A stretch of DNA of 63,349 nt, counting the filler, from Anaerolineae bacterium (lineage in GTDB: Bacteria; Chloroflexota; Anaerolineae; Epilineales; Epilineaceae), in assembly GCA_029262755.1 (NCBI GenBank). It is 5 parts of 5 records of this genome, joined end to end, with 100 filler letters (N's around TTAATTAATTAA, not from the genome) between each part and the next. Parts side by side here need not be neighbours in the genome. Positions count along the whole stretch, not along the records: positions 6,569 to 19,822 come from JAJCYU010000101.1; 4 more parts are not named here. The stretch is one strand, 5' to 3'. How positions within the stretch are numbered: position 1 is the first letter of the stretch; each line of letters starts with the position of its first letter. The notes under the pieces were generated by a model. The model searched no databases. It saw only the letters and a program-made list of their open reading frames with translations, and was not told the origin of the DNA. The position numbers and the translations under genes are program-made. Shown here in pieces: positions 1 through 63,349 of this stretch.

Positions 1-142
1 ATGGGTGGTGCTCATGATGGGCCTACCTCGCAGTGGATCCCACGGAGTCGTGGGGGGTCCGGACGGACCGGCTCGCGACGCCCATTCGGGTCGCCGAGGT
101 CGCCGGTCGTATCGTGGATTGCGCCATCCGGGTAGAGGATCG

Positions 143-165
143 CGCACCCCGGGGGGAGGGGGTGC
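143..165. promoter_or_regulatory. CsoR-type G/C-tract operator candidate downstream of csoR
   Basis: Minus strand reads CACCCCCTCCCCCCGGGGTGCG, resembling the sites at 507-530, 3437-3460 and 3585-3606. It lies upstream of a possible minus-strand ATG at 15 with GAGGT RBS. Confidence 0.55.
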
Positions 166-174
166 TGCGTCGGC

Positions 175-459
175 TCAGCCGCGGCTGCTTGCCGTGGCCT
201 GGAAGACTTCCATGATCTCGCTGATCACGCGTTCCTGCTCGGCGGGCTCGCCGCTACGCACGGCGTTGACCACGCACGAGTTGAGGTGATCCTCCAAAAT
301 CAGCTGACCCGTCCGCTCCAAGGCCGACTGCACGGCGCGGATCTGCTGGAGGATGTCCATGCAGTAGGCGCTTTCGTCACTCATGCGCTGGATGCCTCGG
401 ACATGCCCCTCGATGCTCTTGAGCCTTCGCTGGACGGCCGTCTTGTTCGCGTCGTTCAT
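175..459 (-). CDS. csoR: CsoR/RcnR family copper-sensing repressor
   Basis: 94 aa from ATG 459: RLKSIEGHVRGI, YCMDILQQIRAV, DHLNSCV (Cys...His-x3-Cys Cu(I) ligands). Located in a copper gene cluster. Confidence 0.93.
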   Translation of the reverse strand: MNDANKTAVQRRLKSIEGHVRGIQRMSDESAYCMDILQQIRAVQSALERTGQLILEDHLNSCVVNAVRSGEPAEQERVISEIMEVFQATASSRG

Positions 460-506
460 GATCGCTCTCCATGCTGTTCGAGATTGCTGGTTTCGTCCGT
501 CCAGTT

Positions 507-560
507 GACCCCTCCCCAGGGGGGTAGGGATATTGTACGTGGCCCGATGACTGACGTCAA
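507..560 (-). promoter_or_regulatory. sigma70-type promoter of csoR with adjacent CsoR-like operator
   Basis: TTGACG(560-555)-17 nt-TACAAT(537-532), then CCCTACCCCCCTGGGGAGGGG across the expected start site. Confidence 0.8.
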
Positions 561-1555
561 CCCCCGTCTTCACCGCTTTCGTCGCCCTCCCCACCGCCCT
601 CGTCATGACCGTGGTCGTCGTCCGCACCCTCGTCATGCCCGTGATCGTCCTCGCCCGCGCCTTCGCCTTCTTCGTCCCCGGCGCCCATCTCTCCCATCGA
701 GTCCTCGTCCATGCCCTCGTCATGCTCGTCCGCGTGGTCGTCGCCGCCGGTCGCCGCCGCAGCCGCGGCGGCGTCGGAGGCCGCGAGGATCTCCTGCGTG
801 ATGCGCAGCACATCGGCCGGGCTGCAATCGCCCATGATCGTGGTGTTCATCGCGTGGCAGGCCATGCCCTTCATGGCGTCGGGATCGTAGGTGATATCCG
901 CCGCGCGAATCGTGATGTCCACCGGATCGCCGACGACGTCGATATCGAGGATCATGCCGGACTCGAAGTGTCCGGGCAGGTGGCAAGCCAGCTCCATCTC
1001 GGCGGGCTCGGTGAAGATCAGATCGCGCTCCACGATGCGGCCCGGCTCGAGCGTCTCGCCGCTCACGAAGAGCATCTGGTTGCCGTGATCGTGCATCTCG
1101 GCGCCGTGCATGCCGCCCATCGCGGCCATCGCGGTCTCCGACTCACCGCGCGGCAAGACGCGCAGCTCGTGCGAGATGACGCCGGTGTCGGCGATCACGA
1201 GGCGGTAGGGCACGCCGGTCTGGAAAGTGGTGTGCGTCGTCGTGATGGCGTACTCAGAGAGCGTTACGCGCACGATCTCGCGACCGTCCGGGGTCATCGT
1301 CTCGAGCTCGGCCTCCGGCTCCGCCATGTCGTCCGCGGCCATCGGCTCCCCGCCGCCGGCTTCGCTTTGTGGGTCCCCGTGCTCCATTTCGGATGAGCCC
1401 TCCATGACGGTGGGCGCGTCGTTTTCGGTGTCCGCCGGTGGCTGGGTGCAGCCGGCTAGCACGGGCACGACCAGCAGCGAAAGGGCAAGCAAAAGAGCGG
1501 ATCGCCGGATGGGGCGATGTAGCACGGGGACGGATCGTAGGGTGTCGGTGTTCAC
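557..1555 (-). CDS. Cupredoxin (plastocyanin/azurin-like) lipoprotein with CHxM-MGDC module and His/acidic tail
   Basis: GTG 1555 with AGGAG RBS; lipobox VLAG-C; SHEL and ACHLPGHFESGM type-1 Cu motif; C-terminal DDHGHDE repeats. Confidence 0.85.
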   Translation of the reverse strand: MNTDTLRSVPVLHRPIRRSALLLALSLLVVPVLAGCTQPPADTENDAPTVMEGSSEMEHGDPQSEAGGGEPMAADDMAEPEAELETMTPDGREIVRVTLSEYAITTTHTTFQTGVPYRLVIADTGVISHELRVLPRGESETAMAAMGGMHGAEMHDHGNQMLFVSGETLEPGRIVERDLIFTEPAEMELACHLPGHFESGMILDIDVVGDPVDITIRAADITYDPDAMKGMACHAMNTTIMGDCSPADVLRITQEILAASDAAAAAAATGGDDHADEHDEGMDEDSMGEMGAGDEEGEGAGEDDHGHDEGADDDHGHDEGGGEGDESGEDGG

Positions 1556-1655
1556 GATTTCTCCTGGACGGGCGGGGACGGCGCTCGCCGGGGCGATGCG
1601 CGCATGGAGCGACCGCACCGCCATGTGGCGGTACGGTCGCACGTTCGGATCAGGC

Positions 1656-1865
1656 TTAGCGGGCGGGCGGGTAGTCCCACTCCGTCATGCACGCCACGAT
1701 CTGCTCGACGGTGGCCGGCGACGCGTAGCGAATCGTGACCTGCTTGGCATCGGGATCGCCTTGTACATCGGAGACGCCGCTGACCTCGTTGGATACGACG
1801 CGCTTGATGTTGGCCACGCAGTGGTCGCAGCTGATGGCGGGCACGTCCAGGGTGATGGTTTCCAT
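1656..1865 (-). CDS. copZ: CopZ-like heavy-metal-associated (HMA) copper chaperone
   Basis: 69 aa, AISCDHC CxxC motif and C-terminal DY; GAGG RBS. Confidence 0.88.
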   Translation of the reverse strand: METITLDVPAISCDHCVANIKRVVSNEVSGVSDVQGDPDAKQVTIRYASPATVEQIVACMTEWDYPPAR

Positions 1866-1955
1866 GGGTTGTTCCTCGTTGGCTTGCGGAGGCGAACCAC
1901 GATGCGGTTCGGACTTCAGGGAAATGTGGCGGCTGTCGGGATCGAACCCGTGGCC

Positions 1956-2177
1956 TCAGGTCTCGAGCACTGTGTATCCGGCGCCGACGATGGCGGCGCG
2001 GATGGCACTCTCGTCCACGCGAGTCGGGTCGAAGGCCACCTGGGTGTGGCCCTTGGCGTAGGAGGTCGATGCCTCCGCGACGCCGTCGAGATCTTCGAGC
2101 GCCCAATCGACGCTCATGGCGCACGAGGCGCAGTGCATGCCTTGGATGGAATAGAGCTTCTTTACGACGTCACTCAT
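1956..2177 (-). CDS. Second HMA-domain metal chaperone (CopZ-like)
   Basis: 73 aa, GMHCASC motif, C-terminal AGY; GAGGTG RBS. Confidence 0.88.
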   Translation of the reverse strand: MSDVVKKLYSIQGMHCASCAMSVDWALEDLDGVAEASTSYAKGHTQVAFDPTRVDESAIRAAIVGAGYTVLET

Positions 2178-2190
2178 CGAATCACCTCAC

Positions 2191-3393
2191 TCATTGGACC
2201 ACTTCGATTGCGCCACTGTACATGGCCATACCACAGGCGAAGATGTAGTCACCGGGCGTTGCGGCCGGAAGCTCGATGACCTCGGCGCCGGTGATGGGCA
2301 GGACCGCGTCGATGCCCATCTGCGGGATCGTGAAGGCGCGGGTGCAGCCGACGATCCCGTCCGTCACGAGATTCAAACGGGTGGGAAGATCGGCCTGGAG
2401 GCGCAAGCGCGCCGGCTCGTAGGAAGTCTCGAGCACGTTGACCGTCACTTCCTGCCAGGCCGGTAGCCCCGCATCGTCCATGATGACCGCCGCATGGACG
2501 GCCTCTCCTCTCACCCACGAGGCGCCGAAACCGAGTAGCCGAGCGCCGGAAAGCATCGATAGCGCCGCGACGACCACGATCATCGTGGCAGCGATCGGCT
2601 GGAAGACGCGGAAGGCGGAGCGGGACAAGCGGGTTGCCAGAAGCGCCAGCGCCAGGAAGAGCGGCGACGTACCGAGCGTGAACGCAGCCATGATGGCAGC
2701 ACCGCGAGCCGGGCTCTCCGAGGCGATCGCGAGGCCCTCCATCGCGAGCGTCACGCCGCAGGGAATCGCAACGGTCAGCGCGCCGAGAAAGAGCGGGCCC
2801 ATCGCGCTGTCCTGCCGCGTCTGCTTGCGGATGTAGCGTTGGACCCGCTTGGGCGGGGTGAAGCTCAAGCGGCGGAACACGGGGTGGACGTCGAACATCT
2901 GGAAGACGACCACGATCATGAACAGACCAACCGCGATGAGCAGCCCGCCCTGCAGCGAGGGCGAGATCTTGGATCCGACCAGGCCGAGCAGGGCGCCGAG
3001 CGCCGTATACGCGACGAGCTTGGCGCCCAGAAACGCGGTGATCGGCACGATCTGGCTCGCTTCGATCCCCGCATCGCGTAGCCGGGACTCCCGCTGCGCG
3101 ATCATGGCCGCCAGCAGCCCGCCCTGCACCGCCATGCAGCTGAGCCCACCGATGGAGAGGCCGGCAAAGAAGATCAGGCCCAAGCTCGCGCTCTCGTCGA
3201 TGGCCGGCATGGCGGGGAGGGAGACTCGGCCCGTGCCTAGGCCGACAAGCAGGGCGACTGCGGTCACGGCCAACGCGACAAGCAGGCCGAGCTTTCCATT
3301 CGACATCCGGGTGCCCGGCCGCCCAGTGGCCTCGTTCTCCGAAGGCGTCACCGCCGCTTCGCGGCCCGACGGTTCGGGTTGGGACATAGACAT
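2191..3393 (-). CDS. DsbD_2/TauE-like membrane protein fused to a C-terminal cupredoxin-like domain
   Basis: Multiple TM helices with GLSCMAVQGG and IPCG membrane Cys motifs; C-terminal GC...FACGMAMYSG. Start chosen at 3393 (GGAG RBS); 3408 or 3387 also possible. Confidence 0.8.
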   Translation of the reverse strand: MSMSQPEPSGREAAVTPSENEATGRPGTRMSNGKLGLLVALAVTAVALLVGLGTGRVSLPAMPAIDESASLGLIFFAGLSIGGLSCMAVQGGLLAAMIAQRESRLRDAGIEASQIVPITAFLGAKLVAYTALGALLGLVGSKISPSLQGGLLIAVGLFMIVVVFQMFDVHPVFRRLSFTPPKRVQRYIRKQTRQDSAMGPLFLGALTVAIPCGVTLAMEGLAIASESPARGAAIMAAFTLGTSPLFLALALLATRLSRSAFRVFQPIAATMIVVVAALSMLSGARLLGFGASWVRGEAVHAAVIMDDAGLPAWQEVTVNVLETSYEPARLRLQADLPTRLNLVTDGIVGCTRAFTIPQMGIDAVLPITGAEVIELPAATPGDYIFACGMAMYSGAIEVVQ

Positions 3394-3436
3394 GGCACGT
3401 TGCTCCATAGTGGATAGGCGATGCGGCCGAGGAGGG

Positions 3437-3489
3437 GTCCCTCCCCCGGGGGGCTGGGCCAGCATAGGATCTGCGCCGACGAATGTCAA
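3437..3489 (-). promoter_or_regulatory. sigma70-type promoter plus CsoR-like operator for the leftward copper operon
   Basis: TTGACA(3489-3484)-17 nt-TATGCT(3466-3461), then CCCAGCCCCCCGGGGGAGGG. Confidence 0.8.
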
Positions 3490-3549
3490 CGAAAATGCGG
3501 CAGGATTCACGTGATGCTCATGCAGCAACGACAACCCTTCGTCGGACTT

Positions 3550-3606
3550 TTGACATCCGACCGATGGCTCGGCTATCCTCCCGCGCCACCCTGGGGGGGA
3601 GGGGTT
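3550..3606 (+). promoter_or_regulatory. sigma70-type promoter plus CsoR-like operator for the rightward lipoprotein gene
   Basis: TTGACA(3550-3555)-18 nt-TATCCT(3574-3579), then CCACCCTGGGGGGGAGGGG. Confidence 0.7.
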
Positions 3607-3725
3607 GAACCCCATCACTTGGGGTGCATCGAAGGCGGTCAGCGCATCACGTCGGCCGCGTTCAGCACCGTTGTCATAGTCCGTGTGGCTACCCCGTGCT
3701 ACGCGGCATTCCTAGGAGGCATTGC

Positions 3726-4121
3726 ATGCAGACCCTGATTCGCGGACGACTTCCCCTTGCATTCCTTTTCCTTGCCACGCTGACCCTGGCTGCGTGCGGT
3801 GGCAGCGAAGCGCCCGCCGATACCGCGGACGGCGGCTCACGCATCACCGGCGAGGTCACGGGCGATATCATCACCGTCGATACCGGCCAGATGGCCGACC
3901 TGCCCTGCCACGCCATGGACAACACGATCATGGGCGCCTGTTCCGAAGAAGACGTCACCGCGATCCTCGGCGAGATGGGCGTGGACGCAGAGAGCGTCAT
4001 CCTGGTCGATGCGCAGACGATGAGCGACGAAATTTGCCACGTCATGTCCGACATGATCATGGGCGATTGCTCCGAGGCGGATATCGAGCGTCTCGCCGCG
4101 GAGATGCGCGCAAACCGCTAA
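3726..4121 (+). CDS. Small lipoprotein made of two CHxM-MGxC modules (putative copper-binding protein)
   Basis: AGGAGG RBS, ATG 3726, lipobox LAA-C; PCHAMDNTIMGAC and ICHVMSDMIMGDC repeats. Confidence 0.8.
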   Translation: MQTLIRGRLPLAFLFLATLTLAACGGSEAPADTADGGSRITGEVTGDIITVDTGQMADLPCHAMDNTIMGACSEEDVTAILGEMGVDAESVILVDAQTMSDEICHVMSDMIMGDCSEADIERLAAEMRANR

Positions 4122-4168
4122 GCCGCGTTTGCGTTCGATCGCGCGAAGCGACGCGATCGGAAGGCGTG

Positions 4169-4226
4169 AAGCGAGCCCCCGACGGCCGACCCGAAAGGGT
4201 CGGGTGGTCGGGGGCTCGCTTTTTTC
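4169..4226 (+). terminator. Rho-independent terminator between convergent genes
   Basis: AAGCGAGCCCCCGAC...GTCGGGGGCTCGCTT outer stem, inner CCGACCC-GAAA-GGGTCGG hairpin, followed by a T-run. Confidence 0.85.
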
Positions 4227-4292
4227 TCGCGTGCTACTCATCTCGACCGAATCCGGCCCGCGGACATGCGAATCGGGTTCGCAGACGCGGAC

Positions 4293-6468
4293 CTAGTTCC
4301 CTGGCGTGACGATGAACTGGTACATCATGCCCGTCTCGAGGTGCTCGGCGATGTGACAGTGCACCATCCACGCGCCGGGGTTGGTGACCTCCATCAGGAT
4401 GTCGACCGTGGTGCCGATGGGCATCAGGAAGACGTCCTTCCAGACGGGGTTGTCGTTGCGCACGCCGTCCGTCGCCAGGACGACGAAGCGCTGACCGTGG
4501 ATGTGGATCGGGTGCTGCATCGGGTGCACGCTGTCCGGTAGATTGCTCCACCGCATCTTGATCACGTCGCCCGTCTTGTAGGCATACGCGAGCGCATGGT
4601 TCTCGGCGCCGGTTTCCCGGTCACGGATAATCCACTCCACATCGACCTTGCCCTTGGCCTGCCGGTTGGCGGCGAGCATGTCGTCCTCCCACTCGAGCCC
4701 CCCGACGTGGCCGCCGTCCTCGTCCTCGGCGTGGTCGCCGTCCGCCTCGTCCTCGTCCTCATCATGGTCGCCGTCGCCGTCGCCCGTGGCGTCTTCGACC
4801 TCGTCGTGATCCTCGTCCTCATCTGCCGAAGACGCGCCGGCGTCGGGATCGACCTGCTCCTCGTCGCCCTCCAGCCGGCCCTCCATGACCAGTCCGGGCA
4901 CGCGGACGTCGATGTCGATGAAGGCATCGGGCGGGGTGTCGAACCAGGCCTCGAACTGGGCTACGTCCAGCATCACGTCGCTGTTGACGCGTTCCTTGGC
5001 AAACGCGAGCGTCGGTCCATCGTTGGCGACCCGGCTCCGACCTACCTCGACGCGGCCGACGATGTACTCGCGATCCGGCGTGTCGTGCAGGATGCGATAG
5101 GTCCGCTCTTCCTCGAAGAGGACCTCGACGGTGTAGCGCTCCGCGGGCGCGATCACGATCTCATCGACGAAGCGCTCGATCGTGTACTTGCCCATGTCGC
5201 TGCCGACCATGCGGATCGGCGCGCCGTCGAAGGACAGCGCGAAGGGTCGCACGTTGGCCACGTTGGCGATATGAAAGCGGACGACCTCGCCGCGTTTTGC
5301 CGGTAGTCGGAAATCCGTCTCGCCGTTGACCAACATGGTGTTGCCGAAGCGGCCCATGATCGCGAAGTTCGCGTGCTCGCTGCCGAAGCGGACGATCTTG
5401 TCATCCTCGATCAACACATCATCGACGATCAAGACCTCCTCGCGATGCACGGCGCGGTAGTACTCGGAACGCGTCGGCTCGACGATCATCATGCCCGACA
5501 TGCCCGCGTCCTGCTGGATGTCTTCGCGCACGTGCGGGTGATACCAATACGGCCCGGCATCGGGGAAGCGCAGCGTGTACTGCCAGTTGCCGCCGGGCTG
5601 GATAGCAGGCTGCGTGACGCCGGGCACTCCGTCGTGCGCGTTGTCGTGCCGCAGGCCGTGCCAGTGGATCGTGGTCGGCATGTCGATCTGATTGTGGAAG
5701 TCGACCGTGATCGAAGAGCCTTGCTCCACCCGGAGCAACGGGCCCGGGATCTGTCCGTTGTAGCCGTAGCCCATGACCTCGCGGCCGTCGATCGTCCAAG
5801 TCACCAGCTGCGCGTCCATTGAGATTTGCGCCCCGTCCGCGAGGTCGAGCGTCTGCATCGGCTGTCGCGGTACCGCGCGCAACTCCGGACCGTTTTCGCC
5901 GGGCGCGAAGCCCGGATCCACTTCGCGTGCCGTGAAGGCGCCGCCGGCTTCGTCGGGGGCCCGCATGGCAAGCACCTCCGCAGAAACCCGGACGATGTCG
6001 TCGTCCGTGCAGTCGCCCATGACGATGTCGAACATGGCGTGGCAGGGAAGGTCGGCCATAGCGCTCAAGTCGACCGTCAGGCCGACGTCCTCGAGTGCGG
6101 CGACGAGGTCGTCCTCCGCCTCCAAGCGCGCGGCGATCTCGTCGGCGTCGCCGACGAACGCCGCGGCGCCGCCGTTCGCGCTCGACCCACCCGATGCGCG
6201 CGCGTCGCCCGCACCCGACGACCCGCCGTCACCCGCGCGTCGGTCGAGGATCTCCTGCACCATCTCGTCGACGTCCTCCGCCGAGCACTCACCCATGATG
6301 ATGTCGCGATCCTCGTCGGGATCGTTCATGCGGTGGCAAGGGAAGTCCGTCATGTCTTCCTGGTTGACCTCGATCCCCTCGTCCTCGGCCGCCGCGATGG
6401 ACTCGTCGAGCGCCGAGTCGGCGGCTTCGCTATCGGATCCGTCAAACAGTCCTTCGAAAAAGCCCGGC
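4293..6468 (-). CDS. Multicopper oxidase (CueO/CopA-like), 5' end truncated by contig gap
   Basis: HWHG, WYHPH, HPIHIHG and HCHIAEHLETGM motifs. Frame is open to the gap. N-terminal extension has two CHxM-MGxC modules; there is an internal His/acidic insertion. Confidence 0.93.
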
Positions 6469-6568
6469 NNNNNNNNNNNNNNNNNNNNNNNNNNNNNNNN
6501 NNNNNNNNNNNNTTAATTAATTAANNNNNNNNNNNNNNNNNNNNNNNNNNNNNNNNNNNNNNNNNNNN
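6469..6568. other. Artificial contig spacer
   Basis: N-run/TTAATTAATTAA/N-run, giving stops in all six frames. Confidence 0.98.
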
Positions 6569-7630
6569 GCCGTCGACTCGCTTGCCGGGCCCGCGATGCC
6601 GGAGGTCGGACTGCTGTCGCGCCACGGCGACGCGCCCGCCGTGCCGCCGGCCACCAGCCGCGGCCTCGGCATACCTGCGCTCCGGCCGGAGCGCCGCCTC
6701 GTGCCGCGCGAGGCCGCCCAGGAGCGCCTCTTCGACGAGCTCGCCGCGTGGTCGACGCCGCCCGTGGACGCGCCACCGGAGCGGGTCGACGACCTCGAGG
6801 TCTACGCCGATCTGGCGGAACGACTGGATGCACGCCCCGGCCCCACGCGGGCCAATGATCTGATCGAGGCCTGCCTGAGCCATCCGCGGCGCTTGACGCG
6901 GGTCGCTGCCGCAACGGCGCACTTGCTGCGCGGGCAGGAGCTCACGGTCGATCTTTTGGCGCCGTTGGTCGATGGTACGCGCAGCGGGCACGCCATGACC
7001 CGTGCGCTTGCGGGACAGGCCCTCGCGCGCTTTGCGCCCTCTCACGCCCGCCTGGCCGATCTCGTCGCGCCGGGACGGCCCCGGCGGCCCGGCGATGCGA
7101 CCCACAGCAGCCATCTCCTGCACGGCACCTTCGCGCGCGCCCACGCCTGGTGGCAGGCGGGCGGCGACTTTCACGAACACCTGCGCACGGGCCCGCGACC
7201 CGACGTCTACGGCGCGCCGGATCGCTTCGAATGGTCGGGCGGTTACTCGGACGAAGCGCGCCGTATCGGCGCGATGGAACTCGTCGCGTGGGCAGCCGCG
7301 CGCCACAGAGGCGACGACGATTGGTTCGGTCACAGCCATGGTGGCAACGTGTTGTTGCTCGCGACCCGCCACGGTTTCGGCGCGCGGCAGGTGCTGCTGC
7401 TGAGCACGCCCGCGATGAAGCGCTACGTGCCCGCCTTCGATGCCGTGGCCAGCATCAAGGCCATTCGCGTGTGGTTCGACCCCGTGGTGCTCGTGGCCGG
7501 TGGCGCCCAATCCTTCGGCGACGCGCGCATCGAGGAGCGGGTAATTCCCGGCGTGGACCACGGCGCGACGCACGAGCCGGGGGTGTGGCGGCGGCACGGG
7601 CTCGATGCCTTTGTCGGACCGGCTCGCTAG
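6569..7630 (+). CDS. Alpha/beta-hydrolase-fold protein, probably 5' truncated
   Basis: LLHGTF and GHSHGG nucleophile-elbow motif; late His (DHGATH). Frame is open from the contig start. Confidence 0.7.
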   Translation, partial: AVDSLAGPAMPEVGLLSRHGDAPAVPPATSRGLGIPALRPERRLVPREAAQERLFDELAAWSTPPVDAPPERVDDLEVYADLAERLDARPGPTRANDLIEACLSHPRRLTRVAAATAHLLRGQELTVDLLAPLVDGTRSGHAMTRALAGQALARFAPSHARLADLVAPGRPRRPGDATHSSHLLHGTFARAHAWWQAGGDFHEHLRTGPRPDVYGAPDRFEWSGGYSDEARRIGAMELVAWAAARHRGDDDWFGHSHGGNVLLLATRHGFGARQVLLLSTPAMKRYVPAFDAVASIKAIRVWFDPVVLVAGGAQSFGDARIEERVIPGVDHGATHEPGVWRRHGLDAFVGPAR

Positions 7631-7635
7631 CGCCT

Positions 7636-8016
7636 GTGCAATCCCTGCGCGTTGCGCGGTTGTTGCTGGTGGGCGCGTGGTGGCGCTTGAGTGGCTCCGC
7701 GAGGGCGGGGCGCACGCTTGTCCGCGGTCTGGCCGGAGGCCGCGAGCGCGAGCAGGTGGTTGCCGGCATGATCCTCGGCGCGTCAGGCGAGCGTGCGCAA
7801 GCGCTCTTGCGCGCGGAGATCGCGGCGGGTGACCCGGCGCCGAACATCGTGACCTTGCTCGGTGACGTCGGAGACACCGGACGGTCGGATGACCAGGACG
7901 TGCTGCAAGCGCTGGCCGAGCAGTCCGAGGATGTGGGCACGCGCCGTGCGGCGGTGGACGCGCTGCGCGTGCTGCGGCTGCGGGGTAAGCCGGCCGACGA
8001 GGACGCGGCGCAGTAG
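7636..8016 (+). CDS. Hypothetical helical (HEAT-like) protein
   Basis: GTG 5 nt after the hydrolase stop; ends with TRRAAVDALRVL HEAT-like helix. Confidence 0.55.
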   Translation: MQSLRVARLLLVGAWWRLSGSARAGRTLVRGLAGGREREQVVAGMILGASGERAQALLRAEIAAGDPAPNIVTLLGDVGDTGRSDDQDVLQALAEQSEDVGTRRAAVDALRVLRLRGKPADEDAAQ

Positions 8017-8232
8017 CGAGATCGGGACGTGTAGTACGGTGCCTCCAGCGCACTGCGTTGGGCTCTCCAGGTCATTCCCTGTGGCGCTCCAGCGTAGCGG
8101 CCGGATACGTAGTCCGCCGGTGAACAATCCAAGCCTACGCACGCGTGTCCACGTCGAACGCGCCGCTACTCCCAGGGCCGGGCGCCGTTCGTCGATCGTC
8201 CTCGTAGGCGTTGTTCAGGGGCGCGGACGGCC

Positions 8233-9189
8233 TCAGTCCCCGGAAATGCGGAACGCCTGCACGACGAACACGGTGATGAGGACGATGACGAGCGCTTGCG
8301 CCACGGCGCGCGCCCAACTCGCAGGCATGCTGCGGCGCGCCGGCGGGGGCTCGTCCGCGGGAGGCAAGAGTCCTTCATCCGTGGGACGCGGCGCTGGTGG
8401 GCCGAGCGTCGGCGGTAACGGCGCCGGTGCCGGAGGCAAGACGACGATGGGCGCCGGCACCGTCGACGACCCAGCGCGGGTAGGTAGCGGCCGCATCGTG
8501 GGCGGCGCTGCGGCGCGCATCGGGTCCGGCGGAGGCGTCCGCTCCGCTGCGCCGCGATAGGATCCAAGATCCATGACCCAAACCCAGCCATCCCACGCGG
8601 TGGGCGCGGCGCCCATGCCGACCTCGTGGTAGACGGAACTGAGGACGTTGATAGCGTGCTCTTCGTGGCCCATCCACCAGGCGAAACCCTCATCGACGGT
8701 AGTGCGCGCGACAAAATTTTCGCCGATCCATACGTTCGTCTCACCTAGCGCATACCCGGCATCCAGCACGCGTTGGCGCACCGAACGGCCGTCCAGGCCT
8801 GTATGGCTGAAGTTCTCGTTGCGCGCGATCTCCGCTGCGTGCAGGCGGGCCACACGCTCGAGGGTTGGATCGATTCGGTACGTGGGCAGGCCGGCTTCCG
8901 CGCGCGCCTGGTTGACGCGTTGGAGCATGGCGTCCGCCATCGTAGCCGGCGCAGGCTGGGCCGCGACGGGACGGACGACACCCTGACCCGCTGCGCCAAG
9001 ATCCAGCAATGCGAACAGGCCGATGCCGAGCACGACGCCCATGCGCAGGCCGAGGAACGACCGTTTCGCGCGACGTGCGAATTCAAATCGGCGCGCACGA
9101 GCAATGGCGCGAAGCGTGCGTAGGACGCGTGTCGAGAGCCGATTCCCGGCTTCTTCGTGCGGTCCACCCCGGACGCACACGGGCGTCAC
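8233..9189 (-). CDS. CAP/SCP-domain protein with Pro-rich linker and C-terminal TM anchor
   Basis: VNQARAEAGLP, FSHTG, IGEN, WMGHEEHAINVL...EVGMG. Start uncertain: GTGA overlap at 9189 or ATG 9042. Confidence 0.8.
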   Translation of the reverse strand: MTPVCVRGGPHEEAGNRLSTRVLRTLRAIARARRFEFARRAKRSFLGLRMGVVLGIGLFALLDLGAAGQGVVRPVAAQPAPATMADAMLQRVNQARAEAGLPTYRIDPTLERVARLHAAEIARNENFSHTGLDGRSVRQRVLDAGYALGETNVWIGENFVARTTVDEGFAWWMGHEEHAINVLSSVYHEVGMGAAPTAWDGWVWVMDLGSYRGAAERTPPPDPMRAAAPPTMRPLPTRAGSSTVPAPIVVLPPAPAPLPPTLGPPAPRPTDEGLLPPADEPPPARRSMPASWARAVAQALVIVLITVFVVQAFRISGD

Positions 9190-9905
9190 AGCCTCCGGAT
9201 CCGCCGTCCTGCTCGGTCACCGGGCGTCGCCAACGTCGGACGGCTGCCCTGAGCCGCGAGCCACGCGGCGAGCGTCCGCATCCCCATCGGCTCGAGCCTC
9301 TGCCGCATGCGCGCGAAAATGCCCCAGGTAACCGCGACATCAGCCGCCGCACGGTGCAGCCTTCCGGTGGGCACGCCGAGCTCGCGCGCGACCTCGCCGA
9401 GCTTGTTGCTACGGAAGCGGTACCAGCGACGGGCGAGCAGCAACGTGTCGATGGCGGGCGTCGCGGCCGGTTCGTGGCCGGCGCCGAGCAACTCGTGGCG
9501 CAAGAAGCCGAGGTCGAAGGGTGCGTTGTGGGCGATGATGACCGCACCATGGAGTTGGCGAAGCAGCGCGGGCGCGACGGCCTCGAAGGGCGGCGCGTCG
9601 GCCAACTCCTCGTTTGTAAGGCCGTTCACGCGGGCGGCGTTCGGCGCGAGTGGGCAGCCTGGTGCGATCAGGGTCGACCACGGTTCCGGCGACGGTCCGG
9701 GATCGCCGCCGGGCGGCACCCGCAGTACGGCAATCTCGCACACGCGGCCCATCGGCCCTGGACGCAGGTCCGTGGTCTCGACATCGACGACGGCCAGCGG
9801 CAGCGAGGCAAGCGTAGCGGTCGAGTCCGGGACGCTCGCATCGCGCTCTGGCCGGATCGGGCGGCCGTTGCCCGCGGGCTGTGTGGCGAATAATTGGTTG
9901 CTCAT
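9186..9905 (-). CDS. DEDDh 3'-5' exonuclease (DnaQ/Pol III epsilon-like)
   Basis: VVDVETT, AHNAPFD and LHRAAADV motifs. ATG 9905 lies 6 nt downstream of TACACT. Confidence 0.9.
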   Translation of the reverse strand: MSNQLFATQPAGNGRPIRPERDASVPDSTATLASLPLAVVDVETTDLRPGPMGRVCEIAVLRVPPGGDPGPSPEPWSTLIAPGCPLAPNAARVNGLTNEELADAPPFEAVAPALLRQLHGAVIIAHNAPFDLGFLRHELLGAGHEPAATPAIDTLLLARRWYRFRSNKLGEVARELGVPTGRLHRAAADVAVTWGIFARMRQRLEPMGMRTLAAWLAAQGSRPTLATPGDRAGRRIRRL

Positions 9906-9936
9906 GCCGTTAGTGTAGCGCCCAAGGCGTATCTCG

Positions 9937-12390
9937 CTAGCGTTCGAGTGCGGGGGAGCGCGCTTCCGGTGGAGAGACGGTGCGTTCGACCGAGAGAATG
10001 ACCGTGCCATCGAGGACGCCAGCGCGCCGCGCGACCCATGGCAAGGTGATCTGAGCGCGCACCTCAAATCGCGGGGAAGGGTGGAATGGCCACACGCCTC
10101 CTTCCAGCGCGATGGGGAGATGGATCCGTACCGAACCGCGCACCGGGGTTGGGCGCGCCGTGGTCGCTTCGGTGGCCGTTGGAGAGGGGCCGAGCGTCGG
10201 GGTGCTCTCGATGGGCGGCGTCGCGCTCGCCGGTTGCAACGTCTCGCCTGGGCGCGGCGTGTTTGTCGGCGTCGGGGTGAAGGTGGGCGTTCGCGGGCCG
10301 CTGAAGGTAGGAAGTGGAGTCGGGGTTATCGTCGCGGTCGGGCGCCGTGTCGCGGTGGGCAGCGGCGTGGGCGACGGTCCGTCGGTGGGCACCGGCGTGA
10401 ACGTGGGGCTCGGGGTGCGCGTCGGTGTGAGGGTGATCGTGGGCGTCGTGCTTGCCGTAAACGTCGCGCTTGCCGTCGGGGTTGTGCTTGGCGTGGGTGA
10501 CGGGCCGTCGGTCGGGATTGGCGTGTCGGTGAGAGTCGGCGTTGGTTCCGGTGTGAGGGTCGGGCTGAGCGTTGGCGAAGGGGTGGGTGATACGGTCGAG
10601 GTCGGCGACGGCCCTGAGGTCGGCGGGCTCGTTTCGGTCGGCGAGGCGCTCGGCGATGGCGTTGATGTCGCGGTGGACGTCGGGGGGACCGCCGTAGGGG
10701 AGGGCGTGCGCGTCGCGGTGGGCGAGGGACCCGGCGTCGGCGTTCGGGTTACGGTCGGCGTCGGGGTGCGCGTCGGTGTCATGGTGGCCGTGGCCGTGGG
10801 CGTGGGGATCGAGGTTGCGGTCCGGGTCGGCGAGGGGCCGGGCGAGGGTGTGCCTGTGACGGTGGGCGTCTGTGTGTGCGTGGGTGTGGGGCTCGCCGTG
10901 GGTGTTCGGGTTGCGGTCGGCGAGGCTGTGGCGCTGGGAGGTAGGGTGGGCGTGCGCGTAGAGGTCGCCGTTGCGGTCGGCAGCGCGGTCGGCGTTCGCG
11001 TCGGCGTCCGTGTCGCGGTCGCGCTCGGGGTGAGCGAGGGAGTCGACGTGTTCGTTGGCGTTCGGGATGCAGTCGCCGTGGCCGTCGGGGGCAGGGTCGC
11101 GGTGGCAGCATCCTCGTTGCGCCAGACGCGGTCGAATTGGCCGAGGTTGGCGACGAAGGCATCGAGGTCCGTGTCACCGTCAAGGTCGCCAAACGCAACA
11201 CCGACGCCCGCGTGTTGGCCCAGCCGTTGGCCGGAGTCGGAGAAGCCGGCATCGCCGTCGTTGAACCACAGGGTGTCGGCCTGGCCTAGCCGCGTGAGAA
11301 ACACGTCCGGATCGGCGTCGCCGTCCACGTCGCCGATGGCGACGTCACGCGGGAACCCGTCGCCGAGACGCTGGCCGGAGTCGGTAAATCGGCCGGCTCC
11401 GTCGCCGAGCCAGACCTGGCCCGCGCCCGGTGTCGGCGTGCCCGCGGGATTGCCGAGATTGGTTAGAAATGCGTCCAAGACGCCGTCGTCGTCCAGGTCC
11501 GCCAAGACGATCGCGCTGATGGGGGGAGCGCTCAGCCGCCGACCGGTGTCGAAGAAGCGGCCCGTGCTGTCGTTGCGCCATACCTCCGCGGCCGCGTCCG
11601 CGCGACCAAGGACCAGATCGAGATCGCCGTCGCCGTCCACGTCGCCCAACGCGACCGCCAACGTATCGGACGCGCCGAGCCGCTGTCCGGAGTCAACGAA
11701 GGTGCCGGTGCCGTCGTTGAGCCACACGCGATCGGGCTGGCCAGGGGGCGCGGCGCCGGGATTCGCGGCATGACCCACCACCGCGTCGAGATCGCCGTCA
11801 CCGTCGACGTCGGCCAGCGCGACGTCGGTAGAGGGGGCCGGCCCGAGCCGCTGTCCGGTGTCGATCAGCCGGCCGCTGCCGTCGTTGCGCCACACCGTGT
11901 CCGGGTCCGGCGTCACCGAGCCGGTTGCCGGGCTGAAAAGGCCGAGGTTGGCCACGAAGGCGTCGAGGTCGCCGTCGCCGTCGAGGTCGCCCAGCGCAAC
12001 GGCGGACCCGTGCTCGGCGCCCAAGCGTTGTCCGCTGTCGACGAAGGATCCGCCGTCGTTGCGCCAGAGGCGGTCCGGTTGGCCGACCTGCATGCCGCCG
12101 GGTCCGAAGACGGAGCGATTGACCACAAAGGCGTCGAGGTCGCCGTCCCCATCCATATCGCCCAGCGCCACATCGAGGCTTTGCGTGGGGCCCAAGAGCG
12201 TGCCGGAATCGACGAAGAGGCCGGCTCCGAGCATCGAAGGCGCCGCGCCCGAACGTTGTGGGAGCTCGATGGTCGAGCCAAGCCACCCGCACAGCAGGAA
12301 AACGACGCTCAGCCCAACGCCCGCGCGGCGGGCGCCCTTCGGGGCGGCCCGCAGCACGTTCACGTTGTTGGTCGATCGGGAGGGGAACAT
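9937..12390 (-). CDS. Secreted FG-GAP/VCBS-repeat beta-propeller protein with long Thr/Pro stalk
   Basis: Seven repeats like [17 protein letters not shown]...VWRNDG.G.F.DSGQRLG, then a long T/P-rich region, then RIHLPIAL and ITLPWV motifs. Confidence 0.88.
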
Positions 12391-12475
12391 AGGGCGCCGT
12401 GCCGGCCTCGGCGGGGCATCGCGTGGCGATGTCGCGCGGGCCTCGCGATGCCTCGGAACAAGAACCTGGCTTCGG

Positions 12476-13882
12476 CTACTCCACCGGCACGCGGCCGACA
12501 CGCACGGCGGCACGATACGCGAGCCGGAAGCGCGCGAAGGCGTCCTTGTACTCGCCCGCATCGAGGTGCGCGATTGCCGCATCATATTCGGCCTCGGCGT
12601 TGCGCACATCGTAGCCTGCGCCCGAAGGGCCGTTCATGTCGATGGTATCCCGCACGATGAAGCGAACGCTCAAATCGTCCTCGGCGTCCAGAAATCCACC
12701 TTCCGAGGCAGGTAGCTGGAAGAGCGCGACCCGTTGGTCGCCTTCAAGCAGCAATGCGTTCTCGATGGCCACGCGCAGCTCCCAGAGACGATGGAAGTCA
12801 TGGCTCTTCTGCGTGGCCCGCGTGCTGACCTGCACATCGAGGTAGGCGTGCAAGATGCTGCGGTGGAATCCCTGCTCGCAGGAACCGTTCAGGTTGTATG
12901 CGAACTCCACCGAATCGGCGACGATCTGCAGGGCGGTGGTGGCCACGGAGCACGCGATCTTCAAGGGGTTCGGGATCTCGGCGCCCGTGACGGGAAAGAC
13001 GTCACCGTCGAAATAGGAGCACACGGCACTCGCGGTAAAGGCGACGGTCTGCAGTGCGAAGACGGTGGCAATGCCACCAGCCGGGGAGGGCGGGCAGCCG
13101 GCGCAAGTGGAATTCTCGGCGAAATCCGCGCAGTTATCCCACTGATCGACCGCGGAGCTCGGCACCGCCGGGAGCGGGTTCGGAGCAACGACGGCTTGCA
13201 TGATCGCATCCGTCACGGCCAATTCCGGCAGTAAGGCCGCACCGCGCTGCGGGGCGGGTCCCTCACTGGATCCGGCCCGCGGGATTGCCTGCGTCTGCGC
13301 CTCGAGTTGCGCGAGGGCCGGCCCGCCCTGCACCAATTCCAGGGCCAACTCCGGGGCATCCCACATACCGGGGAAGGGCCGGAAGGCCTCGTCGATGGCG
13401 AAGAGCTCTTCCGCGCTCATCTGGGCCAACGCGGCTTGGGCGGCCTCCAAGCGCTCCATGGCGTCCAGGCGGTCGGCCGAGCGCACGGTGTCCAGCAGCG
13501 AGCCGATATCGCTGTAGTAGGCGTCGAGCTGCTCACGAAGTGCTTCGAGGTCCTGGGAGGTCGAGGCCGTTCCCGCGGTCGTGTCGGCCACAATACGGTC
13601 CGCGAGCAGTGGCTGCACATGATCGGCCCACAATTGCTCCGGCGCGCGGGTCCGCAGGTACATGCGGGTCTGGGAGGCCTGGACGACGGAGATGTCGTCG
13701 TCCGCTAGAAAATCGGGCAGGTAGGATGGGCCGACGTGCTCCGCGGAGGCGATGGTGGCCCCCTCGTCCTGCGTGTCACCGTGCATCGCCGGCGCGGCCT
13801 GCGCAGACGCCGCGGCGAATGCGAGGGACATCACGGCCGCCGTACTCGCCGGCCCCAGGTGCTGCCATCGTCGCGAGCTCAT
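12476..13882 (-). CDS. Secreted hypothetical protein, paralogue C of tandem trio
   Basis: ATGA overlap with paralogue B stop; signal peptide ending ASAQA; shares CAGCP, FALQ, IPNP, G.HR, AIEN, FQLP and AYR motifs with A and B. Confidence 0.8.
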
Positions 13883-15330
13883 CGTTGCTCCTTCTGCACC
13901 GTCTTGCGATAGGCGCGGCTGTAGCGTTGGTATGCCGAGCGCCACTCACCATCGGCGTAGTGGGAATCGCCGGCGGCGATCTCGGCTAGGGCGCCGTTGA
14001 CATCCGTAAGCATGTCCGAACGGATGCTGGCGCGCACCGACTGGTCGGTAATCAAGCGAGCGAGCTCGAGCTGTCCGCAGAAGCGGAAGCCCTCGTAGCC
14101 CGTCATCGTGGTCGTGTCATCCGGAACTTCATCGCTGCAATGCGATCCGGGCAGCTGGAAGATCGCGACGTGATCGTCCGGTTCTTTCAGCAGATCGTTC
14201 TCGATCGCGATGCGCATCTGCAGCGCTGCGTGCGCATCGAGGCTCGCCTGTGTCACACGAGAGGATATCGTGGCATCGAGGAACAGGTTCTCCAGCCCGC
14301 GATGCAGGCCCTCGACGCAGTTGTCCGCCAACGCGTTGTTGAACTGCATGGCGTTGATCGTGAAGCCCAAGGCCACGCGGATGCTGTTGGCGACGTAGTA
14401 GGCGATGTTCGGAACCGGTGCCGGGATGCACGCCGGCGCGATCACGACCTCGGTGTCCGGATCGATGGAGGCGGTGACGGCGTCGGTGATCGTCAACGCC
14501 TGTTGGAGCGCAAAGATGACAGCCGACGGAATGAAGATCGGACAGCCGCTGCAGTTGACAGAGCCAAAGCTACCCGGGCAGCCGGGACGGTCGTCCGGCG
14601 CCGGGGGTAGATCGCCCCGGGGCGGGAACTCCGGCATGACAGGGTACGGGGCCACGGCCGTGGCGTTGGGCGTCGGTACGGCGAGGATGCCCGCGGCGAG
14701 TTGCGGTAGCGCGCGCGTTTCGTTCTCGTCGAAGCCGCGCATCAGCGCCGCCGCTTCGCCGTCGATCGCGCCGCGCGCCTGCCAGTCGCCAAGCTGCGCG
14801 TGGAACCAGGGCGGCGCCGCGACGCCGGGATCTTCCATGGATTGGAGTAGACCCGGCAGCTGCCAGAATCCGGGATGATCGCCCAGGAGCGCGTCGAGGA
14901 GCAGCCATTCTTCCGGACGCACCTCTTCCAGACGTGACTCTACTTCTTCGAGGTAGCCATCGGGCTGCGGCAACGTGGTTTCGGTAAGCGCAGGGAACAC
15001 GATCTGCATGTCGTTGATCCACTGCGTCAGCCGTTGCTCCATGTCCGCGGCATCCGCCTTCTGCACGGCGTTCAGGCTTGCGCCTTCTGCATCGAAAGTC
15101 AGCGAGCGAAGGGTGTCCTGAGGCAGGCCCGTCAACGCGGAAAGGCTGACGAGCGTGGGGTCCTGCGCGAGTTCGGCGGCGTCGTCCTGCGCGTAGACGG
15201 ATACGGACGATGTCAGCGCCGCCGCGAACAACGCGACGCCGAAGCCGGCGGCAATGCGCCTTCTCACGGGGCCCGTGAAACGAGAGCGCACGATGGCGCG
15301 CACCTTTGCGCGAAACGTGGGGCGGGTCAT
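13879..15330 (-). CDS. Secreted hypothetical protein, paralogue B of tandem trio
   Basis: ATGA overlap with paralogue A stop; signal peptide ending VYA-QD; long near-identical blocks with A (e.g. NLFLDATISSRVTQ, EGFRFCG). Confidence 0.82.
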   Translation of the reverse strand: MTRPTFRAKVRAIVRSRFTGPVRRRIAAGFGVALFAAALTSSVSVYAQDDAAELAQDPTLVSLSALTGLPQDTLRSLTFDAEGASLNAVQKADAADMEQRLTQWINDMQIVFPALTETTLPQPDGYLEEVESRLEEVRPEEWLLLDALLGDHPGFWQLPGLLQSMEDPGVAAPPWFHAQLGDWQARGAIDGEAAALMRGFDENETRALPQLAAGILAVPTPNATAVAPYPVMPEFPPRGDLPPAPDDRPGCPGSFGSVNCSGCPIFIPSAVIFALQQALTITDAVTASIDPDTEVVIAPACIPAPVPNIAYYVANSIRVALGFTINAMQFNNALADNCVEGLHRGLENLFLDATISSRVTQASLDAHAALQMRIAIENDLLKEPDDHVAIFQLPGSHCSDEVPDDTTTMTGYEGFRFCGQLELARLITDQSVRASIRSDMLTDVNGALAEIAAGDSHYADGEWRSAYQRYSRAYRKTVQKEQR

Positions 15331-16853
15331 CGTTGCACGTCCGGTCGGGCTGCCGCTCGGTAGGCTTGGCTGTAGCGTTCGTAGGCGGCGCGCCATCGAC
15401 CGTCCATGTAGTGCTGGTCGCCGGCGGCCAGCTCCGCCAGGGCGCCGTTGACATCCGTGCGGCCCTCGATGGTTGCGCTCTGCCGTATCCGGTCTGCAAC
15501 GACCTTCCGGGTGAACTCCAGCTTGCCGCAGAAGCGGAAGCCCTCAAAGCCGGTCATGAGCGGCGTGTCATCCGGTACCTCGTCGCCGCACATCGAGCCC
15601 GGAAGCTGGAAGAGCGAGACGCGGTCATCCCGCTGCTCGAGCAGGTTTTCTTCGATCGCGAGCACCATGCGCATCTCGGCATGGCGGTCGAGACTCGATT
15701 GCGTCACCCGGGATGAGATGGTGGCGTCGAGGAAGAGGTTCTGTAGCGCCCGGTGAAGGCCCTCCTGGCAGTTGGATGCCAGCGCGTTCTGGAAGTTGAG
15801 GGCACGCACCGTGTACTGCAGACCGAGCCGAATGCTGTGCAGCACGTAGAAGACAGGGTTGGGCAGCGTCAGGCACACGCACGCTACCACCAACGTCACA
15901 CACAGGTCGGTGTCGGGATCGGCCGGATCGACGGGCAGCAGCTGCTTGTTCTCACGGCTCAGCTTCTGGAGCGTGGCGTTACCCGACGCGCTACCGATTC
16001 CGGCGAGCGTCGCGCGCGTTCCGCCCATCAACGTGATGGCCTGTCGCAGTGCGAAGATCGCAGCGGAGGGCACGCTGGCTGGACAACCGGCGCAATCTCC
16101 CCCGCCGAAGGAGCCCGGACAGCCCGCACGATCGTCCGGTGCCGAGGGAAGATCCCCACGGGGCGGAAACTCGGGCATGGTCGGGAAAGGCACGGTTGCG
16201 GTTGCATTCGGTGTCGGCACCGCGGCCTGCTGCAAGGAAAAGAGTGCCGCGGCCTCGTCGGAGCCCGGCAGGACGTCGGCGGGCCATTCGGCGATAGCGC
16301 GCGCAAACAGCGGCGGCGTCGGCTGTGAGGGATCGCGCACGGACTCGATGAACGCGGGGATCTCCCAGAAGACGGGATCCTCGCTCAGCTGCGCATCGAG
16401 CATCGTGATCTCGTAGGGGGTCAACGCGGTGACGCGTTCCCGCAACGTGTCGTAGTAGCCCTCGGAGCCGGGATCGACGAACTCGTCCAAGTTGGGAACG
16501 GCGCGCTCAAAGTCGTTCGTCCACGCCAACAGCTTCGCGCGGACCGCCTCCGCATCCGCCGCATCGACCGATTGGACGGCCATCGCGGTTGCAGCATCGG
16601 ATGTGCCGGTCCCGGAGGCATGAAGGTCGGCCCGGATGCCCAAGAGGTCGCTCAGCGAGAGACCGGGCAAATCGGCGTCTTGGCCGGCCGTGCCGGATCC
16701 CGTGCGCGCGGTTGGGCTCGGATCGGCCGCCGAGGCTCCCGCGGCCACGCTCAGCGCAGCTACGACAGCCAGTACCGCGCTCACGATGCCACGGATGGCG
16801 TTGGAGCGGCCTATGTGCATCGTGCGCTTGGCCGTCGGGGCGACATGTCGCAT
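15327..16853 (-). CDS. Secreted hypothetical protein, paralogue A of tandem trio
   Basis: Signal peptide (VLAVVAALSVAAGASA); Cys-rich core. Start at 16853 or 16820. Confidence 0.8.
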   Translation of the reverse strand: MRHVAPTAKRTMHIGRSNAIRGIVSAVLAVVAALSVAAGASAADPSPTARTGSGTAGQDADLPGLSLSDLLGIRADLHASGTGTSDAATAMAVQSVDAADAEAVRAKLLAWTNDFERAVPNLDEFVDPGSEGYYDTLRERVTALTPYEITMLDAQLSEDPVFWEIPAFIESVRDPSQPTPPLFARAIAEWPADVLPGSDEAAALFSLQQAAVPTPNATATVPFPTMPEFPPRGDLPSAPDDRAGCPGSFGGGDCAGCPASVPSAAIFALRQAITLMGGTRATLAGIGSASGNATLQKLSRENKQLLPVDPADPDTDLCVTLVVACVCLTLPNPVFYVLHSIRLGLQYTVRALNFQNALASNCQEGLHRALQNLFLDATISSRVTQSSLDRHAEMRMVLAIEENLLEQRDDRVSLFQLPGSMCGDEVPDDTPLMTGFEGFRFCGKLEFTRKVVADRIRQSATIEGRTDVNGALAELAAGDQHYMDGRWRAAYERYSQAYRAAARPDVQR

Positions 16854-16966
16854 AGGAATCCATTCGCGGAGTGGTTTGAGCGGCGCGCAATCCACATCGT
16901 TCACGCGTGGCCGGACGAAACACGAACACGCAGTACAAGATAACGCAGTGTAGGGCCGCAACGATA

Positions 16967-16988
16967 CGGGACGCTCACGAGCGTCCCG
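16967..16988. promoter_or_regulatory. Perfect 10-bp inverted repeat in divergent intergenic region (operator candidate)
   Basis: CGGGACGCTC-AC-GAGCGTCCCG. Confidence 0.45.
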
Positions 16989-17307
16989 CTATCAACGAGC
17001 TACTGCGACGAACCGGGCTTCGCACGGAGCGCCACCTACAAGAACGAATTCCGGAGGCGAAACGATACGCGCTCCTCGCGACGAATGTGAATGCACCGTG
17101 AGTCGCCAGGACCCGTATCTTGGCGACGCCTCATACCGTTCTAATCACGGGGGCGCACACCGCGCCTCTCTCTTGCCGTACATCGAGTCCGGATTTCGGA
17201 ATTCGACCAAAATTCTTGATCCACCGAGACGTCCGCCTCGCGACGTCGTTCGTATCAAATGGAGCGCCGCCGCCGCGGCGTTTCGCCCCGCGCCAGGAGT
17301 CTGACGC

Positions 17308-19822
17308 ATGCGCCCTGCCATCTCGGGCCTCACGCTTACCCGCGCCCTTCTAGGGCTTCTCTTTCTCGCGATCTTCACGCTCGGAACTTCGGTTTCCGCG
17401 GCGCCGCGCGATGGATTGGCGGATGACGTCGGGGGGAGTGCGTCGCAATCCGAACGGCCGCAACTCCAACCGGGGGAAGTGGGATCGGCCCCGGATTCGA
17501 ATCAAGACGGTGCGCGCGACGGCGGCGTGCGCACGGCGGGTACGGCGGGCGTGGATGCGATTCTGCCCATGTCGGAGGGATTCGAGGCCGGCCTCGGCGA
17601 CTGGGTCGTTTCGCCGATGGGCGTGGACGTGCTCCAGGCGAGCGACCTCGATCGCTTCGCCGTGGGCGACAACAACGATCCGGAGCCCACGGAGGGCGAT
17701 CGCTTCGTCCTGCTGTGCAACGGCCCGGAGGCTCGCGGCAACGCGAACCCCACGGACTCGGGCGTCAACATCGACGGCGACGCGGACAACAATTCCGACA
17801 ACGACGTAGCGTTCATCCGTCAAACCTTCACCTTGGCGCCGCACGAGGTGCCCGCCACGCTCAGCTTCGACTGGAACTTTCTGACCGCGGAGAGCGACGG
17901 CACGGTCATCCCCGATCCCTTCGACGACATCTTCCATGTCACCTTGCAGCCGGGCCAGCCACCCATCCTCGCCGGAAGCGTCCCCGGCGGCGGCCCGTCG
18001 CCCTATCCGAACACGCCGGTGGACGGCGTCGAGATCGAGGTCACGGGCGGCAGCCTGACGCGCGGCTGCAACTTCGAGTGGGGCCAGAGCGGCTTCCGTA
18101 CCTTCCAGCGGCTCATGACCGCGCCGGGCACCTACACGCTTGAGTTCCTCGTGGCCGATCAGGGCACGGACGACTTCTTCATCGACTCCGGTCTGCTAAT
18201 CGACAATATTCAGATCACACCCGAGGTCGACATGGTGGTCACGAAGGCCGCCAACCCGAACCCGGCCATCGCCGGCGACGCGCTCTTCTACGAGATCACC
18301 GTGCGCAACGACGGCAGCGGCCGCGCGACGGCGGTGGTCGTCACGGACACGTTGCCCGCGGGCGTGACCTACATCGCCGCGGATGCCCCGCCCACGGATG
18401 ACGGCATGGGCGGCCCCGTCGTGGATCCCGCCTGCGCCGAGACGGCGCCCGGCAGCGGCATCGTCGTGTGCCAACTCGGCACCTTCACCGGTGGTGAGCA
18501 GAAGGTCTTCCGGATCCAGGTCGAGATCGACCCGGAGGCGGTGGCCAACGGTGCAGAGACGCTGACCAATTCGGTCGTGGTCGACAGCTTCCAGCTCGAT
18601 AGCAACGACGCCAACAACACCTTCCAGCTCGTCACCTTCTTGGACGACCTGGCCGATCTGGCCGTGTGGAAGGTCAGCAAGCCGGACGACAGCGTCCGCG
18701 CCGGTGAGATCTATACGTATACGATCCTGGTCGAGAACCTCGGCCCAAGCACGGCGCGCGAGGTGGTCATCAGCGACACGCTGCTCTCCAACGGCGCCTT
18801 CACGCTCGTCGCGCTGCTGGACGATCCGGCCCGGGCAGGCGACGTATGCACTACGGTGCCCGCGCCCGCGCCGCAGTCGGGCCAGATCATCAACTGCATG
18901 CTCAACGAGACGCTCGAGCCGGTCGGCAGCGGCTTGGGTAGTGGGCGTTGGACGATTCAGGTGGAGGCGACCGCCTCCGAGACGCAAGACGTCAACAACG
19001 AGGTCCGCGTCTTTACCGTCGACGATCCCACGACCGGTACGCCCGGCACGCCGGATCCCGATCTCTCGAACAACCTTGCCGTAGACCGCATCTCGATCCT
19101 GGACACGAGCGACCTGCTCCTGACCAAGGTCGGATTCGGCGAGGTCCAGGACGCGGCGGCCTGCGGCGTGTTCACCGTCGAGCCCGATGCGGTAACGGCC
19201 GGCAGGCTCGTTACGTGGACGTTGCAGGTTACCAACCAACTCGTGGCGCTCGGCGTTCCGGGCGGCAGCACGGCCACGGATGTCACTATCGAGGACTTCG
19301 TGCCCGTGGGCGTAGAGATCGTGTCCGTGACGCCGACGCAGGGCGCTTGTACACCCGGCACCCCCGGCTCCGTGATGGATCCCACGCGCTGCAACCTCGG
19401 CGTGCTCGTGCCCGGCGGGCAAGCGGCCATGCAGATCGGCGCACTCGTCGATCCCGACTACGTCGGCCTTTCCGACACGAACCAGCTCATCAACAGCGCC
19501 CACACCTTCAGCAACGAGATCGACCCCGACCTGTCGGACAACCTCGTCAACCAGACGACGCTGGTCAACGACGTAGCCGATATTGCGGTCACCAAGACCG
19601 CGACGCCGAACCCCGTGGTGGCCGGCACCGCGCTCTCCTACGAGATCGTGGTGACCAACGCCGGCCCGTCCACGGCGCGCAACGTCCTGGTGCGCGACCA
19701 GCTGCCGCCGGAGGTGAACTTCCACTCGGCCCGCATCGAGCAGATGGCGGGTCGCGAGAACTGCACCTATAGCGCCGGCGCCCACGAGGTCATCTGCTCT
19801 CTGCTCGATGTACCCGTCGGCG
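17308..19822 (+). CDS. Large secreted surface protein with DUF11-type Ig-like repeats, 3' truncated
   Basis: AGGAG RBS, signal peptide, N-terminal jelly-roll-like domain (SFDWNF...SGLLIDNI). Repeats of D..VTK....P..AG..L.Y.I.V.N.GPS.A..V...D.LP...DPDLSNN. Confidence 0.88.
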
Positions 19823-19922
19823 NNNNNNNNNNNNNNNNNNNNNNNNNNNNNNNNNNNNNNNNNNNNTTAATTAATTAANNNNNNNNNNNNNNNNNNNNNN
19901 NNNNNNNNNNNNNNNNNNNNNN
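19823..19922. other. Artificial contig spacer
   Basis: N-run/TTAATTAATTAA/N-run. Confidence 0.98.
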
Positions 19923-19923
19923 G

Positions 19924-21501
19924 CCGACCGCGACGCGTACGGCCACGCGAACGTCGACGCCGACACGCACCCCGACGCCGCTGCCGACGGCGACGACCGC
20001 AGCCACGCGCACCGCAACAGCGACGGGAACGCTGCCCGCAACGGCGACGCCGTCCGCGACGGGCACCGCCACGCGGACGTCGACCGCGACGCGCACCGCG
20101 ACACCGCTGCCGACCGCCACGCGCACAGCAACACCGACGGGAACGCTGCCCGCAACAGCGACGCCGTCCGCGACGGGCGCCGCCACGCGGACGGCGACCG
20201 CGACACGCACTGCGACACCGCTGCCGACGGCGACGACCGCAGCAACACCGACGGGAACGCTTCTCGCACCGGCGACGACAACACACACGGCGACGCCGCT
20301 GCCGACCGTGCCGTCCGGATCGACGTCCACGACAACGCCGACCGCGACGCCCACGTCCACGCGAACATCCTCGCCGTCGCATACGGTGACACCGACCGAG
20401 CCTTCAACGCCCAGTGCAACGCGCACCGCCGCGGGAACGGCCACGTCCGGCCCAACGCCCACCGCGGGTTCCTCGACCCTGACGCCGACACCGCCCGTAC
20501 CGACCGCGACCGCGGCGGCATCCCCGACCCCGACGACCAGCGGGGCCCCATCGCCCACGGCGGGCCCAAGCGCAACAAGCCAGACGGCATCGACCGCGGT
20601 GGCAAGCCCGACGCCCTTCGCTACCGCGCTGCCGACCGGGACCGGTTCAGCCTCTCCGTCCACGACCCCGACGACGCTCTCATCCTCGACGTCGACCCGG
20701 ACCGCGACCCCCAACATCGGCGTAGCGACTGCGACACCCGATGGCAGCGCGACCGTCGCGCCGACCGCGGACGGTGGCACCGAAGCGCCCGGTCACACGG
20801 CGACGCCGGGCTCGACGCATGCGCCGGAAGCAACGGGTACGCCCATCGCCACGGACGATCCGGCCGCGACAGGCACGCCGCCGGGAACCGGCACGGCCCC
20901 GCCCGAGGGAACGCAGACGCCTTCGCCACAGGCATCCACGACCGGTACGCCGCCGACGGCGACGCGCACCACGGTTTCCGCCACGGTTTCCGCCACCGCG
21001 CCCGTTACCCCTAGCGCGACGATCACGGGCACGTTGGAGGCTCGCGGCACGGAGGAAGCGCCCGGTACCGCCACCGTGACGTCCGATGGGACGCCTACAG
21101 GCACGGCGCCTACAGGCACGGCGCCGACTGTCACGCCCGACCCGCAGGTCACGCCGACGGCGGTGGATCGCCCGCCGTCCCCGTCCCCGTCCCCGTCCGT
21201 GCCCACTTCGCCGACACCTTCGATCAGCCCGACGCCCGTTCCAATACCCGCAGAAACCGCGACGCCGCTCGCCGCTCGCAGCCCGACGGCCACCGCGACG
21301 GCCACCGCGATGGCCACTGCGACGGCCACTGTGACGGCCGGGACTCCCGCGCCTACTCCGACCTCGTCGCCTTCCGCTACGCGTGGCCCTTCGCGCGGCG
21401 GCCCGTTGTATCTGCCTTGGTTGCTCCCCTACGAAGGCGATCCGCTCGATCCGGGCGGACTACCGCCCGCACCACGGAAACGCCTCGTGCCGATCCGCTG
21501 A
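19924..21501 (+). CDS. C-terminal Thr/Pro/Ala-rich stalk of a surface protein (5' truncated), ending in PLYLPWLL motif
   Basis: Open frame from contig start to TGA 21501; T/P/A low complexity; ACC/ACG/CCG/GCG codon usage supports the plus strand. Confidence 0.75.
20023..20259 (+). repeat. 114-bp (38-aa) intragenic tandem repeat
   Basis: ACGGGAACGC recurs at 20023, 20137 and 20251; units encode [31 protein letters not shown]. Confidence 0.8.
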
Positions 21502-21678
21502 CAGCGCTACGGGCAATGCAAGATGGCAGCGAGATGATCGACGCGCGATCGGCCGATGCGAAGGTGTTGGAACGCACCGCGAAACGCAGATCGAGAGCGC
21601 CGCGAACCGGGTCCACGGCAGATCGGGGGCGCCGCGGATCGGCGCCACGGCTGGCCAAGTGCTAGCCACCCCCACACG

Positions 21679-23466
21679 CTACGGCCAACTCTGGGACCAG
21701 TCGTGGCGGCCGCCGGGGCAGGGCACTTCGACGGCCAGCTGTCGGTAGATCGCGCGCAGCGCGGCCGCGTCGTCCGCGGCGCGGTAGCGAGCGGCATCGC
21801 CGGCCACGGAACGCAGCAGGCCAGGATTCACGTCGGCGCCGAGGCCCACGCTGAAGATCGTCGTACCGCGTGCGTCCGCGGCGCGCGCGGCATCGAGCAC
21901 CTCGTCGTCGCCCGTGGAAGGGCGGCCATCCGTCAGCAACACGATGGCGCGCGTTCGGCCGGCTTGCGGCGGCTCGCTGTTGAACAGATCGCGCGCCGCC
22001 AGGAGGCCGAGGTCGATGCGTGTGCCCTCGCCGTCCGGGAGCGCGTCGAGCGCGCCCCGCACCGCGGCGGCATCGTTGCTGAAGGCGATGAGCGGATGCA
22101 CGGACGCGTCGAAGCCGATAACGGCCACACGGTCCTGGGTCGTGCCACCGGCGCCGGCGGCGCCGGCCAGGCGCATCTGCTCCACGAAGGCGTGGGCGGC
22201 CCGTATGGCCGCCTCGCGCTTGCTCACGTCGCCACCCACCGCGGGCAAGCGCATGCTGGAAGAGACATCGAGCAGGAGCACGACGTCGACGCTGCGCAGC
22301 TTCGGATCGCAGCGCTCGCGCAGCATGACGGGCAGAAACGCGAAGTGGCTGACCATCACCTCGGGCACGGGGAACATGGCGCTGCCGGGGCGCTCAAAGA
22401 TATCGTGGAAGGTGGCTTCGGCCTCGACGTTGGTCGGCCAAATGCCGATTTCCGTGGGCCGGAGCCAGTAGGCGATCTCGATGCCGGCCTCCGGGACGGA
22501 GTCGAGCTCCCAGATGACCTCGTTGCCGCGGATATCATCGGGTGCCGGCTCGGCCGTGTTGACCAGGAAGCGCATGTTGTCGGGGATGACGTCGCGCACC
22601 ACGATCTCGGTCACGGTCGGCCTGCGCAGCCGCTCCGCGATCTTCTCGTAGATATCGACCAGGTCGGCCGCGGTCGGTGAGTCGAAGTACAGCGAAGGGC
22701 TCGAAGACGCGAGGCTCATGGTCAGGCGATCGCAGTCGTCGCCAAGGCAGACCGTTGCCAAGATCGCGCCGCCTGCACGCAACCGCGTGGCGGCGGCACT
22801 GGCAAGCCGGCGCGGGTCGTCGCCCGGATCGCCGCCGCCCGCCGTGTGACGGCCGTCGGAGAGCAGGATCACGACCTCGATGGGCGCGCTTCCCGCGGGC
22901 CAATGACTGTCGTTGCGCCCCGCGACCAGGACGCGCCCGGCATCGTCGAGCGCGCTGACGATATTCGTGCTGCCCTGGCTGACGATGCCGTCTACGGCCG
23001 TGCGCAAGCCCGCGCCATCCGCGCTGAGCTGGCTGACCACCAACGACGTCGTGTGAAAGGTGACGATGCCGACGCGGGTGATCGTGAAGTCCGTTTGATC
23101 GAGGAAGGTGCTCGCCGCGCGCTTTGCGAGGGTCAGCTTGCTGTCTGCGGCCATCGAGCCGGAATTGTCGATGACCAACACCACCTCCAAAGGCTCCGCC
23201 CGTTCCGGACATTCGGGCCGCGCGGTGAGCGTCACGCGCGTCCGTTCGCCGAGGGGCAGGCGCTTGGGGGAAGCGACCTTGTCGGTGTGCAACACACACG
23301 GACTTGGCTCGCGCGTGGGGCCCTGCGCCCGCACGTCCTCGACGAGCGTACCTTGGCCGAACGTAGCGGCTATCCCGTACACGAGACCGAGTACCACGAC
23401 CGATCGCACGAGGCGAAAGGACAGCCGCCGCGCCTCGAGGAGGCCGCTGAGATTCAAGCCCGTCAT
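21679..23466 (-). CDS. Secreted protein with two vWA domains
   Basis: MIDAS motifs IDNSGSM and LDVSSSM; LSDG and LTDG; internal FAFLPVM; ATGA overlap with upstream gene. Confidence 0.9.
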   Translation of the reverse strand: MTGLNLSGLLEARRLSFRLVRSVVVLGLVYGIAATFGQGTLVEDVRAQGPTREPSPCVLHTDKVASPKRLPLGERTRVTLTARPECPERAEPLEVVLVIDNSGSMAADSKLTLAKRAASTFLDQTDFTITRVGIVTFHTTSLVVSQLSADGAGLRTAVDGIVSQGSTNIVSALDDAGRVLVAGRNDSHWPAGSAPIEVVILLSDGRHTAGGGDPGDDPRRLASAAATRLRAGGAILATVCLGDDCDRLTMSLASSSPSLYFDSPTAADLVDIYEKIAERLRRPTVTEIVVRDVIPDNMRFLVNTAEPAPDDIRGNEVIWELDSVPEAGIEIAYWLRPTEIGIWPTNVEAEATFHDIFERPGSAMFPVPEVMVSHFAFLPVMLRERCDPKLRSVDVVLLLDVSSSMRLPAVGGDVSKREAAIRAAHAFVEQMRLAGAAGAGGTTQDRVAVIGFDASVHPLIAFSNDAAAVRGALDALPDGEGTRIDLGLLAARDLFNSEPPQAGRTRAIVLLTDGRPSTGDDEVLDAARAADARGTTIFSVGLGADVNPGLLRSVAGDAARYRAADDAAALRAIYRQLAVEVPCPGGRHDWSQSWP

Positions 23467-25556
23467 CGGCTACGCGCCAACGGCAGGAAGACCCGACCCA
23501 GGACGTCGATCGTAGGTGGAGCATCGGGATAGGCCGCGTCGCGCAGCACCCAACCATCGACGCTGCCGGCGGTCTCGCCGGGCAGCAAGACGAGGGTGTA
23601 CACGGATCCGGCCTTCAGCCACACGTCCTCGATGCGGCCGACCTCCGCGCTGCCGTCCACATCGCGTGCGACGATATCGGTGAAGCCTGCCGGCAACGAA
23701 ACGCGCGGCGAGGCCAGGCCAAAGCCGAGACGAGCGCTCAGCGTCGCGCCGCCGGAACCGGCGATCGCGAGCTTGGTTGCATCGGGTGCGGCGTGCACAA
23801 AGCGGATCGTGGCCTGCCCGTGCGCGGGACGGTCGAGCGCGTCGTCCAACCGCACGATCGCCTCGTCGTTGCGCCCGCCCAGGAAGAGCAGGCTCGTGGC
23901 CTTGTTGGCCTCAAGGATGATCGTGGTTTCCGCCAAACGCCGATCCGGCTGATCGACGGGCACGACCGCGAAGGTGTAGTCCTCGGCCGTATAGGATTGG
24001 TAATCGGTCGCGCGACGATAGGCCAGGTCGCGGACGGCCTCGAGTTGGCCCACGAGCAGGCTGACCGCGGGGGCGTCCGGCGCCGCATGCAGCAAGCGCA
24101 CCTTCGTCTCGCCACCGGGACGGCCGGGCGCACCGATGCGCGCATAGTCTTCGATTACCACGATCTGCCGATTCCCGGCCTCCGCGGTGCCGATCAAGTA
24201 GGCCGTGTTCCAGCTGTAGCCGGCCAGCTCCACGCCGGCACGACGCGCGATGGGGTTGCCTTGGGCGGGTTCGTTGAAGGCCAAGGTGTAGCTTGCGGCG
24301 GGGATCACGATGTACGGTTCCGCGCTGCCTCGCGCGAGCCCCATGGCAATCGGGACATCGGAGTTGCCGGACGCTTCCATGTTCATAGCGCCGAGGTCCG
24401 GCGCGAGGTGCACGGCGCGCAGGTGCGCGCGCGATGCGGATGCGCCCGTCGTGTCCTCCCACTCCAGGACGAGCACCTCGGGTGCATCGATGGTGCCGTG
24501 GATCGCGACCGTCGTGGGGCCGCCGATCGGCAGCGTGATCATCTGTTGCAGCAACGGCGCGCCGCCGCCTTCCGGGCTCACGGTCAACTGCACCTCGCCC
24601 GAGTCGACGCTCAGTTCCTCCGACGTCGATCCGAAGTTCATTTCCCAGGCAACGAGACGGTTGTCGAGCCGTACTTGGAGCGCTTCCGCTCCGACCAATG
24701 CGTGGAAGAAGCGTGCGTCGGCCGGAGCCGGTCGCGGCGTTGCTGTCGGGCGAAGGTCCGCTGTCGGTCGGGCGCCGCCGCCGCCACCACCGCCGCCACC
24801 ACCGCCGCCCCCGCCCCCGCTCGCCCGCGCAATATCGTAGTCGAGGATGACATCCAGCGATTGCGAGGATAGGAAGCCGACCACGAAGATCGTCAGCCCG
24901 TAGTTGGCGCGTACGTCGAGCCGGGGCAGGTCGAGGCGCACGGTCTGGTCGTCGCCGCCCGCGTCGCGCAGATCGACGCTCGTCTCGCCTTCGCGTTGGT
25001 CGATGTAGGAGGCGACGCCCTCGTACGCGATGTCGGTGTGCCAGCGATCCTCGTTGTCCTCGACCAGATCGATGGGGCCGAGATCGGGCGCAAGGTGCGC
25101 CACCCGCACCGCGCCTTGACGGTTGCCACGGCCGGCATCGAAGGGCAGGGATCCGTTGGGAATCTCGCGCAGTCCAAGATCGGTATTCGCGCCCGAGAAG
25201 GCCAGCGTCAGCACCGTGCCCGGTTCGTAGGTCACGTCCAACGTGGCCAGAATGGGTGAACGCAGCCCGGCCGGCCGGACCTCGATGCGATGGGAACGTC
25301 CGCCCTGACCCACGGGCGGCACCCGGTATTGTGTGATCTCCTTGTACAGGATGTCGGGGAACAGCGGCTCGCCGTCGACGGTCACGTCGATACCGGGCAC
25401 GTCGATCACCGCATGCACGATGCGGATCCCTTCCCGGTTCGGGAACCGTTGCGCCTCGGCCGGCTCGGGCGCGAGCGGCGCCAGCGACCACGCGGCCGCG
25501 ATCATCGCCGCGAGGGCGAGGGCTCTGCGGCTCGGGGTGAATGGCAGGATTCGCAT
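23463..25556 (-). CDS. Secreted protein with tandem DUF4397-type repeats
   Basis: GGAGG RBS, signal peptide; six (V/I)R..H..PD.P.VD-like repeat starts; poly-Gly linker; C-terminal RVFLPLAR. Confidence 0.85.
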   Translation of the reverse strand: MRILPFTPSRRALALAAMIAAAWSLAPLAPEPAEAQRFPNREGIRIVHAVIDVPGIDVTVDGEPLFPDILYKEITQYRVPPVGQGGRSHRIEVRPAGLRSPILATLDVTYEPGTVLTLAFSGANTDLGLREIPNGSLPFDAGRGNRQGAVRVAHLAPDLGPIDLVEDNEDRWHTDIAYEGVASYIDQREGETSVDLRDAGGDDQTVRLDLPRLDVRANYGLTIFVVGFLSSQSLDVILDYDIARASGGGGGGGGGGGGGGGARPTADLRPTATPRPAPADARFFHALVGAEALQVRLDNRLVAWEMNFGSTSEELSVDSGEVQLTVSPEGGGAPLLQQMITLPIGGPTTVAIHGTIDAPEVLVLEWEDTTGASASRAHLRAVHLAPDLGAMNMEASGNSDVPIAMGLARGSAEPYIVIPAASYTLAFNEPAQGNPIARRAGVELAGYSWNTAYLIGTAEAGNRQIVVIEDYARIGAPGRPGGETKVRLLHAAPDAPAVSLLVGQLEAVRDLAYRRATDYQSYTAEDYTFAVVPVDQPDRRLAETTIILEANKATSLLFLGGRNDEAIVRLDDALDRPAHGQATIRFVHAAPDATKLAIAGSGGATLSARLGFGLASPRVSLPAGFTDIVARDVDGSAEVGRIEDVWLKAGSVYTLVLLPGETAGSVDGWVLRDAAYPDAPPTIDVLGRVFLPLARSR

Positions 25557-25685
25557 CGGGGTCCTCCGGGGGGTGAGGGGGCCTGCCCTGCGGGGCTCGT
25601 TCATCAAGATCCTAACCAAATCGGGTGCCGCTGTATCCACGCCGGCGCCCTTTGTTGCTCATCGTACTGTTGGACGAGCCGCGCC

Positions 25686-27047
25686 TCAGGGCGTCTTGGC
25701 CGGGCCGATCAAACATCCGGCGCGCCAGATCACGGTGTTGTACGAGGGGTGATAGCGCTTGGTGCGATGCCAAAGGTCCAAGCACGTGCGCCGCGGGTTC
25801 GGCGGCTCGTCGTGCTGCGGATCCGGGTGAGGCGGCGAGCCCGGCTTGCTCTCGTCCAGAAGGCGGTTCCAGCCCCAGACGCGGGCGGGGTCGGCGAGTG
25901 CGCGTGCGATGATGGCCTGCGGCACCTCGCGCTGCGTCACCGCGCAGATGCAGCCGTCTCCGTTGGGCGGATCGATCACGCGCACCCGCGGCACGGGGAA
26001 GCGCAACGTGCCCGCAAAGCCGAGACCGTCCGTGTAGCGCGCGCTCGCCTGCACGTTGGTCGGCCACGTGCCCACCTCCTGCGGCAGCAGGCGATACTGC
26101 ACAAAGTCGCCGGCGTTGGGGATGTCGTCCAGACCCCAGATGAGCGTGCGACGCGTCGCGTCGTAGAAGGCGGGCGGCTCGGCCGACCCGTTGACGTATT
26201 GCATGTTGGCCGGGATCTCGTCCTCAATGGTGATCTCGGAGAACAGCACCGCGGCCTTGATGCGCCCGGCTATCTGGCTGTACACCTGGTTCAGCCGCGC
26301 GGAGTCCGGCGTATCCATGTAATGCGACGGCTTACCTGCGATGCGTCGAAGGACCCAAGACTCGGCGCCATCCAACCCGATGGTGTAGGTCTCGATCCCG
26401 TCGGCGCGTACCTGGTTGATCACGCCGTCGATGTCGCTGAAGGGCGGGTTGCGAACGGTGTGTCCACCATCGGTCAGGAAGATGAGCACCGGCGTGGCGT
26501 CCGGCCTATGGTCAGGACCGACCGCCATGCGTCGGCCCGCTTCGAGCGCGTCCACGATGTTGGTGTAGAGATCGAGTTGGATCTGGGAGATCTCCCGCTT
26601 TACCGCCGAGTAGTCATTGGTCAGCGTGTGCACGATGTGCGGGAATTGATTGAAGTGGATCGCCCCGACGTTGACCAACGTGGGGTCCATCAAGTCGACG
26701 AAGAGCTCGGCCGCGTCCTTGGCGCGCTCGAGGCGCGACGGGCTACCGGGACCACCGTCGCGATCGCGCATGGACAAGGAAGAGTCCAACACGAGCACGA
26801 CGTCGGCCTTGCGCTCCTGCTCGGGGCAATGGCCCGACACCGACAGCGTGACCGTGACCTGCTCGCCCAAGGGAATGGTGGCCGGCGCGGCTACCTTGTC
26901 CTGCGCCGTGACGCATGGATCGGCCGCAGGCTGAGCGCGGGCGCTCGAGCTCAACGCGGCGATCCCAAGCAGGAGGACCGTGCCGATTCCGGAAGCGACG
27001 AGGACGGCGATGCGCGTGGGGCGAAGCATACGGGAGGTCGAGGGCAT
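25686..27047 (-). CDS. Secreted vWA-domain protein with unnamed Cys-bounded C-terminal domain
   Basis: AGGAG RBS, signal peptide, LDSSLSM MIDAS, LTDG, WPTN...FPVP. Confidence 0.88.
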   Translation of the reverse strand: MPSTSRMLRPTRIAVLVASGIGTVLLLGIAALSSSARAQPAADPCVTAQDKVAAPATIPLGEQVTVTLSVSGHCPEQERKADVVLVLDSSLSMRDRDGGPGSPSRLERAKDAAELFVDLMDPTLVNVGAIHFNQFPHIVHTLTNDYSAVKREISQIQLDLYTNIVDALEAGRRMAVGPDHRPDATPVLIFLTDGGHTVRNPPFSDIDGVINQVRADGIETYTIGLDGAESWVLRRIAGKPSHYMDTPDSARLNQVYSQIAGRIKAAVLFSEITIEDEIPANMQYVNGSAEPPAFYDATRRTLIWGLDDIPNAGDFVQYRLLPQEVGTWPTNVQASARYTDGLGFAGTLRFPVPRVRVIDPPNGDGCICAVTQREVPQAIIARALADPARVWGWNRLLDESKPGSPPHPDPQHDEPPNPRRTCLDLWHRTKRYHPSYNTVIWRAGCLIGPAKTP

Positions 27048-27217
27048 CGGAGGCTCCTGTGGGTAGACCGACGCGCGCGGTGACGCGAGCTCGTGCGTGC
27101 CGGTGCCCTATCTAACCCCGCAGCGGCCGCGGAGTTTGCGGGGAATCTTGGTTGCGCTGTGACGCACCCCCGACGATCGGCACGTAGTCCGCGTTCGCGC
27201 CGGCGTGCGAAGCGCGC

Positions 27218-27924
27218 CTAGGGGTAGCCCGGAGGCGGTGTTCCGCCATCCTCCGACCACAATCGGTAGTGTGCCGGATTGCGCGTTACGTTCGTGACGC
27301 CGCTGACGATCAGCGTTACGGTGGCGTCGCCCGGCACGTTCTCGATGGTGATCGACGCCGAGCCGTCGGCGCCTACCTCATAACGCTCGAAGCGAGTCGC
27401 ATCGGACGTACGGATCACGGCCTGGATGGACCACCGCTGCGGCAAGGACGGGTCGAGCGGCATCCATCCCTCGCTGTGCCAAGAGTCAACCGGACCCTCG
27501 GGCGGATTGTCGAGGTCCTGCTTGTAGCCGATCTCGTCGATGCGCAGCTCGTCAATGGCCCATCCGGCGAGGCTCACCGCATCGTCGGTCACGAGCTCGA
27601 AGCGCAACAGCACGCCGCCGCCTGCATAGCGCGTTAGATCGACCTCTTCGTCGACCCATCCCGCGCTTTCCCCCGTGAACGCGGGACCGAAGCTGTTGCC
27701 GTTGGGGTTGAGGTGCGCCGAACGATTCGAGCTCACCAGGTCCCAGGTTGCACCATCGTCTTCGGACGCCAACAGATATCCATAATCCCACGATTCCTCG
27801 ATCGACCACCAACTGCGGTAGCGCAGGGTCGCGTTCTCGACGCCAGAAAGATCGAAGCGGCGTGTCAGGCGGCTATCCATGTCATCGCCACGGTTGGACC
27901 ACCATACCCGGCCATGTGCGTCGG
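27218..27924 (-). CDS. C-terminal part of immune-inhibitor-A (M6 peptidase)-like protein, 5' truncated
   Basis: WWSNRGDDMDSRLTR, WSIEESWDYGY, VDLTRYAG..VLLRFE.VTDDAV...GWAID. Catalytic region is not in the window. Confidence 0.7.
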
Positions 27925-28024
27925 NNNNNNNNNNNNNNNNNNNNNNNNNNNNNNNNNNNNNNNNNNNNTTAATTAATTAANNNNNNNNNNNNNNNNNNNN
28001 NNNNNNNNNNNNNNNNNNNNNNNN
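27925..28024. other. Artificial contig spacer
   Basis: N-run/TTAATTAATTAA/N-run. Confidence 0.98.
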
Positions 28025-28176
28025 GCGTCGGCTATCTGGAAGACGGAACCATGGTGGTCGTAGAGCATGGGCGCGAGCATCTCGACGAGACGTTGCCTGT
28101 AACGGTGACGCGTGTCCTGCAGACCGTCGCCGGTCGTATGATCTTCGCCCAATTGGCCGAAGAGCGCCGAACCTGA
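28025..28176 (+). CDS. yacL: 3' end of YacL-like PIN/TRAM-domain protein (not in ORF track)
   Basis: Frame from 28027 reads [53 protein letters not shown], the typical YacL TRAM C-terminus. Confidence 0.85.
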
Positions 28177-28201
28177 ACTGCGAGCACGGAGTACGCCTAG
28201 C

Positions 28202-28594
28202 ATGAGCCAACTCACCCGGACGATCGTCCATACCGAGCATGCGCCGGCTGCGGTCGGACCCTACTCGCAAGCCGTGCGCGTAGGCGACCTCGTGTATACG
28301 GCGGGCCAGATCGGTCTTCATCCCGCTTCAGGCAGAATGGTCGAAGGCGGCGTCGAGGCGGAAGCGCGCCAGGTGCTTGCCAACCTGGAAGCGGTCCTGG
28401 TTGCCGCCGGCTCATCCACCGGCGGGGTGGTCAAGACGACGATTTTCTTGACCGACATGGCCGACTTCGGCACCGTCAATGCTATATACGGTGAACAGTT
28501 CCATACGGATCCACCGGCCCGCTCCACCGTCGCGGTCGCGGCGTTGCCACTCGGAGCACGGGTCGAGATCGAGGCCGTCGCAACGGCCCAATAG
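28202..28594 (+). CDS. ridA: RidA family reactive imine deaminase
   Basis: APAAVGPYSQA, VVKTTIFL, PARSTV, LPLGARVEIEAVA. Confidence 0.93.
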   Translation: MSQLTRTIVHTEHAPAAVGPYSQAVRVGDLVYTAGQIGLHPASGRMVEGGVEAEARQVLANLEAVLVAAGSSTGGVVKTTIFLTDMADFGTVNAIYGEQFHTDPPARSTVAVAALPLGARVEIEAVATAQ

Positions 28595-28628
28595 GGCGTT
28601 CATGGCGCAATCCCGCGCCGCCGAACGC

Positions 28629-28656
28629 TTGCTCCAACCGCCCGCTCCACTAGAAT
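28629..28656 (+). promoter_or_regulatory. sigma70-type promoter for rpsA-clpC
   Basis: TTGCTC-16 nt-TAGAAT. Confidence 0.55.
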
Positions 28657-28693
28657 CTGGGGCCTAACTCACGTAACGAGGTCTGTACCCATC

Positions 28694-30154
28694 ATGTCAG
28701 AAGCCTTTGTCATCCACGATGCCCTTGACACCCACCCCATGCTGCAGCTGCTGGACGAAATCGACGAACGCATTCACACGCGTGGCGACGTCGTCCACGG
28801 CACGATCGTCATGGTCGCCTCCAATGAGGTCCTGATCGACGTTGGCGGCAAGTCGGAGGGCATCCTGTCCCCGCGCGAGCTCGGCCGTATGACCAAAGAG
28901 GACATCATGGCCCTCACGATCGGGGACGAGGTGGAAGTCCTCATCGTCAACCCCAACGATCGCGACGGCAACATGATCGTCTCCATGTCCCAGGCCCGCA
29001 TCGGCCAGGATTGGGACGACGCGGAGAAGCTCTTCGCCGACGGCACGCTGTTTGAGGCCGAAGTGTCCGGTCACAACCGTGGCGGTCTGATTGTCTACAT
29101 GGGCGGCGTGCGCGGCTTCGTGCCCGCGTCGCAGATCGACCGGCGCCGCGCGTTCAAGCGTGATCTGATCGACGGCTCCTCGAGCAGCCCGCTAGCAACG
29201 CTGGTTGGCGAGGAGCTCACGTTCAAGATCATCGAGCTCGATCGGCGCGGCAATCGCCTGATCCTCTCCGAGCTGGCCGCCATGCGTGAGCGCCGCAAGG
29301 CCTCGAAGTCGCAGCTCCTCGACGAGTTGAGCGAGGGCCAGATCAAGGAAGGCATCGTTACCAGCCTGGCGGACTTCGGCGCCTTCGTCGACATCGGCGG
29401 CGCAGACGGCCTGGTTCACCTCTCCGAGTTGACCTGGGGTCGCGTGAGCCATCCGAACGAAGTTCTCGAGCTCGGGCAAACGGTCAAGGTGAAGGTCATC
29501 TCCGTGGACCGGGAGCGCAAGCGGATCGGTCTGAGCCTCAAGGCCCAGGCGCCTGAGCCGTGGAGCACGGTCGAAGAGCGCTATGTGGTCGGCGAAGTCG
29601 TCGAGGCGGAAATCACCCGTCTGGCCGATTTTGGCGCCTTTGCGCGCTTGGACGAGGAGATCGAGGGCTTGATCCACGTTTCCGAGCTTTCCGACGTAAG
29701 CCAGACCCCGGAAGAGATCGTCTCACCAGGACAGCAGGTCACGGTTCGCATCATCCGCATCGACCCGGAGCGCAAGCGTATCGGCTTGAGCCTCAAGCGG
29801 GCGGACGGTGCTTACGATGCGCTCGGCGAGATGGATTACGCCGATGACGATTCCATCGATGGACCGTCCGACGACGCGCCCACCGAAGAAGCGCCCGCCG
29901 CGGAAGCGGTTGCCGACGACGGTGACACGATTGACACGGTCGAAGAAACCGTGGAAGAGGCGGCGGTAGAAGAGGCGACGGAGCCGGAGACGGTCGTAGA
30001 AGCGGTTGAGGAAAGCGTCGACGCCGAGGATGACGCCGAAGCCGAAGCGGATGTCGAAGTCGAAGTTGAGGCGGAAGCGTCTACAGAAGACGATGGAGAG
30101 TCCGTCGCGGTCGAGGCATCCGAGGAAGAGATGCCCGAACCGGAAACGGTCTAG
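28694..30154 (+). CDS. rpsA: 30S ribosomal protein S1 (four S1 domains) with long acidic tail
   Basis: IDVGGKSEG, RGFVPASQ, DFGAFVDIGGADGLVHLSEL, RKRIGLSLK; long E/D-rich C-terminus. Confidence 0.9.
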   Translation: MSEAFVIHDALDTHPMLQLLDEIDERIHTRGDVVHGTIVMVASNEVLIDVGGKSEGILSPRELGRMTKEDIMALTIGDEVEVLIVNPNDRDGNMIVSMSQARIGQDWDDAEKLFADGTLFEAEVSGHNRGGLIVYMGGVRGFVPASQIDRRRAFKRDLIDGSSSSPLATLVGEELTFKIIELDRRGNRLILSELAAMRERRKASKSQLLDELSEGQIKEGIVTSLADFGAFVDIGGADGLVHLSELTWGRVSHPNEVLELGQTVKVKVISVDRERKRIGLSLKAQAPEPWSTVEERYVVGEVVEAEITRLADFGAFARLDEEIEGLIHVSELSDVSQTPEEIVSPGQQVTVRIIRIDPERKRIGLSLKRADGAYDALGEMDYADDDSIDGPSDDAPTEEAPAAEAVADDGDTIDTVEETVEEAAVEEATEPETVVEAVEESVDAEDDAEAEADVEVEVEAEASTEDDGESVAVEASEEEMPEPETV

Positions 30155-30202
30155 CCTTCCTACAGCATTCACCACGGGGATCGCATCCAGATCCACGTTA
30201 GA

Positions 30203-30230
30203 GGGCTCGGCGCCCGCGGGCGCCGAGCCC
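30203..30230. other. Perfect 28-bp palindrome between rpsA and clpC
   Basis: GGGCTCGGCGCCCGCGGGCGCCGAGCCC equals its own reverse complement; 10 nt upstream of the GAGGT RBS of clpC. Confidence 0.75.
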
Positions 30231-30249
30231 CGGCCGAAACGAGGTCGAG

Positions 30250-32772
30250 ATGTCCAAGTTCGATGACCGGTTTACTGAGCGAGCGCGCAAGGTCCTCATG
30301 TTGGCGCAAGAGGAGGCCAAGCGCCTTACCGACTCCTATATCGGTACCGAGCATCTCCTCCTCGGCCTGCTCAAGGAAGAACGTGGCGTGGCCTCCCGTG
30401 TCTTGCGCGATATGGGCCTCGACCCATTCCAGGTGCGCAAGTCCATCGAGCAGAGCGCGCTTCGTGGTTCGAGCCGCCCGCGCAGCCAGCAGGCAGCCGG
30501 GCTGACGCCACGAACGAAGCGCGTAATCGAGCGCGCGGTTGATGAAGCGCGGCAAATGAACCACCAGTACATCGGCACCGAGCACCTTCTGCTCGGGCTG
30601 ATCGGAGAGGGCGGAGGCTTGGCGGTGGAGGCCCTGCGCGAGATGGGCCTTGACCTGGATGATGTGCGTCGCCAAACCACACGCGCAATCATGCAGAATC
30701 CGTCTCGAAAGGGGCCCGAGAAGCAAAAGGGCAAGGGTCAGCAGACGCCGTTGATGGACCAACTCGGTGTCGATCTCACCACGCAGGCCGAAGAAGGTCA
30801 GCTCGATCCCGTGGTTGGTCGACAGACCGAGATCGAACGTGTCATCCAGATCCTTTCGCGGCGAACGAAAAACAACCCTGCGCTAATCGGCGAACCCGGT
30901 GTCGGCAAGACCGCCATCGTCGAAGCCCTGGCTCAGCGCATCGCGTCGGGGGATATTCCCTCCCAGCTTCGCGACAAGCGATTGTTCATGCTCGACGTGG
31001 GCAGCCTCGTGGCCGGCACCATCTACCGCGGGCAGTTCGAAGAGCGAATGAAGCGCGTGGTCGACGAGATCAAGGGCACCGATGCGATCTTGTTCATCGA
31101 TGAGCTCCACATGCTCGTCGGCGCCGGCGCGGCGGGTTCAAGTGTTGATGCCGCGAACCTTCTGAAGCCGGCACTCGCGCGCGGCGAGCTCCAGGTAATC
31201 GGCGCGACGACGCTCGACGAGTATCGCCGCTACATCGAGTCGGATGCCGCGCTGGAGCGCCGATTCCAGCCCGTGCTCGTCGATGAGCCGAACGTCGAGG
31301 ACACCGTGCAGATCCTGCGTGGTATCCGCGCACGGTATGAAGAGCATCACAACGTCAAGATCGAAGACGAAGCGCTGTTCGCCGCCGCTCATCTCGCGGC
31401 ACGCTATATCACCGATCGCTTCCTTCCCGACAAGGCCATCGACCTGGTCGACGAGGCGGCGAGTCGTGTCCGTATGTACAAGATTCCCGACACGCCGGGC
31501 TTGAAGGAAGCGTTCGACGCGTTGAAGGAGAGTCAGGAGCAGCGCGAGACCGCGTTCAACGAGGAACGCTACGAGGAAGCGGTCGTGCTGCGCGGCGAAG
31601 AGCGCAACCTCATGGAGCAGATCGACGCCCTGCGCGAGGACGGCGAGGCGACGTTGCGCGTGACGGATGAGGATATCGCCGAGGTCGTCGCCATGTGGAC
31701 CGGCGTGCCGGTGGTGCGCATTGCCGGCGAGGAGAGCGAACGCCTACTCCAGATGGAGACGGCGCTGCACGAGCGGATCGTAGGCCAGGACGAGGCCGTT
31801 GAGGCGATCTCCAAGGCCGTCCGCCGAGCACGTGCCGGCCTCAAGGATCCGCGACGTCCGATCGGCACCTACATCTTCCTTGGTCCGACGGGCGTGGGCA
31901 AGACGGAGCTGGCCAAAGCACTCGCCGAGTTCATGTTCGGCAGTGAGGACGCCTTGCTCCAGGTCGATATGAGCGAGTTCATGGAGCGGCATGCGGTCAG
32001 TCGATTGGTTGGCGCCCCGCCCGGATACGTCGGCTATGACCAGGGCGGACAATTGACGGAGGCGGTGCGCAGACGCCCCTATCAGGTGGTCTTGCTCGAC
32101 GAGATTGAGAAGGCGCACCCGGAAGTCTTCAACATGCTCTTGCAGATCATGGAAGACGGTCAGTTGACCGACGCCAAGGGTCGCAAGGTCGATTTCCGAA
32201 ACACGATCATCATTATGACAAGCAACGTGGGTGCTTCGAGGCTCAACCGCCAACAGGCGCTCGGGTTTGATCTCAACGAGGGCGACGAAGTCCAGGCCGA
32301 TCACGAGTATGACGAGATTCGGGAGAAGGTGCTCGACGAGTTGAAGCGCGCCTTCAAGCCGGAATTCATCAACCGGGTCGACAAGTTGCTGGTCTTCCAC
32401 CCGTTGACCCGCAGCGAACTGCGTGAGATCGTCGACATCCAGATCGAGCGCCTCACGCCCCGCCTGGAAGAACAGGATCTGCGCTTCGAGATTACGGACG
32501 AAGCGAAGGACCGGATCCTCGATGTCGGCTACGAGCCCGAGTTCGGAGCTAGGCCGCTGCGCCGTGCGATCCGGGATCTCATCGAGGACCCACTCAGCGA
32601 GAAGCTGTTGGCCGGCGAAATCCAATCGGGCGACCTTATCGAGGTCGATGTGGAGGGCGACGAGGATAGCAAGAGCCTCGAGTTCGAGATCCTGGAACGC
32701 GCTGCGACCGAAACCGAGGCCGAAGCGGAGGCCGAAGTCGACGAGCCGCCCGCGGAGCCTGAACCCGCGTAG
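30250..32772 (+). CDS. clpC: ATP-dependent Clp protease ATPase subunit ClpC
   Basis: Two Clp-N repeats (GTEHLLLGL); Walker A GEPGVGKT and [11 protein letters not shown]-like M domain; LGF ClpP-docking loop. Confidence 0.95.
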
Positions 32773-32869
32773 GCAAGAAGCGTTCGTCGTCTCGGCGGAC
32801 GCCGAACGGTGAGTGGGCCTGTGATGCAGTAATTGCAGGCGCGCCTACTAGGCACGCTTCGTCGGCAGG

Positions 32870-35800
32870 CTATGGGCGCCACTCCATGCGCCCGCCCGGC
32901 CCCTCTTCCAAGACCCGACCGTCATCGAAGCGGATGACCAGATCGCGGGCCGTCGCAACGCCGAAATCGACCTCGACCCCACGGCCATCCAGGAGCAGGT
33001 AGTCCGGCGCCTGTACGAAGTCGACCCGGCTGCCTTCCCGTAGCGCGCTGTAGGCGAAAAGATCGGGCGCGTCGACGGCCCAACCGTCGGGCGGAAGGTC
33101 AAGATCGCGGTTGCGGACCTGGACGGGCCACACATCCGTGCCGTGGTTGACCCAGAGCGTGAGCGGCCCGTTACCGTAGCGCATGCGCAGCCGCGGTCCG
33201 GCGAGATCGAGTTCTTCGCGCAGCGCCGCGCTGAGATCGCGTGCCTCGTCGTCCGGACCGATATAGGAGATCGCCGCGATGGGTCGATCCAGCAACCGTG
33301 AAACGATCGGTCGCAGCCCGTAGTGCTCCTTGAGCGACTCCGCCTCATCGAGCCAGGGTATCGCCGTCGTCTCGCTCAGGCCGAGCGTCCACCACGACGC
33401 GGCATGCCCGTAGGTCAAGGACGCGGCCCGGTAGGCATCCCGTTGCCGCGCGTCGAGGGGCGGGCTGATCTCCGCTCCGAAAAAGCGCTCGTATGGGCCC
33501 ATGCCGTAGCCGACCATCCGCTCGCGGATGATCCGTAGCTCGAAATCGGGCATCACGAGCTGGTTCTCGCCCGCGACGCTGTTGTCGAGCACGCCGGTCG
33601 AAAGGGAGCGAGACGTGCCGTCGATCCAGCCCGCGTACAGGCTGTCGTAGCGCGCCTCCCACGGACCGTACGCACCATCGCCGAACACGGGGCCAAGGGT
33701 GCGTTGGAGGCGGTCAAAGAGACGCATGGCTGCGTGCACCGCGCCACGTGTCGTCGAAGGCTGCGCCGGCGGCACCGCCCGATCGATGCCGTTGGATGGT
33801 GCACCGGGCAATCCCCACGCGGGGTTCCACGCCGCGAGCGCGTCAAGATTGGCTGCGCCGATACCCATGGCGGCCAAACGAGCGGCATCGTCCGCCGCGA
33901 CCCGCTCGGCGCCGGTCGGCCCCAGCAAGAGACGAGGGGTCGTCGTATCGTCCGCGCACGGCCACGGCGCGTCGAGCGCCTTGGGGACGCCGTCCCTGTC
34001 CACGGGTGCGTCGCCTTCCCGCCATGCGGGATTCGGCAGACCGGGGCAACCGGACACGGTTGAGGTGTAGCTCAGGCCGGCCGCGATGAGGTCGCCGGCC
34101 GCCGTCAGACGGGCCAGCGAAGCCTCGTCGCCCAGATCCGGACGGATTGGCAGGGTGGAGGGCGGCATTGCAGCCGGATCGGCCAGCGCGGGCATCTGCA
34201 GCACGAGGTCGCGCACGCCTAGCGAAGCCATACGCTCCACCCAGCGCGCTGCATCGTCGAATGTCGCGCCGCCGCGCGTCTCCAGATGTGCGAAGCTCTT
34301 GGTCAGCAGGCCGGGCCGCAGCGGTGACGCTGGGCCGCCGGGCACCGGAAAGAGGTCCTCGACCACCGTTGACACGCTAAGCCATGCACGTTCGTCGACC
34401 GGCGCAACGCGTCCCGCGGCGTCCGGGGCGTATAGCGCGCTGATCTCGTTGGTGAACGCATCGGGCAAGGAGGCGGGTCCGCGCGGCGCGAGATCGGTAC
34501 CGTGGCTCGCGGTCGGGTCGAGCAACAGGCCGACGAAGAGGCGCCGGGCCACCATGGTCACCGGTGCCATGCCCATGTACGGAATCCGGACGGCAATCGC
34601 ATCCGACCAGCCTTCGATGTCACCGCCCGTGAAGCCCGCATAGTGGCCGATGGTCGCGGGCACGACCCCGTCCAGGCTGCGAGCGTGGATCGCAATCGCC
34701 CCCCCGACGGGTCGCAGCTCGTAGCGCTTGCGGTGCTCCACGTCTTCCAGCCGTTCCGTGACGGTCATGACGACCGCGCCACCGAGTAGCGCGTGCTCGA
34801 CCCCCGTGACCGGCCACTCTACCCGGAAGAGGCGTGGTTCGAGCAGTCCGGCGTCCTCTGATCGGAAGTACAAGCCCCCTCCGGCCAACGGATAGCGGCC
34901 GGTCGCCGTGTCGCGCAAGGCAAGACGTCCCCGCGTAAAGTCCGGATGGGTCGTCTCCAGTTCCAACTCCATGCTCTGCGCGCCCGTCTGCCGGAAGCGA
35001 TAGAGCCGGAACGTCTCATCGTATTCCACTGTGGCGTCGCCTGCTCGTGCAGCCGAAGCGGGCGCGACCCCGTACGCCTCGGGATCCCGCGGAAAGAAGA
35101 ATGCAGTGGGCGATGGTGTTGGGGTTGGGCTCGCGCCGCGCGTGGGACTAGCCGGCGCTGTCCCGGAAGGGCCAGGGGTCGCCGAGGCGGGGCCACCGCC
35201 CTGGGTCGGCGTCGGCGACGCGCTCGGCTGGACGGTCTCGGTTCCCGCAACGACCGGCGTGCTGGACGCCGTCCCACGGCGTGTTGCTGTAGGGCTCGGG
35301 GAGGCGCTCGCGGCGCCCCCCGGCGTTGGGGTGCGGCTCGGCCACGGCGTCGGCGTGAACGTGACCGGGGTCGGCGGCGTGACCGTCCGATTGGGCGTAC
35401 GCAGAACGCAAAACGGGAGGTAGATACGGCCCGCCGGCTCGCCGGCCGCTTGGGCCGGCCGCGCGGCATGCACGAGCTCGGACGACAGCGGGGTGGCCGC
35501 GGATTGCGGGTGGAAGGTGAGTAGCCCCAGGAGGCCGATGAAACCGCAGGCAGCGGTCTGACTGCGCGACCAGAACGACTGGCCTGACTCGCGTGACGCC
35601 TCGTTCTGACGTTCGAACGACCGGTCCGACTGCACCGAACCAGCGCTGTGCGTCTGGTCGCGAGGCAGCAAGGCTGTGAGCAACCCTGTCGCCTGCCGAC
35701 CCAAGGACCTAGCTCGTACGAATCGCGGCGACCGTAGGGATCGCAGGTGGCCGCGTGCCTTGCGCCGGCTACCGCTTTGAAGCTTCGAATGATTGTGCAT
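32870..35800 (-). CDS. Large exported protein with RIYLPF motif and T/P linker; possible DUF5696-like glycoside-hydrolase fold
   Basis: Start 35800 is supported by the adjacent promoter. Hydrophobic segment, RIYLPFCV, T/P stalk, then GPVFGDG...YAGWIDG...PDFEL...GYGMG. Family call is tentative. Confidence 0.55.
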   Translation of the reverse strand: MHNHSKLQSGSRRKARGHLRSLRSPRFVRARSLGRQATGLLTALLPRDQTHSAGSVQSDRSFERQNEASRESGQSFWSRSQTAACGFIGLLGLLTFHPQSAATPLSSELVHAARPAQAAGEPAGRIYLPFCVLRTPNRTVTPPTPVTFTPTPWPSRTPTPGGAASASPSPTATRRGTASSTPVVAGTETVQPSASPTPTQGGGPASATPGPSGTAPASPTRGASPTPTPSPTAFFFPRDPEAYGVAPASAARAGDATVEYDETFRLYRFRQTGAQSMELELETTHPDFTRGRLALRDTATGRYPLAGGGLYFRSEDAGLLEPRLFRVEWPVTGVEHALLGGAVVMTVTERLEDVEHRKRYELRPVGGAIAIHARSLDGVVPATIGHYAGFTGGDIEGWSDAIAVRIPYMGMAPVTMVARRLFVGLLLDPTASHGTDLAPRGPASLPDAFTNEISALYAPDAAGRVAPVDERAWLSVSTVVEDLFPVPGGPASPLRPGLLTKSFAHLETRGGATFDDAARWVERMASLGVRDLVLQMPALADPAAMPPSTLPIRPDLGDEASLARLTAAGDLIAAGLSYTSTVSGCPGLPNPAWREGDAPVDRDGVPKALDAPWPCADDTTTPRLLLGPTGAERVAADDAARLAAMGIGAANLDALAAWNPAWGLPGAPSNGIDRAVPPAQPSTTRGAVHAAMRLFDRLQRTLGPVFGDGAYGPWEARYDSLYAGWIDGTSRSLSTGVLDNSVAGENQLVMPDFELRIIRERMVGYGMGPYERFFGAEISPPLDARQRDAYRAASLTYGHAASWWTLGLSETTAIPWLDEAESLKEHYGLRPIVSRLLDRPIAAISYIGPDDEARDLSAALREELDLAGPRLRMRYGNGPLTLWVNHGTDVWPVQVRNRDLDLPPDGWAVDAPDLFAYSALREGSRVDFVQAPDYLLLDGRGVEVDFGVATARDLVIRFDDGRVLEEGPGGRMEWRP

Positions 35801-35807
35801 GGCGCGG

Positions 35808-35836
35808 ACGGTAGAGGGCGGGCGGGGTCGGGTCAA
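35808..35836 (-). promoter_or_regulatory. sigma70-type promoter, leaderless geometry
   Basis: TTGACC-17 nt-TACCGT-7 nt-ATG(35800); no SD sequence. Confidence 0.65.
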
Positions 35837-35879
35837 GCCCTCATCCGCCCTGCACCGAACGTTTCTGCGAAAGCCCGTG

Positions 35880-37088
35880 CTACGGCGATTCGTGCGTCGC
35901 CGTGAGCGAGCGTTCCGTGGCGATCGGGTTCGGCGGCAAGCCGGTCGGCGGAACCTGGGTAGGCGGTACCTGGGTGGCCGGCACGGCCGTCGGCGGCACG
36001 CTCGTCGGCGCCGATGTCGGCGGTGGCGGCGTAGGCGGCGCGCTCGTTGGCGGCGCGCTCGTCGCCGGCGCACGGGTTGCCACGGGACCTCCCGGCGAGC
36101 CCGGTCCGACGCGTGTCGAGCTCGCGACCGGCGACGGCAGGGGCGTGAAGGTCGCGACACCTGTCGCGGTCCTCGTAGCCGCTACGGTCGCAGGCGAAGC
36201 CGTGAACGTAGCTGCATCCGGTGCGCTGGTATCGGAGAATTCCGTCGCCTCGGCAGGCGCGGGATCCGGCTCGGTACCGCCCGGTTCGTCCTCTGGCGCT
36301 TCGCCGGCCACACCTCCACGCTGGGAGGGAGCATCTGGCGCACCACCCGGCGCGCCGCCGTCGTCCTCCTGCGCGGACGGCACCGAGCCCTCGACCGCGT
36401 CCGCGGCCGCAGCGAGTCGCACCGCCGTGGCAGGATCGAGCGCGCCGACATCGTCCGCCAGGTCGCGCAGAGCGCGAGCGCTCTCCGCGGCCTCCACGGC
36501 GGCCAAGCTCGATAGCGAGCCCCCGGGAGCGTCGCGCAACAACGCACGGTGCGCCGCCACGAGCCGATCGATGTCCGCAGGCTTCGGCATCACGCCGCGA
36601 TCCACCAACGCGCGCAGCTCCGCCAGACGTTCCGCCGCCATCCCGGCGCGCAGCAGGGCGCGCGCCTCGGGTCCGACCGTGATAACAACGCGAGCCGACT
36701 CCGCGGCGAGCTTCACGCCGTACAGGGCGTCGCCGGGCAGGCTGTCGGCCGACACCGCGACCGCGGAGCCAAGGGCCAAGCTGAGAGAAAGTGCGATCGC
36801 AACGCCGCGCACGGCCCAACGGCGCCACACGCCGACGAGCATGCCGGACGCGGTCCGGACATCGCTGCCCTGCGCGGGGTGCTGCGCGGCCAGCATGTCC
36901 TGTAGCGCCGCCTGCTGGCTGGCCCGCATGGCACCGGGCGCCGGCGTCGGCAACAGCATTTCGGCAGCCAACGCCAACTCGACCAAGCCGCGCAGGGCGG
37001 CATCCGCCCCGACCGACTCGAACACCACCTCGGCGCGCTCGCCGCTTGCGATGCGGTCCAGACAGCGCTGGAGCAGTTCAGCACTCAT
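35880..37088 (-). CDS. Putative membrane anti-sigma factor with DUF5667-like domain and Pro/Thr tail
   Basis: ATGA overlap with ECF sigma; LQRCLDRI N-terminus; TM helix; DSLPGDALYGVKLAAE. Confidence 0.78.
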   Translation of the reverse strand: MSAELLQRCLDRIASGERAEVVFESVGADAALRGLVELALAAEMLLPTPAPGAMRASQQAALQDMLAAQHPAQGSDVRTASGMLVGVWRRWAVRGVAIALSLSLALGSAVAVSADSLPGDALYGVKLAAESARVVITVGPEARALLRAGMAAERLAELRALVDRGVMPKPADIDRLVAAHRALLRDAPGGSLSSLAAVEAAESARALRDLADDVGALDPATAVRLAAAADAVEGSVPSAQEDDGGAPGGAPDAPSQRGGVAGEAPEDEPGGTEPDPAPAEATEFSDTSAPDAATFTASPATVAATRTATGVATFTPLPSPVASSTRVGPGSPGGPVATRAPATSAPPTSAPPTPPPPTSAPTSVPPTAVPATQVPPTQVPPTGLPPNPIATERSLTATHESP

Positions 37089-37696
37089 GCGCCCACGTCC
37101 CGCGCGCCGTCATCCAGCGCCTTGCGCAAGGCCCGAAGAGCATGGTGCTGTAGGTTCTTGATCGCGCCTTCGCTTCGGTCCATGACATCCGCCGTCTCGC
37201 GAATCGACAGCCCCGATCCGAATCGCAACGCCACGACTTGGCGTTGCAGATCGGTCAAACTCTCCGAGGCTTCCATCAACCGTGCTCGATCGAGCACGGA
37301 TTCGGCGCGCGACACGTCCTCCTCTCCTTGTTCGTCGACCAAACGGTCGAGTCGGCCACCTTCATCATCGTCACCTACCGACTCCGTGAGCGATACCGCG
37401 CGCTCCGGACGTCGACCCTGCCTTCGCCAATGATCAATCACCGTGTTGCGTGCGATCCGCATCAGCCACGGCGCCAGCGAACCCTGCCAATCGAACCCCT
37501 CCAGCGCGCGCATCATCTGCACGAACACGTCCTGGGTAAGGTCTTCGGCCAACGCCCGATCCCGGACACGGAACACGATGAAGCTGAACACCCGGTCGAC
37601 GTGACGCTGGTAGAGTTCGCCGAAGGCTCGTGTATCGCCCTTTGCCGCCAACCCTACGAGGCGTCGCTCATCGGCGCCGCCCTTCAAGCCAACCAT
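37085..37696 (-). CDS. ECF sigma factor 1
   Basis: AFGELYQRH, AEDLTQDVF, WLMRIARNTVIDHWR, region 4 SEGAIKNLQHHALRAL. Confidence 0.92.
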   Translation of the reverse strand: MVGLKGGADERRLVGLAAKGDTRAFGELYQRHVDRVFSFIVFRVRDRALAEDLTQDVFVQMMRALEGFDWQGSLAPWLMRIARNTVIDHWRRQGRRPERAVSLTESVGDDDEGGRLDRLVDEQGEEDVSRAESVLDRARLMEASESLTDLQRQVVALRFGSGLSIRETADVMDRSEGAIKNLQHHALRALRKALDDGARDVGA

Positions 37697-37965
37697 CCCG
37701 TGCTTCGCACCCTGTCGGCGCCCATCGATACCGCCCTTCCGTGGCGCTGACCGTCTACAGCCATCACAACGTTGCACCTCGTGGGCAGGATAGAGCGACG
37801 CGCGGATCCATCCGGTCGACGGCAGCGGGGACGCGCGGACACAAGAAGGGCCGACGCGGCGGCGAATCATACGGGAGCGCCGGGGATCGTGACAAGGGCT
37901 TGACGACGGAAGCGCCGCCAGGGCCTCCGGCTGGTCTTCGGCGCACATTCCCGACTGCCACGCAA

Positions 37966-40194
37966 CTAGCGCGGACACCTCGGAAGCGATACAAGCGCGC
38001 GAGGAACGGTCACGGCAGGATGATCCGCCGCGCGATGCGCACGGGAAGGGTGCCCGGCTAAGCGCACGAGGTCCGCCCTGCGCGCGGCGGCGCCGATCCC
38101 GATCGCATGCCGTTCGACGGCCGCCTGGTCGAGCGCGTCGAGCGCGCGCTGGAAGCCCTCCGGCGGGGTGCGGTTGAGATCACCATCGGTCATGATGACC
38201 AAGACGCGTTGGGCGTTTCGGGGCGGTGTGTCGGCGAAGAGCGCGGCCGCACTTCGTAGCGCAAGCGCATAGTCCGAACCGTCGAACTGCCAGAATGTTT
38301 CGAGGGACACGGCACGCGAGGGATCGCAACAAGGCTCCAGGTCCCACGTGATCAAGGACTCCGGATCAAGACCGAAGACCACGAGCCCGAAACGGTCGCG
38401 TCCAGGCCGCAAACCGGTGGCGCCATCACCGCCGAAGATCATGGCCCGAACCAATGCTCGTTCCGCGGTCCAGCGGTTGAGGCTACCGGGCACATCCGGT
38501 GTCGACATACTTCCGGACACGTCGGCCATGATGATCAGATCGACCGCGTCCCGCTCCCCCAGACATGCTCCCGGCAGCGCGATCGGCAACCAAATTCGTG
38601 CCATCGGTTGCGGTGGCGGGATGGTCGATGTCGCCGTGCGCGTCGGAGTAGGCGTGTGCGTGGGCGTTGACGAAGGGCCGGTGGGGGTCAACGTGCCGGT
38701 CGTGGGCGATTTGGTCGGCGTCGACGGCGTTCCCGGCGTCACGGGTATCGTAGGTGTTCCCGGCGTGGCGGTGGTGGTCGGCGTTGTGGGCGAGGCCGGG
38801 GTTGCCGGCGTATTGGGCGTCGACGGCGTTCCCGGTGTCGCGGGAGTCTCCGGGGTCTGTGGGGTGACCGGCGTCACGGGCTCGCAGGGAACGTCCAGCT
38901 CGACGTCCGGCAGCGTGATGGTCTGTCGCAGGTCGCGATACAGAGGGTCCTGGTACTCCACCGCCGCATACGACTCTGTCTCACCGGGAACGCTCGACGT
39001 GAATCGACCGCAGGTCATCACCTCGGCTTGATAGGTCAACGTGACGCTGTCCTTCGTCCATCGCTCGATGGTCCATGCCAAGACGTTGCCCGCACCGCCG
39101 GTAGGGTCCCCGCCCCCTACGTACCTCAGTTGCGGGGCCAACGTATCTTGAACCTCCACCGTGCGAATCGGGGCAAAGGGGCCGCGGGCCTGCAAAAGGT
39201 CGGACAACGGCTCGCGAAGTCCGTCCCACGCCAGCAGTTGGTACATGAACGGTTTGAGCGTCAAGGGCAGACAGCCGATCAGACAACGGGCGCCGTGGCA
39301 CGCGGCCGTCAGCACGATTCCGCTGTCCCGCAGGCCGCGCGCCTTCTGTCGCACGTTCTCGCAGGTGGATTCCTCACCCTCGTCGCTGGAGACCAGGAAG
39401 ACCACCTCGCGCAGGAGCGCTGGGGACTCGAGGTTGCGGACGGCGCCCAGAGCGATCAGGGATTCCGAGATCCCTGACTCCAAGCGCGCCGAGCCGCCAA
39501 GCTTTATGTTGTTCAGGTCAGCGACAAGGTCTTGGACATCCGTCACGCGGGCAAGCGGTCGCCCGGAACGGGCGGTTTCGGCGAAGCTCACGACACCCAC
39601 GCGTACATGCGGTTTGCTCGGCAGATTCATCGCCCGCAACGCGCCTTCCAGCGCACGACGCGCTTCATCGAGCTTGCCTCCGGCCATCTTGTCCGACGCA
39701 TCGATGAGCAACACGAGGTGCAGCGGACGCGTTGCGGCGTCGATACAATGGGTGCGCACTCCCGTCGTGATGACCACATCCGTGCCGATTTCCGGATCGA
39801 GCGGTGCCACCGTGCGCGTCACGGTGATGGCGCACGGCGCCCCTTGGGCAGCACCCATCGACGCAGCGCGAGCAGCCCTACCGCCGAACGGTCCAAGCTG
39901 CGGCCCGGCGATCGATCGAAGCGATGCGAACCCAGCGACGAGGGTGAGTGCAAGCACAACGATCGCCGGCGCGGTTGCGATGGCCTTCCGCACGGGCGAC
40001 GAACCTAGGGCGACCTCGAGCGTCCGCGGCCGAGAACTACGGTGGCTCTCGGAAACGGAGGCTCGGCTTCCCATCGCTCGGACCATGGGCCGGCGACGTT
40101 TTCCTTGCCTGCCTATCGTCGTAGCCGAACCGGAACGGGCCCGCCGCTTGATGCCCCGGACCTTGAGGGTTGGACGGGCGCCCAAGCGCATCAT
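37966..40194 (-). CDS. Exported protein with two vWA domains separated by a TP-rich linker
   Basis: IDASDKM (degenerate MIDAS) and ADVSGSM...MTDG; RIWLPIAL before the second vWA. Start is by ATGA overlap and uncertain. Confidence 0.8.
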   Translation of the reverse strand: MMRLGARPTLKVRGIKRRARSGSATTIGRQGKRRRPMVRAMGSRASVSESHRSSRPRTLEVALGSSPVRKAIATAPAIVVLALTLVAGFASLRSIAGPQLGPFGGRAARAASMGAAQGAPCAITVTRTVAPLDPEIGTDVVITTGVRTHCIDAATRPLHLVLLIDASDKMAGGKLDEARRALEGALRAMNLPSKPHVRVGVVSFAETARSGRPLARVTDVQDLVADLNNIKLGGSARLESGISESLIALGAVRNLESPALLREVVFLVSSDEGEESTCENVRQKARGLRDSGIVLTAACHGARCLIGCLPLTLKPFMYQLLAWDGLREPLSDLLQARGPFAPIRTVEVQDTLAPQLRYVGGGDPTGGAGNVLAWTIERWTKDSVTLTYQAEVMTCGRFTSSVPGETESYAAVEYQDPLYRDLRQTITLPDVELDVPCEPVTPVTPQTPETPATPGTPSTPNTPATPASPTTPTTTATPGTPTIPVTPGTPSTPTKSPTTGTLTPTGPSSTPTHTPTPTRTATSTIPPPQPMARIWLPIALPGACLGERDAVDLIIMADVSGSMSTPDVPGSLNRWTAERALVRAMIFGGDGATGLRPGRDRFGLVVFGLDPESLITWDLEPCCDPSRAVSLETFWQFDGSDYALALRSAAALFADTPPRNAQRVLVIMTDGDLNRTPPEGFQRALDALDQAAVERHAIGIGAAARRADLVRLAGHPSRAHRAADHPAVTVPRALVSLPRCPR

Positions 40195-41576
40195 GGCTGG
40201 GGATTCGGCTCCCCACCGGAGGCCGGGGGATCGTCGAGACCCGGCGATGCGGTCGGGTTCGGCGGAGGGCTGGGATCCATGGGCGGCGTGGGCATCGGGC
40301 CGATCGACGCCGGGGTCGGGGTAGGCCACGGATCGACCGGCGGCAGCGGATCCACGGTCGGCGTCGGTGGTGCGATGGACGTGGGCGGCACCTTGTCTGT
40401 CGCGGTGGGCACCGGCACGTTGACCGTCGGCACGGGCTCCGTTGGAGCCGGTGGTGGCGTCGTTGCCGTCGGCGTCGGGCGCGACGGCGGACGTGCGGGC
40501 GGAGGATCGTCCGGAACCTCCGTCGGCACGAGCGTCGGAACGGCCGTCGGCACGCCGGTCGGCGAACTGCTCGGCTGTGGGATCACGGTCACCGTTGGCC
40601 CGGTCGTTGGAAGAACGGTGGACGTCGGGGTCGGCGGGGCGATCTCGGTGATGGCCGCGCCGATGGTCGGTCGTCGCGGAGCCTCACCCGGCTGGCCCGG
40701 GAGCGGCTCACCCGGAGGCGCCCCCGCCACCGCGGTCGCCGCGGATGCCGATCCGGTGGTCGCCGTGGCCCGTGGTGGCACGGCGACCGAGCCAACACCG
40801 CCGCGTTCCTCGTTCGGTGGAGGATTCGCCACGCTTGAGTCGAGCAGCCGGACGTGAAGCGCGAGGCGCGCTGTCGCGATCTCATCCTGCTCCTCGGGCG
40901 TCAGCCGAGCATCCCGTTGTAGCAACTCGAGGGCATCGGCAGCGAACGATGCGCCGGAACGTGCCGTCCAGAGCGGGCGCAGGTCGTCGCCGATCCCGCC
41001 CGAGATACGCAGGGCTTCACCGTAGCCGGCCACGACACCGTGGACCGTGTCGGCCACGGCATCATCGCCTCGTCGCGGAGTTCCGACCAGGCGCTGCAAC
41101 TCGTCCAGACGATGCCACGCAAGATCGCATAGTATTTCGGCGCGCTCGACGGGCCCCCGGGCGAACCAGAGCTGCACCTGCTCGCCCAGCCGCTTGACCG
41201 GATAGAGCGGGTGGCCCACCGTCGTATCTTGCGCGAGCAGCACGGCCCCCATCAATGTGCCTGCGACGGCGAGGCCGACCGCCAGCGATCGCAACACGGT
41301 ACGACGCCGCGTGGATTCCACGACCGGGCTAGCGAGCCCGGTGCGCAGATCGGCGCGCAACTCATCTTCGAGATCGAGCACGAAGGAAGGACGCGGGTCG
41401 CCGACAAAGGCCTCGCGCCCCTCGACCAGTCTGCGACCCACCTCGTACATGGCGCGCTCGTCGGCGGAAAGTGCCGACGGCACGGCCCGTGACCCGGCAT
41501 CCGATGACGCGGCGTCCAAGCCCTTCGCCGCAGCCAGGCGATCCAACGCCCGATTCAGAGCATTATCGAAGGACAC
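40191..41576 (-). CDS. Putative membrane anti-sigma factor with DUF5667-like domain and Pro/Thr tail
   Basis: GTG 41576 with GGAGG RBS overlapping sigma 3' end; PRPSFVLDLE, TM helix, GHPLYPVKRLGEQV. Confidence 0.78.
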   Translation of the reverse strand: MSFDNALNRALDRLAAAKGLDAASSDAGSRAVPSALSADERAMYEVGRRLVEGREAFVGDPRPSFVLDLEDELRADLRTGLASPVVESTRRRTVLRSLAVGLAVAGTLMGAVLLAQDTTVGHPLYPVKRLGEQVQLWFARGPVERAEILCDLAWHRLDELQRLVGTPRRGDDAVADTVHGVVAGYGEALRISGGIGDDLRPLWTARSGASFAADALELLQRDARLTPEEQDEIATARLALHVRLLDSSVANPPPNEERGGVGSVAVPPRATATTGSASAATAVAGAPPGEPLPGQPGEAPRRPTIGAAITEIAPPTPTSTVLPTTGPTVTVIPQPSSSPTGVPTAVPTLVPTEVPDDPPPARPPSRPTPTATTPPPAPTEPVPTVNVPVPTATDKVPPTSIAPPTPTVDPLPPVDPWPTPTPASIGPMPTPPMDPSPPPNPTASPGLDDPPASGGEPNPQP

Positions 41577-42186
41577 GAGTCGCCTCCTGCCGCTGCGCAT
41601 TCGCCATGGCGGCGGCCTTGCGCAGCGCGCGATGCTGCAACACCTTGCAGTTGCCTTCCGTCACGCCCATCCGGGCTGCGGTCTGGGCGATGGTCATGCC
41701 CTGCAAGAAGCGCAATTCCAACACCTGCCTGTAGCGCGGCGGTAATGGAGCGAGGAGCCCGATTACCGACTGGCGATCCGCGGCGCGTGCACCGTCTTCC
41801 TGCACGCGAACCGGGTCCGGAATGCGGTCTGACAGGCTCACGTTGAGCCGGTAGCTGGCCGCTCTTCTGTGGTTCCGCACGGCGTTGCGCGCAATCTGGT
41901 ACAGCCAGTTCTTGAAGCTGGCTTCGCCGCGGAATCGTGCAATGGAGCGCATCATGCGAGCGAAGGTCTCGGCCGTCAGATCCTCTGCGTCGGCTTCGTT
42001 GCGCACCTGCGCCATGATGAATCGGTAGATCGGGCCGACGTAGCGGCGGTACAGCGTGCTCATCGCCGACTCGTCGCCTTCTACAAGGCGCTCTACGAGC
42101 TCGCTATCGGAAAGCTCGGGACTCGCGCCACGTGGACCGGGCGTTGCCGGTTGACCCCCGTTCCGTCGCGATGTCCGCGCGTCCAT
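41563..42186 (-). CDS. ECF sigma factor 2
   Basis: LYRRYVGPIYRF, DAEDLTAETF, WLYQIARN, TEGNCKVLQHRALRKA. Confidence 0.92.
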   Translation of the reverse strand: MDARTSRRNGGQPATPGPRGASPELSDSELVERLVEGDESAMSTLYRRYVGPIYRFIMAQVRNEADAEDLTAETFARMMRSIARFRGEASFKNWLYQIARNAVRNHRRAASYRLNVSLSDRIPDPVRVQEDGARAADRQSVIGLLAPLPPRYRQVLELRFLQGMTIAQTAARMGVTEGNCKVLQHRALRKAAAMANAQRQEATRVLR

Positions 42187-42426
42187 GTCGATCGTCCGCT
42201 CTCCAATCCGCAGTACTCTGTTCGAACCACCATACACCGGCACTCGTGTGTCCAAAGCCTCTGCGGGTAGGGACACGTCGAGGTTACAGATGAGCCTAGG
42301 CACGCTCACACCCTGTGCGGATGCCTTGGAGCACGGGCACGACCGTGACGACTTCCGCGCGACCACTATACTCTGGCTACGAACGTGCGCCATGTTCCGC
42401 CCCAGATTTACGCCGACGAGAGGCCC

Positions 42427-43116
42427 ATGACCGTCGATTCGTGGATAGCGGATGCGCAGGCCGGCGACGCAGAGGCGTTCAATCGTCTCGTCGTGCGGTT
42501 TGAGCGCCTGGCCTACCACGTAGCCTGGCAGCAAGTACGAAACGACGACCTGGCATTGGATGCGTGCCAAGAAGGGATGCTGTCGGCGTGGCGCGCCATC
42601 AAGCGCTTCGACGGAAACGGCCGCGCCTTCCGGTCGTGGCTGATGCGCATCGTCATGAACGCCGCACGCGACCGGCTCCGCTATGAGATGCGACGTCCGA
42701 GCCTTTCTATCGAAGTCGAGCGGGACGGCAAGACCTACCATCGCCCGCTGCCCGCCCCCGGACAGACAGCGCAGGAGTATGCGGAGAACGAAGACCTTGC
42801 CGCGTTGCTCGACGGCGCCGTCGAGCAGCTTGCGGACGAGCACCGCGACGTGATTCGTTTAGATCAAGCGGGATTCCGGTATGCGGAGATCGCATCGATG
42901 CTCGGCATCGAGGTCGGTACCGTCAAGTCGCGCATGTCCCGGGCTCGAGCGCATCTACGGATCCTGCTGTTTCCCCCCGATGACGTACCGGATGCCGCGC
43001 ATCCCGAAAGCGAGGCGGAACACGAAACGCCCGACGCGGAGCCGGACAACGAGCAGCAGACCGAGCAACACACCGAGCCGACGGAACCATCCGTCGGCAG
43101 ACGGCGTTCAGGATGA
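42427..43116 (+). CDS. ECF sigma factor 3 (divergent)
   Basis: GDAEAFNRLV, DACQEG, FRSWLMRIVMN, YAEIA...GTVKSRMSRAR; acidic C-terminal extension. Confidence 0.92.
   Translation: MTVDSWIADAQAGDAEAFNRLVVRFERLAYHVAWQQVRNDDLALDACQEGMLSAWRAIKRFDGNGRAFRSWLMRIVMNAARDRLRYEMRRPSLSIEVERDGKTYHRPLPAPGQTAQEYAENEDLAALLDGAVEQLADEHRDVIRLDQAGFRYAEIASMLGIEVGTVKSRMSRARAHLRILLFPPDDVPDAAHPESEAEHETPDAEPDNEQQTEQHTEPTEPSVGRRRSG
43083..43108 (+). promoter_or_regulatory. ECF-type promoter inside the 3' end of sigma 3, upstream of its anti-sigma gene
   Basis: GGAACC-16 nt-CGTT, ending 12 nt before ATG 43121. Confidence 0.55.
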
Positions 43117-43120
43117 TCTC

Positions 43121-44251
43121 ATGAACGATCACCCAATGCAGGACCACATTCCCGTCGCGGACCTATCTGCATTCGTCGACGGCGAGCTCCCCGATGACGT
43201 GGCCAGCCGCGTCGCCGCGCATCTGGCTACATGCGCGGACTGCGCCACGGAGCGGGACGCGATCGAACGGACCGTGTCCTTCGTCCGCGCGGTTCCGCTA
43301 CGGCCTATGCCGCGTGGCGCTTCGCTGCGAATCCCGGTCGATACGCCGAGCATGGAGCCGGCGCAGCACGGTGCCGGCACATCAACGCTCCATGTTCGCG
43401 ACCTTGGATCTTGGCTGAGCGGCTTGTTCCGTGCTCCCTGGCCCACGCTGCCTACGGCGGCCCTTGCAACGCTGATTTTGGCCGTCGGATTCGGGGCCGG
43501 TGTCGGTATCTCTCGCTTCCCCTTCTCTCAAGGCGCCGCCGACAGCACGTCGGCTCCCATGGCACACCTCAGTTCCCAGAATGCTTCGGCACCGGATTCC
43601 CGGGGAGCATCCTCGTCGGCCATCGAACCGGGACAGGGCACAGACGACCGAAACGAGGGCGCGGCGCGGGCCGGCGCCCCGGCACCGGCTGCCGACGCGC
43701 TGGCGATGGGCAATGTGGATGCCTCCGATGCCCGCGTCGTTGACGCGGATGCAGCGGATCAGGAATCCGATGCGGATGACGGCGCAGAGGCCGATGAGGA
43801 GGCGTCGTATGGAATCGGCGACGTGGCGAGCGACGCCGATGCATCGGACGATGATGATTCCGTCTCGGAAAGGGATGGGGCCGACGAGATGGCGTTGCGT
43901 GAAGAGATTGAAGAAGGGGAAACATCGGAGGTCTTGGACTCGGTTTCCGGTTCCGAGGTCGCGGGCAGGACAAGTGCCCAACAGGACGCGGTGGCCGAAT
44001 CCGACGATGTCCGCCCCGGCGAGCAAGCAGTGCCGGACGTGGTTGCGCAAAGCGACGCACCCGCGGACGCGGCGCCGGCAGGCGAAACAACCGGCGATCG
44101 CGAACAGGAATCGATGTCGGCGCCGGCAGCGCCGAACGGCGGAAGGGACACGCGCAGCACGCCGTCCCCGTGGACGCTGACGGCGCTCGCGTTGTTCACG
44201 CTTGCCGCCCTTGCCGCCTTCGATTGGTGGCGGCGTACGCGCGGGAGCTAG
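43121..44251 (+). CDS. Zinc-finger (ZAS, HxxxCxxC) anti-sigma factor
   Basis: LSAFVDGEL...HLATCADC, TM helix, acidic extracellular region, second C-terminal TM. Confidence 0.88.
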   Translation: MNDHPMQDHIPVADLSAFVDGELPDDVASRVAAHLATCADCATERDAIERTVSFVRAVPLRPMPRGASLRIPVDTPSMEPAQHGAGTSTLHVRDLGSWLSGLFRAPWPTLPTAALATLILAVGFGAGVGISRFPFSQGAADSTSAPMAHLSSQNASAPDSRGASSSAIEPGQGTDDRNEGAARAGAPAPAADALAMGNVDASDARVVDADAADQESDADDGAEADEEASYGIGDVASDADASDDDDSVSERDGADEMALREEIEEGETSEVLDSVSGSEVAGRTSAQQDAVAESDDVRPGEQAVPDVVAQSDAPADAAPAGETTGDREQESMSAPAAPNGGRDTRSTPSPWTLTALALFTLAALAAFDWWRRTRGS

Positions 44252-44279
44252 ACGGGCACACCCGTTCCCCTGCGCGCCG

Positions 44280-44308
44280 TTGACCCCTCGCGGCGCCCCC
44301 CCTATCCT
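44280..44308 (+). promoter_or_regulatory. sigma70-type promoter of polA, leaderless geometry
   Basis: TTGACC-17 nt-TATCCT-6 nt-ATG(44315); no SD sequence. Confidence 0.7.
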
Positions 44309-44314
44309 CCCGCC

Positions 44315-47287
44315 ATGCCCCCCTCCGCCCCGCCGGCCAGCGCGGATTCCACGACCCCCATCGACCAGGCGCATTTCGTCGTGATCGACGGGCACGCCTT
44401 GGCGTATCGCGCCTTCAACGCACTGCCCGCGGACATGACGGCGCCGAACGGCGAGCCCGTCAACGCGGTTTACGGCTTTGCGTTGATGCTGCTCGACGTC
44501 CTCGACAAGCAGGCGCCGACCCATCTCGCCGTCGCATTCGACGCGGGCCGTTCGGGGCGCGACGAGCTGTACCCGGCCTACAAGGCGCAGCGCCCCGCCA
44601 TGGACGAAGGGCTGCGGGTTCAGATGGATCGTATCCAGGACCTCGTCGCGGCCTTCGGGATCCCCGTCATTCGGGAGGAGGGCTGGGAGGCCGACGATCT
44701 GATTGCCGCCCTGGCCGATCAAGCAGCCGAGCAGGGCTGGCGCACCCTCATCGTCAGCGGCGATAAAGACTTGTTGCAGTTGGTAGACGAACAAACCTTT
44801 GTGCTGACGAGCGGCCATCGGTTCTCCGACACGCGCTTGTGGGACACGGATGCGGTGCGCGCACGCTTCGGGATTGAGCCGGAGCAACTCGCGAGTTGGA
44901 AGGGTCTGGTCGGGGATCCCTCCGACAACATTCCGGGCGTTCCGGGCATCGGAGCCAAGGGTGCAACGGGCATCATCGCAGCGTGGGGCGACGTCCAAAC
45001 CGCGATCGCTCACCTCGAGGAGATCACCCCAACCCGGGCTCGCAACAGCCTTGGCCAGCATACCGAACAGGCTTTGCTCTGCGAACGCCTGGCGACGATT
45101 CGCCATGATGCACCCGCCCAGCTTGAACCCGAGGCCGTTGTATTTGCAGACTGGGACCGTGCGCCCGTGGTTGCGTTCCTTCGCGATCTCGGATTTCGTT
45201 CGCTGCTCGACCGATTGCCGAGCTCGGAAGACGAGCCTGCCCCCGCTACGGCCCCCGAGGGCGAGTACCAGATCGTCGACACGCCCGAGGCCTTGACCGC
45301 GCTCGTCGCACGCCTCGTTGACGCCCCGCGCCTGGCGTTTGACACCGAAACCACGGGCGTCGATCCCATGCGCGCCGAGTTGGTCGGTCTCGCGTTGTCC
45401 GATGCGACCGGACGCGGTTGGTACATCCCGGTCGGACATGTTGGTCCGCCTCAGCCCGACGCCCACGCCGCTCCACCTATGACGCAAGGCGCGTTCGACT
45501 TTGACGAGCCCGTGGAACCGACACCGACGGACGCATCGACGGACGCTAAGGAAAGAAGCGAAACGCAGCAGGCGTCTGCCTCCGACATGGAGGTCGGCGC
45601 CGAGGAAACGGACCTGATGCCGGCACCAGGCCCCGAACGCAATCTGGCGTGGTCGGATGTGCGCGCCGCCGTCCGGCCGCTGCTCACGGGACCGGCCTTG
45701 AAGGTCGCGCACCACATGAAGTACGACATCGTGGTCCTGCGACGTCACGGTTTGGAAGTCGTCGGCCCCGTGTTCGACACGATGATTGCCGCCTGGCTGT
45801 CCGAGCCGGGCCGGCGTGGTTTCGGGCTCAAAGACCTGGCCTTCACGATGCTCGGCATCGAGATGACCCCGATCTCCGCATTGATCGGCAAGGGCAAGAA
45901 GCAGGTCACGATGGCCGCGGTGCGCGTGGCCGACGCCGCGCCCTATGCCTGCGCCGACGTGGATATCACGCTGCGGCTGGCGGACCTGCTCGAGCCGGCA
46001 CTCCTTGAGCGCGACGCTCGGGATCTCTTTGACGATGTGGAGATGCCCGTCGCCTGGACTCTCGGTGACATGGGGGAAGCCGGCATCAAGCTCGACACAC
46101 ACGTGCTGGACGAGATCCGCGTGGACCTGACCGACCGCATGGCAACCCTCGCGGAACGGATTCACGAAGCGGCTGGTCGCGTATTCAACATTGCGTCGCC
46201 GCTCCAGCTCGGTCAGGTGCTCTTCGAGGACCTCGGCCTGCCACCCACGAGACGAACGAAGACCGGCTGGTCGACCGCGGCCAATGTCTTGGCCGACCTG
46301 GCCGCGGAGCACCCAATCGTCCAAGACGTGCTCCTTTGGCGGCAAGCGCAAAAGTTGCTCGGAACGTATGTCGACGCGCTACCCGTGCTCGTGCATCCCG
46401 AGACAGGACGCATTCACACCAGTTGGCATCAGGTGACGGTCGTGACCGGCCGCGTGAGCTCCTCCGATCCGAATTTGCAGAACATCCCGGTGCGCACCGC
46501 GCTCGGGGGAGCGATTCGTCGCGCGTTCATCGCGCCGCCCGGCAGCCGGCTCGTTGCGGCCGACTACTCGCAGATGGAACTGCGTATCCTCGCTTCCCTT
46601 TCGGGTGATGAGGCTCTTCGCGCGGTCTTCGCCTCCGGTGGCGATGTGCACGCCGCGACCGCAGCGACTCTGTTCGACAAGGACCCATCCGAGGTCGACA
46701 GCGCGGAGCGGCGCATCGCAAAGATGGTGAACTTCGGCACGGTGTACGGCATCAGCTCGTTCGGGCTGTCGGCGCGAATCGACATGTCGCGCGAGGAAGC
46801 ACAATCGTTCATCGATCGCTACTTCGAATCCTATCCCGGTGTCCGCGAATACTTTGATCAGCTTCTGGCCGGTGTCGCGGAGGCGGGTTATGTCGAGACG
46901 ATCCTCGGCCGGCGACGCTACTTCCCGGAATTGCGCAGCGACGCCACGACGCGTATCGACGTCAACACGCGGCGAAGGGCGGAGCGCGAAGCGATCAACG
47001 CTCCGTTGCAAGGCTCCGCGGCCGATATCACAAAGGTTGCCATGGTCGCGGTCCATCGCGCGTTGGCCGACGAAGGGCTCCGGGCCAAGCTGCTGCTACA
47101 AGTGCATGACGAGCTGCTGCTCGAAGCCCCCGTAGACGAAGTGGCGCGGGTCGTGGAGATCGCGGAGAGCCTGATGCGCACGGGCGTAGTCCTGGACGGC
47201 GTCGACCTCGCGGTTGACGTGTCGAGCGGTCCGAATTGGGGAGAGCTATCCCGCATCGAGATTCCCCCGAGTGCAGATCGACCGTGA
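44315..47287 (+). CDS. polA: DNA polymerase I
   Basis: 5' nuclease (IDGHALAYRAF, EADD, SGDKD, GDPSDNIPGV); exo FDTETT; ADYSQMELR, KMVNFGTVYG, QVHDEL. Confidence 0.97.
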   Translation: MPPSAPPASADSTTPIDQAHFVVIDGHALAYRAFNALPADMTAPNGEPVNAVYGFALMLLDVLDKQAPTHLAVAFDAGRSGRDELYPAYKAQRPAMDEGLRVQMDRIQDLVAAFGIPVIREEGWEADDLIAALADQAAEQGWRTLIVSGDKDLLQLVDEQTFVLTSGHRFSDTRLWDTDAVRARFGIEPEQLASWKGLVGDPSDNIPGVPGIGAKGATGIIAAWGDVQTAIAHLEEITPTRARNSLGQHTEQALLCERLATIRHDAPAQLEPEAVVFADWDRAPVVAFLRDLGFRSLLDRLPSSEDEPAPATAPEGEYQIVDTPEALTALVARLVDAPRLAFDTETTGVDPMRAELVGLALSDATGRGWYIPVGHVGPPQPDAHAAPPMTQGAFDFDEPVEPTPTDASTDAKERSETQQASASDMEVGAEETDLMPAPGPERNLAWSDVRAAVRPLLTGPALKVAHHMKYDIVVLRRHGLEVVGPVFDTMIAAWLSEPGRRGFGLKDLAFTMLGIEMTPISALIGKGKKQVTMAAVRVADAAPYACADVDITLRLADLLEPALLERDARDLFDDVEMPVAWTLGDMGEAGIKLDTHVLDEIRVDLTDRMATLAERIHEAAGRVFNIASPLQLGQVLFEDLGLPPTRRTKTGWSTAANVLADLAAEHPIVQDVLLWRQAQKLLGTYVDALPVLVHPETGRIHTSWHQVTVVTGRVSSSDPNLQNIPVRTALGGAIRRAFIAPPGSRLVAADYSQMELRILASLSGDEALRAVFASGGDVHAATAATLFDKDPSEVDSAERRIAKMVNFGTVYGISSFGLSARIDMSREEAQSFIDRYFESYPGVREYFDQLLAGVAEAGYVETILGRRRYFPELRSDATTRIDVNTRRRAEREAINAPLQGSAADITKVAMVAVHRALADEGLRAKLLLQVHDELLLEAPVDEVARVVEIAESLMRTGVVLDGVDLAVDVSSGPNWGELSRIEIPPSADRP

Positions 47288-47348
47288 GCTTCCATGCACC
47301 GCATGCGGCGGACAACCGCGACGTCCCACACGCGACCGCCGTTGCTCC

Positions 47349-47570
47349 CTACGTGGGCGGGTATACCTGCCCATCCCCCGTCCGAAGATGGATGGCTAGC
47401 GTTGGGCACGCCTCTGCCGCCTCGCGCAGTACGTTCGCGTCGTCAACGCCCCGCAAGATGGCGCGAACCGTGAGCCCGTCCTCGAAGTGGACGAGCTCGA
47501 AGGCACGCGGCGCTCGCGCAACGCACTCGCCCGATCCAACACAGAGGTTCCAGTCGATGCTGACCACCAT
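47349..47570 (-). CDS. Single-cluster ferredoxin ([3Fe-4S]-type motif)
   Basis: CVGSGEC...ACPTLAI (CxxSxxC...CP); GGAG RBS. Confidence 0.85.
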   Translation of the reverse strand: MVVSIDWNLCVGSGECVARAPRAFELVHFEDGLTVRAILRGVDDANVLREAAEACPTLAIHLRTGDGQVYPPT

Positions 47571-47651
47571 GCTCCGCCCCCTTCATCAAGCGTGGAATAG
47601 AATGCCAAACAGCACCTTCAATGCGGCCTCGAGCCCGCCGATGTGCACGCG

Positions 47652-48545
47652 ATGAGCGCGCGACTCCTCGACGGCCGAGCCCTCGCCCGCGAGATTCGAT
47701 CGGAAGTCACCAACCGCGCCGCCCAATTCAAACAACGAGCCGGCCGCAGGCCTGTCCTTGTGTCCCTGCTGGTCGGAGACGACGAGGCCAGCCTCTCGTA
47801 TGCCCGATCGAAAGCCAGGCAAGCCGAAAAGGTCGGTATCGATTTTCGGCTCGAGCGGCTGGCAGCCGGAGTGGACACCGACGCCGTCGTTGCCGCCATC
47901 GGTGGGCTGTGCGTCGCGCGCGCCGTCGATGCTCTGATCGTCGAAATGCCGTTGCCGCCCGGTATCGAAGTGGCGGCCGTTTTGGACGCCATCGACCCGC
48001 GGCGTGACGCGGATGGCGTTTCGCCGGACAGCCTCGGCCGCTTGGCGGCGCAGTTGCCGGGACCACGTCCGGCCACACCCGTGGCCGTGATGGCCATGCT
48101 CCAGGCCGCCGGTACGTCGCTCTCCGGCGTGAACGCGGTCGTGGTCGGGCGCTCGAAGACCGTGGGTCTGCCGGCTGCGCTGCTGCTGCTCGGGCAACAC
48201 GCCAGCGTTACGGTCGTCCACTCGCGCACCGCGGATCCAGCCGCACACACGCGCCGCGCCGAGGTCCTGGTTGTCGCGGCAGGCAGGCCGGGGCTCATCA
48301 CGCCGGAGGCAGTCCGACCCGGTGCGACCGTGATCGACGTGGGCACGAACTGGGTGGCCGACGACGCACAGACGTCGGGCGGTAGGCTCGTGGGCGATGT
48401 CGACCCTGCGGTGGCCGAGGTAGCGGGCGCGATGTCGCCCGTACCCGGCGGCGTCGGCCCCGTGACGACTGCGGTGTTGCTACGCACCGCCGTGGCACTT
48501 GCGGAAGCGCGCTTTGGACGCGATTCGGCGCACGGGGCGGGCTGA
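47652..48545 (+). CDS. folD: Methylenetetrahydrofolate dehydrogenase/cyclohydrolase family protein
   Basis: LDG...A, YARSK, MPLP, RDADG, PATP, GRSKTVG, VIDVG, PVPGGVGPVT. Confidence 0.92.
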   Translation: MSARLLDGRALAREIRSEVTNRAAQFKQRAGRRPVLVSLLVGDDEASLSYARSKARQAEKVGIDFRLERLAAGVDTDAVVAAIGGLCVARAVDALIVEMPLPPGIEVAAVLDAIDPRRDADGVSPDSLGRLAAQLPGPRPATPVAVMAMLQAAGTSLSGVNAVVVGRSKTVGLPAALLLLGQHASVTVVHSRTADPAAHTRRAEVLVVAAGRPGLITPEAVRPGATVIDVGTNWVADDAQTSGGRLVGDVDPAVAEVAGAMSPVPGGVGPVTTAVLLRTAVALAEARFGRDSAHGAG

Positions 48546-48596
48546 AGAGGCGCGTCACCGGATTGGAAGGCGAAGGGCTTCAAGATGCTGCGTGCG

Positions 48597-48944
48597 TCAC
48601 GCCATGCGAGCCACGAGCGGTGCTTCGCGCCAAAGGCCTTCCAAATCGTAATAGGACCTTCGCTCGGGATCGAATACATGCACGATGACACCGGCGTAGT
48701 CGAGGAGCATCCAGCCGGATGCAGGATCGCCTTCGCGAATCGCGGGTTTGCTCTCGCCATCCTCGCGTAGCGCGTCCTCGACGGCGTCGGCCACCGCACG
48801 CATTTGGCGCGCGGAACCCGCCGTCCCGATCACGAAGAAATCGGTCACGACAGAAACGGGGCGAATGTCCAGCAATACTAAGTTGTCCGCCTGACGGTCG
48901 GACATGGCATCAAAGGCAAGGCGGGCGAGTGCGCTCGCGTCCAG
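48597..48944 (-). CDS. rsfS: Ribosome silencing factor RsfS (Iojap), probable CTG start
   Basis: DFFVIGTA.S.RQ, REG...SGWMLLDY..VIVHVF...R.YYDLEGLW. GAGGAG RBS 6 nt before CTG 48944 restores the N-terminal helix. Confidence 0.9.
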   Translation of the reverse strand: MDASALARLAFDAMSDRQADNLVLLDIRPVSVVTDFFVIGTAGSARQMRAVADAVEDALREDGESKPAIREGDPASGWMLLDYAGVIVHVFDPERRSYYDLEGLWREAPLVARMA

Positions 48945-49036
48945 GGTGGGCTCCTCGGGGCGTGTCGGGAAGGGCCGCAGGCAAAGCCGTCGGCGCGCCC
49001 AAAACCATCCGATTCGTAAATCAAGGGGGGCGGGGG

Positions 49037-49065
49037 ATTATAAGGAGCGGAATCCGCGGAAACAA
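49037..49065 (-). promoter_or_regulatory. sigma70-type promoter of rsfS
   Basis: TTGTTT-17 nt-TATAAT. Confidence 0.7.
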
Positions 49066-49232
49066 GCCTTTGTCGAGCCAGGCCGCGTCAGCTACCCTGG
49101 CAGCCGCTCCAGGACTTATACCTGTAGCACCGGCCGTGACGTTTATGGCACCGTACATCCCCCCTTCCCGATACGCCGGCACGCGGCCGCCGACGTTCGG
49201 AGACGTACTGAAACGAGTGAGGACAGGAACAT

Positions 49233-51713
49233 ATGACTACGACCCGCTGGGCGTTACCCGTCACGGTTGCGCTCGTTGCGCTGTGTTTGGCGGTAGGTGC
49301 CCTTGTACACGTCGAGCGCCGGGCAGCACGCGCCTCGAGCAACGCTTTTTCCGCGACATTTTCCGAGAGCACGGATGGCCGCTACGTCGTCGGATTCCGA
49401 CGGGGAACCACGGAGGCGCAGGCGCGCGCCCTCGTCGAGCAGGCTGGCTTGCAAGCCGGGCCATGGATTCGTCGCTCCCGGGCGCTACCCGTATGGACTA
49501 TCGATGCTTCCAACGGCCCCGCCATTGCCTCCACGCTCGAAGCAGATGGGCGGGCTCGCTATCTGGAGCCCGACTGGATCGTCGAGGCGAGCTTCACACC
49601 GAGCGACACGCGTTACCACCTCCAGTGGGCGCCCGATCAGATCGGCGCCGAAGACGCTTGGGACGAAGTAACCGGCTCGTCATCGGTCATCGTGGCCATC
49701 ATCGATACGGGCGTGAACAAGTCCCACTCCGACATATCGGGCAAGATTGCGCCGGATGAGTACGACTTCGTCAACGGGGACAACGACGCGTCGGATGATC
49801 ACGGGCACGGAACGCACGTCGGAGGCATCGTTGGCGCGCAATTCGACAACAGCCGCGGGATCGCGAGCTTCGGCGGCGACACGCGTATCCAGCCGATCAA
49901 GGTACTCAACGCCGCAGGCTCCGGGTCCAGCTCCAACGTGGCTGCGGGCATCGAACATGCGGCCGACCACAATGCCGACATCATCAACCTCAGCCTTGGC
50001 AGCAGTTCGCAGAGCACCGTCATGCGCGACGCAGTCACCTATGCCTACACGAGCGGCTTGTTGGTCGTTTCGGCCGCGGGCAACAACGGCAATTCCGTGC
50101 CACACTACCCGGCAGCGTACACGGCGAGCATGGCCATCGGCGCTACGGACAGCCTCGATCGGCGTGCGGGCTTCTCAAGCTATGGCACGTGGCTGGACAT
50201 GGTCGCTCCGGGTGTGGCCATTCAGAGCACGTGGTGTTGTTCCGGCGGGTCCCCGCCGCCGACCTATCGCGACGCGAGCGGCACCTCGATGGCGTCTCCG
50301 ATCGTGGCAGCTGTCGCGGCGTTGATGCTGGACGCCGATCCGGGAATGTCCAACGACGATCTGTGGGACATCCTCAAGGACTCTTCGGAAGACGTCGGGA
50401 CGCCGGGCCCGGACATCTACACAGGCGACGGCCGCGTCGACGCCGCCGCTGCCGTCGGCACCGCGAGCGTCGCCGGCACGGCCACGCCGACCCCGACACC
50501 CGAGCCCGACACAACGGTTCTCGAAGCCGAGGCCGACGCCGTGGTCGTCCAGGGTGCTCCCGATCAGAACTTCGGCACGGGCGGTGCGCTGCTCACAGGT
50601 GCCATCCCAGCCTTTCACAGCTTCCTTCGTTTCGACCTGCCTGGTGACATTGGCACGGTCCAGACTGCAACACTCCGCATCTACGCGATCGAAGCAAGCA
50701 CGCCAGGCTTCGACGTCCACGAGGTGACCGACACGTGGACGGAGCTCGGAATCACGTGGAACAACCAGCCCTTCCCCGCCGCGTTCGCCGCCAATTCGGG
50801 CGACTTTGGCGCCGAGGAATGGGTTGAGGTAGACGTCACTTCCATCGTGACCGGAACCGGAGACGTCTCGATGATCATGGTGCCCGGTGACGTGAACGGC
50901 GTGCAATATTCCTCCAGAGAAGGGGAGCACGCACCCGAACTGGAGATCCAGAGCACCGGAGGCGCTGGACCTCCTTCCACGGCTACAAGCACGGTCATCC
51001 CTTCTGCGACTACGGCACCCACTGCGACGCCTGTACCTACCTCAACTCCGCTGCCAACCACCCCTCCTACAGCGACACGCACCCCGACGCCGCTGCCGAC
51101 GAGCACGAACACGGCGACGCCGCTGCCGACCAACACCCCGTTGCCGACACCAACCCGCACCCCGACGCCGTTGCCGACCGCCACGAGTACGTCGACTCCG
51201 GTGCCCACTGCGACTCCTACGCTCACACCGTTGCCTACAAGCACCGCAGCTCCGGTCGTGCACGAGTTCGAGCCCGACGCCGATGCGCTGGTCCACCAGA
51301 GTTTCCCGGCGCAGAACTTCGGATCCCAGCCGCAGCTGAGCACGGGCGAGAATCCGGAGGTGCTTAGCTACCTCCGCTTCGACGTTACGGGTACCGCAGG
51401 CACGGTTCAGAGTGCGACGCTGCGGTTGTTCGCCGGCAACAACGCAACGCACGGAATCGACGTGCTCGGCGTCAGCGACAATTCGTGGGGTGAGTCCTCC
51501 ATTACCTACAACAACGCGCCGGCCACCGGCACGCTCGCCGGAAGCATCGGCGGATACAGCGGCGGTACGTGGATCGAGATCGACGTCACGACGTTGGTCA
51601 CAGGCAACGGGGAGGTCAGCTTGGCGCTAACAGCCGCCGGCAACGAACACCTCGGGCAGTCTTCGCGTGAGCAGTCGGGGCGGGAACCGGAACTTGTGGT
51701 CACCACGCAGTAG
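49233..51713 (+). CDS. Secreted S8 (subtilisin/thermitase-like) peptidase with two DNRLRE/CBM96-like domains
   Basis: Catalytic IIDTG, HGTHVGG, GTSMASP; two ADA.V....P.QNFG...LRFD...ATLR...W.E..IT.NN.P...SSRE domains around a T/P linker. Confidence 0.92.
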   Translation: MTTTRWALPVTVALVALCLAVGALVHVERRAARASSNAFSATFSESTDGRYVVGFRRGTTEAQARALVEQAGLQAGPWIRRSRALPVWTIDASNGPAIASTLEADGRARYLEPDWIVEASFTPSDTRYHLQWAPDQIGAEDAWDEVTGSSSVIVAIIDTGVNKSHSDISGKIAPDEYDFVNGDNDASDDHGHGTHVGGIVGAQFDNSRGIASFGGDTRIQPIKVLNAAGSGSSSNVAAGIEHAADHNADIINLSLGSSSQSTVMRDAVTYAYTSGLLVVSAAGNNGNSVPHYPAAYTASMAIGATDSLDRRAGFSSYGTWLDMVAPGVAIQSTWCCSGGSPPPTYRDASGTSMASPIVAAVAALMLDADPGMSNDDLWDILKDSSEDVGTPGPDIYTGDGRVDAAAAVGTASVAGTATPTPTPEPDTTVLEAEADAVVVQGAPDQNFGTGGALLTGAIPAFHSFLRFDLPGDIGTVQTATLRIYAIEASTPGFDVHEVTDTWTELGITWNNQPFPAAFAANSGDFGAEEWVEVDVTSIVTGTGDVSMIMVPGDVNGVQYSSREGEHAPELEIQSTGGAGPPSTATSTVIPSATTAPTATPVPTSTPLPTTPPTATRTPTPLPTSTNTATPLPTNTPLPTPTRTPTPLPTATSTSTPVPTATPTLTPLPTSTAAPVVHEFEPDADALVHQSFPAQNFGSQPQLSTGENPEVLSYLRFDVTGTAGTVQSATLRLFAGNNATHGIDVLGVSDNSWGESSITYNNAPATGTLAGSIGGYSGGTWIEIDVTTLVTGNGEVSLALTAAGNEHLGQSSREQSGREPELVVTTQ

Positions 51714-51784
51714 CGGGTCCAACTTTGCACGGGGCACGAGGAGAGCGGGGCTGCCCGGCGCCGTTGCTCGTCGCGCCCATCATG

Positions 51785-51813
51785 AGAACCCCTCGCCGAC
51801 GGCGGGGGGTTCT
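51785..51813 (+). terminator. Hairpin downstream of S8 peptidase (possible terminator)
   Basis: AGAACCCCTCGCC-GAC-GGCGGGGGGTTCT stem (one G-U pair); weak U-tract. Confidence 0.5.
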
Positions 51814-52047
51814 TGCGTCGTCGTTCTCCGTCGTTTGGCAACGTCATTTCACATCGTGGTCTCGCAACATGGTCTCGCAAAGACGGGCCAACGGCCGACG
51901 GTCGACGGCTGTGCACAATCATCTCACGCCAGTAGCACGGACTCGTTGCCCGCAGGTTGGCTACCCCGTCCCCTCCGGCACCGAGGCGGCGTCCAACACT
52001 CTGGTTGCCCCGATCATCGCAGCTGCATGGCCCCTTGGGAGCCCAAC

Positions 52048-54261
52048 ATGCCCGTGCGCCCCGGCAAGACGGATTCCACACACCGCGTCCTGACCGCGCT
52101 CCTGCTGGCGATCGTGGCAGGCACGCTTCGCAACGACGCGGCGAGCCCATCGCACGTTGCTGAGCACACGCCGCAACGCTCCGCGCAGCGCGTACATGCC
52201 GCAGGCTCCGACGCACTCTTCCTGCCGCGCGTAGACGTCTCGCGCGAGACCGGGCTGGCGGTCCGAGGGCAACTCGGAGGCGCCATCAGCGCGATCGAAG
52301 CGCTCGAGAATCACGTGGCCGTCGGCATCGGACCGCGCGTGCTCATCATCGACCTGACTTGGAGTCACGGGCTGCGGGATCACTGGTGGTCACCACCACT
52401 CGGCGGGGTGGTGCAGGGGATCGCACGTCATGGTGAACAGCTGTTGGTCGTGGCGGGCGGCGCGCTGAACACGCTCGATCTGTCCAACCCGACCCTCCCG
52501 AAGCTCCGGCACCGCGAACTCTTGATGTCTGCGGATGACGTGTCGGATGATGATGCAACGACGGCGCTGCCCGGCGCCGTCATGCGGATGATCGTATTCG
52601 CTGAGCGTCTGTACATTGGGCTCTCCTCGGGTGCGATCGAGGTGTACGACCTCGGCATCGAGCCGGCCGACGCGCCGCAACCCGCGGGCCGCTATCGAAT
52701 GCAAGGCGCAGGTTCAGTGTTGCAGCATATTGCGGTTGCGCGCGGACATCTGTTCGCGCTGGGCGGAAACGAGCTTCGCGTGATCGACCTCTCACGCCCG
52801 CCGCGCCCTACGGAAGGAAGGAGCCTCTCCTCGCACACGTTCGGATCGTCGTCTACACGCTCGATGGAATCGGACGGCAGCCGCCTGCTCCTGCTCAACG
52901 CAGACGGGCGAATGAACGTGGTGGACGTCTCGGCGCCTTTCGAACCCAACGTGGTGTCATCCTACAACGCACGCGCCATGCACCTCTCGGTCGCCCGAGG
53001 GCTCGCCGTGCTCGGCACGGACTTCGGCAACTGCGGAGCTTCGTCGCCGGGGCGGCTGCAGGTCGTGGACCCACGCGACCGCAACGGCCCGCGGCGGTTG
53101 CACGATCTTCGTCCCGCAGGCGTCCCATTGTTTAGCCAGGGAGCCGGCGGCCGACTGCTCGTCGTGCTCGCCGACTGCGAAGCCCGTGGAGAGCTGCGTT
53201 TCGAAATCTACGCGCCCGCTTCGGACGACGAGCCGCTCGATACGATCGCGCTGCCCATCGTACCGACCGTGATCGATGCAGCCACGATCGGTGAAACCGG
53301 TTACTTGCTGGCCGATGACGGAAGTCTGAGCGTGGTGGATCTGCGCGCTGCGCCACGTCCGAAGCGAATCGGGGGTTGGGCAGGGGGCGATGTGGGCGAC
53401 CGCTGGATCCGCCGCTCGGTCTCGTCGTCGGGCCGTCTTGCGGTCCACGGCAACAGGCTCCTGCGCGCATGGGGCAACACGGTCGCGGTATTCGACATCG
53501 CGCAGGCCGCTGCGCCACGCGCCATCGCCGCGATCCCGATGCCGGTACGCGATCCGGGCGAGCGGCGCTCGACCACGTTCACCGCGTTCGCCGTGCACTT
53601 CCATCCCAACGGGCGATGGGCCTACGTGGGCTACGGCGACGGCGCAACCATGAATCGCGGCGGTCTGATGGTGCTCGATCTCACCCAACCCGATCGACCC
53701 CGTGTGCACCAATTGATCGAACGTGAGAGCGATGTAAGCGCGCTGACCGTCGAGGGCGAGAGTCTGTATACCGTGTTCGGTTGTGGGTTGGCGATTTGGG
53801 ACGTTCGTGAAGCACGATCGCCCCGGATACTCGGCGAAACGCTGCGTGGCGAGTTGTGCGGAAGTCGCGCCATCGCTGTGTTGGGGGGACGGGCCTACGT
53901 CAGCGCGAACGCGCTCTCCATCCTGCCCGTTGTTTTCGATGTCGGGCAGCCAGCCGCCATATCGCTCTTCCACATGAACATGGATTCGCGCCTTCCGCTT
54001 GGCGTCATCCGCGATCTCTCCGTCGTCGATGGCCGCGTTCGCGTGACCGGCATCCTCGCGCCACGCACGGTTGGGGGACCGGACCAATGTCTTGAGAACT
54101 GTGCGTTCGTGGCTACGCTGGATACCCGGCCCTTCGAGCCCGTCCGCGTCGCGCGCCTGCGGGTCATTCCGGACGCGCTGCAAGGCCTCGGCCTCGCCCC
54201 GCTCCCACGCGGCATCCTGCTCGCCGCGGGCGAGTCGGGGATGTTCACGCTGTCTCGCTGA
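52048..54261 (+). CDS. Exported LVIVD-like repeat beta-propeller protein
   Basis: Hydrophobic leader, ALFLPRV motif, repeats such as LDLSNPTLP, VVDVSAPFEP, VLDLTQPDRP, FDVGQPAA. Confidence 0.75.
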   Translation: MPVRPGKTDSTHRVLTALLLAIVAGTLRNDAASPSHVAEHTPQRSAQRVHAAGSDALFLPRVDVSRETGLAVRGQLGGAISAIEALENHVAVGIGPRVLIIDLTWSHGLRDHWWSPPLGGVVQGIARHGEQLLVVAGGALNTLDLSNPTLPKLRHRELLMSADDVSDDDATTALPGAVMRMIVFAERLYIGLSSGAIEVYDLGIEPADAPQPAGRYRMQGAGSVLQHIAVARGHLFALGGNELRVIDLSRPPRPTEGRSLSSHTFGSSSTRSMESDGSRLLLLNADGRMNVVDVSAPFEPNVVSSYNARAMHLSVARGLAVLGTDFGNCGASSPGRLQVVDPRDRNGPRRLHDLRPAGVPLFSQGAGGRLLVVLADCEARGELRFEIYAPASDDEPLDTIALPIVPTVIDAATIGETGYLLADDGSLSVVDLRAAPRPKRIGGWAGGDVGDRWIRRSVSSSGRLAVHGNRLLRAWGNTVAVFDIAQAAAPRAIAAIPMPVRDPGERRSTTFTAFAVHFHPNGRWAYVGYGDGATMNRGGLMVLDLTQPDRPRVHQLIERESDVSALTVEGESLYTVFGCGLAIWDVREARSPRILGETLRGELCGSRAIAVLGGRAYVSANALSILPVVFDVGQPAAISLFHMNMDSRLPLGVIRDLSVVDGRVRVTGILAPRTVGGPDQCLENCAFVATLDTRPFEPVRVARLRVIPDALQGLGLAPLPRGILLAAGESGMFTLSR

Positions 54262-54291
54262 GAACAGATGGGCAATCGGGGCAACCGGGAC

Positions 54292-54723
54292 CTAGGCCTC
54301 AGGCTCAATGCTGTCCGGCTCATCGCCGTCCGTTGCCGGGATGCCGAGAGCCACGGTGTCGGGTTCCACGGTTTCTGAACTGCCGGTACCCGGCTCCGCT
54401 GAATCGATCCCATGCGGGTCGATCTCCAGCCGGTCGATCTCCAGCGATTGCAGTGGATCCGTGGCGGACACGTCCGGGTCGAGACTTCCGTCGTTGGACT
54501 CGTTTTCGTCCGACTCCTCGTCGTCGAATGTCACGACGACGGTCTGTTCGCCCAACACCACCGTGTCGCCTTCGTGGAGCTTGCGCCGGCGACGGGTTTC
54601 CACCGTCCCGTTGACCTGGACCTCGCCCGCTTGGATGCGCACTTTGGCCTCGCCACCGCTGGCCACCATGCCGCTGAGCTTGAGCAAGTTTTGTAGAGCG
54701 ATGACGTCCTGGGGCTGGTCCAT
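54292..54723 (-). CDS. S4-domain RNA-binding protein (YbcJ/YaaA-like) with acidic tail
   Basis: IALQNLLKLSGMVASGGEAK..I..GEVQVNG.VETRRRRKL..GD. Confidence 0.88.
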   Translation of the reverse strand: MDQPQDVIALQNLLKLSGMVASGGEAKVRIQAGEVQVNGTVETRRRRKLHEGDTVVLGEQTVVVTFDDEESDENESNDGSLDPDVSATDPLQSLEIDRLEIDPHGIDSAEPGTGSSETVEPDTVALGIPATDGDEPDSIEPEA

Positions 54724-54794
54724 CGGTTGGGCCTCTTGGGTCGAGAGTAGGTTGGAAGGCGGGGAGTAGGGGGCCGGCACGTCGTCGCGGCCGC

Positions 54795-56045
54795 TCATGC
54801 GGACCAATCCACGGCATCGCGCACAACGGGCAGCGTCATGCAGCGGCAGCCGCCGCCGCCGCGGCTCGATTCAGCGCCGGACATGGCAACGGCGACCCGT
54901 CCCGGCGCTGTGAGGTCGACGGCGTCGGACACGGCGGTTGCTGCGTCCATTACCGCGAAGCCGCGCGCCGAGAGGGCCTCGTAGGTGGCGGCGTTGCGCC
55001 CGTAGCCGATGACCTTGCCCGGCGAGAATGTGAAGAAGTTCGCTCCGCTCGACCATTGCTCCCGTTCCTGCCGCACCGGATCGTCGCCGCCGCAGGGCAC
55101 GGCTTCCAAGGACAGGCCCAACGCGTCTAGCGCGGGCAGCAAGCCGTCGTGATCGTGGATGGCGGCTACACCGCCGTCCGCAAGTCGCAGGTGGATGGCG
55201 CGACACCGCGGTTCGTCGAGGATCAGCGGCTTGTGAACCACGCACAGGCCCTCGTCGACCATGGTGAAGACCATGTCGAGGTGAATGGTCGCCCGCATCT
55301 TCGGTAGCACGACGACGACGACATCGCGGATTGCGCCCTGACGCGCGAACGAAGCGACGAGACGGTCGATGCCGGCCACGGAGCTGCGCTCGCTGTGGCC
55401 GACGACCACGAGGTCTTCGCGCAGCACGAGCACATCACCGCCCTCCACGGTCACGGAGGGATCGACGTTCGCGGCGCCATCGAAGCACAAGGGCGCCGCG
55501 AGGTCCGGGTGGTGCTGGAAGAGGGCGCGCATGACCAGGGCTTCGCTGCGCCGCACGTGGCTTGCCATGGCGCCGATCACCGCGCAGCCACCGACCGCCA
55601 TGGCCGCGTCACGCATGAAGAAGGTGTTGGACATGGGGGGGAGGTCAAAGCGGCCGGGATCGAGGTACTTCGCCAGGCTGTCCTTGCGCATCGGCGTGCC
55701 TTCGATCAGATGACGCGCCAACGTGGCCGGCTCGTGCCCGATTAGATCCCGCGCGCGTTCCGGACAGCCATGAAGCGCGCACAACGACGTGACCAACGTT
55801 TCGCGTACGTTGTTCTCGACCAGGACCTCCGCCAGCAGGTCGGTCAGCTCGCGCACCTCCGCCACCTGGCCGAGCACCGCGGTCATCTGCCGGTGTTCTC
55901 GCAGCGCAGGTTGCAGGAAGAGGATGTCGTCGTAGAGCGCATCGGTGGCGCCCGAAGGCGTCACGTTCTCAATCTCTTGACCGGGCTCGTGCACGATCAC
56001 CCTTCGCAGCCGCCCGATCTCCGAACCGATCGCGATGCGCGACAT
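54795..56045 (-). CDS. arcA: Arginine deiminase
   Basis: SEIGRLRRVIVHEPG, NTFFMRD, VEGGDV, HLDMVFTMVD, SRGGGGCRCMTLP; GGGGAG RBS. Confidence 0.9.
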   Translation of the reverse strand: MSRIAIGSEIGRLRRVIVHEPGQEIENVTPSGATDALYDDILFLQPALREHRQMTAVLGQVAEVRELTDLLAEVLVENNVRETLVTSLCALHGCPERARDLIGHEPATLARHLIEGTPMRKDSLAKYLDPGRFDLPPMSNTFFMRDAAMAVGGCAVIGAMASHVRRSEALVMRALFQHHPDLAAPLCFDGAANVDPSVTVEGGDVLVLREDLVVVGHSERSSVAGIDRLVASFARQGAIRDVVVVVLPKMRATIHLDMVFTMVDEGLCVVHKPLILDEPRCRAIHLRLADGGVAAIHDHDGLLPALDALGLSLEAVPCGGDDPVRQEREQWSSGANFFTFSPGKVIGYGRNAATYEALSARGFAVMDAATAVSDAVDLTAPGRVAVAMSGAESSRGGGGCRCMTLPVVRDAVDWSA

Positions 56046-56149
56046 GCCTGCGCTCCCCATGGCGCCCGCCGGTGCCGCTCGGACGAGTGGATTCTAGCGC
56101 ACGGCGCCCTAACTCGGTTGCATCAAATCGGAGGGGATCGGCCGCTGCA

Positions 56150-56656
56150 TCAGTCGAAGCCGATGACCACGAGCTCGCGCTTCCCGCGCGCCGGCTTGCT
56201 CTCGTCGGATCGGATGAGCTCAAGCGCCATCGTCGAATCCATGTATTCGCCCAGCGCGATGATCGGGTCGGCGTCCGGCCCCGCTTCCGCGATGGCGCGC
56301 ATGGCATCCAGCGCCTGATGCGTGGTCGGTCGCCGCGGCAGCAACCCGCCGATGAGCGGGATGGGGATGCGGATGTTTACGCGTTCGCGCCGCCCGTCCG
56401 CGTACAGTTCGCGGCTGTAGATTCGGAACCAAATGAATGCAAGGCGCCGCAGCCCTGTGACCCGCGGGCGTGCCAGCATCGCACGCATCTGCTCGACCTC
56501 GCCCAAGGCACCGATTCCGCCGCCCGGCGCCAGCGGCGCCGCGCTTGCATCGGGACGCGCAAGAGCGGCCGCTGCTTCATCGCGTACGCGCAGCACCCTG
56601 CGCCGCGCCTCGTCGTTCGGATCCTCGCTCGGCCAGACCAACGCTTCATCGCTCAT
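56150..56656 (-). CDS. Hypothetical protein with RVNIRIPI beta-motif
   Basis: GGGAG RBS before ATG 56656; co-directional with the SHOCT-like genes. Confidence 0.6.
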   Translation of the reverse strand: MSDEALVWPSEDPNDEARRRVLRVRDEAAAALARPDASAAPLAPGGGIGALGEVEQMRAMLARPRVTGLRRLAFIWFRIYSRELYADGRRERVNIRIPIPLIGGLLPRRPTTHQALDAMRAIAEAGPDADPIIALGEYMDSTMALELIRSDESKPARGKRELVVIGFD

Positions 56657-56717
56657 GACAGATTCTCCCTTGGTAGTGCTCGTGCGGTCCGGCGCGTTCG
56701 CATCCATCTAGCGCAGC

Positions 56718-57146
56718 TCATTCGATGATGACCTCAACGCGTTGCCCTTCGTCGGGATCGTAGTAGTCCACGACACGGCCCCGTGCACCACCGGATAGCG
56801 CCATGCTCAGCTCTTCGAGGTCGATGCCGGCCAGCTCCACCCATTCCACGGGTGCCGCGTGCCGACCCGCCCGCAGCAGAAAGTCCACGACGCCGCGGGG
56901 CAGGGTGATGTTGAGCCGGGCATCGCCCGACGCGGTATCGGTCACCCGCAGACGCACCGAATGGCCCGCGGAGTGTGGTCCACGCTCGCTGCTGCGGCGC
57001 GGGGGGGCCGCCCCGCGTGCACCGCGGCTACCGCGGCGCGCCGGATCGGCGCCCATCGCGGCGAGCAAGCGCACGCCCTCCTCCGAGGTGATCTTGCCTT
57101 CCTCCACCATGCGCAGCACCCGCATGCGCTCCTGGTTCGTCGCCAT
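56718..57146 (-). CDS. SHOCT-like domain protein (YvlB-like N-terminus)
   Basis: ERMRVLRMVEEGKITSEEGVRLLAAM, VRLRVTD...LNITLP, C-terminal RVEVIIE. Confidence 0.8.
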   Translation of the reverse strand: MATNQERMRVLRMVEEGKITSEEGVRLLAAMGADPARRGSRGARGAAPPRRSSERGPHSAGHSVRLRVTDTASGDARLNITLPRGVVDFLLRAGRHAAPVEWVELAGIDLEELSMALSGGARGRVVDYYDPDEGQRVEVIIE

Positions 57147-57278
57147 CAAGTCCCCCCTACTGGTGCCCACGAATGCATGGATACCAAGCATGCCACGACA
57201 GCGCGCCGAGCATGACGTACGCGAACCGCCCCGTCCGCGTCGCCATGCTCGGCGCACCGTACGGCGCCGGCCGCCCGA

Positions 57279-57855
57279 TCAGCGGCGCAGCGCCGCCAGC
57301 AACGTCTCGGCCTCTTCTGCCGAGATGCGCTTTTCCTCCACCATGCGGAGGATGGTCATCACCTCGTCGCCCGAGGCGCCCGGCACGGCCTGATCCGCCG
57401 CCGAAACCTTGTTATCTCCGCCGAGGTCGAAGTCCCACGTCCGGTCTCCGATGCCGACACGCGCACGCGCCACCTTCTTGCCGCCGCGCGCCGCACGTAC
57501 CACGGCCCGCCGCATGCGATGCTCCAGCCGCTCGGCGAAGCGCTCGCCGACGTGCGCCATGCGCAACCGCAAACGCTCGGCATCATGTTCGCCCAGATCG
57601 AGGCTTGACAGATGCTCCTCGACACCCGACACGGCTTCCGCGACGCGGCCCGCGATCTCCTCGGCCAACTCCTCGAAGCGGCCGGCCACGCGTGCGGCGC
57701 CCGCCGCGGCGGAGGCCGCGGCACGCTCCAAATCGACCTCTACGTCGCGCCAGTGCCCGCCGTGGTTGTCGTCGTGATCGTCCTCGTGCATATCGTCGTC
57801 GTGCATAGGATGGGATGCATGCATGTGTTCGTGCTCCTGACCGTGCTGATGGTGG
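57279..57855 (-). CDS. C-terminal part of protein with His-rich segment, coiled coil and SHOCT-like end (5' truncated)
   Basis: Frame open to gap (HHQHGQEHEHMHASHPMH...); ends EVMTILRMVEEKRISAEEAETLLAAL. Confidence 0.75.
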
Positions 57856-57955
57856 NNNNNNNNNNNNNNNNNNNNNNNNNNNNNNNNNNNNNNNNNNNNT
57901 TAATTAATTAANNNNNNNNNNNNNNNNNNNNNNNNNNNNNNNNNNNNNNNNNNNN
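57856..57955. other. Artificial contig spacer
   Basis: N-run/TTAATTAATTAA/N-run. Confidence 0.98.
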
Positions 57956-57956
57956 C

Positions 57957-58538
57957 GGCTTCGGTCTCGGCGAGATTTTGCGCATCGTGAGCCGACCGGA
58001 CTACGACCGGGTCGCTGCGCTCTCGCAGCAGCGGCAACTGCTCGAACAACGCGCGGTGCGTCTCCAACACCTGATCGCCGCGATCGAAGCGGCCACGGAA
58101 GCGCACAGAAAGGGGTATGCCATGAAGACGGAAGACATGCTGGAGGTGTTCGGCGATTTCGACCCGACCGAGCACGAAGCGGAGGCCAAGGAGCGATGGG
58201 GCGACTCGGACGCCTACACGCAGTCCACCAACCGTACCGCACGGTACACCAAGGAGGACTGGATCCGCATCAAGCGGGAGAATCAGGCGATCGAGGATGC
58301 TTTCCTCGCTTTGATGGCCGCCGGTACGCCGCCGGACGACCCCGCGGCCACGGAGGTTGCGGAGCGTCATCGCGCGCACATCACGGCCTGGTACTACGAT
58401 TGCAGCCCGGAGATCCACGCGGGCCTAGGGCAGATGTACGTTGCCGATCCCCGTTTCCGGGAGAACATCGACAAGTCCGGCGAGGGTCTTGCGCAGTACA
58501 TGTCCGACGCGATCGCAGCCGCAAGGTCGGGTGGCTAA
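57957..58538 (+). CDS. MerR-family regulator with TipAS antibiotic-recognition domain (5' truncated)
   Basis: GFGLGEI (end of MerR HTH region), EVFGDFDP.EHEAEAKERWG, HRAHI..WYYDC, GLGQMYVADPRF. Confidence 0.88.
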   Translation, partial: GFGLGEILRIVSRPDYDRVAALSQQRQLLEQRAVRLQHLIAAIEAATEAHRKGYAMKTEDMLEVFGDFDPTEHEAEAKERWGDSDAYTQSTNRTARYTKEDWIRIKRENQAIEDAFLALMAAGTPPDDPAATEVAERHRAHITAWYYDCSPEIHAGLGQMYVADPRFRENIDKSGEGLAQYMSDAIAAARSGG

Positions 58539-58663
58539 GGGCTCTTGTTCCTTGACGAGCCCCTAGGACCAGCGAGCCTCGGTTCGCGCGAGAGCGATCG
58601 TACGGTTTGTGGCCCAATGAGTCGCACCGCATCGAAACGACCGGGACCCGGTCGCGGGGACGA

Positions 58664-61600
58664 TCAGTCCCCGCGGTTGGGTCCCGCGTCGTCTCTCGCA
58701 GCGGTCAGGAGCGCGTCGATCTCGGCTGCCGTGCGGTCCGAATACGGCGGGCGGATGAAGCTGCGGTGGTGGCCGGGCACCACCTGAACGCGCAAGCCGC
58801 CGCCCGCCAGGCGACGCCATCGCCGGCGCACGTGCGGCAGCCGGCCATGCGACCAGCGGGGCAATAGCAGCGTCACCTCGCCGCCGAAGGGTTCCGGGCC
58901 GATGTCGCGCGCCGCGCGCAAGACGGTCTCGAGGCCGCGATCGGTCAGGAACGCGCGCGTCGCAAGCAGCCGGCGCGAGCGTCGTGCCAGGTGATAGGGC
59001 AGCACCTGGTCGACCGTCTTGACCAGGCCGGAGTACACACCGTGCCCGGCGGCCGAGAAGCCGAACGCCGGATCGAGCAATGCCAGCAGGGCCAGCTCGC
59101 GGCCCGCGTCGCGCAGACCGCTCGCGACCGCAAGGGCGAGCCCGCCGCCCGCGCTGTAGCCGCACAATCGCACCGACCCCGTCGGCTGCGCGGTCATGAT
59201 GGCGCGCACGTAGCCGGCGGCGACGGCCTGCCCGCGCCGTTTGGTCGCGCCGCTACGCCGCTTGCGCCGCAAGCGCGGCTTTCCGCGGGCTCCACGCTCT
59301 GCGCGGACCGCGCTGCCGGCGGCTTCTAGACGCGGCTCCAACACGTACACCGGTTGCTCGGGCCCCAGCCGCTGCACGAGATCGCGTACCGCGGCCACGT
59401 TGCCATGACCGGCCGTCACGAAGAACACAGGCGGCCGGTCGCCACCCTCCTGCACGGTCACCAGGCGCGGCGTCGAGGCCGTCCGCTTCACGCGCGACCC
59501 ACGCCGCGCGATAGCGGCCGCGACGCCCGCCGCCGTCGAAGCGCCCTCGAGCGCATATGCACCGCGGATGGCAGGTCGCTGGCTCTGTGCGCCCTGGTTC
59601 TCGTGCCCGGCACCGTGCTCGTGCTCGTCACCGTGCCGGTACTCGTTCCCATCCTCGTCACCGCCCCCGTCCGCCCCACCATGCGCGCGCAGTGCGGCGG
59701 CGATGTCCGACGGGGTGTCGCCCACCACCAGATTGGAAAGCGGCAGCTCGACGCCGAAGCGGGCGTGGATGTCGGTCAGTAGTCGCACGGCCAGCAGGGA
59801 ATGGCCACCGAGATCGAAGAACGCATCGTCCGCCCCAACCGGGCCGCTATCCAGCAGGTCCTCGAAGAGCCCGGCGATGATCCGCGTTGCCGGGTCGGCG
59901 ATGGGCGCGTCTTCTTTCGCAGCATTCTCTTGCGCGCTCGACGCCGCAGCGGGTAGCGGCAGGCGCGCCTCGTCGAGCTTGCCGTTGGCGGTCAAGGGCA
60001 GCATGGCGAGCGGAACGATGTGCTGGGGGATCATCGGCCGCGGCAAACGGGCGCGCGCCCAGGCGCGGAGCGCGTCGGCTTCGGGCGCGGGGCCGCCATC
60101 GACACCGGAGGTCCATGCGACGAGCTGCTGCTCGCCCGTTGCATCATCCACGATCACGCGCACGGCGATTGCGCCGACGGAGGCATGCTCGGCGAGGACC
60201 GCCTCGATCTCGCCCGGCTCGACCCGTGCGCCGCGCAGCTTCACCTGGCGGTCCGCACGTGCCACGAACTCGAGCTGCTCATCGGCGCGGTAGCGCACCA
60301 GATCGCCGCTGCGATACATGCGTGCGGACCCGCCGACGAAGGGATCCGGCACGAAGCGCTCCGCCGTCGTATCCGGTCGGCCGAGGTAGCCGTCGCTGAC
60401 GCTGTCGCCGCCGATCCACAACTCGCCCACGACCCCGACGGGCACCGGTTGTCGCGTGGCATCCAGCACGTAGAGCCGGAAGTTGGCGCAGACCCTGCCG
60501 ATGGGAATCGAGGGCCGCCCGCGATAGTCGGGCAGCGTCGCGCGCGTGACGGGGCACAGCGTGCAGTTGATCGTCGTCTCGGTCGGGCCATAGCCGTTGG
60601 CCACCGTCGCATCGGCGCCCGGGTGCATCAGGTCGAGCACGCCCTCTACAAGCTGCGGCGTCAGCAACTCGCCTCCGAACTCTACGAAGCGCACCGTGCG
60701 CAAGGGTCGCCCCAGACGCACCAACTCGCGGCACAGCGATGGCGTCGTAAAGAGCGTGTTCACCGCACGATCGCCGATATGGTCGGTGTATGCGGCCAAC
60801 CGGGCGAGCATCGGCTCCGGGAAGATCACATAGGTCCCGCCGGAGAGCAGCGTCACAAGGATCTCGTACAAGCCGAAGTCGAAGGCATGCGACAGGTGGC
60901 CGATCGTGCGTGTGCCTTCGCCGAGACCATGCTCCGCGATACGCCAGCGCAGCACGGGCACCAGCTGCCGGTGCGTGATCGGCACGCCCTTGGGCATGCC
61001 CGTAGAGCCGGAGGTGTAGATCACGTACGCGATCGCATCGGGCTCCACGACCGGCAGCGTCGACGCATCCGAACTTCCGCTGTCGTCGCTGTCTACGTCG
61101 CTGTCTACGTCAATGCCAACGTCGATACCCACCGCGGTATGTTCGTAGACGTCGGAAACTCCCGCCGCCCTCATCTCCGCCCCCGCTTCATCCAGCATGT
61201 CCTCGAGCACGCGAACCCGCGGCGGCGCCGTCATGCCGGCCACGATGCGCCGCGCCTTGGCCTCCTGCGCGCGGTCGACGAGCAGCAGCCCGACCGCGCA
61301 GTCCGCCAACACGAGGCGGGCCCGCTCGTCCGGCTCTTCCGCCGCGATCGGCACGAAGCCGCATCCCGCATACATGGTGCCCAAGAGCCCTGCCAGTAGC
61401 GGCAAGCCTGGTTCGGCGAGCACGGCCACCAACGACGTCGCGTGGGACGAGGAGGCAGCAAGGGCCGATGACGCAGGGCGGGCCGACGATGCGTCGCGCG
61501 CTCCATTCGATTCCGGTTCCGATGGGATCGGAATCGCCGCCGCCTCCACCACCTCCGCCGCGATCGTTTGCCCCACGTCGCGCGCGACACGGCGCAGACG

Positions 61601-63349
61601 TGCGTAGCTCCACACGGTGTCGCCGTACTCGCCGGCAGGTTGCGTGGGGCGCCGCGCTGCCACGGCATCGAAGAGCGCGGCGACGCTCGTGTCGCCTTCG
61701 TAGTGGGTCGCGGCGTGCGACCAGTCTTCGAGCAGGCGGGTGCGGGTCGCGCTGCCGAGCATCGGCAGTGCTTGGACCGGACGCTCCGGCGTCTCGATCA
61801 TGCCGCGCAGCAGGTGGCGCCACTGGCCGGCCATGCGTCGGATCGTCGCGCCGTCGTAGAGGTCCGTGTTGTACTCGAAGGTGCCGATCAGCCCGTCGTC
61901 CTCCACCGCAAGCATGAGCGTGAGATCGAATTGGGCGATGCGCTGATCGAGGGCAAAGGACTCCAGGTCCAGGCCGCCCAAGTTGATGCGCGCGCCGCTC
62001 TCGCCCAGTGCAAGGGCCGTCATACCCTCCTCGGCGAGAACCTGAGCCCGTTGGAGCACGAAGAGGGTCTGGAACACCGGCGATCGGCTCGCGTCGCGCG
62101 GCGGTCGCAGCCGTTCGACGAGCGTGGAGAAGGGCAGGTCCTGATGCTCGAGGGCATCCAGCACGGTCGCCCTGACCTGCGCGATCAACGCGCCCACCGT
62201 CGCAGCGGCGCCGACGTCGATCCGCAGCGGCACGGGGTTCACGAAGTAGCCGAACACGTCCGCGAAATCCGCCCTACTACGGCCGGCGGCCGGCGAGCCG
62301 ATGACGACCTCGTCCTGACCCGTATGCCGCGCGAGCAGCAGCGCATAGCTGGCGAGCAACACCATGAACGGCGTCGCTTCGTGCTCGGCAGCGAGCGTCT
62401 TCAGACCCCGCGCCAGTGCGGGCTCAACCACCAGCCGCTCCGAAGCGCCCTCAAAGGTCTGCACGGGCGGCCGCGGACGATCGCCGACCAACGCCAAGGA
62501 CGTCGGCGCGCCGGCCAGCTTCGCCTGCCAGTAGCGCGCGTGGGCCTCTCCTTCCGGACCGGCCAGCAGCTCCGTCTGCCACCCAACGGCATCGGCAAAG
62601 GTGCTTCGCGGCGCCGGCAGCACGGCCGGTTCGCCGGCCACCTCGCCTGCGTAGAGCGTGCCAAGTTCGTCGAGCAGCATCGCGATCGACCACAGGTCGG
62701 ACAGGATGTGGTGGATCGTCAGCAGCAGGATGGGCGGCTCCGCCCCTCGCTCAAACAGATCGACCCGCCACAACGGCGCCCGGTGCAGATCCATGGCCCG
62801 CCGCGCAACCCCACCGACCTGCTCGGCCAACTGCGCCTCGTCGAGCCCACGCACGTGGTGCACATGCAACGGCAACGCCAACGCCCGATCCTCCGCCGCA
62901 TGCACCCGCTGGCGCGGCTCCCCGTCAACCATCACAAACCCGGTGCGCAAGCCCTCGTGACGCGCCATCAACCGCCGCAGCGTAGCCCGCAACGCCACCC
63001 GATCCAGCGGCGACCGCACCCGCACCGCCAACGCATTGACATAGGCCGCACTCGCCGGATCAAGCCGATGCAAAAAATAGAGCGCCCGCTGCCCCTCGGA
63101 CGCGGGAAGCACACGCGGCACGGAGGGAGGAATGTCCGTCGCCGCCAACCGCCCGTCGCCGATCGCCCCGACAGCGCGATCGGCGTCGCTCGCCCCGACT
63201 GTGCGATCGCCGTCGCTCGCCCCGGCTGCGCGGTCGCCGTCGCTCGCCCCGACTGCGCGATCGCCGTCGCTCGCCCCGGCTGCGCGATCGGCGTCGCTCG
63301 CCTCGGCTGCGCGATCGGCGTCGCTCGCCCCGACTGCGCGATCGCCGTC
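58664..63349 (-). CDS. NRPS terminal module C-A-T-TE, 5' truncated at window edge
   Basis: C: HHILSDLWS; A: YTSGSTGMPKGV, NGYGPTE, YRSGD, QVKLRGARVEPGEIE, NGK; T: FFDLGGHSL; TE: GYSAGG. Frame is open beyond TTG 63148 to the window end. Confidence 0.93.
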   Translation of the reverse strand, partial: DGDRAVGASDADRAAEASDADRAAGASDGDRAVGASDGDRAAGASDGDRTVGASDADRAVGAIGDGRLAATDIPPSVPRVLPASEGQRALYFLHRLDPASAAYVNALAVRVRSPLDRVALRATLRRLMARHEGLRTGFVMVDGEPRQRVHAAEDRALALPLHVHHVRGLDEAQLAEQVGGVARRAMDLHRAPLWRVDLFERGAEPPILLLTIHHILSDLWSIAMLLDELGTLYAGEVAGEPAVLPAPRSTFADAVGWQTELLAGPEGEAHARYWQAKLAGAPTSLALVGDRPRPPVQTFEGASERLVVEPALARGLKTLAAEHEATPFMVLLASYALLLARHTGQDEVVIGSPAAGRSRADFADVFGYFVNPVPLRIDVGAAATVGALIAQVRATVLDALEHQDLPFSTLVERLRPPRDASRSPVFQTLFVLQRAQVLAEEGMTALALGESGARINLGGLDLESFALDQRIAQFDLTLMLAVEDDGLIGTFEYNTDLYDGATIRRMAGQWRHLLRGMIETPERPVQALPMLGSATRTRLLEDWSHAATHYEGDTSVAALFDAVAARRPTQPAGEYGDTVWSYARLRRVARDVGQTIAAEVVEAAAIPIPSEPESNGARDASSARPASSALAASSSHATSLVAVLAEPGLPLLAGLLGTMYAGCGFVPIAAEEPDERARLVLADCAVGLLLVDRAQEAKARRIVAGMTAPPRVRVLEDMLDEAGAEMRAAGVSDVYEHTAVGIDVGIDVDSDVDSDDSGSSDASTLPVVEPDAIAYVIYTSGSTGMPKGVPITHRQLVPVLRWRIAEHGLGEGTRTIGHLSHAFDFGLYEILVTLLSGGTYVIFPEPMLARLAAYTDHIGDRAVNTLFTTPSLCRELVRLGRPLRTVRFVEFGGELLTPQLVEGVLDLMHPGADATVANGYGPTETTINCTLCPVTRATLPDYRGRPSIPIGRVCANFRLYVLDATRQPVPVGVVGELWIGGDSVSDGYLGRPDTTAERFVPDPFVGGSARMYRSGDLVRYRADEQLEFVARADRQVKLRGARVEPGEIEAVLAEHASVGAIAVRVIVDDATGEQQLVAWTSGVDGGPAPEADALRAWARARLPRPMIPQHIVPLAMLPLTANGKLDEARLPLPAAASSAQENAAKEDAPIADPATRIIAGLFEDLLDSGPVGADDAFFDLGGHSLLAVRLLTDIHARFGVELPLSNLVVGDTPSDIAAALRAHGGADGGGDEDGNEYRHGDEHEHGAGHENQGAQSQRPAIRGAYALEGASTAAGVAAAIARRGSRVKRTASTPRLVTVQEGGDRPPVFFVTAGHGNVAAVRDLVQRLGPEQPVYVLEPRLEAAGSAVRAERGARGKPRLRRKRRSGATKRRGQAVAAGYVRAIMTAQPTGSVRLCGYSAGGGLALAVASGLRDAGRELALLALLDPAFGFSAAGHGVYSGLVKTVDQVLPYHLARRSRRLLATRAFLTDRGLETVLRAARDIGPEPFGGEVTLLLPRWSHGRLPHVRRRWRRLAGGGLRVQVVPGHHRSFIRPPYSDRTAAEIDALLTAARDDAGPNRGD
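63149..63349 (-). repeat. 27-bp in-frame tandem repeat (~7 copies) in NRPS linker
   Basis: Units start at 63176, 63203, 63230, 63257, 63284, 63311 and 63338, with a degenerate one at 63149; encodes A(V/A)GASD(A/G)DR. Confidence 0.85.

Follow-up and report, generated by a model that had tools for sequence, protein, structure and literature searches.

Genes A, B, and C are co-directional paralogues coupled through ATGA overlaps, and comparison with their relatives indicates that the basic unit of the family is not a triplet but a pair, formed by two ancient types and found beside genes for giant DUF11-repeat surface proteins in filamentous Chloroflexota. Rather than making up a three-part toxin, the three proteins are more likely partner components of a fibre on the cell surface. 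Both the family and its fold appear to be new, although the function may yet prove to be an ordinary structural one. The family has no name, domain model, or solved relative; one structure or pull-down would annotate hundreds of clusters.

The window, meaning the whole 63,349-nucleotide stretch that we analysed, consists of five MAG contigs with stretches of N between them, and A, B, and C lie together on one 13,254-base contig (6569-19822). Because the finding sits on this single contig, the DUF11 gene is cut at 19822 and the true context spans only ~13 kb.

Table 1. Genes and sub-gene features on the contig, in window coordinates.
Feature	Positions	Strand	Details
FG-GAP beta-propeller protein	9937-12390	(-)	FG-GAP_3, E 1.1e-36
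Gene C, type-2 paralogue	12476-13882	(-)	468 aa, 6 Cys
Gene B, type-1 paralogue, sister to A	13879-15330	(-)	483 aa, 7 Cys
Core of B, residues 235-483	13882-14628	(-)	AlphaFold2 model
Beta-hairpin tip of B, residues 292-307, ending in conserved Pro-Asn	14410-14457	(-)	alignment and model
Gene A, type-1 paralogue	15327-16853	(-)	508 aa, signal peptide, 9 Cys
Divergent intergenic region, A to DUF11 gene	16854-17307		454 bases
Divergent DUF11-repeat surface protein, cut by contig end	17308-19822	(+)	DUF11, E 1.2e-55

Secreted paralogues of two types

Gene A starts with an ATG at 16853. Reading the sequence at the junctions, we found CAACGATGA at both A/B and B/C; the TGA stop overlaps the next ATG, such that the start of B overlaps the stop of A and the start of C overlaps the stop of B. 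Sequence alignment gives 45% identity between A and B (E 1e-141) and 29% between A and C over the C-terminal 296 residues (E 4e-23). All three N-termini run from a basic stretch through a hydrophobic one to an Ala-x-Ala-like site, and we assigned signal peptides heuristically from this composition and from KD19 values of 2.28 (A), 1.74 (B), and 1.36 (C). We found no wall-anchor or membrane-anchor motif in the mature proteins. These results confirm the three tandem, overlapping, paralogous genes described in the sequence-only reading, and its signal peptide in each protein is borne out at the heuristic level. Promoters presumably lie in the intergenic region that separates A from the DUF11 gene; the sequencing runs listed as matching the locus are all DNA runs, with no RNA run among them.

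The motifs noted earlier from the sequence are all present in the alignment: P.FW..P, C-x8-C-x2-CP, FAL.Q, PN, and C..G.HR, as well as LD...S.R.TQ.S.D.H, IE..LL, FQLP, and AYR. In that alignment, four Cys are invariant (C-x8-C-x2-C plus one on the long helix), as is the polar motif D...S.R..Q.S.D, but not the His that follows the fourth Cys. Cys counts among family representatives are mostly even, as expected for disulfides in exported proteins. The type-1 proteins conserve a Pro-rich linear motif, P.MPEFPPR..LP, that falls in a low-confidence linker of the model. Gene A has a 28-residue insertion preceding the hairpin, and gene C has no type-1 Cys-bounded loop (C...MTGYEGFRFCG) and ends in a type-2 tail. 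An RGD motif shared by A and B was rejected as a family feature, given that other type-1 proteins have no RGD.

The family comprises 497 representatives at E<=1e-3, none with annotation. Searches of A, B, and C against Pfam-A and NCBIfam at E<=0.1 returned no family match, and when the three proteins were scanned together with five distant members, neither PHROGs nor PADLOC matched anything in the family region; the earlier statement that no family could be recognised thus still stands. A homologue search with alignment A5 returned nine proteins, for which the sole name given is 'hypothetical protein'. We found no match to B or to the representative P0036 by tblastn against 72,556 plasmids, and among metagenome contigs 175 stretches fit the pattern of alignment A6, with 0 confirmed. 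Longer, fused forms of B were not found either, in a search that is weak evidence; in the representative P0090, the C-terminal module is preceded by beta-propeller, cadherin, and Ig domains.

In a quick tree, from which all SH-aLRT values here are taken, type 1 and type 2 form separate clades (at least 98 each). A and B are sisters (99), as are the two type-1 copies of genome G410 (99), which points to A and B being a lineage-specific duplication within type 1. At nine of nine close places (the window, G386, G290, G401, G402, G409, G410, L025, and L026) a type-1 gene is followed directly by a type-2 gene, and six of the nine have exactly one of each. A more distant subfamily within the same taxonomic order also forms adjacent pairs, in four of five genomes. 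Overall, of the 12 genomes of the order that have a match, 11 carry two family genes side by side, and the pair is present at one locus per genome. Judging from these comparisons, the type-1/type-2 pairing is ancient. The sequence-only reading had proposed a candidate tripartite complex; this is not supported, since A and B are sister copies of one ancient type. Nor are the homologues in these genomes unlinked singletons, an outcome that it had named as a refutation.

Predicted fold and pairing

AlphaFold2 models are confident (core pLDDT 86.9). In the modelled core of B, a Cys loop is followed by a helix (269-288), a beta-hairpin (292-307), a 50-residue helix (309-358), and another helix (361-380), and the chain ends in a three-helix bundle with one TPR-like motif. 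This motif, at the extreme C-terminus, matches designed TPR proteins (E 1.2e-4 to 1.7e-3); it is a single motif and not a repeat array, and a Pfam TPR match is absent. Fold searches yielded no solved or viral structure above noise in Foldseek, VIA, or BFVD. Profile searches of the PDB with alignments A1, A3, and A5 gave only weak TPR-like and apolipoprotein-like matches; the best Foldseek E value against the PDB was 0.86 for the whole model and 0.6 for the core, and the best in BFVD viral structures was 0.53. The best VIA wide scores (Z 8.4-8.7) fall on the C-terminal three-helix bundle only, and the ESM Atlas gave no usable match.

The tip of the hairpin differs among the three proteins. It is most hydrophobic in A (residues 318-336, KD19 2.12), with maxima of 1.45-1.66 in B (1.45 at 295-313) and 1.32 in C (307-325). 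In each case, this hydrophobicity is one short stretch and not two spans, and the modelled strands are six residues each.

Three predictions of B (55-483) with C (32-468) gave ipSAE values of 0.74, 0.72, and 0.62 (median 0.72), compared with 0.00 for the best of three controls. The models contain 367-474 contacts, the partner pLDDT is at least 65 (66-68 in the three runs), and at least 26% of contacts are shared between runs. This mark was reached by 116/157 solved complexes and 2/215 mismatched pairs, a calibration that is only rough for B+C because we used our own alignments. Prediction thus supports a B+C heterodimer, with the qualification that a score between paralogues cannot separate a heterodimer from a homodimer, and to this extent it bears out the co-assembly that had been suggested from translational coupling. 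In the model, helix 269-288 of B lies antiparallel to helix 309-331 of C, an arrangement that would place both hairpin tips at the same end.

Linkage to surface-protein genes

The FG-GAP gene lies 85 bases downstream of C in the same direction, and its product has a ~400-residue Thr/Pro/Ser-rich stalk and a short C-terminal motif, IHLPIA. The divergent gene upstream encodes a signal peptide, a conserved ~230-aa N-terminal domain with no Pfam match, and then DUF11 repeats. The domain matches in Table 1 confirm both neighbours as they had first been described.

Their co-occurrence with the family is also borne out. A divergent giant DUF11-repeat gene adjoins the pair in 12 of the 12 places with the flank available (the window, G386, G290, G402, G410, L025, L026, G407, G432, G418, G417, and G416), which are related genomes and not independent samples. 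G409 falls outside this count, as its contig ends inside the type-1 gene, and in G401 we found only a CHRD match, on the opposite strand and ~3.5 kb away. An FG-GAP gene is downstream of the pair in all seven close places examined. In the distant subfamily, the downstream gene encodes Peptidase_S74, a trimeric-fibre chaperone domain, in three of five genomes, and one genome has two convergent FG-GAP genes. Linkage to surface-protein genes is kept across two subfamilies that are only ~20-25% identical; these neighbourhood counts cover the places named above, out of a family of 497 representatives that also has distant, non-Chloroflexota-like members. Such linkage argues for shared function or shared regulation, not for physical contact.

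Each genome has 54 to 150 or more DUF11 domain matches, concentrated in a few giant open frames. The giants next to the pair are either 2,600-3,000 aa with a CHRD domain or combine Big_3_5 repeats with DUF11. CHRD was rejected as a specific marker, since 23 of 35 genomes across the order have it. We also rejected a common docking domain at the N-termini of the giants, because the ~230-aa domain is conserved in the close subfamily only. The Big_3_5 giants begin directly with repeats, with no such domain.

Possible roles of the pair

We propose, tentatively and at a little short of an even chance, that a disulfide-stapled helical heterodimer is an extracellular partner (an adaptor, base, or cap) of the DUF11 surface fibre. 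A, B, and C would be Sec-secreted, mostly helical, disulfide-containing proteins. The two ancient types, with A and B as type 1 and C as type 2, would be co-translated and would associate laterally via their long helical hairpins. According to the models, the paired hairpins would form an elongated unit of four helices whose two beta-hairpin tips lie at the same end. This heterodimer would serve the giant DUF11 Ig-repeat fibre and the FG-GAP stalk protein structurally, and not act as a free toxin. We infer this structural role, as well as the disulfide pattern and which end of the dimer faces the cell. Of the two possibilities raised in the sequence-only reading, a component of a surface filament or adhesin suits the gene neighbourhood better than a tripartite toxin does. 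Counting against the structural role are the lack of a wall- or membrane-anchor motif to keep the mature proteins on the cell and the 19-residue stretch of A, which is as hydrophobic as a membrane helix and would also suit a membrane-active protein.

To our knowledge, giant DUF11 fibres on filamentous Chloroflexota have only just been seen, and we know of no account of what anchors or caps them or of what they are for. The 6,596-aa DUF11 protein GhlA of Litorilinea aerophila (class Caldilineae) forms trimeric polar 'grappling-hook-like' filaments from which unassigned densities protrude; in the accessible text of that report, accessory parts of such fibres in single-membrane Chloroflexota are not known and the authors describe 'no interesting hits' next to ghlA (bioRxiv 10.1101/2025.08.19.671072; PMC13319060). 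The fibre protein GhpA of Aureispira has basal parts, GhpB/C, in the accessible text on that system (bioRxiv 10.1101/2024.01.29.577165). The relatives of our pair come from the same bacterial group as Litorilinea, being Caldilineae or Anaerolineales MAGs, and their neighbour is likewise a giant secreted DUF11-repeat protein, although the giants beside the pair differ from GhlA in length and in their CHRD or Big_3_5 domains. A conserved, co-translated secreted pair beside giant DUF11 genes is a testable candidate for the missing fibre parts.

We consider it improbable, and the least likely of the readings weighed here, that the proteins form a two-component alpha-helical membrane-active toxin with one component duplicated, in which paired hydrophobic tips insert into a target membrane while the DUF11 fibre and FG-GAP protein keep hold of a prey cell or competitor, as a contact-dependent killing kit. 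The proteins are secreted and, in the models, form elongated helical hairpins with a beta-hairpin tip that is strongly hydrophobic in A and less so in B, and in the predicted side-by-side dimer the two tips lie together at one end. The subunits of bipartite YaxAB and XaxAB pair in a manner resembling the predicted B+C dimer. Grappling-hook fibres serve predation in Aureispira, as far as the accessible text on them goes (bioRxiv 10.1101/2024.01.29.577165). The ClyA-family alpha-pore-forming toxins, tripartite Hbl/Nhe/AhlABC/SmhABC/MakABE and bipartite YaxAB/XaxAB (PMC6602965; PMC7979752), are also secreted, elongated helical proteins from adjacent paralogous genes. Type 1, as modelled, shares with them a beta-hairpin flanked by helices and a hydrophobic tip. 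However, A, B, and C have no sequence match (Pfam-A and NCBIfam, E<=0.1) or fold match to such toxins above noise; in Foldseek and VIA, no alpha-pore-forming toxin stands out with either the whole model or the core. The only one among the fold matches listed, XaxA (6gy6_A), ranks 39 (Z 6.3, rmsd 4.1, 82 aligned), inside the noise band of the tool. As modelled, the hairpin falls well short of a membrane-spanning tongue; its hydrophobic stretch is at most 19 residues and is broken by Pro and Cys, and type 2 has a polar tip. Also unlike the ClyA family are the conserved Cys (probable disulfides), the extra N-terminal repeat domain and C-terminal three-helix bundle, and the constant linkage to giant surface-protein genes; the family module is fused to Ig/propeller surface proteins, and the ancient types number two, not three. 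Of the earlier interpretation, the absence of a known family, the conserved linkage, and the predicted co-assembly are supported, and the tripartite design and the Hbl/Nhe/Ahl analogy are not.

The same conserved linkage that favours a structural partner would suit an extracytoplasmic assembly or folding factor, a heterodimer that transiently binds the giant Ig-repeat or stalk/fibre protein during export, aids its folding, oligomerisation, or attachment, and is absent from the final structure. We give this a small chance. The pair is constant while the gene product downstream can be either an FG-GAP stalk or an S74 fibre, the type-1 Pro-rich motif could be a docking peptide, and the order helix, beta-hairpin, helix is also that of prefoldin. 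Prefoldin, however, is cytosolic, has no sequence similarity that we could find, and scores at noise level only (1fxk_A, Z 5.2, 82 aligned; 2zdi_A, Z 6.7, 85 aligned), and no other known chaperone rises above noise. The ATGA coupling and two-type pair suggest a stoichiometric complex, which does not separate an assembly factor from a structural part; the fusion of the C-terminal module to surface protein P0090 favours a permanent part. An equally small chance goes to secreted proteins with their own function, for example ligand or metal binding through the invariant Cys and polar motif, that are merely co-regulated with surface-protein genes. The invariance of these residues is in keeping with this, but the mostly even Cys counts are as expected for disulfides, the His after the fourth Cys varies, and the linkage persists between two highly diverged subfamilies.

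A bolder version of the fibre-partner proposal, unlikely as we judge it, is that the type-1/type-2 pair is a new two-component, disulfide-stapled helical class, its fold unrelated to ClyA, at the working end of DUF11 fibres: either the missing base or tip of 'grappling-hook-like' filaments or a membrane-inserting head for contact-dependent killing. If so, ~500 unannotated clusters would gain a first function.

The proposed architecture has a parallel in EsxA/EsxB (WXG100) and PE/PPE, tandem paralogues whose helical hairpins pack into a four-helix heterodimer. Those proteins are short and are exported by type VII secretion without a Sec signal peptide, whereas A, B, and C, at 470-510 aa, have signal peptides and carry Cys and extra domains.

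The A/B/C locus

The five contigs of the window, separated by runs of N (6469-6568, 19823-19922, 27925-28024 and 57856-57955), belong to a draft genome of 428 contigs that is 84% complete, and they are not contiguous. A single contig of 13,254 bases (window 6569-19822) carries A, B and C, three paralogous genes. Both the A/B and the B/C junction read CAACGATGA, so the stop codon of one gene overlaps the start of the next at each site. Identity is 45% between A and B (E 1e-141) and 29% between A and C, in the latter case across the C-terminal halves (E 4e-23), and all three proteins begin with a signal-peptide-like segment. Together with the domain matches of the neighbours, these data confirm the sequence-only reading that A, B and C are tandem, translationally coupled, secreted paralogues lying beside FG-GAP and DUF11 genes. 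The gap between C and the FG-GAP gene is 85 bases; because RNase_T exonuclease and CAP-domain genes follow the FG-GAP gene, the operon seems to end with it.

Features of the A/B/C contig (window positions) and of the AlphaFold2 model of protein B (residues)
Feature	Position	Strand	Details
A	15327-16853	-	9 Cys
B	13879-15330	-	7 Cys
C	12476-13882	-	6 Cys
FG-GAP protein, 817 aa	9937-12390	-	long Thr/Pro-rich stalk; FG-GAP E 1.1e-36
DUF11-repeat gene, divergent	start 17308	+	truncated at contig end; DUF11 E 1.2e-55
CAP (cysteine-rich secretory protein) domain and RNase_T exonuclease genes	8233-9189, 9189-10067	-	past FG-GAP gene
B model, N-terminal helical domain	88-198		AlphaFold2
B model, Pro-rich linker with Cys motif	between N-terminal domain and helix 269-288		AlphaFold2, low confidence
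B model, helix	269-288		AlphaFold2
B model, short beta-hairpin	292-307		AlphaFold2
B model, 50-residue helix	309-358		AlphaFold2
B model, helix	361-380		AlphaFold2
B model, three-helix bundle	C-terminal		AlphaFold2

A two-gene unit and its neighbours

Across relatives the basic unit is two genes rather than three. At 9/9 places with close relatives (the window, genomes G386, G290, G401, G402, G409 and G410, and metagenome contigs L025 and L026), a type-1 gene, resembling A and B, is followed directly by a type-2 gene, resembling C; the G401 pairing was read from coordinates alone, and G402, G409 and G410, also recovered as three loci by a separate search, were counted once. The Cys-bounded loop C...MTGYEGFRFCG is missing from type 2, whose C-terminus is a 10-residue tail of its own. 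Three places hold additional copies: the order is type 1-type 1-type 2 in the window and type 1-type 2-type 1 in G410, and L025 has two full pairs. A quick maximum-likelihood tree built from 29 rows (none dropped, one partial) gives SH-aLRT values of 99 for the type-1 clade and 98 for the type-2 clade. The two type-1 copies of G410 are sisters (99), as are A and B (99), which indicates that A and B arose by a lineage-specific duplication. Family matches were found in 12 of the 35 genomes of the order, 11 of them with two adjacent family genes; in a sample of 401 genomes from the phylum only six had any match, three strong (the window's own genome G000, G290 and G386) and three weak and partial.

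A divergent giant gene with DUF11 repeats lies by the pair in 12/12 places where the flank exists, and an FG-GAP stalk protein is encoded downstream in all seven close places examined, although these counts come from kindred genomes and are hence dependent samples. The giants of the close, window-like subfamily are 2,600-3,000 aa long and combine a conserved N-terminal domain of ~230 aa, DUF11 repeats and one CHRD domain, the last seen in 5/7 places, with the other two cut by contig ends. In a distant subfamily (G407, G416, G417, G418 and G432), the giant instead has about eleven Big_3_5 repeats and a DUF11 domain. Downstream of the distant pair, three of the five genomes encode a ~500-aa protein with Peptidase_S74 ("chaperone of endosialidase"), a domain indicative of trimeric fibres; in G407 this position is taken by two convergent FG-GAP genes, and the G417 contig stops at that point. 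The arrangement is kept in two subfamilies that are only ~20-25% identical. Despite the many DUF11 matches in these genomes (54 to 150 or more, within a limited number of giant open frames), the pair occurs at a single locus per genome.

The N-terminal domain of the window's DUF11 protein (17560-18220, about residues 85-305: …ATLSFDWNFLTAESDGTVIPDPFDD…FEWGQSGF…DSGLLIDNI…) shows strong conservation across the CHRD-type giants of seven places and has no Pfam match. The FG-GAP stalk proteins by the pair (window 9937-10200; L016-L020, L026) share a C-terminal motif, [IL][YHL]LP[ILF], with variants IHLPIA, IYLPF, LYLPLL, LLLPIL and IYLPIV, which follows ~400 Thr/Pro/Ser-rich residues and precedes a few basic residues. 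No hydrophobic helix follows it in any of these proteins; judged from sequence, it could be an undescribed sorting or attachment signal. The proteins downstream of distant pairs at L021 (7234-8898), L022 (9027-10487) and L024 (10399-11943) have a signal peptide, a dockerin-like Asp-rich motif, Gly-rich repeats (…ATVGGG.xN.A.G…), the Peptidase_S74 chaperone domain and a C-terminal coiled coil, and by these features look like a bacterial trimeric fibre with a phage-tail-fibre-like build.

Family and predicted structure

A, B and C belong to a large, unannotated, modular family. Searches of the three proteins against Pfam-A and NCBIfam (E<=0.1) gave no match except two chance-level ones in C, and there was none in PHROGs or PADLOC. 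A nine-sequence profile run against 1.84 billion representatives matched 497 at E<=1e-3, of which 135 reached E<=1e-10 and 18 reached E<=1e-30. The C-terminal third is common to most of them, with LD..SSR.SQ.S.D, RIE..L, R.SLFQLP and a final helical bundle ending AY..YR.AY, and in nearly all an initial signal peptide precedes one to six N-terminal modules (FR..L...L...P.W). Just two of the 131 representatives scanned, from 150 listed, contain an above-cut-off Pfam domain, in both cases outside the family region: one is a fragment with a piece of AcrB, and the other, P0090, has beta-propeller, cadherin and Ig domains, then several SSRASQ repeats, then the family C-terminal module.

AlphaFold2 gave a usable model of B, with a pLDDT of 78.7, and a separate model of the core (residues 235-483) that scored better, at 86.9. 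Foldseek searches against PDB and viral structures gave nothing better than E 0.5, and the ESM Atlas structure search gave no match. A Foldseek-independent search of 48,161 chains reached a top Z of 8.4-8.7, in a range (under about 13) common among helical proteins, and these matches span the C-terminal three-helix bundle with or without the preceding helix. Sequence profile searches across all of PDB turned up just one TPR-like motif, at the very C-terminus (best E 1.2e-4, to designed TPR proteins), and a segment with weak resemblance to apolipoproteins.

Complex prediction supports binding of B to C. With each protein given its own alignment, B(55-483) and C(32-468) yielded ipSAE values of 0.74, 0.72 and 0.62 (median 0.72; best of three controls 0.00), 367-474 contacts, partner pLDDT of at least 65 (66-68 across three runs) and contact agreement between runs of at least 26%. 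This mark is reached by 116/157 solved complexes and 2/215 mismatched pairs, a rough calibration given user-made alignments, and since B and C are paralogues, a passing score does not distinguish a heterodimer from a family-wide propensity to dimerise. The closest contacts extend from B 273 with C 327 to B 288 with C 309-312, placing the first helix of B antiparallel to the long helix of C. The modelled dimer is a four-helix unit with both hairpin tips at one end; the N-terminal domains are also in contact.

Surface fibre or toxin

Some of these features would suit an alpha-pore-forming-type toxin, the comparison made from sequence: A, B and C are secreted, their core, as modelled, is a helical hairpin tipped by a beta-hairpin, the tip of A is hydrophobic (KD19 2.12), and both tips are at one end of the predicted dimer. 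However, among the listed sequence and fold matches none to alpha-pore-forming toxins rose above noise, the hairpin strands are six residues long, the type-2 tip is polar, and conserved Cys are present at and near the tip. The ancient types number two, not three, linkage to surface-fibre genes is constant, and the family module occurs fused to a surface protein in P0090. We therefore consider a toxin of this type improbable; a membrane-active role of a new kind, outside the ClyA family, may exist.

Because an exported, Cys-bearing, elongated helical, co-translated two-type pair always lies with a giant Ig-repeat gene on one side and a stalk or fibre gene on the other, we suggest that its two types form a stoichiometric heterodimer that works with those surface proteins. 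The biological setting is illustrated by Litorilinea aerophila (Caldilineae), where a 6,596-aa DUF11 protein, GhlA, builds trimeric polar 'grappling-hook-like' filaments from which unassigned densities protrude; no basal or accessory parts of it are reported, and its authors saw nothing notable by the gene (bioRxiv 10.1101/2025.08.19.671072; PMC13319060). The window's relatives are recorded as Caldilineae or Anaerolineales MAGs, but GhlA is much longer than the close-subfamily giants. We therefore tentatively propose, at a little short of even confidence, that the type-1/type-2 pair serves a DUF11-type fibre as an adaptor, base or cap. Four invariant Cys, three in the motif C-x8-C-x2-C and the fourth on the long helix, could form two disulfides that would fasten the N-terminal loop to that helix, a plausible arrangement given where these residues sit in the model. 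A and B, each with an odd number of Cys, would retain one unpaired Cys at the tip of the hairpin, and the conserved Pro-rich motif of type 1 might act as a docking peptide.

The Pro-rich linkers of A (~16150-16160) and B (~14610-14625) contain an RGD tripeptide (FPPRGDLP), adjoining the gene for the integrin-like FG-GAP propeller. We set it aside as probably a coincidence, since R-T-S, R-G-P, R-D-P and similar tripeptides replace it in the other type-1 proteins. Other contigs of the window, with no link to the pair, encode a series of VWA-domain proteins plus one protein with DUF4397 repeats (21682-27047, minus strand), more VWA proteins with an ECF sigma/anti-sigma pair (37969-44248) and an NRPS module (C-A-T-TE; 58667-63148). 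Outside the window, the same genome has several more DUF11 giants of 2,000-5,600 aa and, on contig C209, an open frame packed with DUF11 repeats that, at 11,555 aa, exceeds the published GhlA in size.
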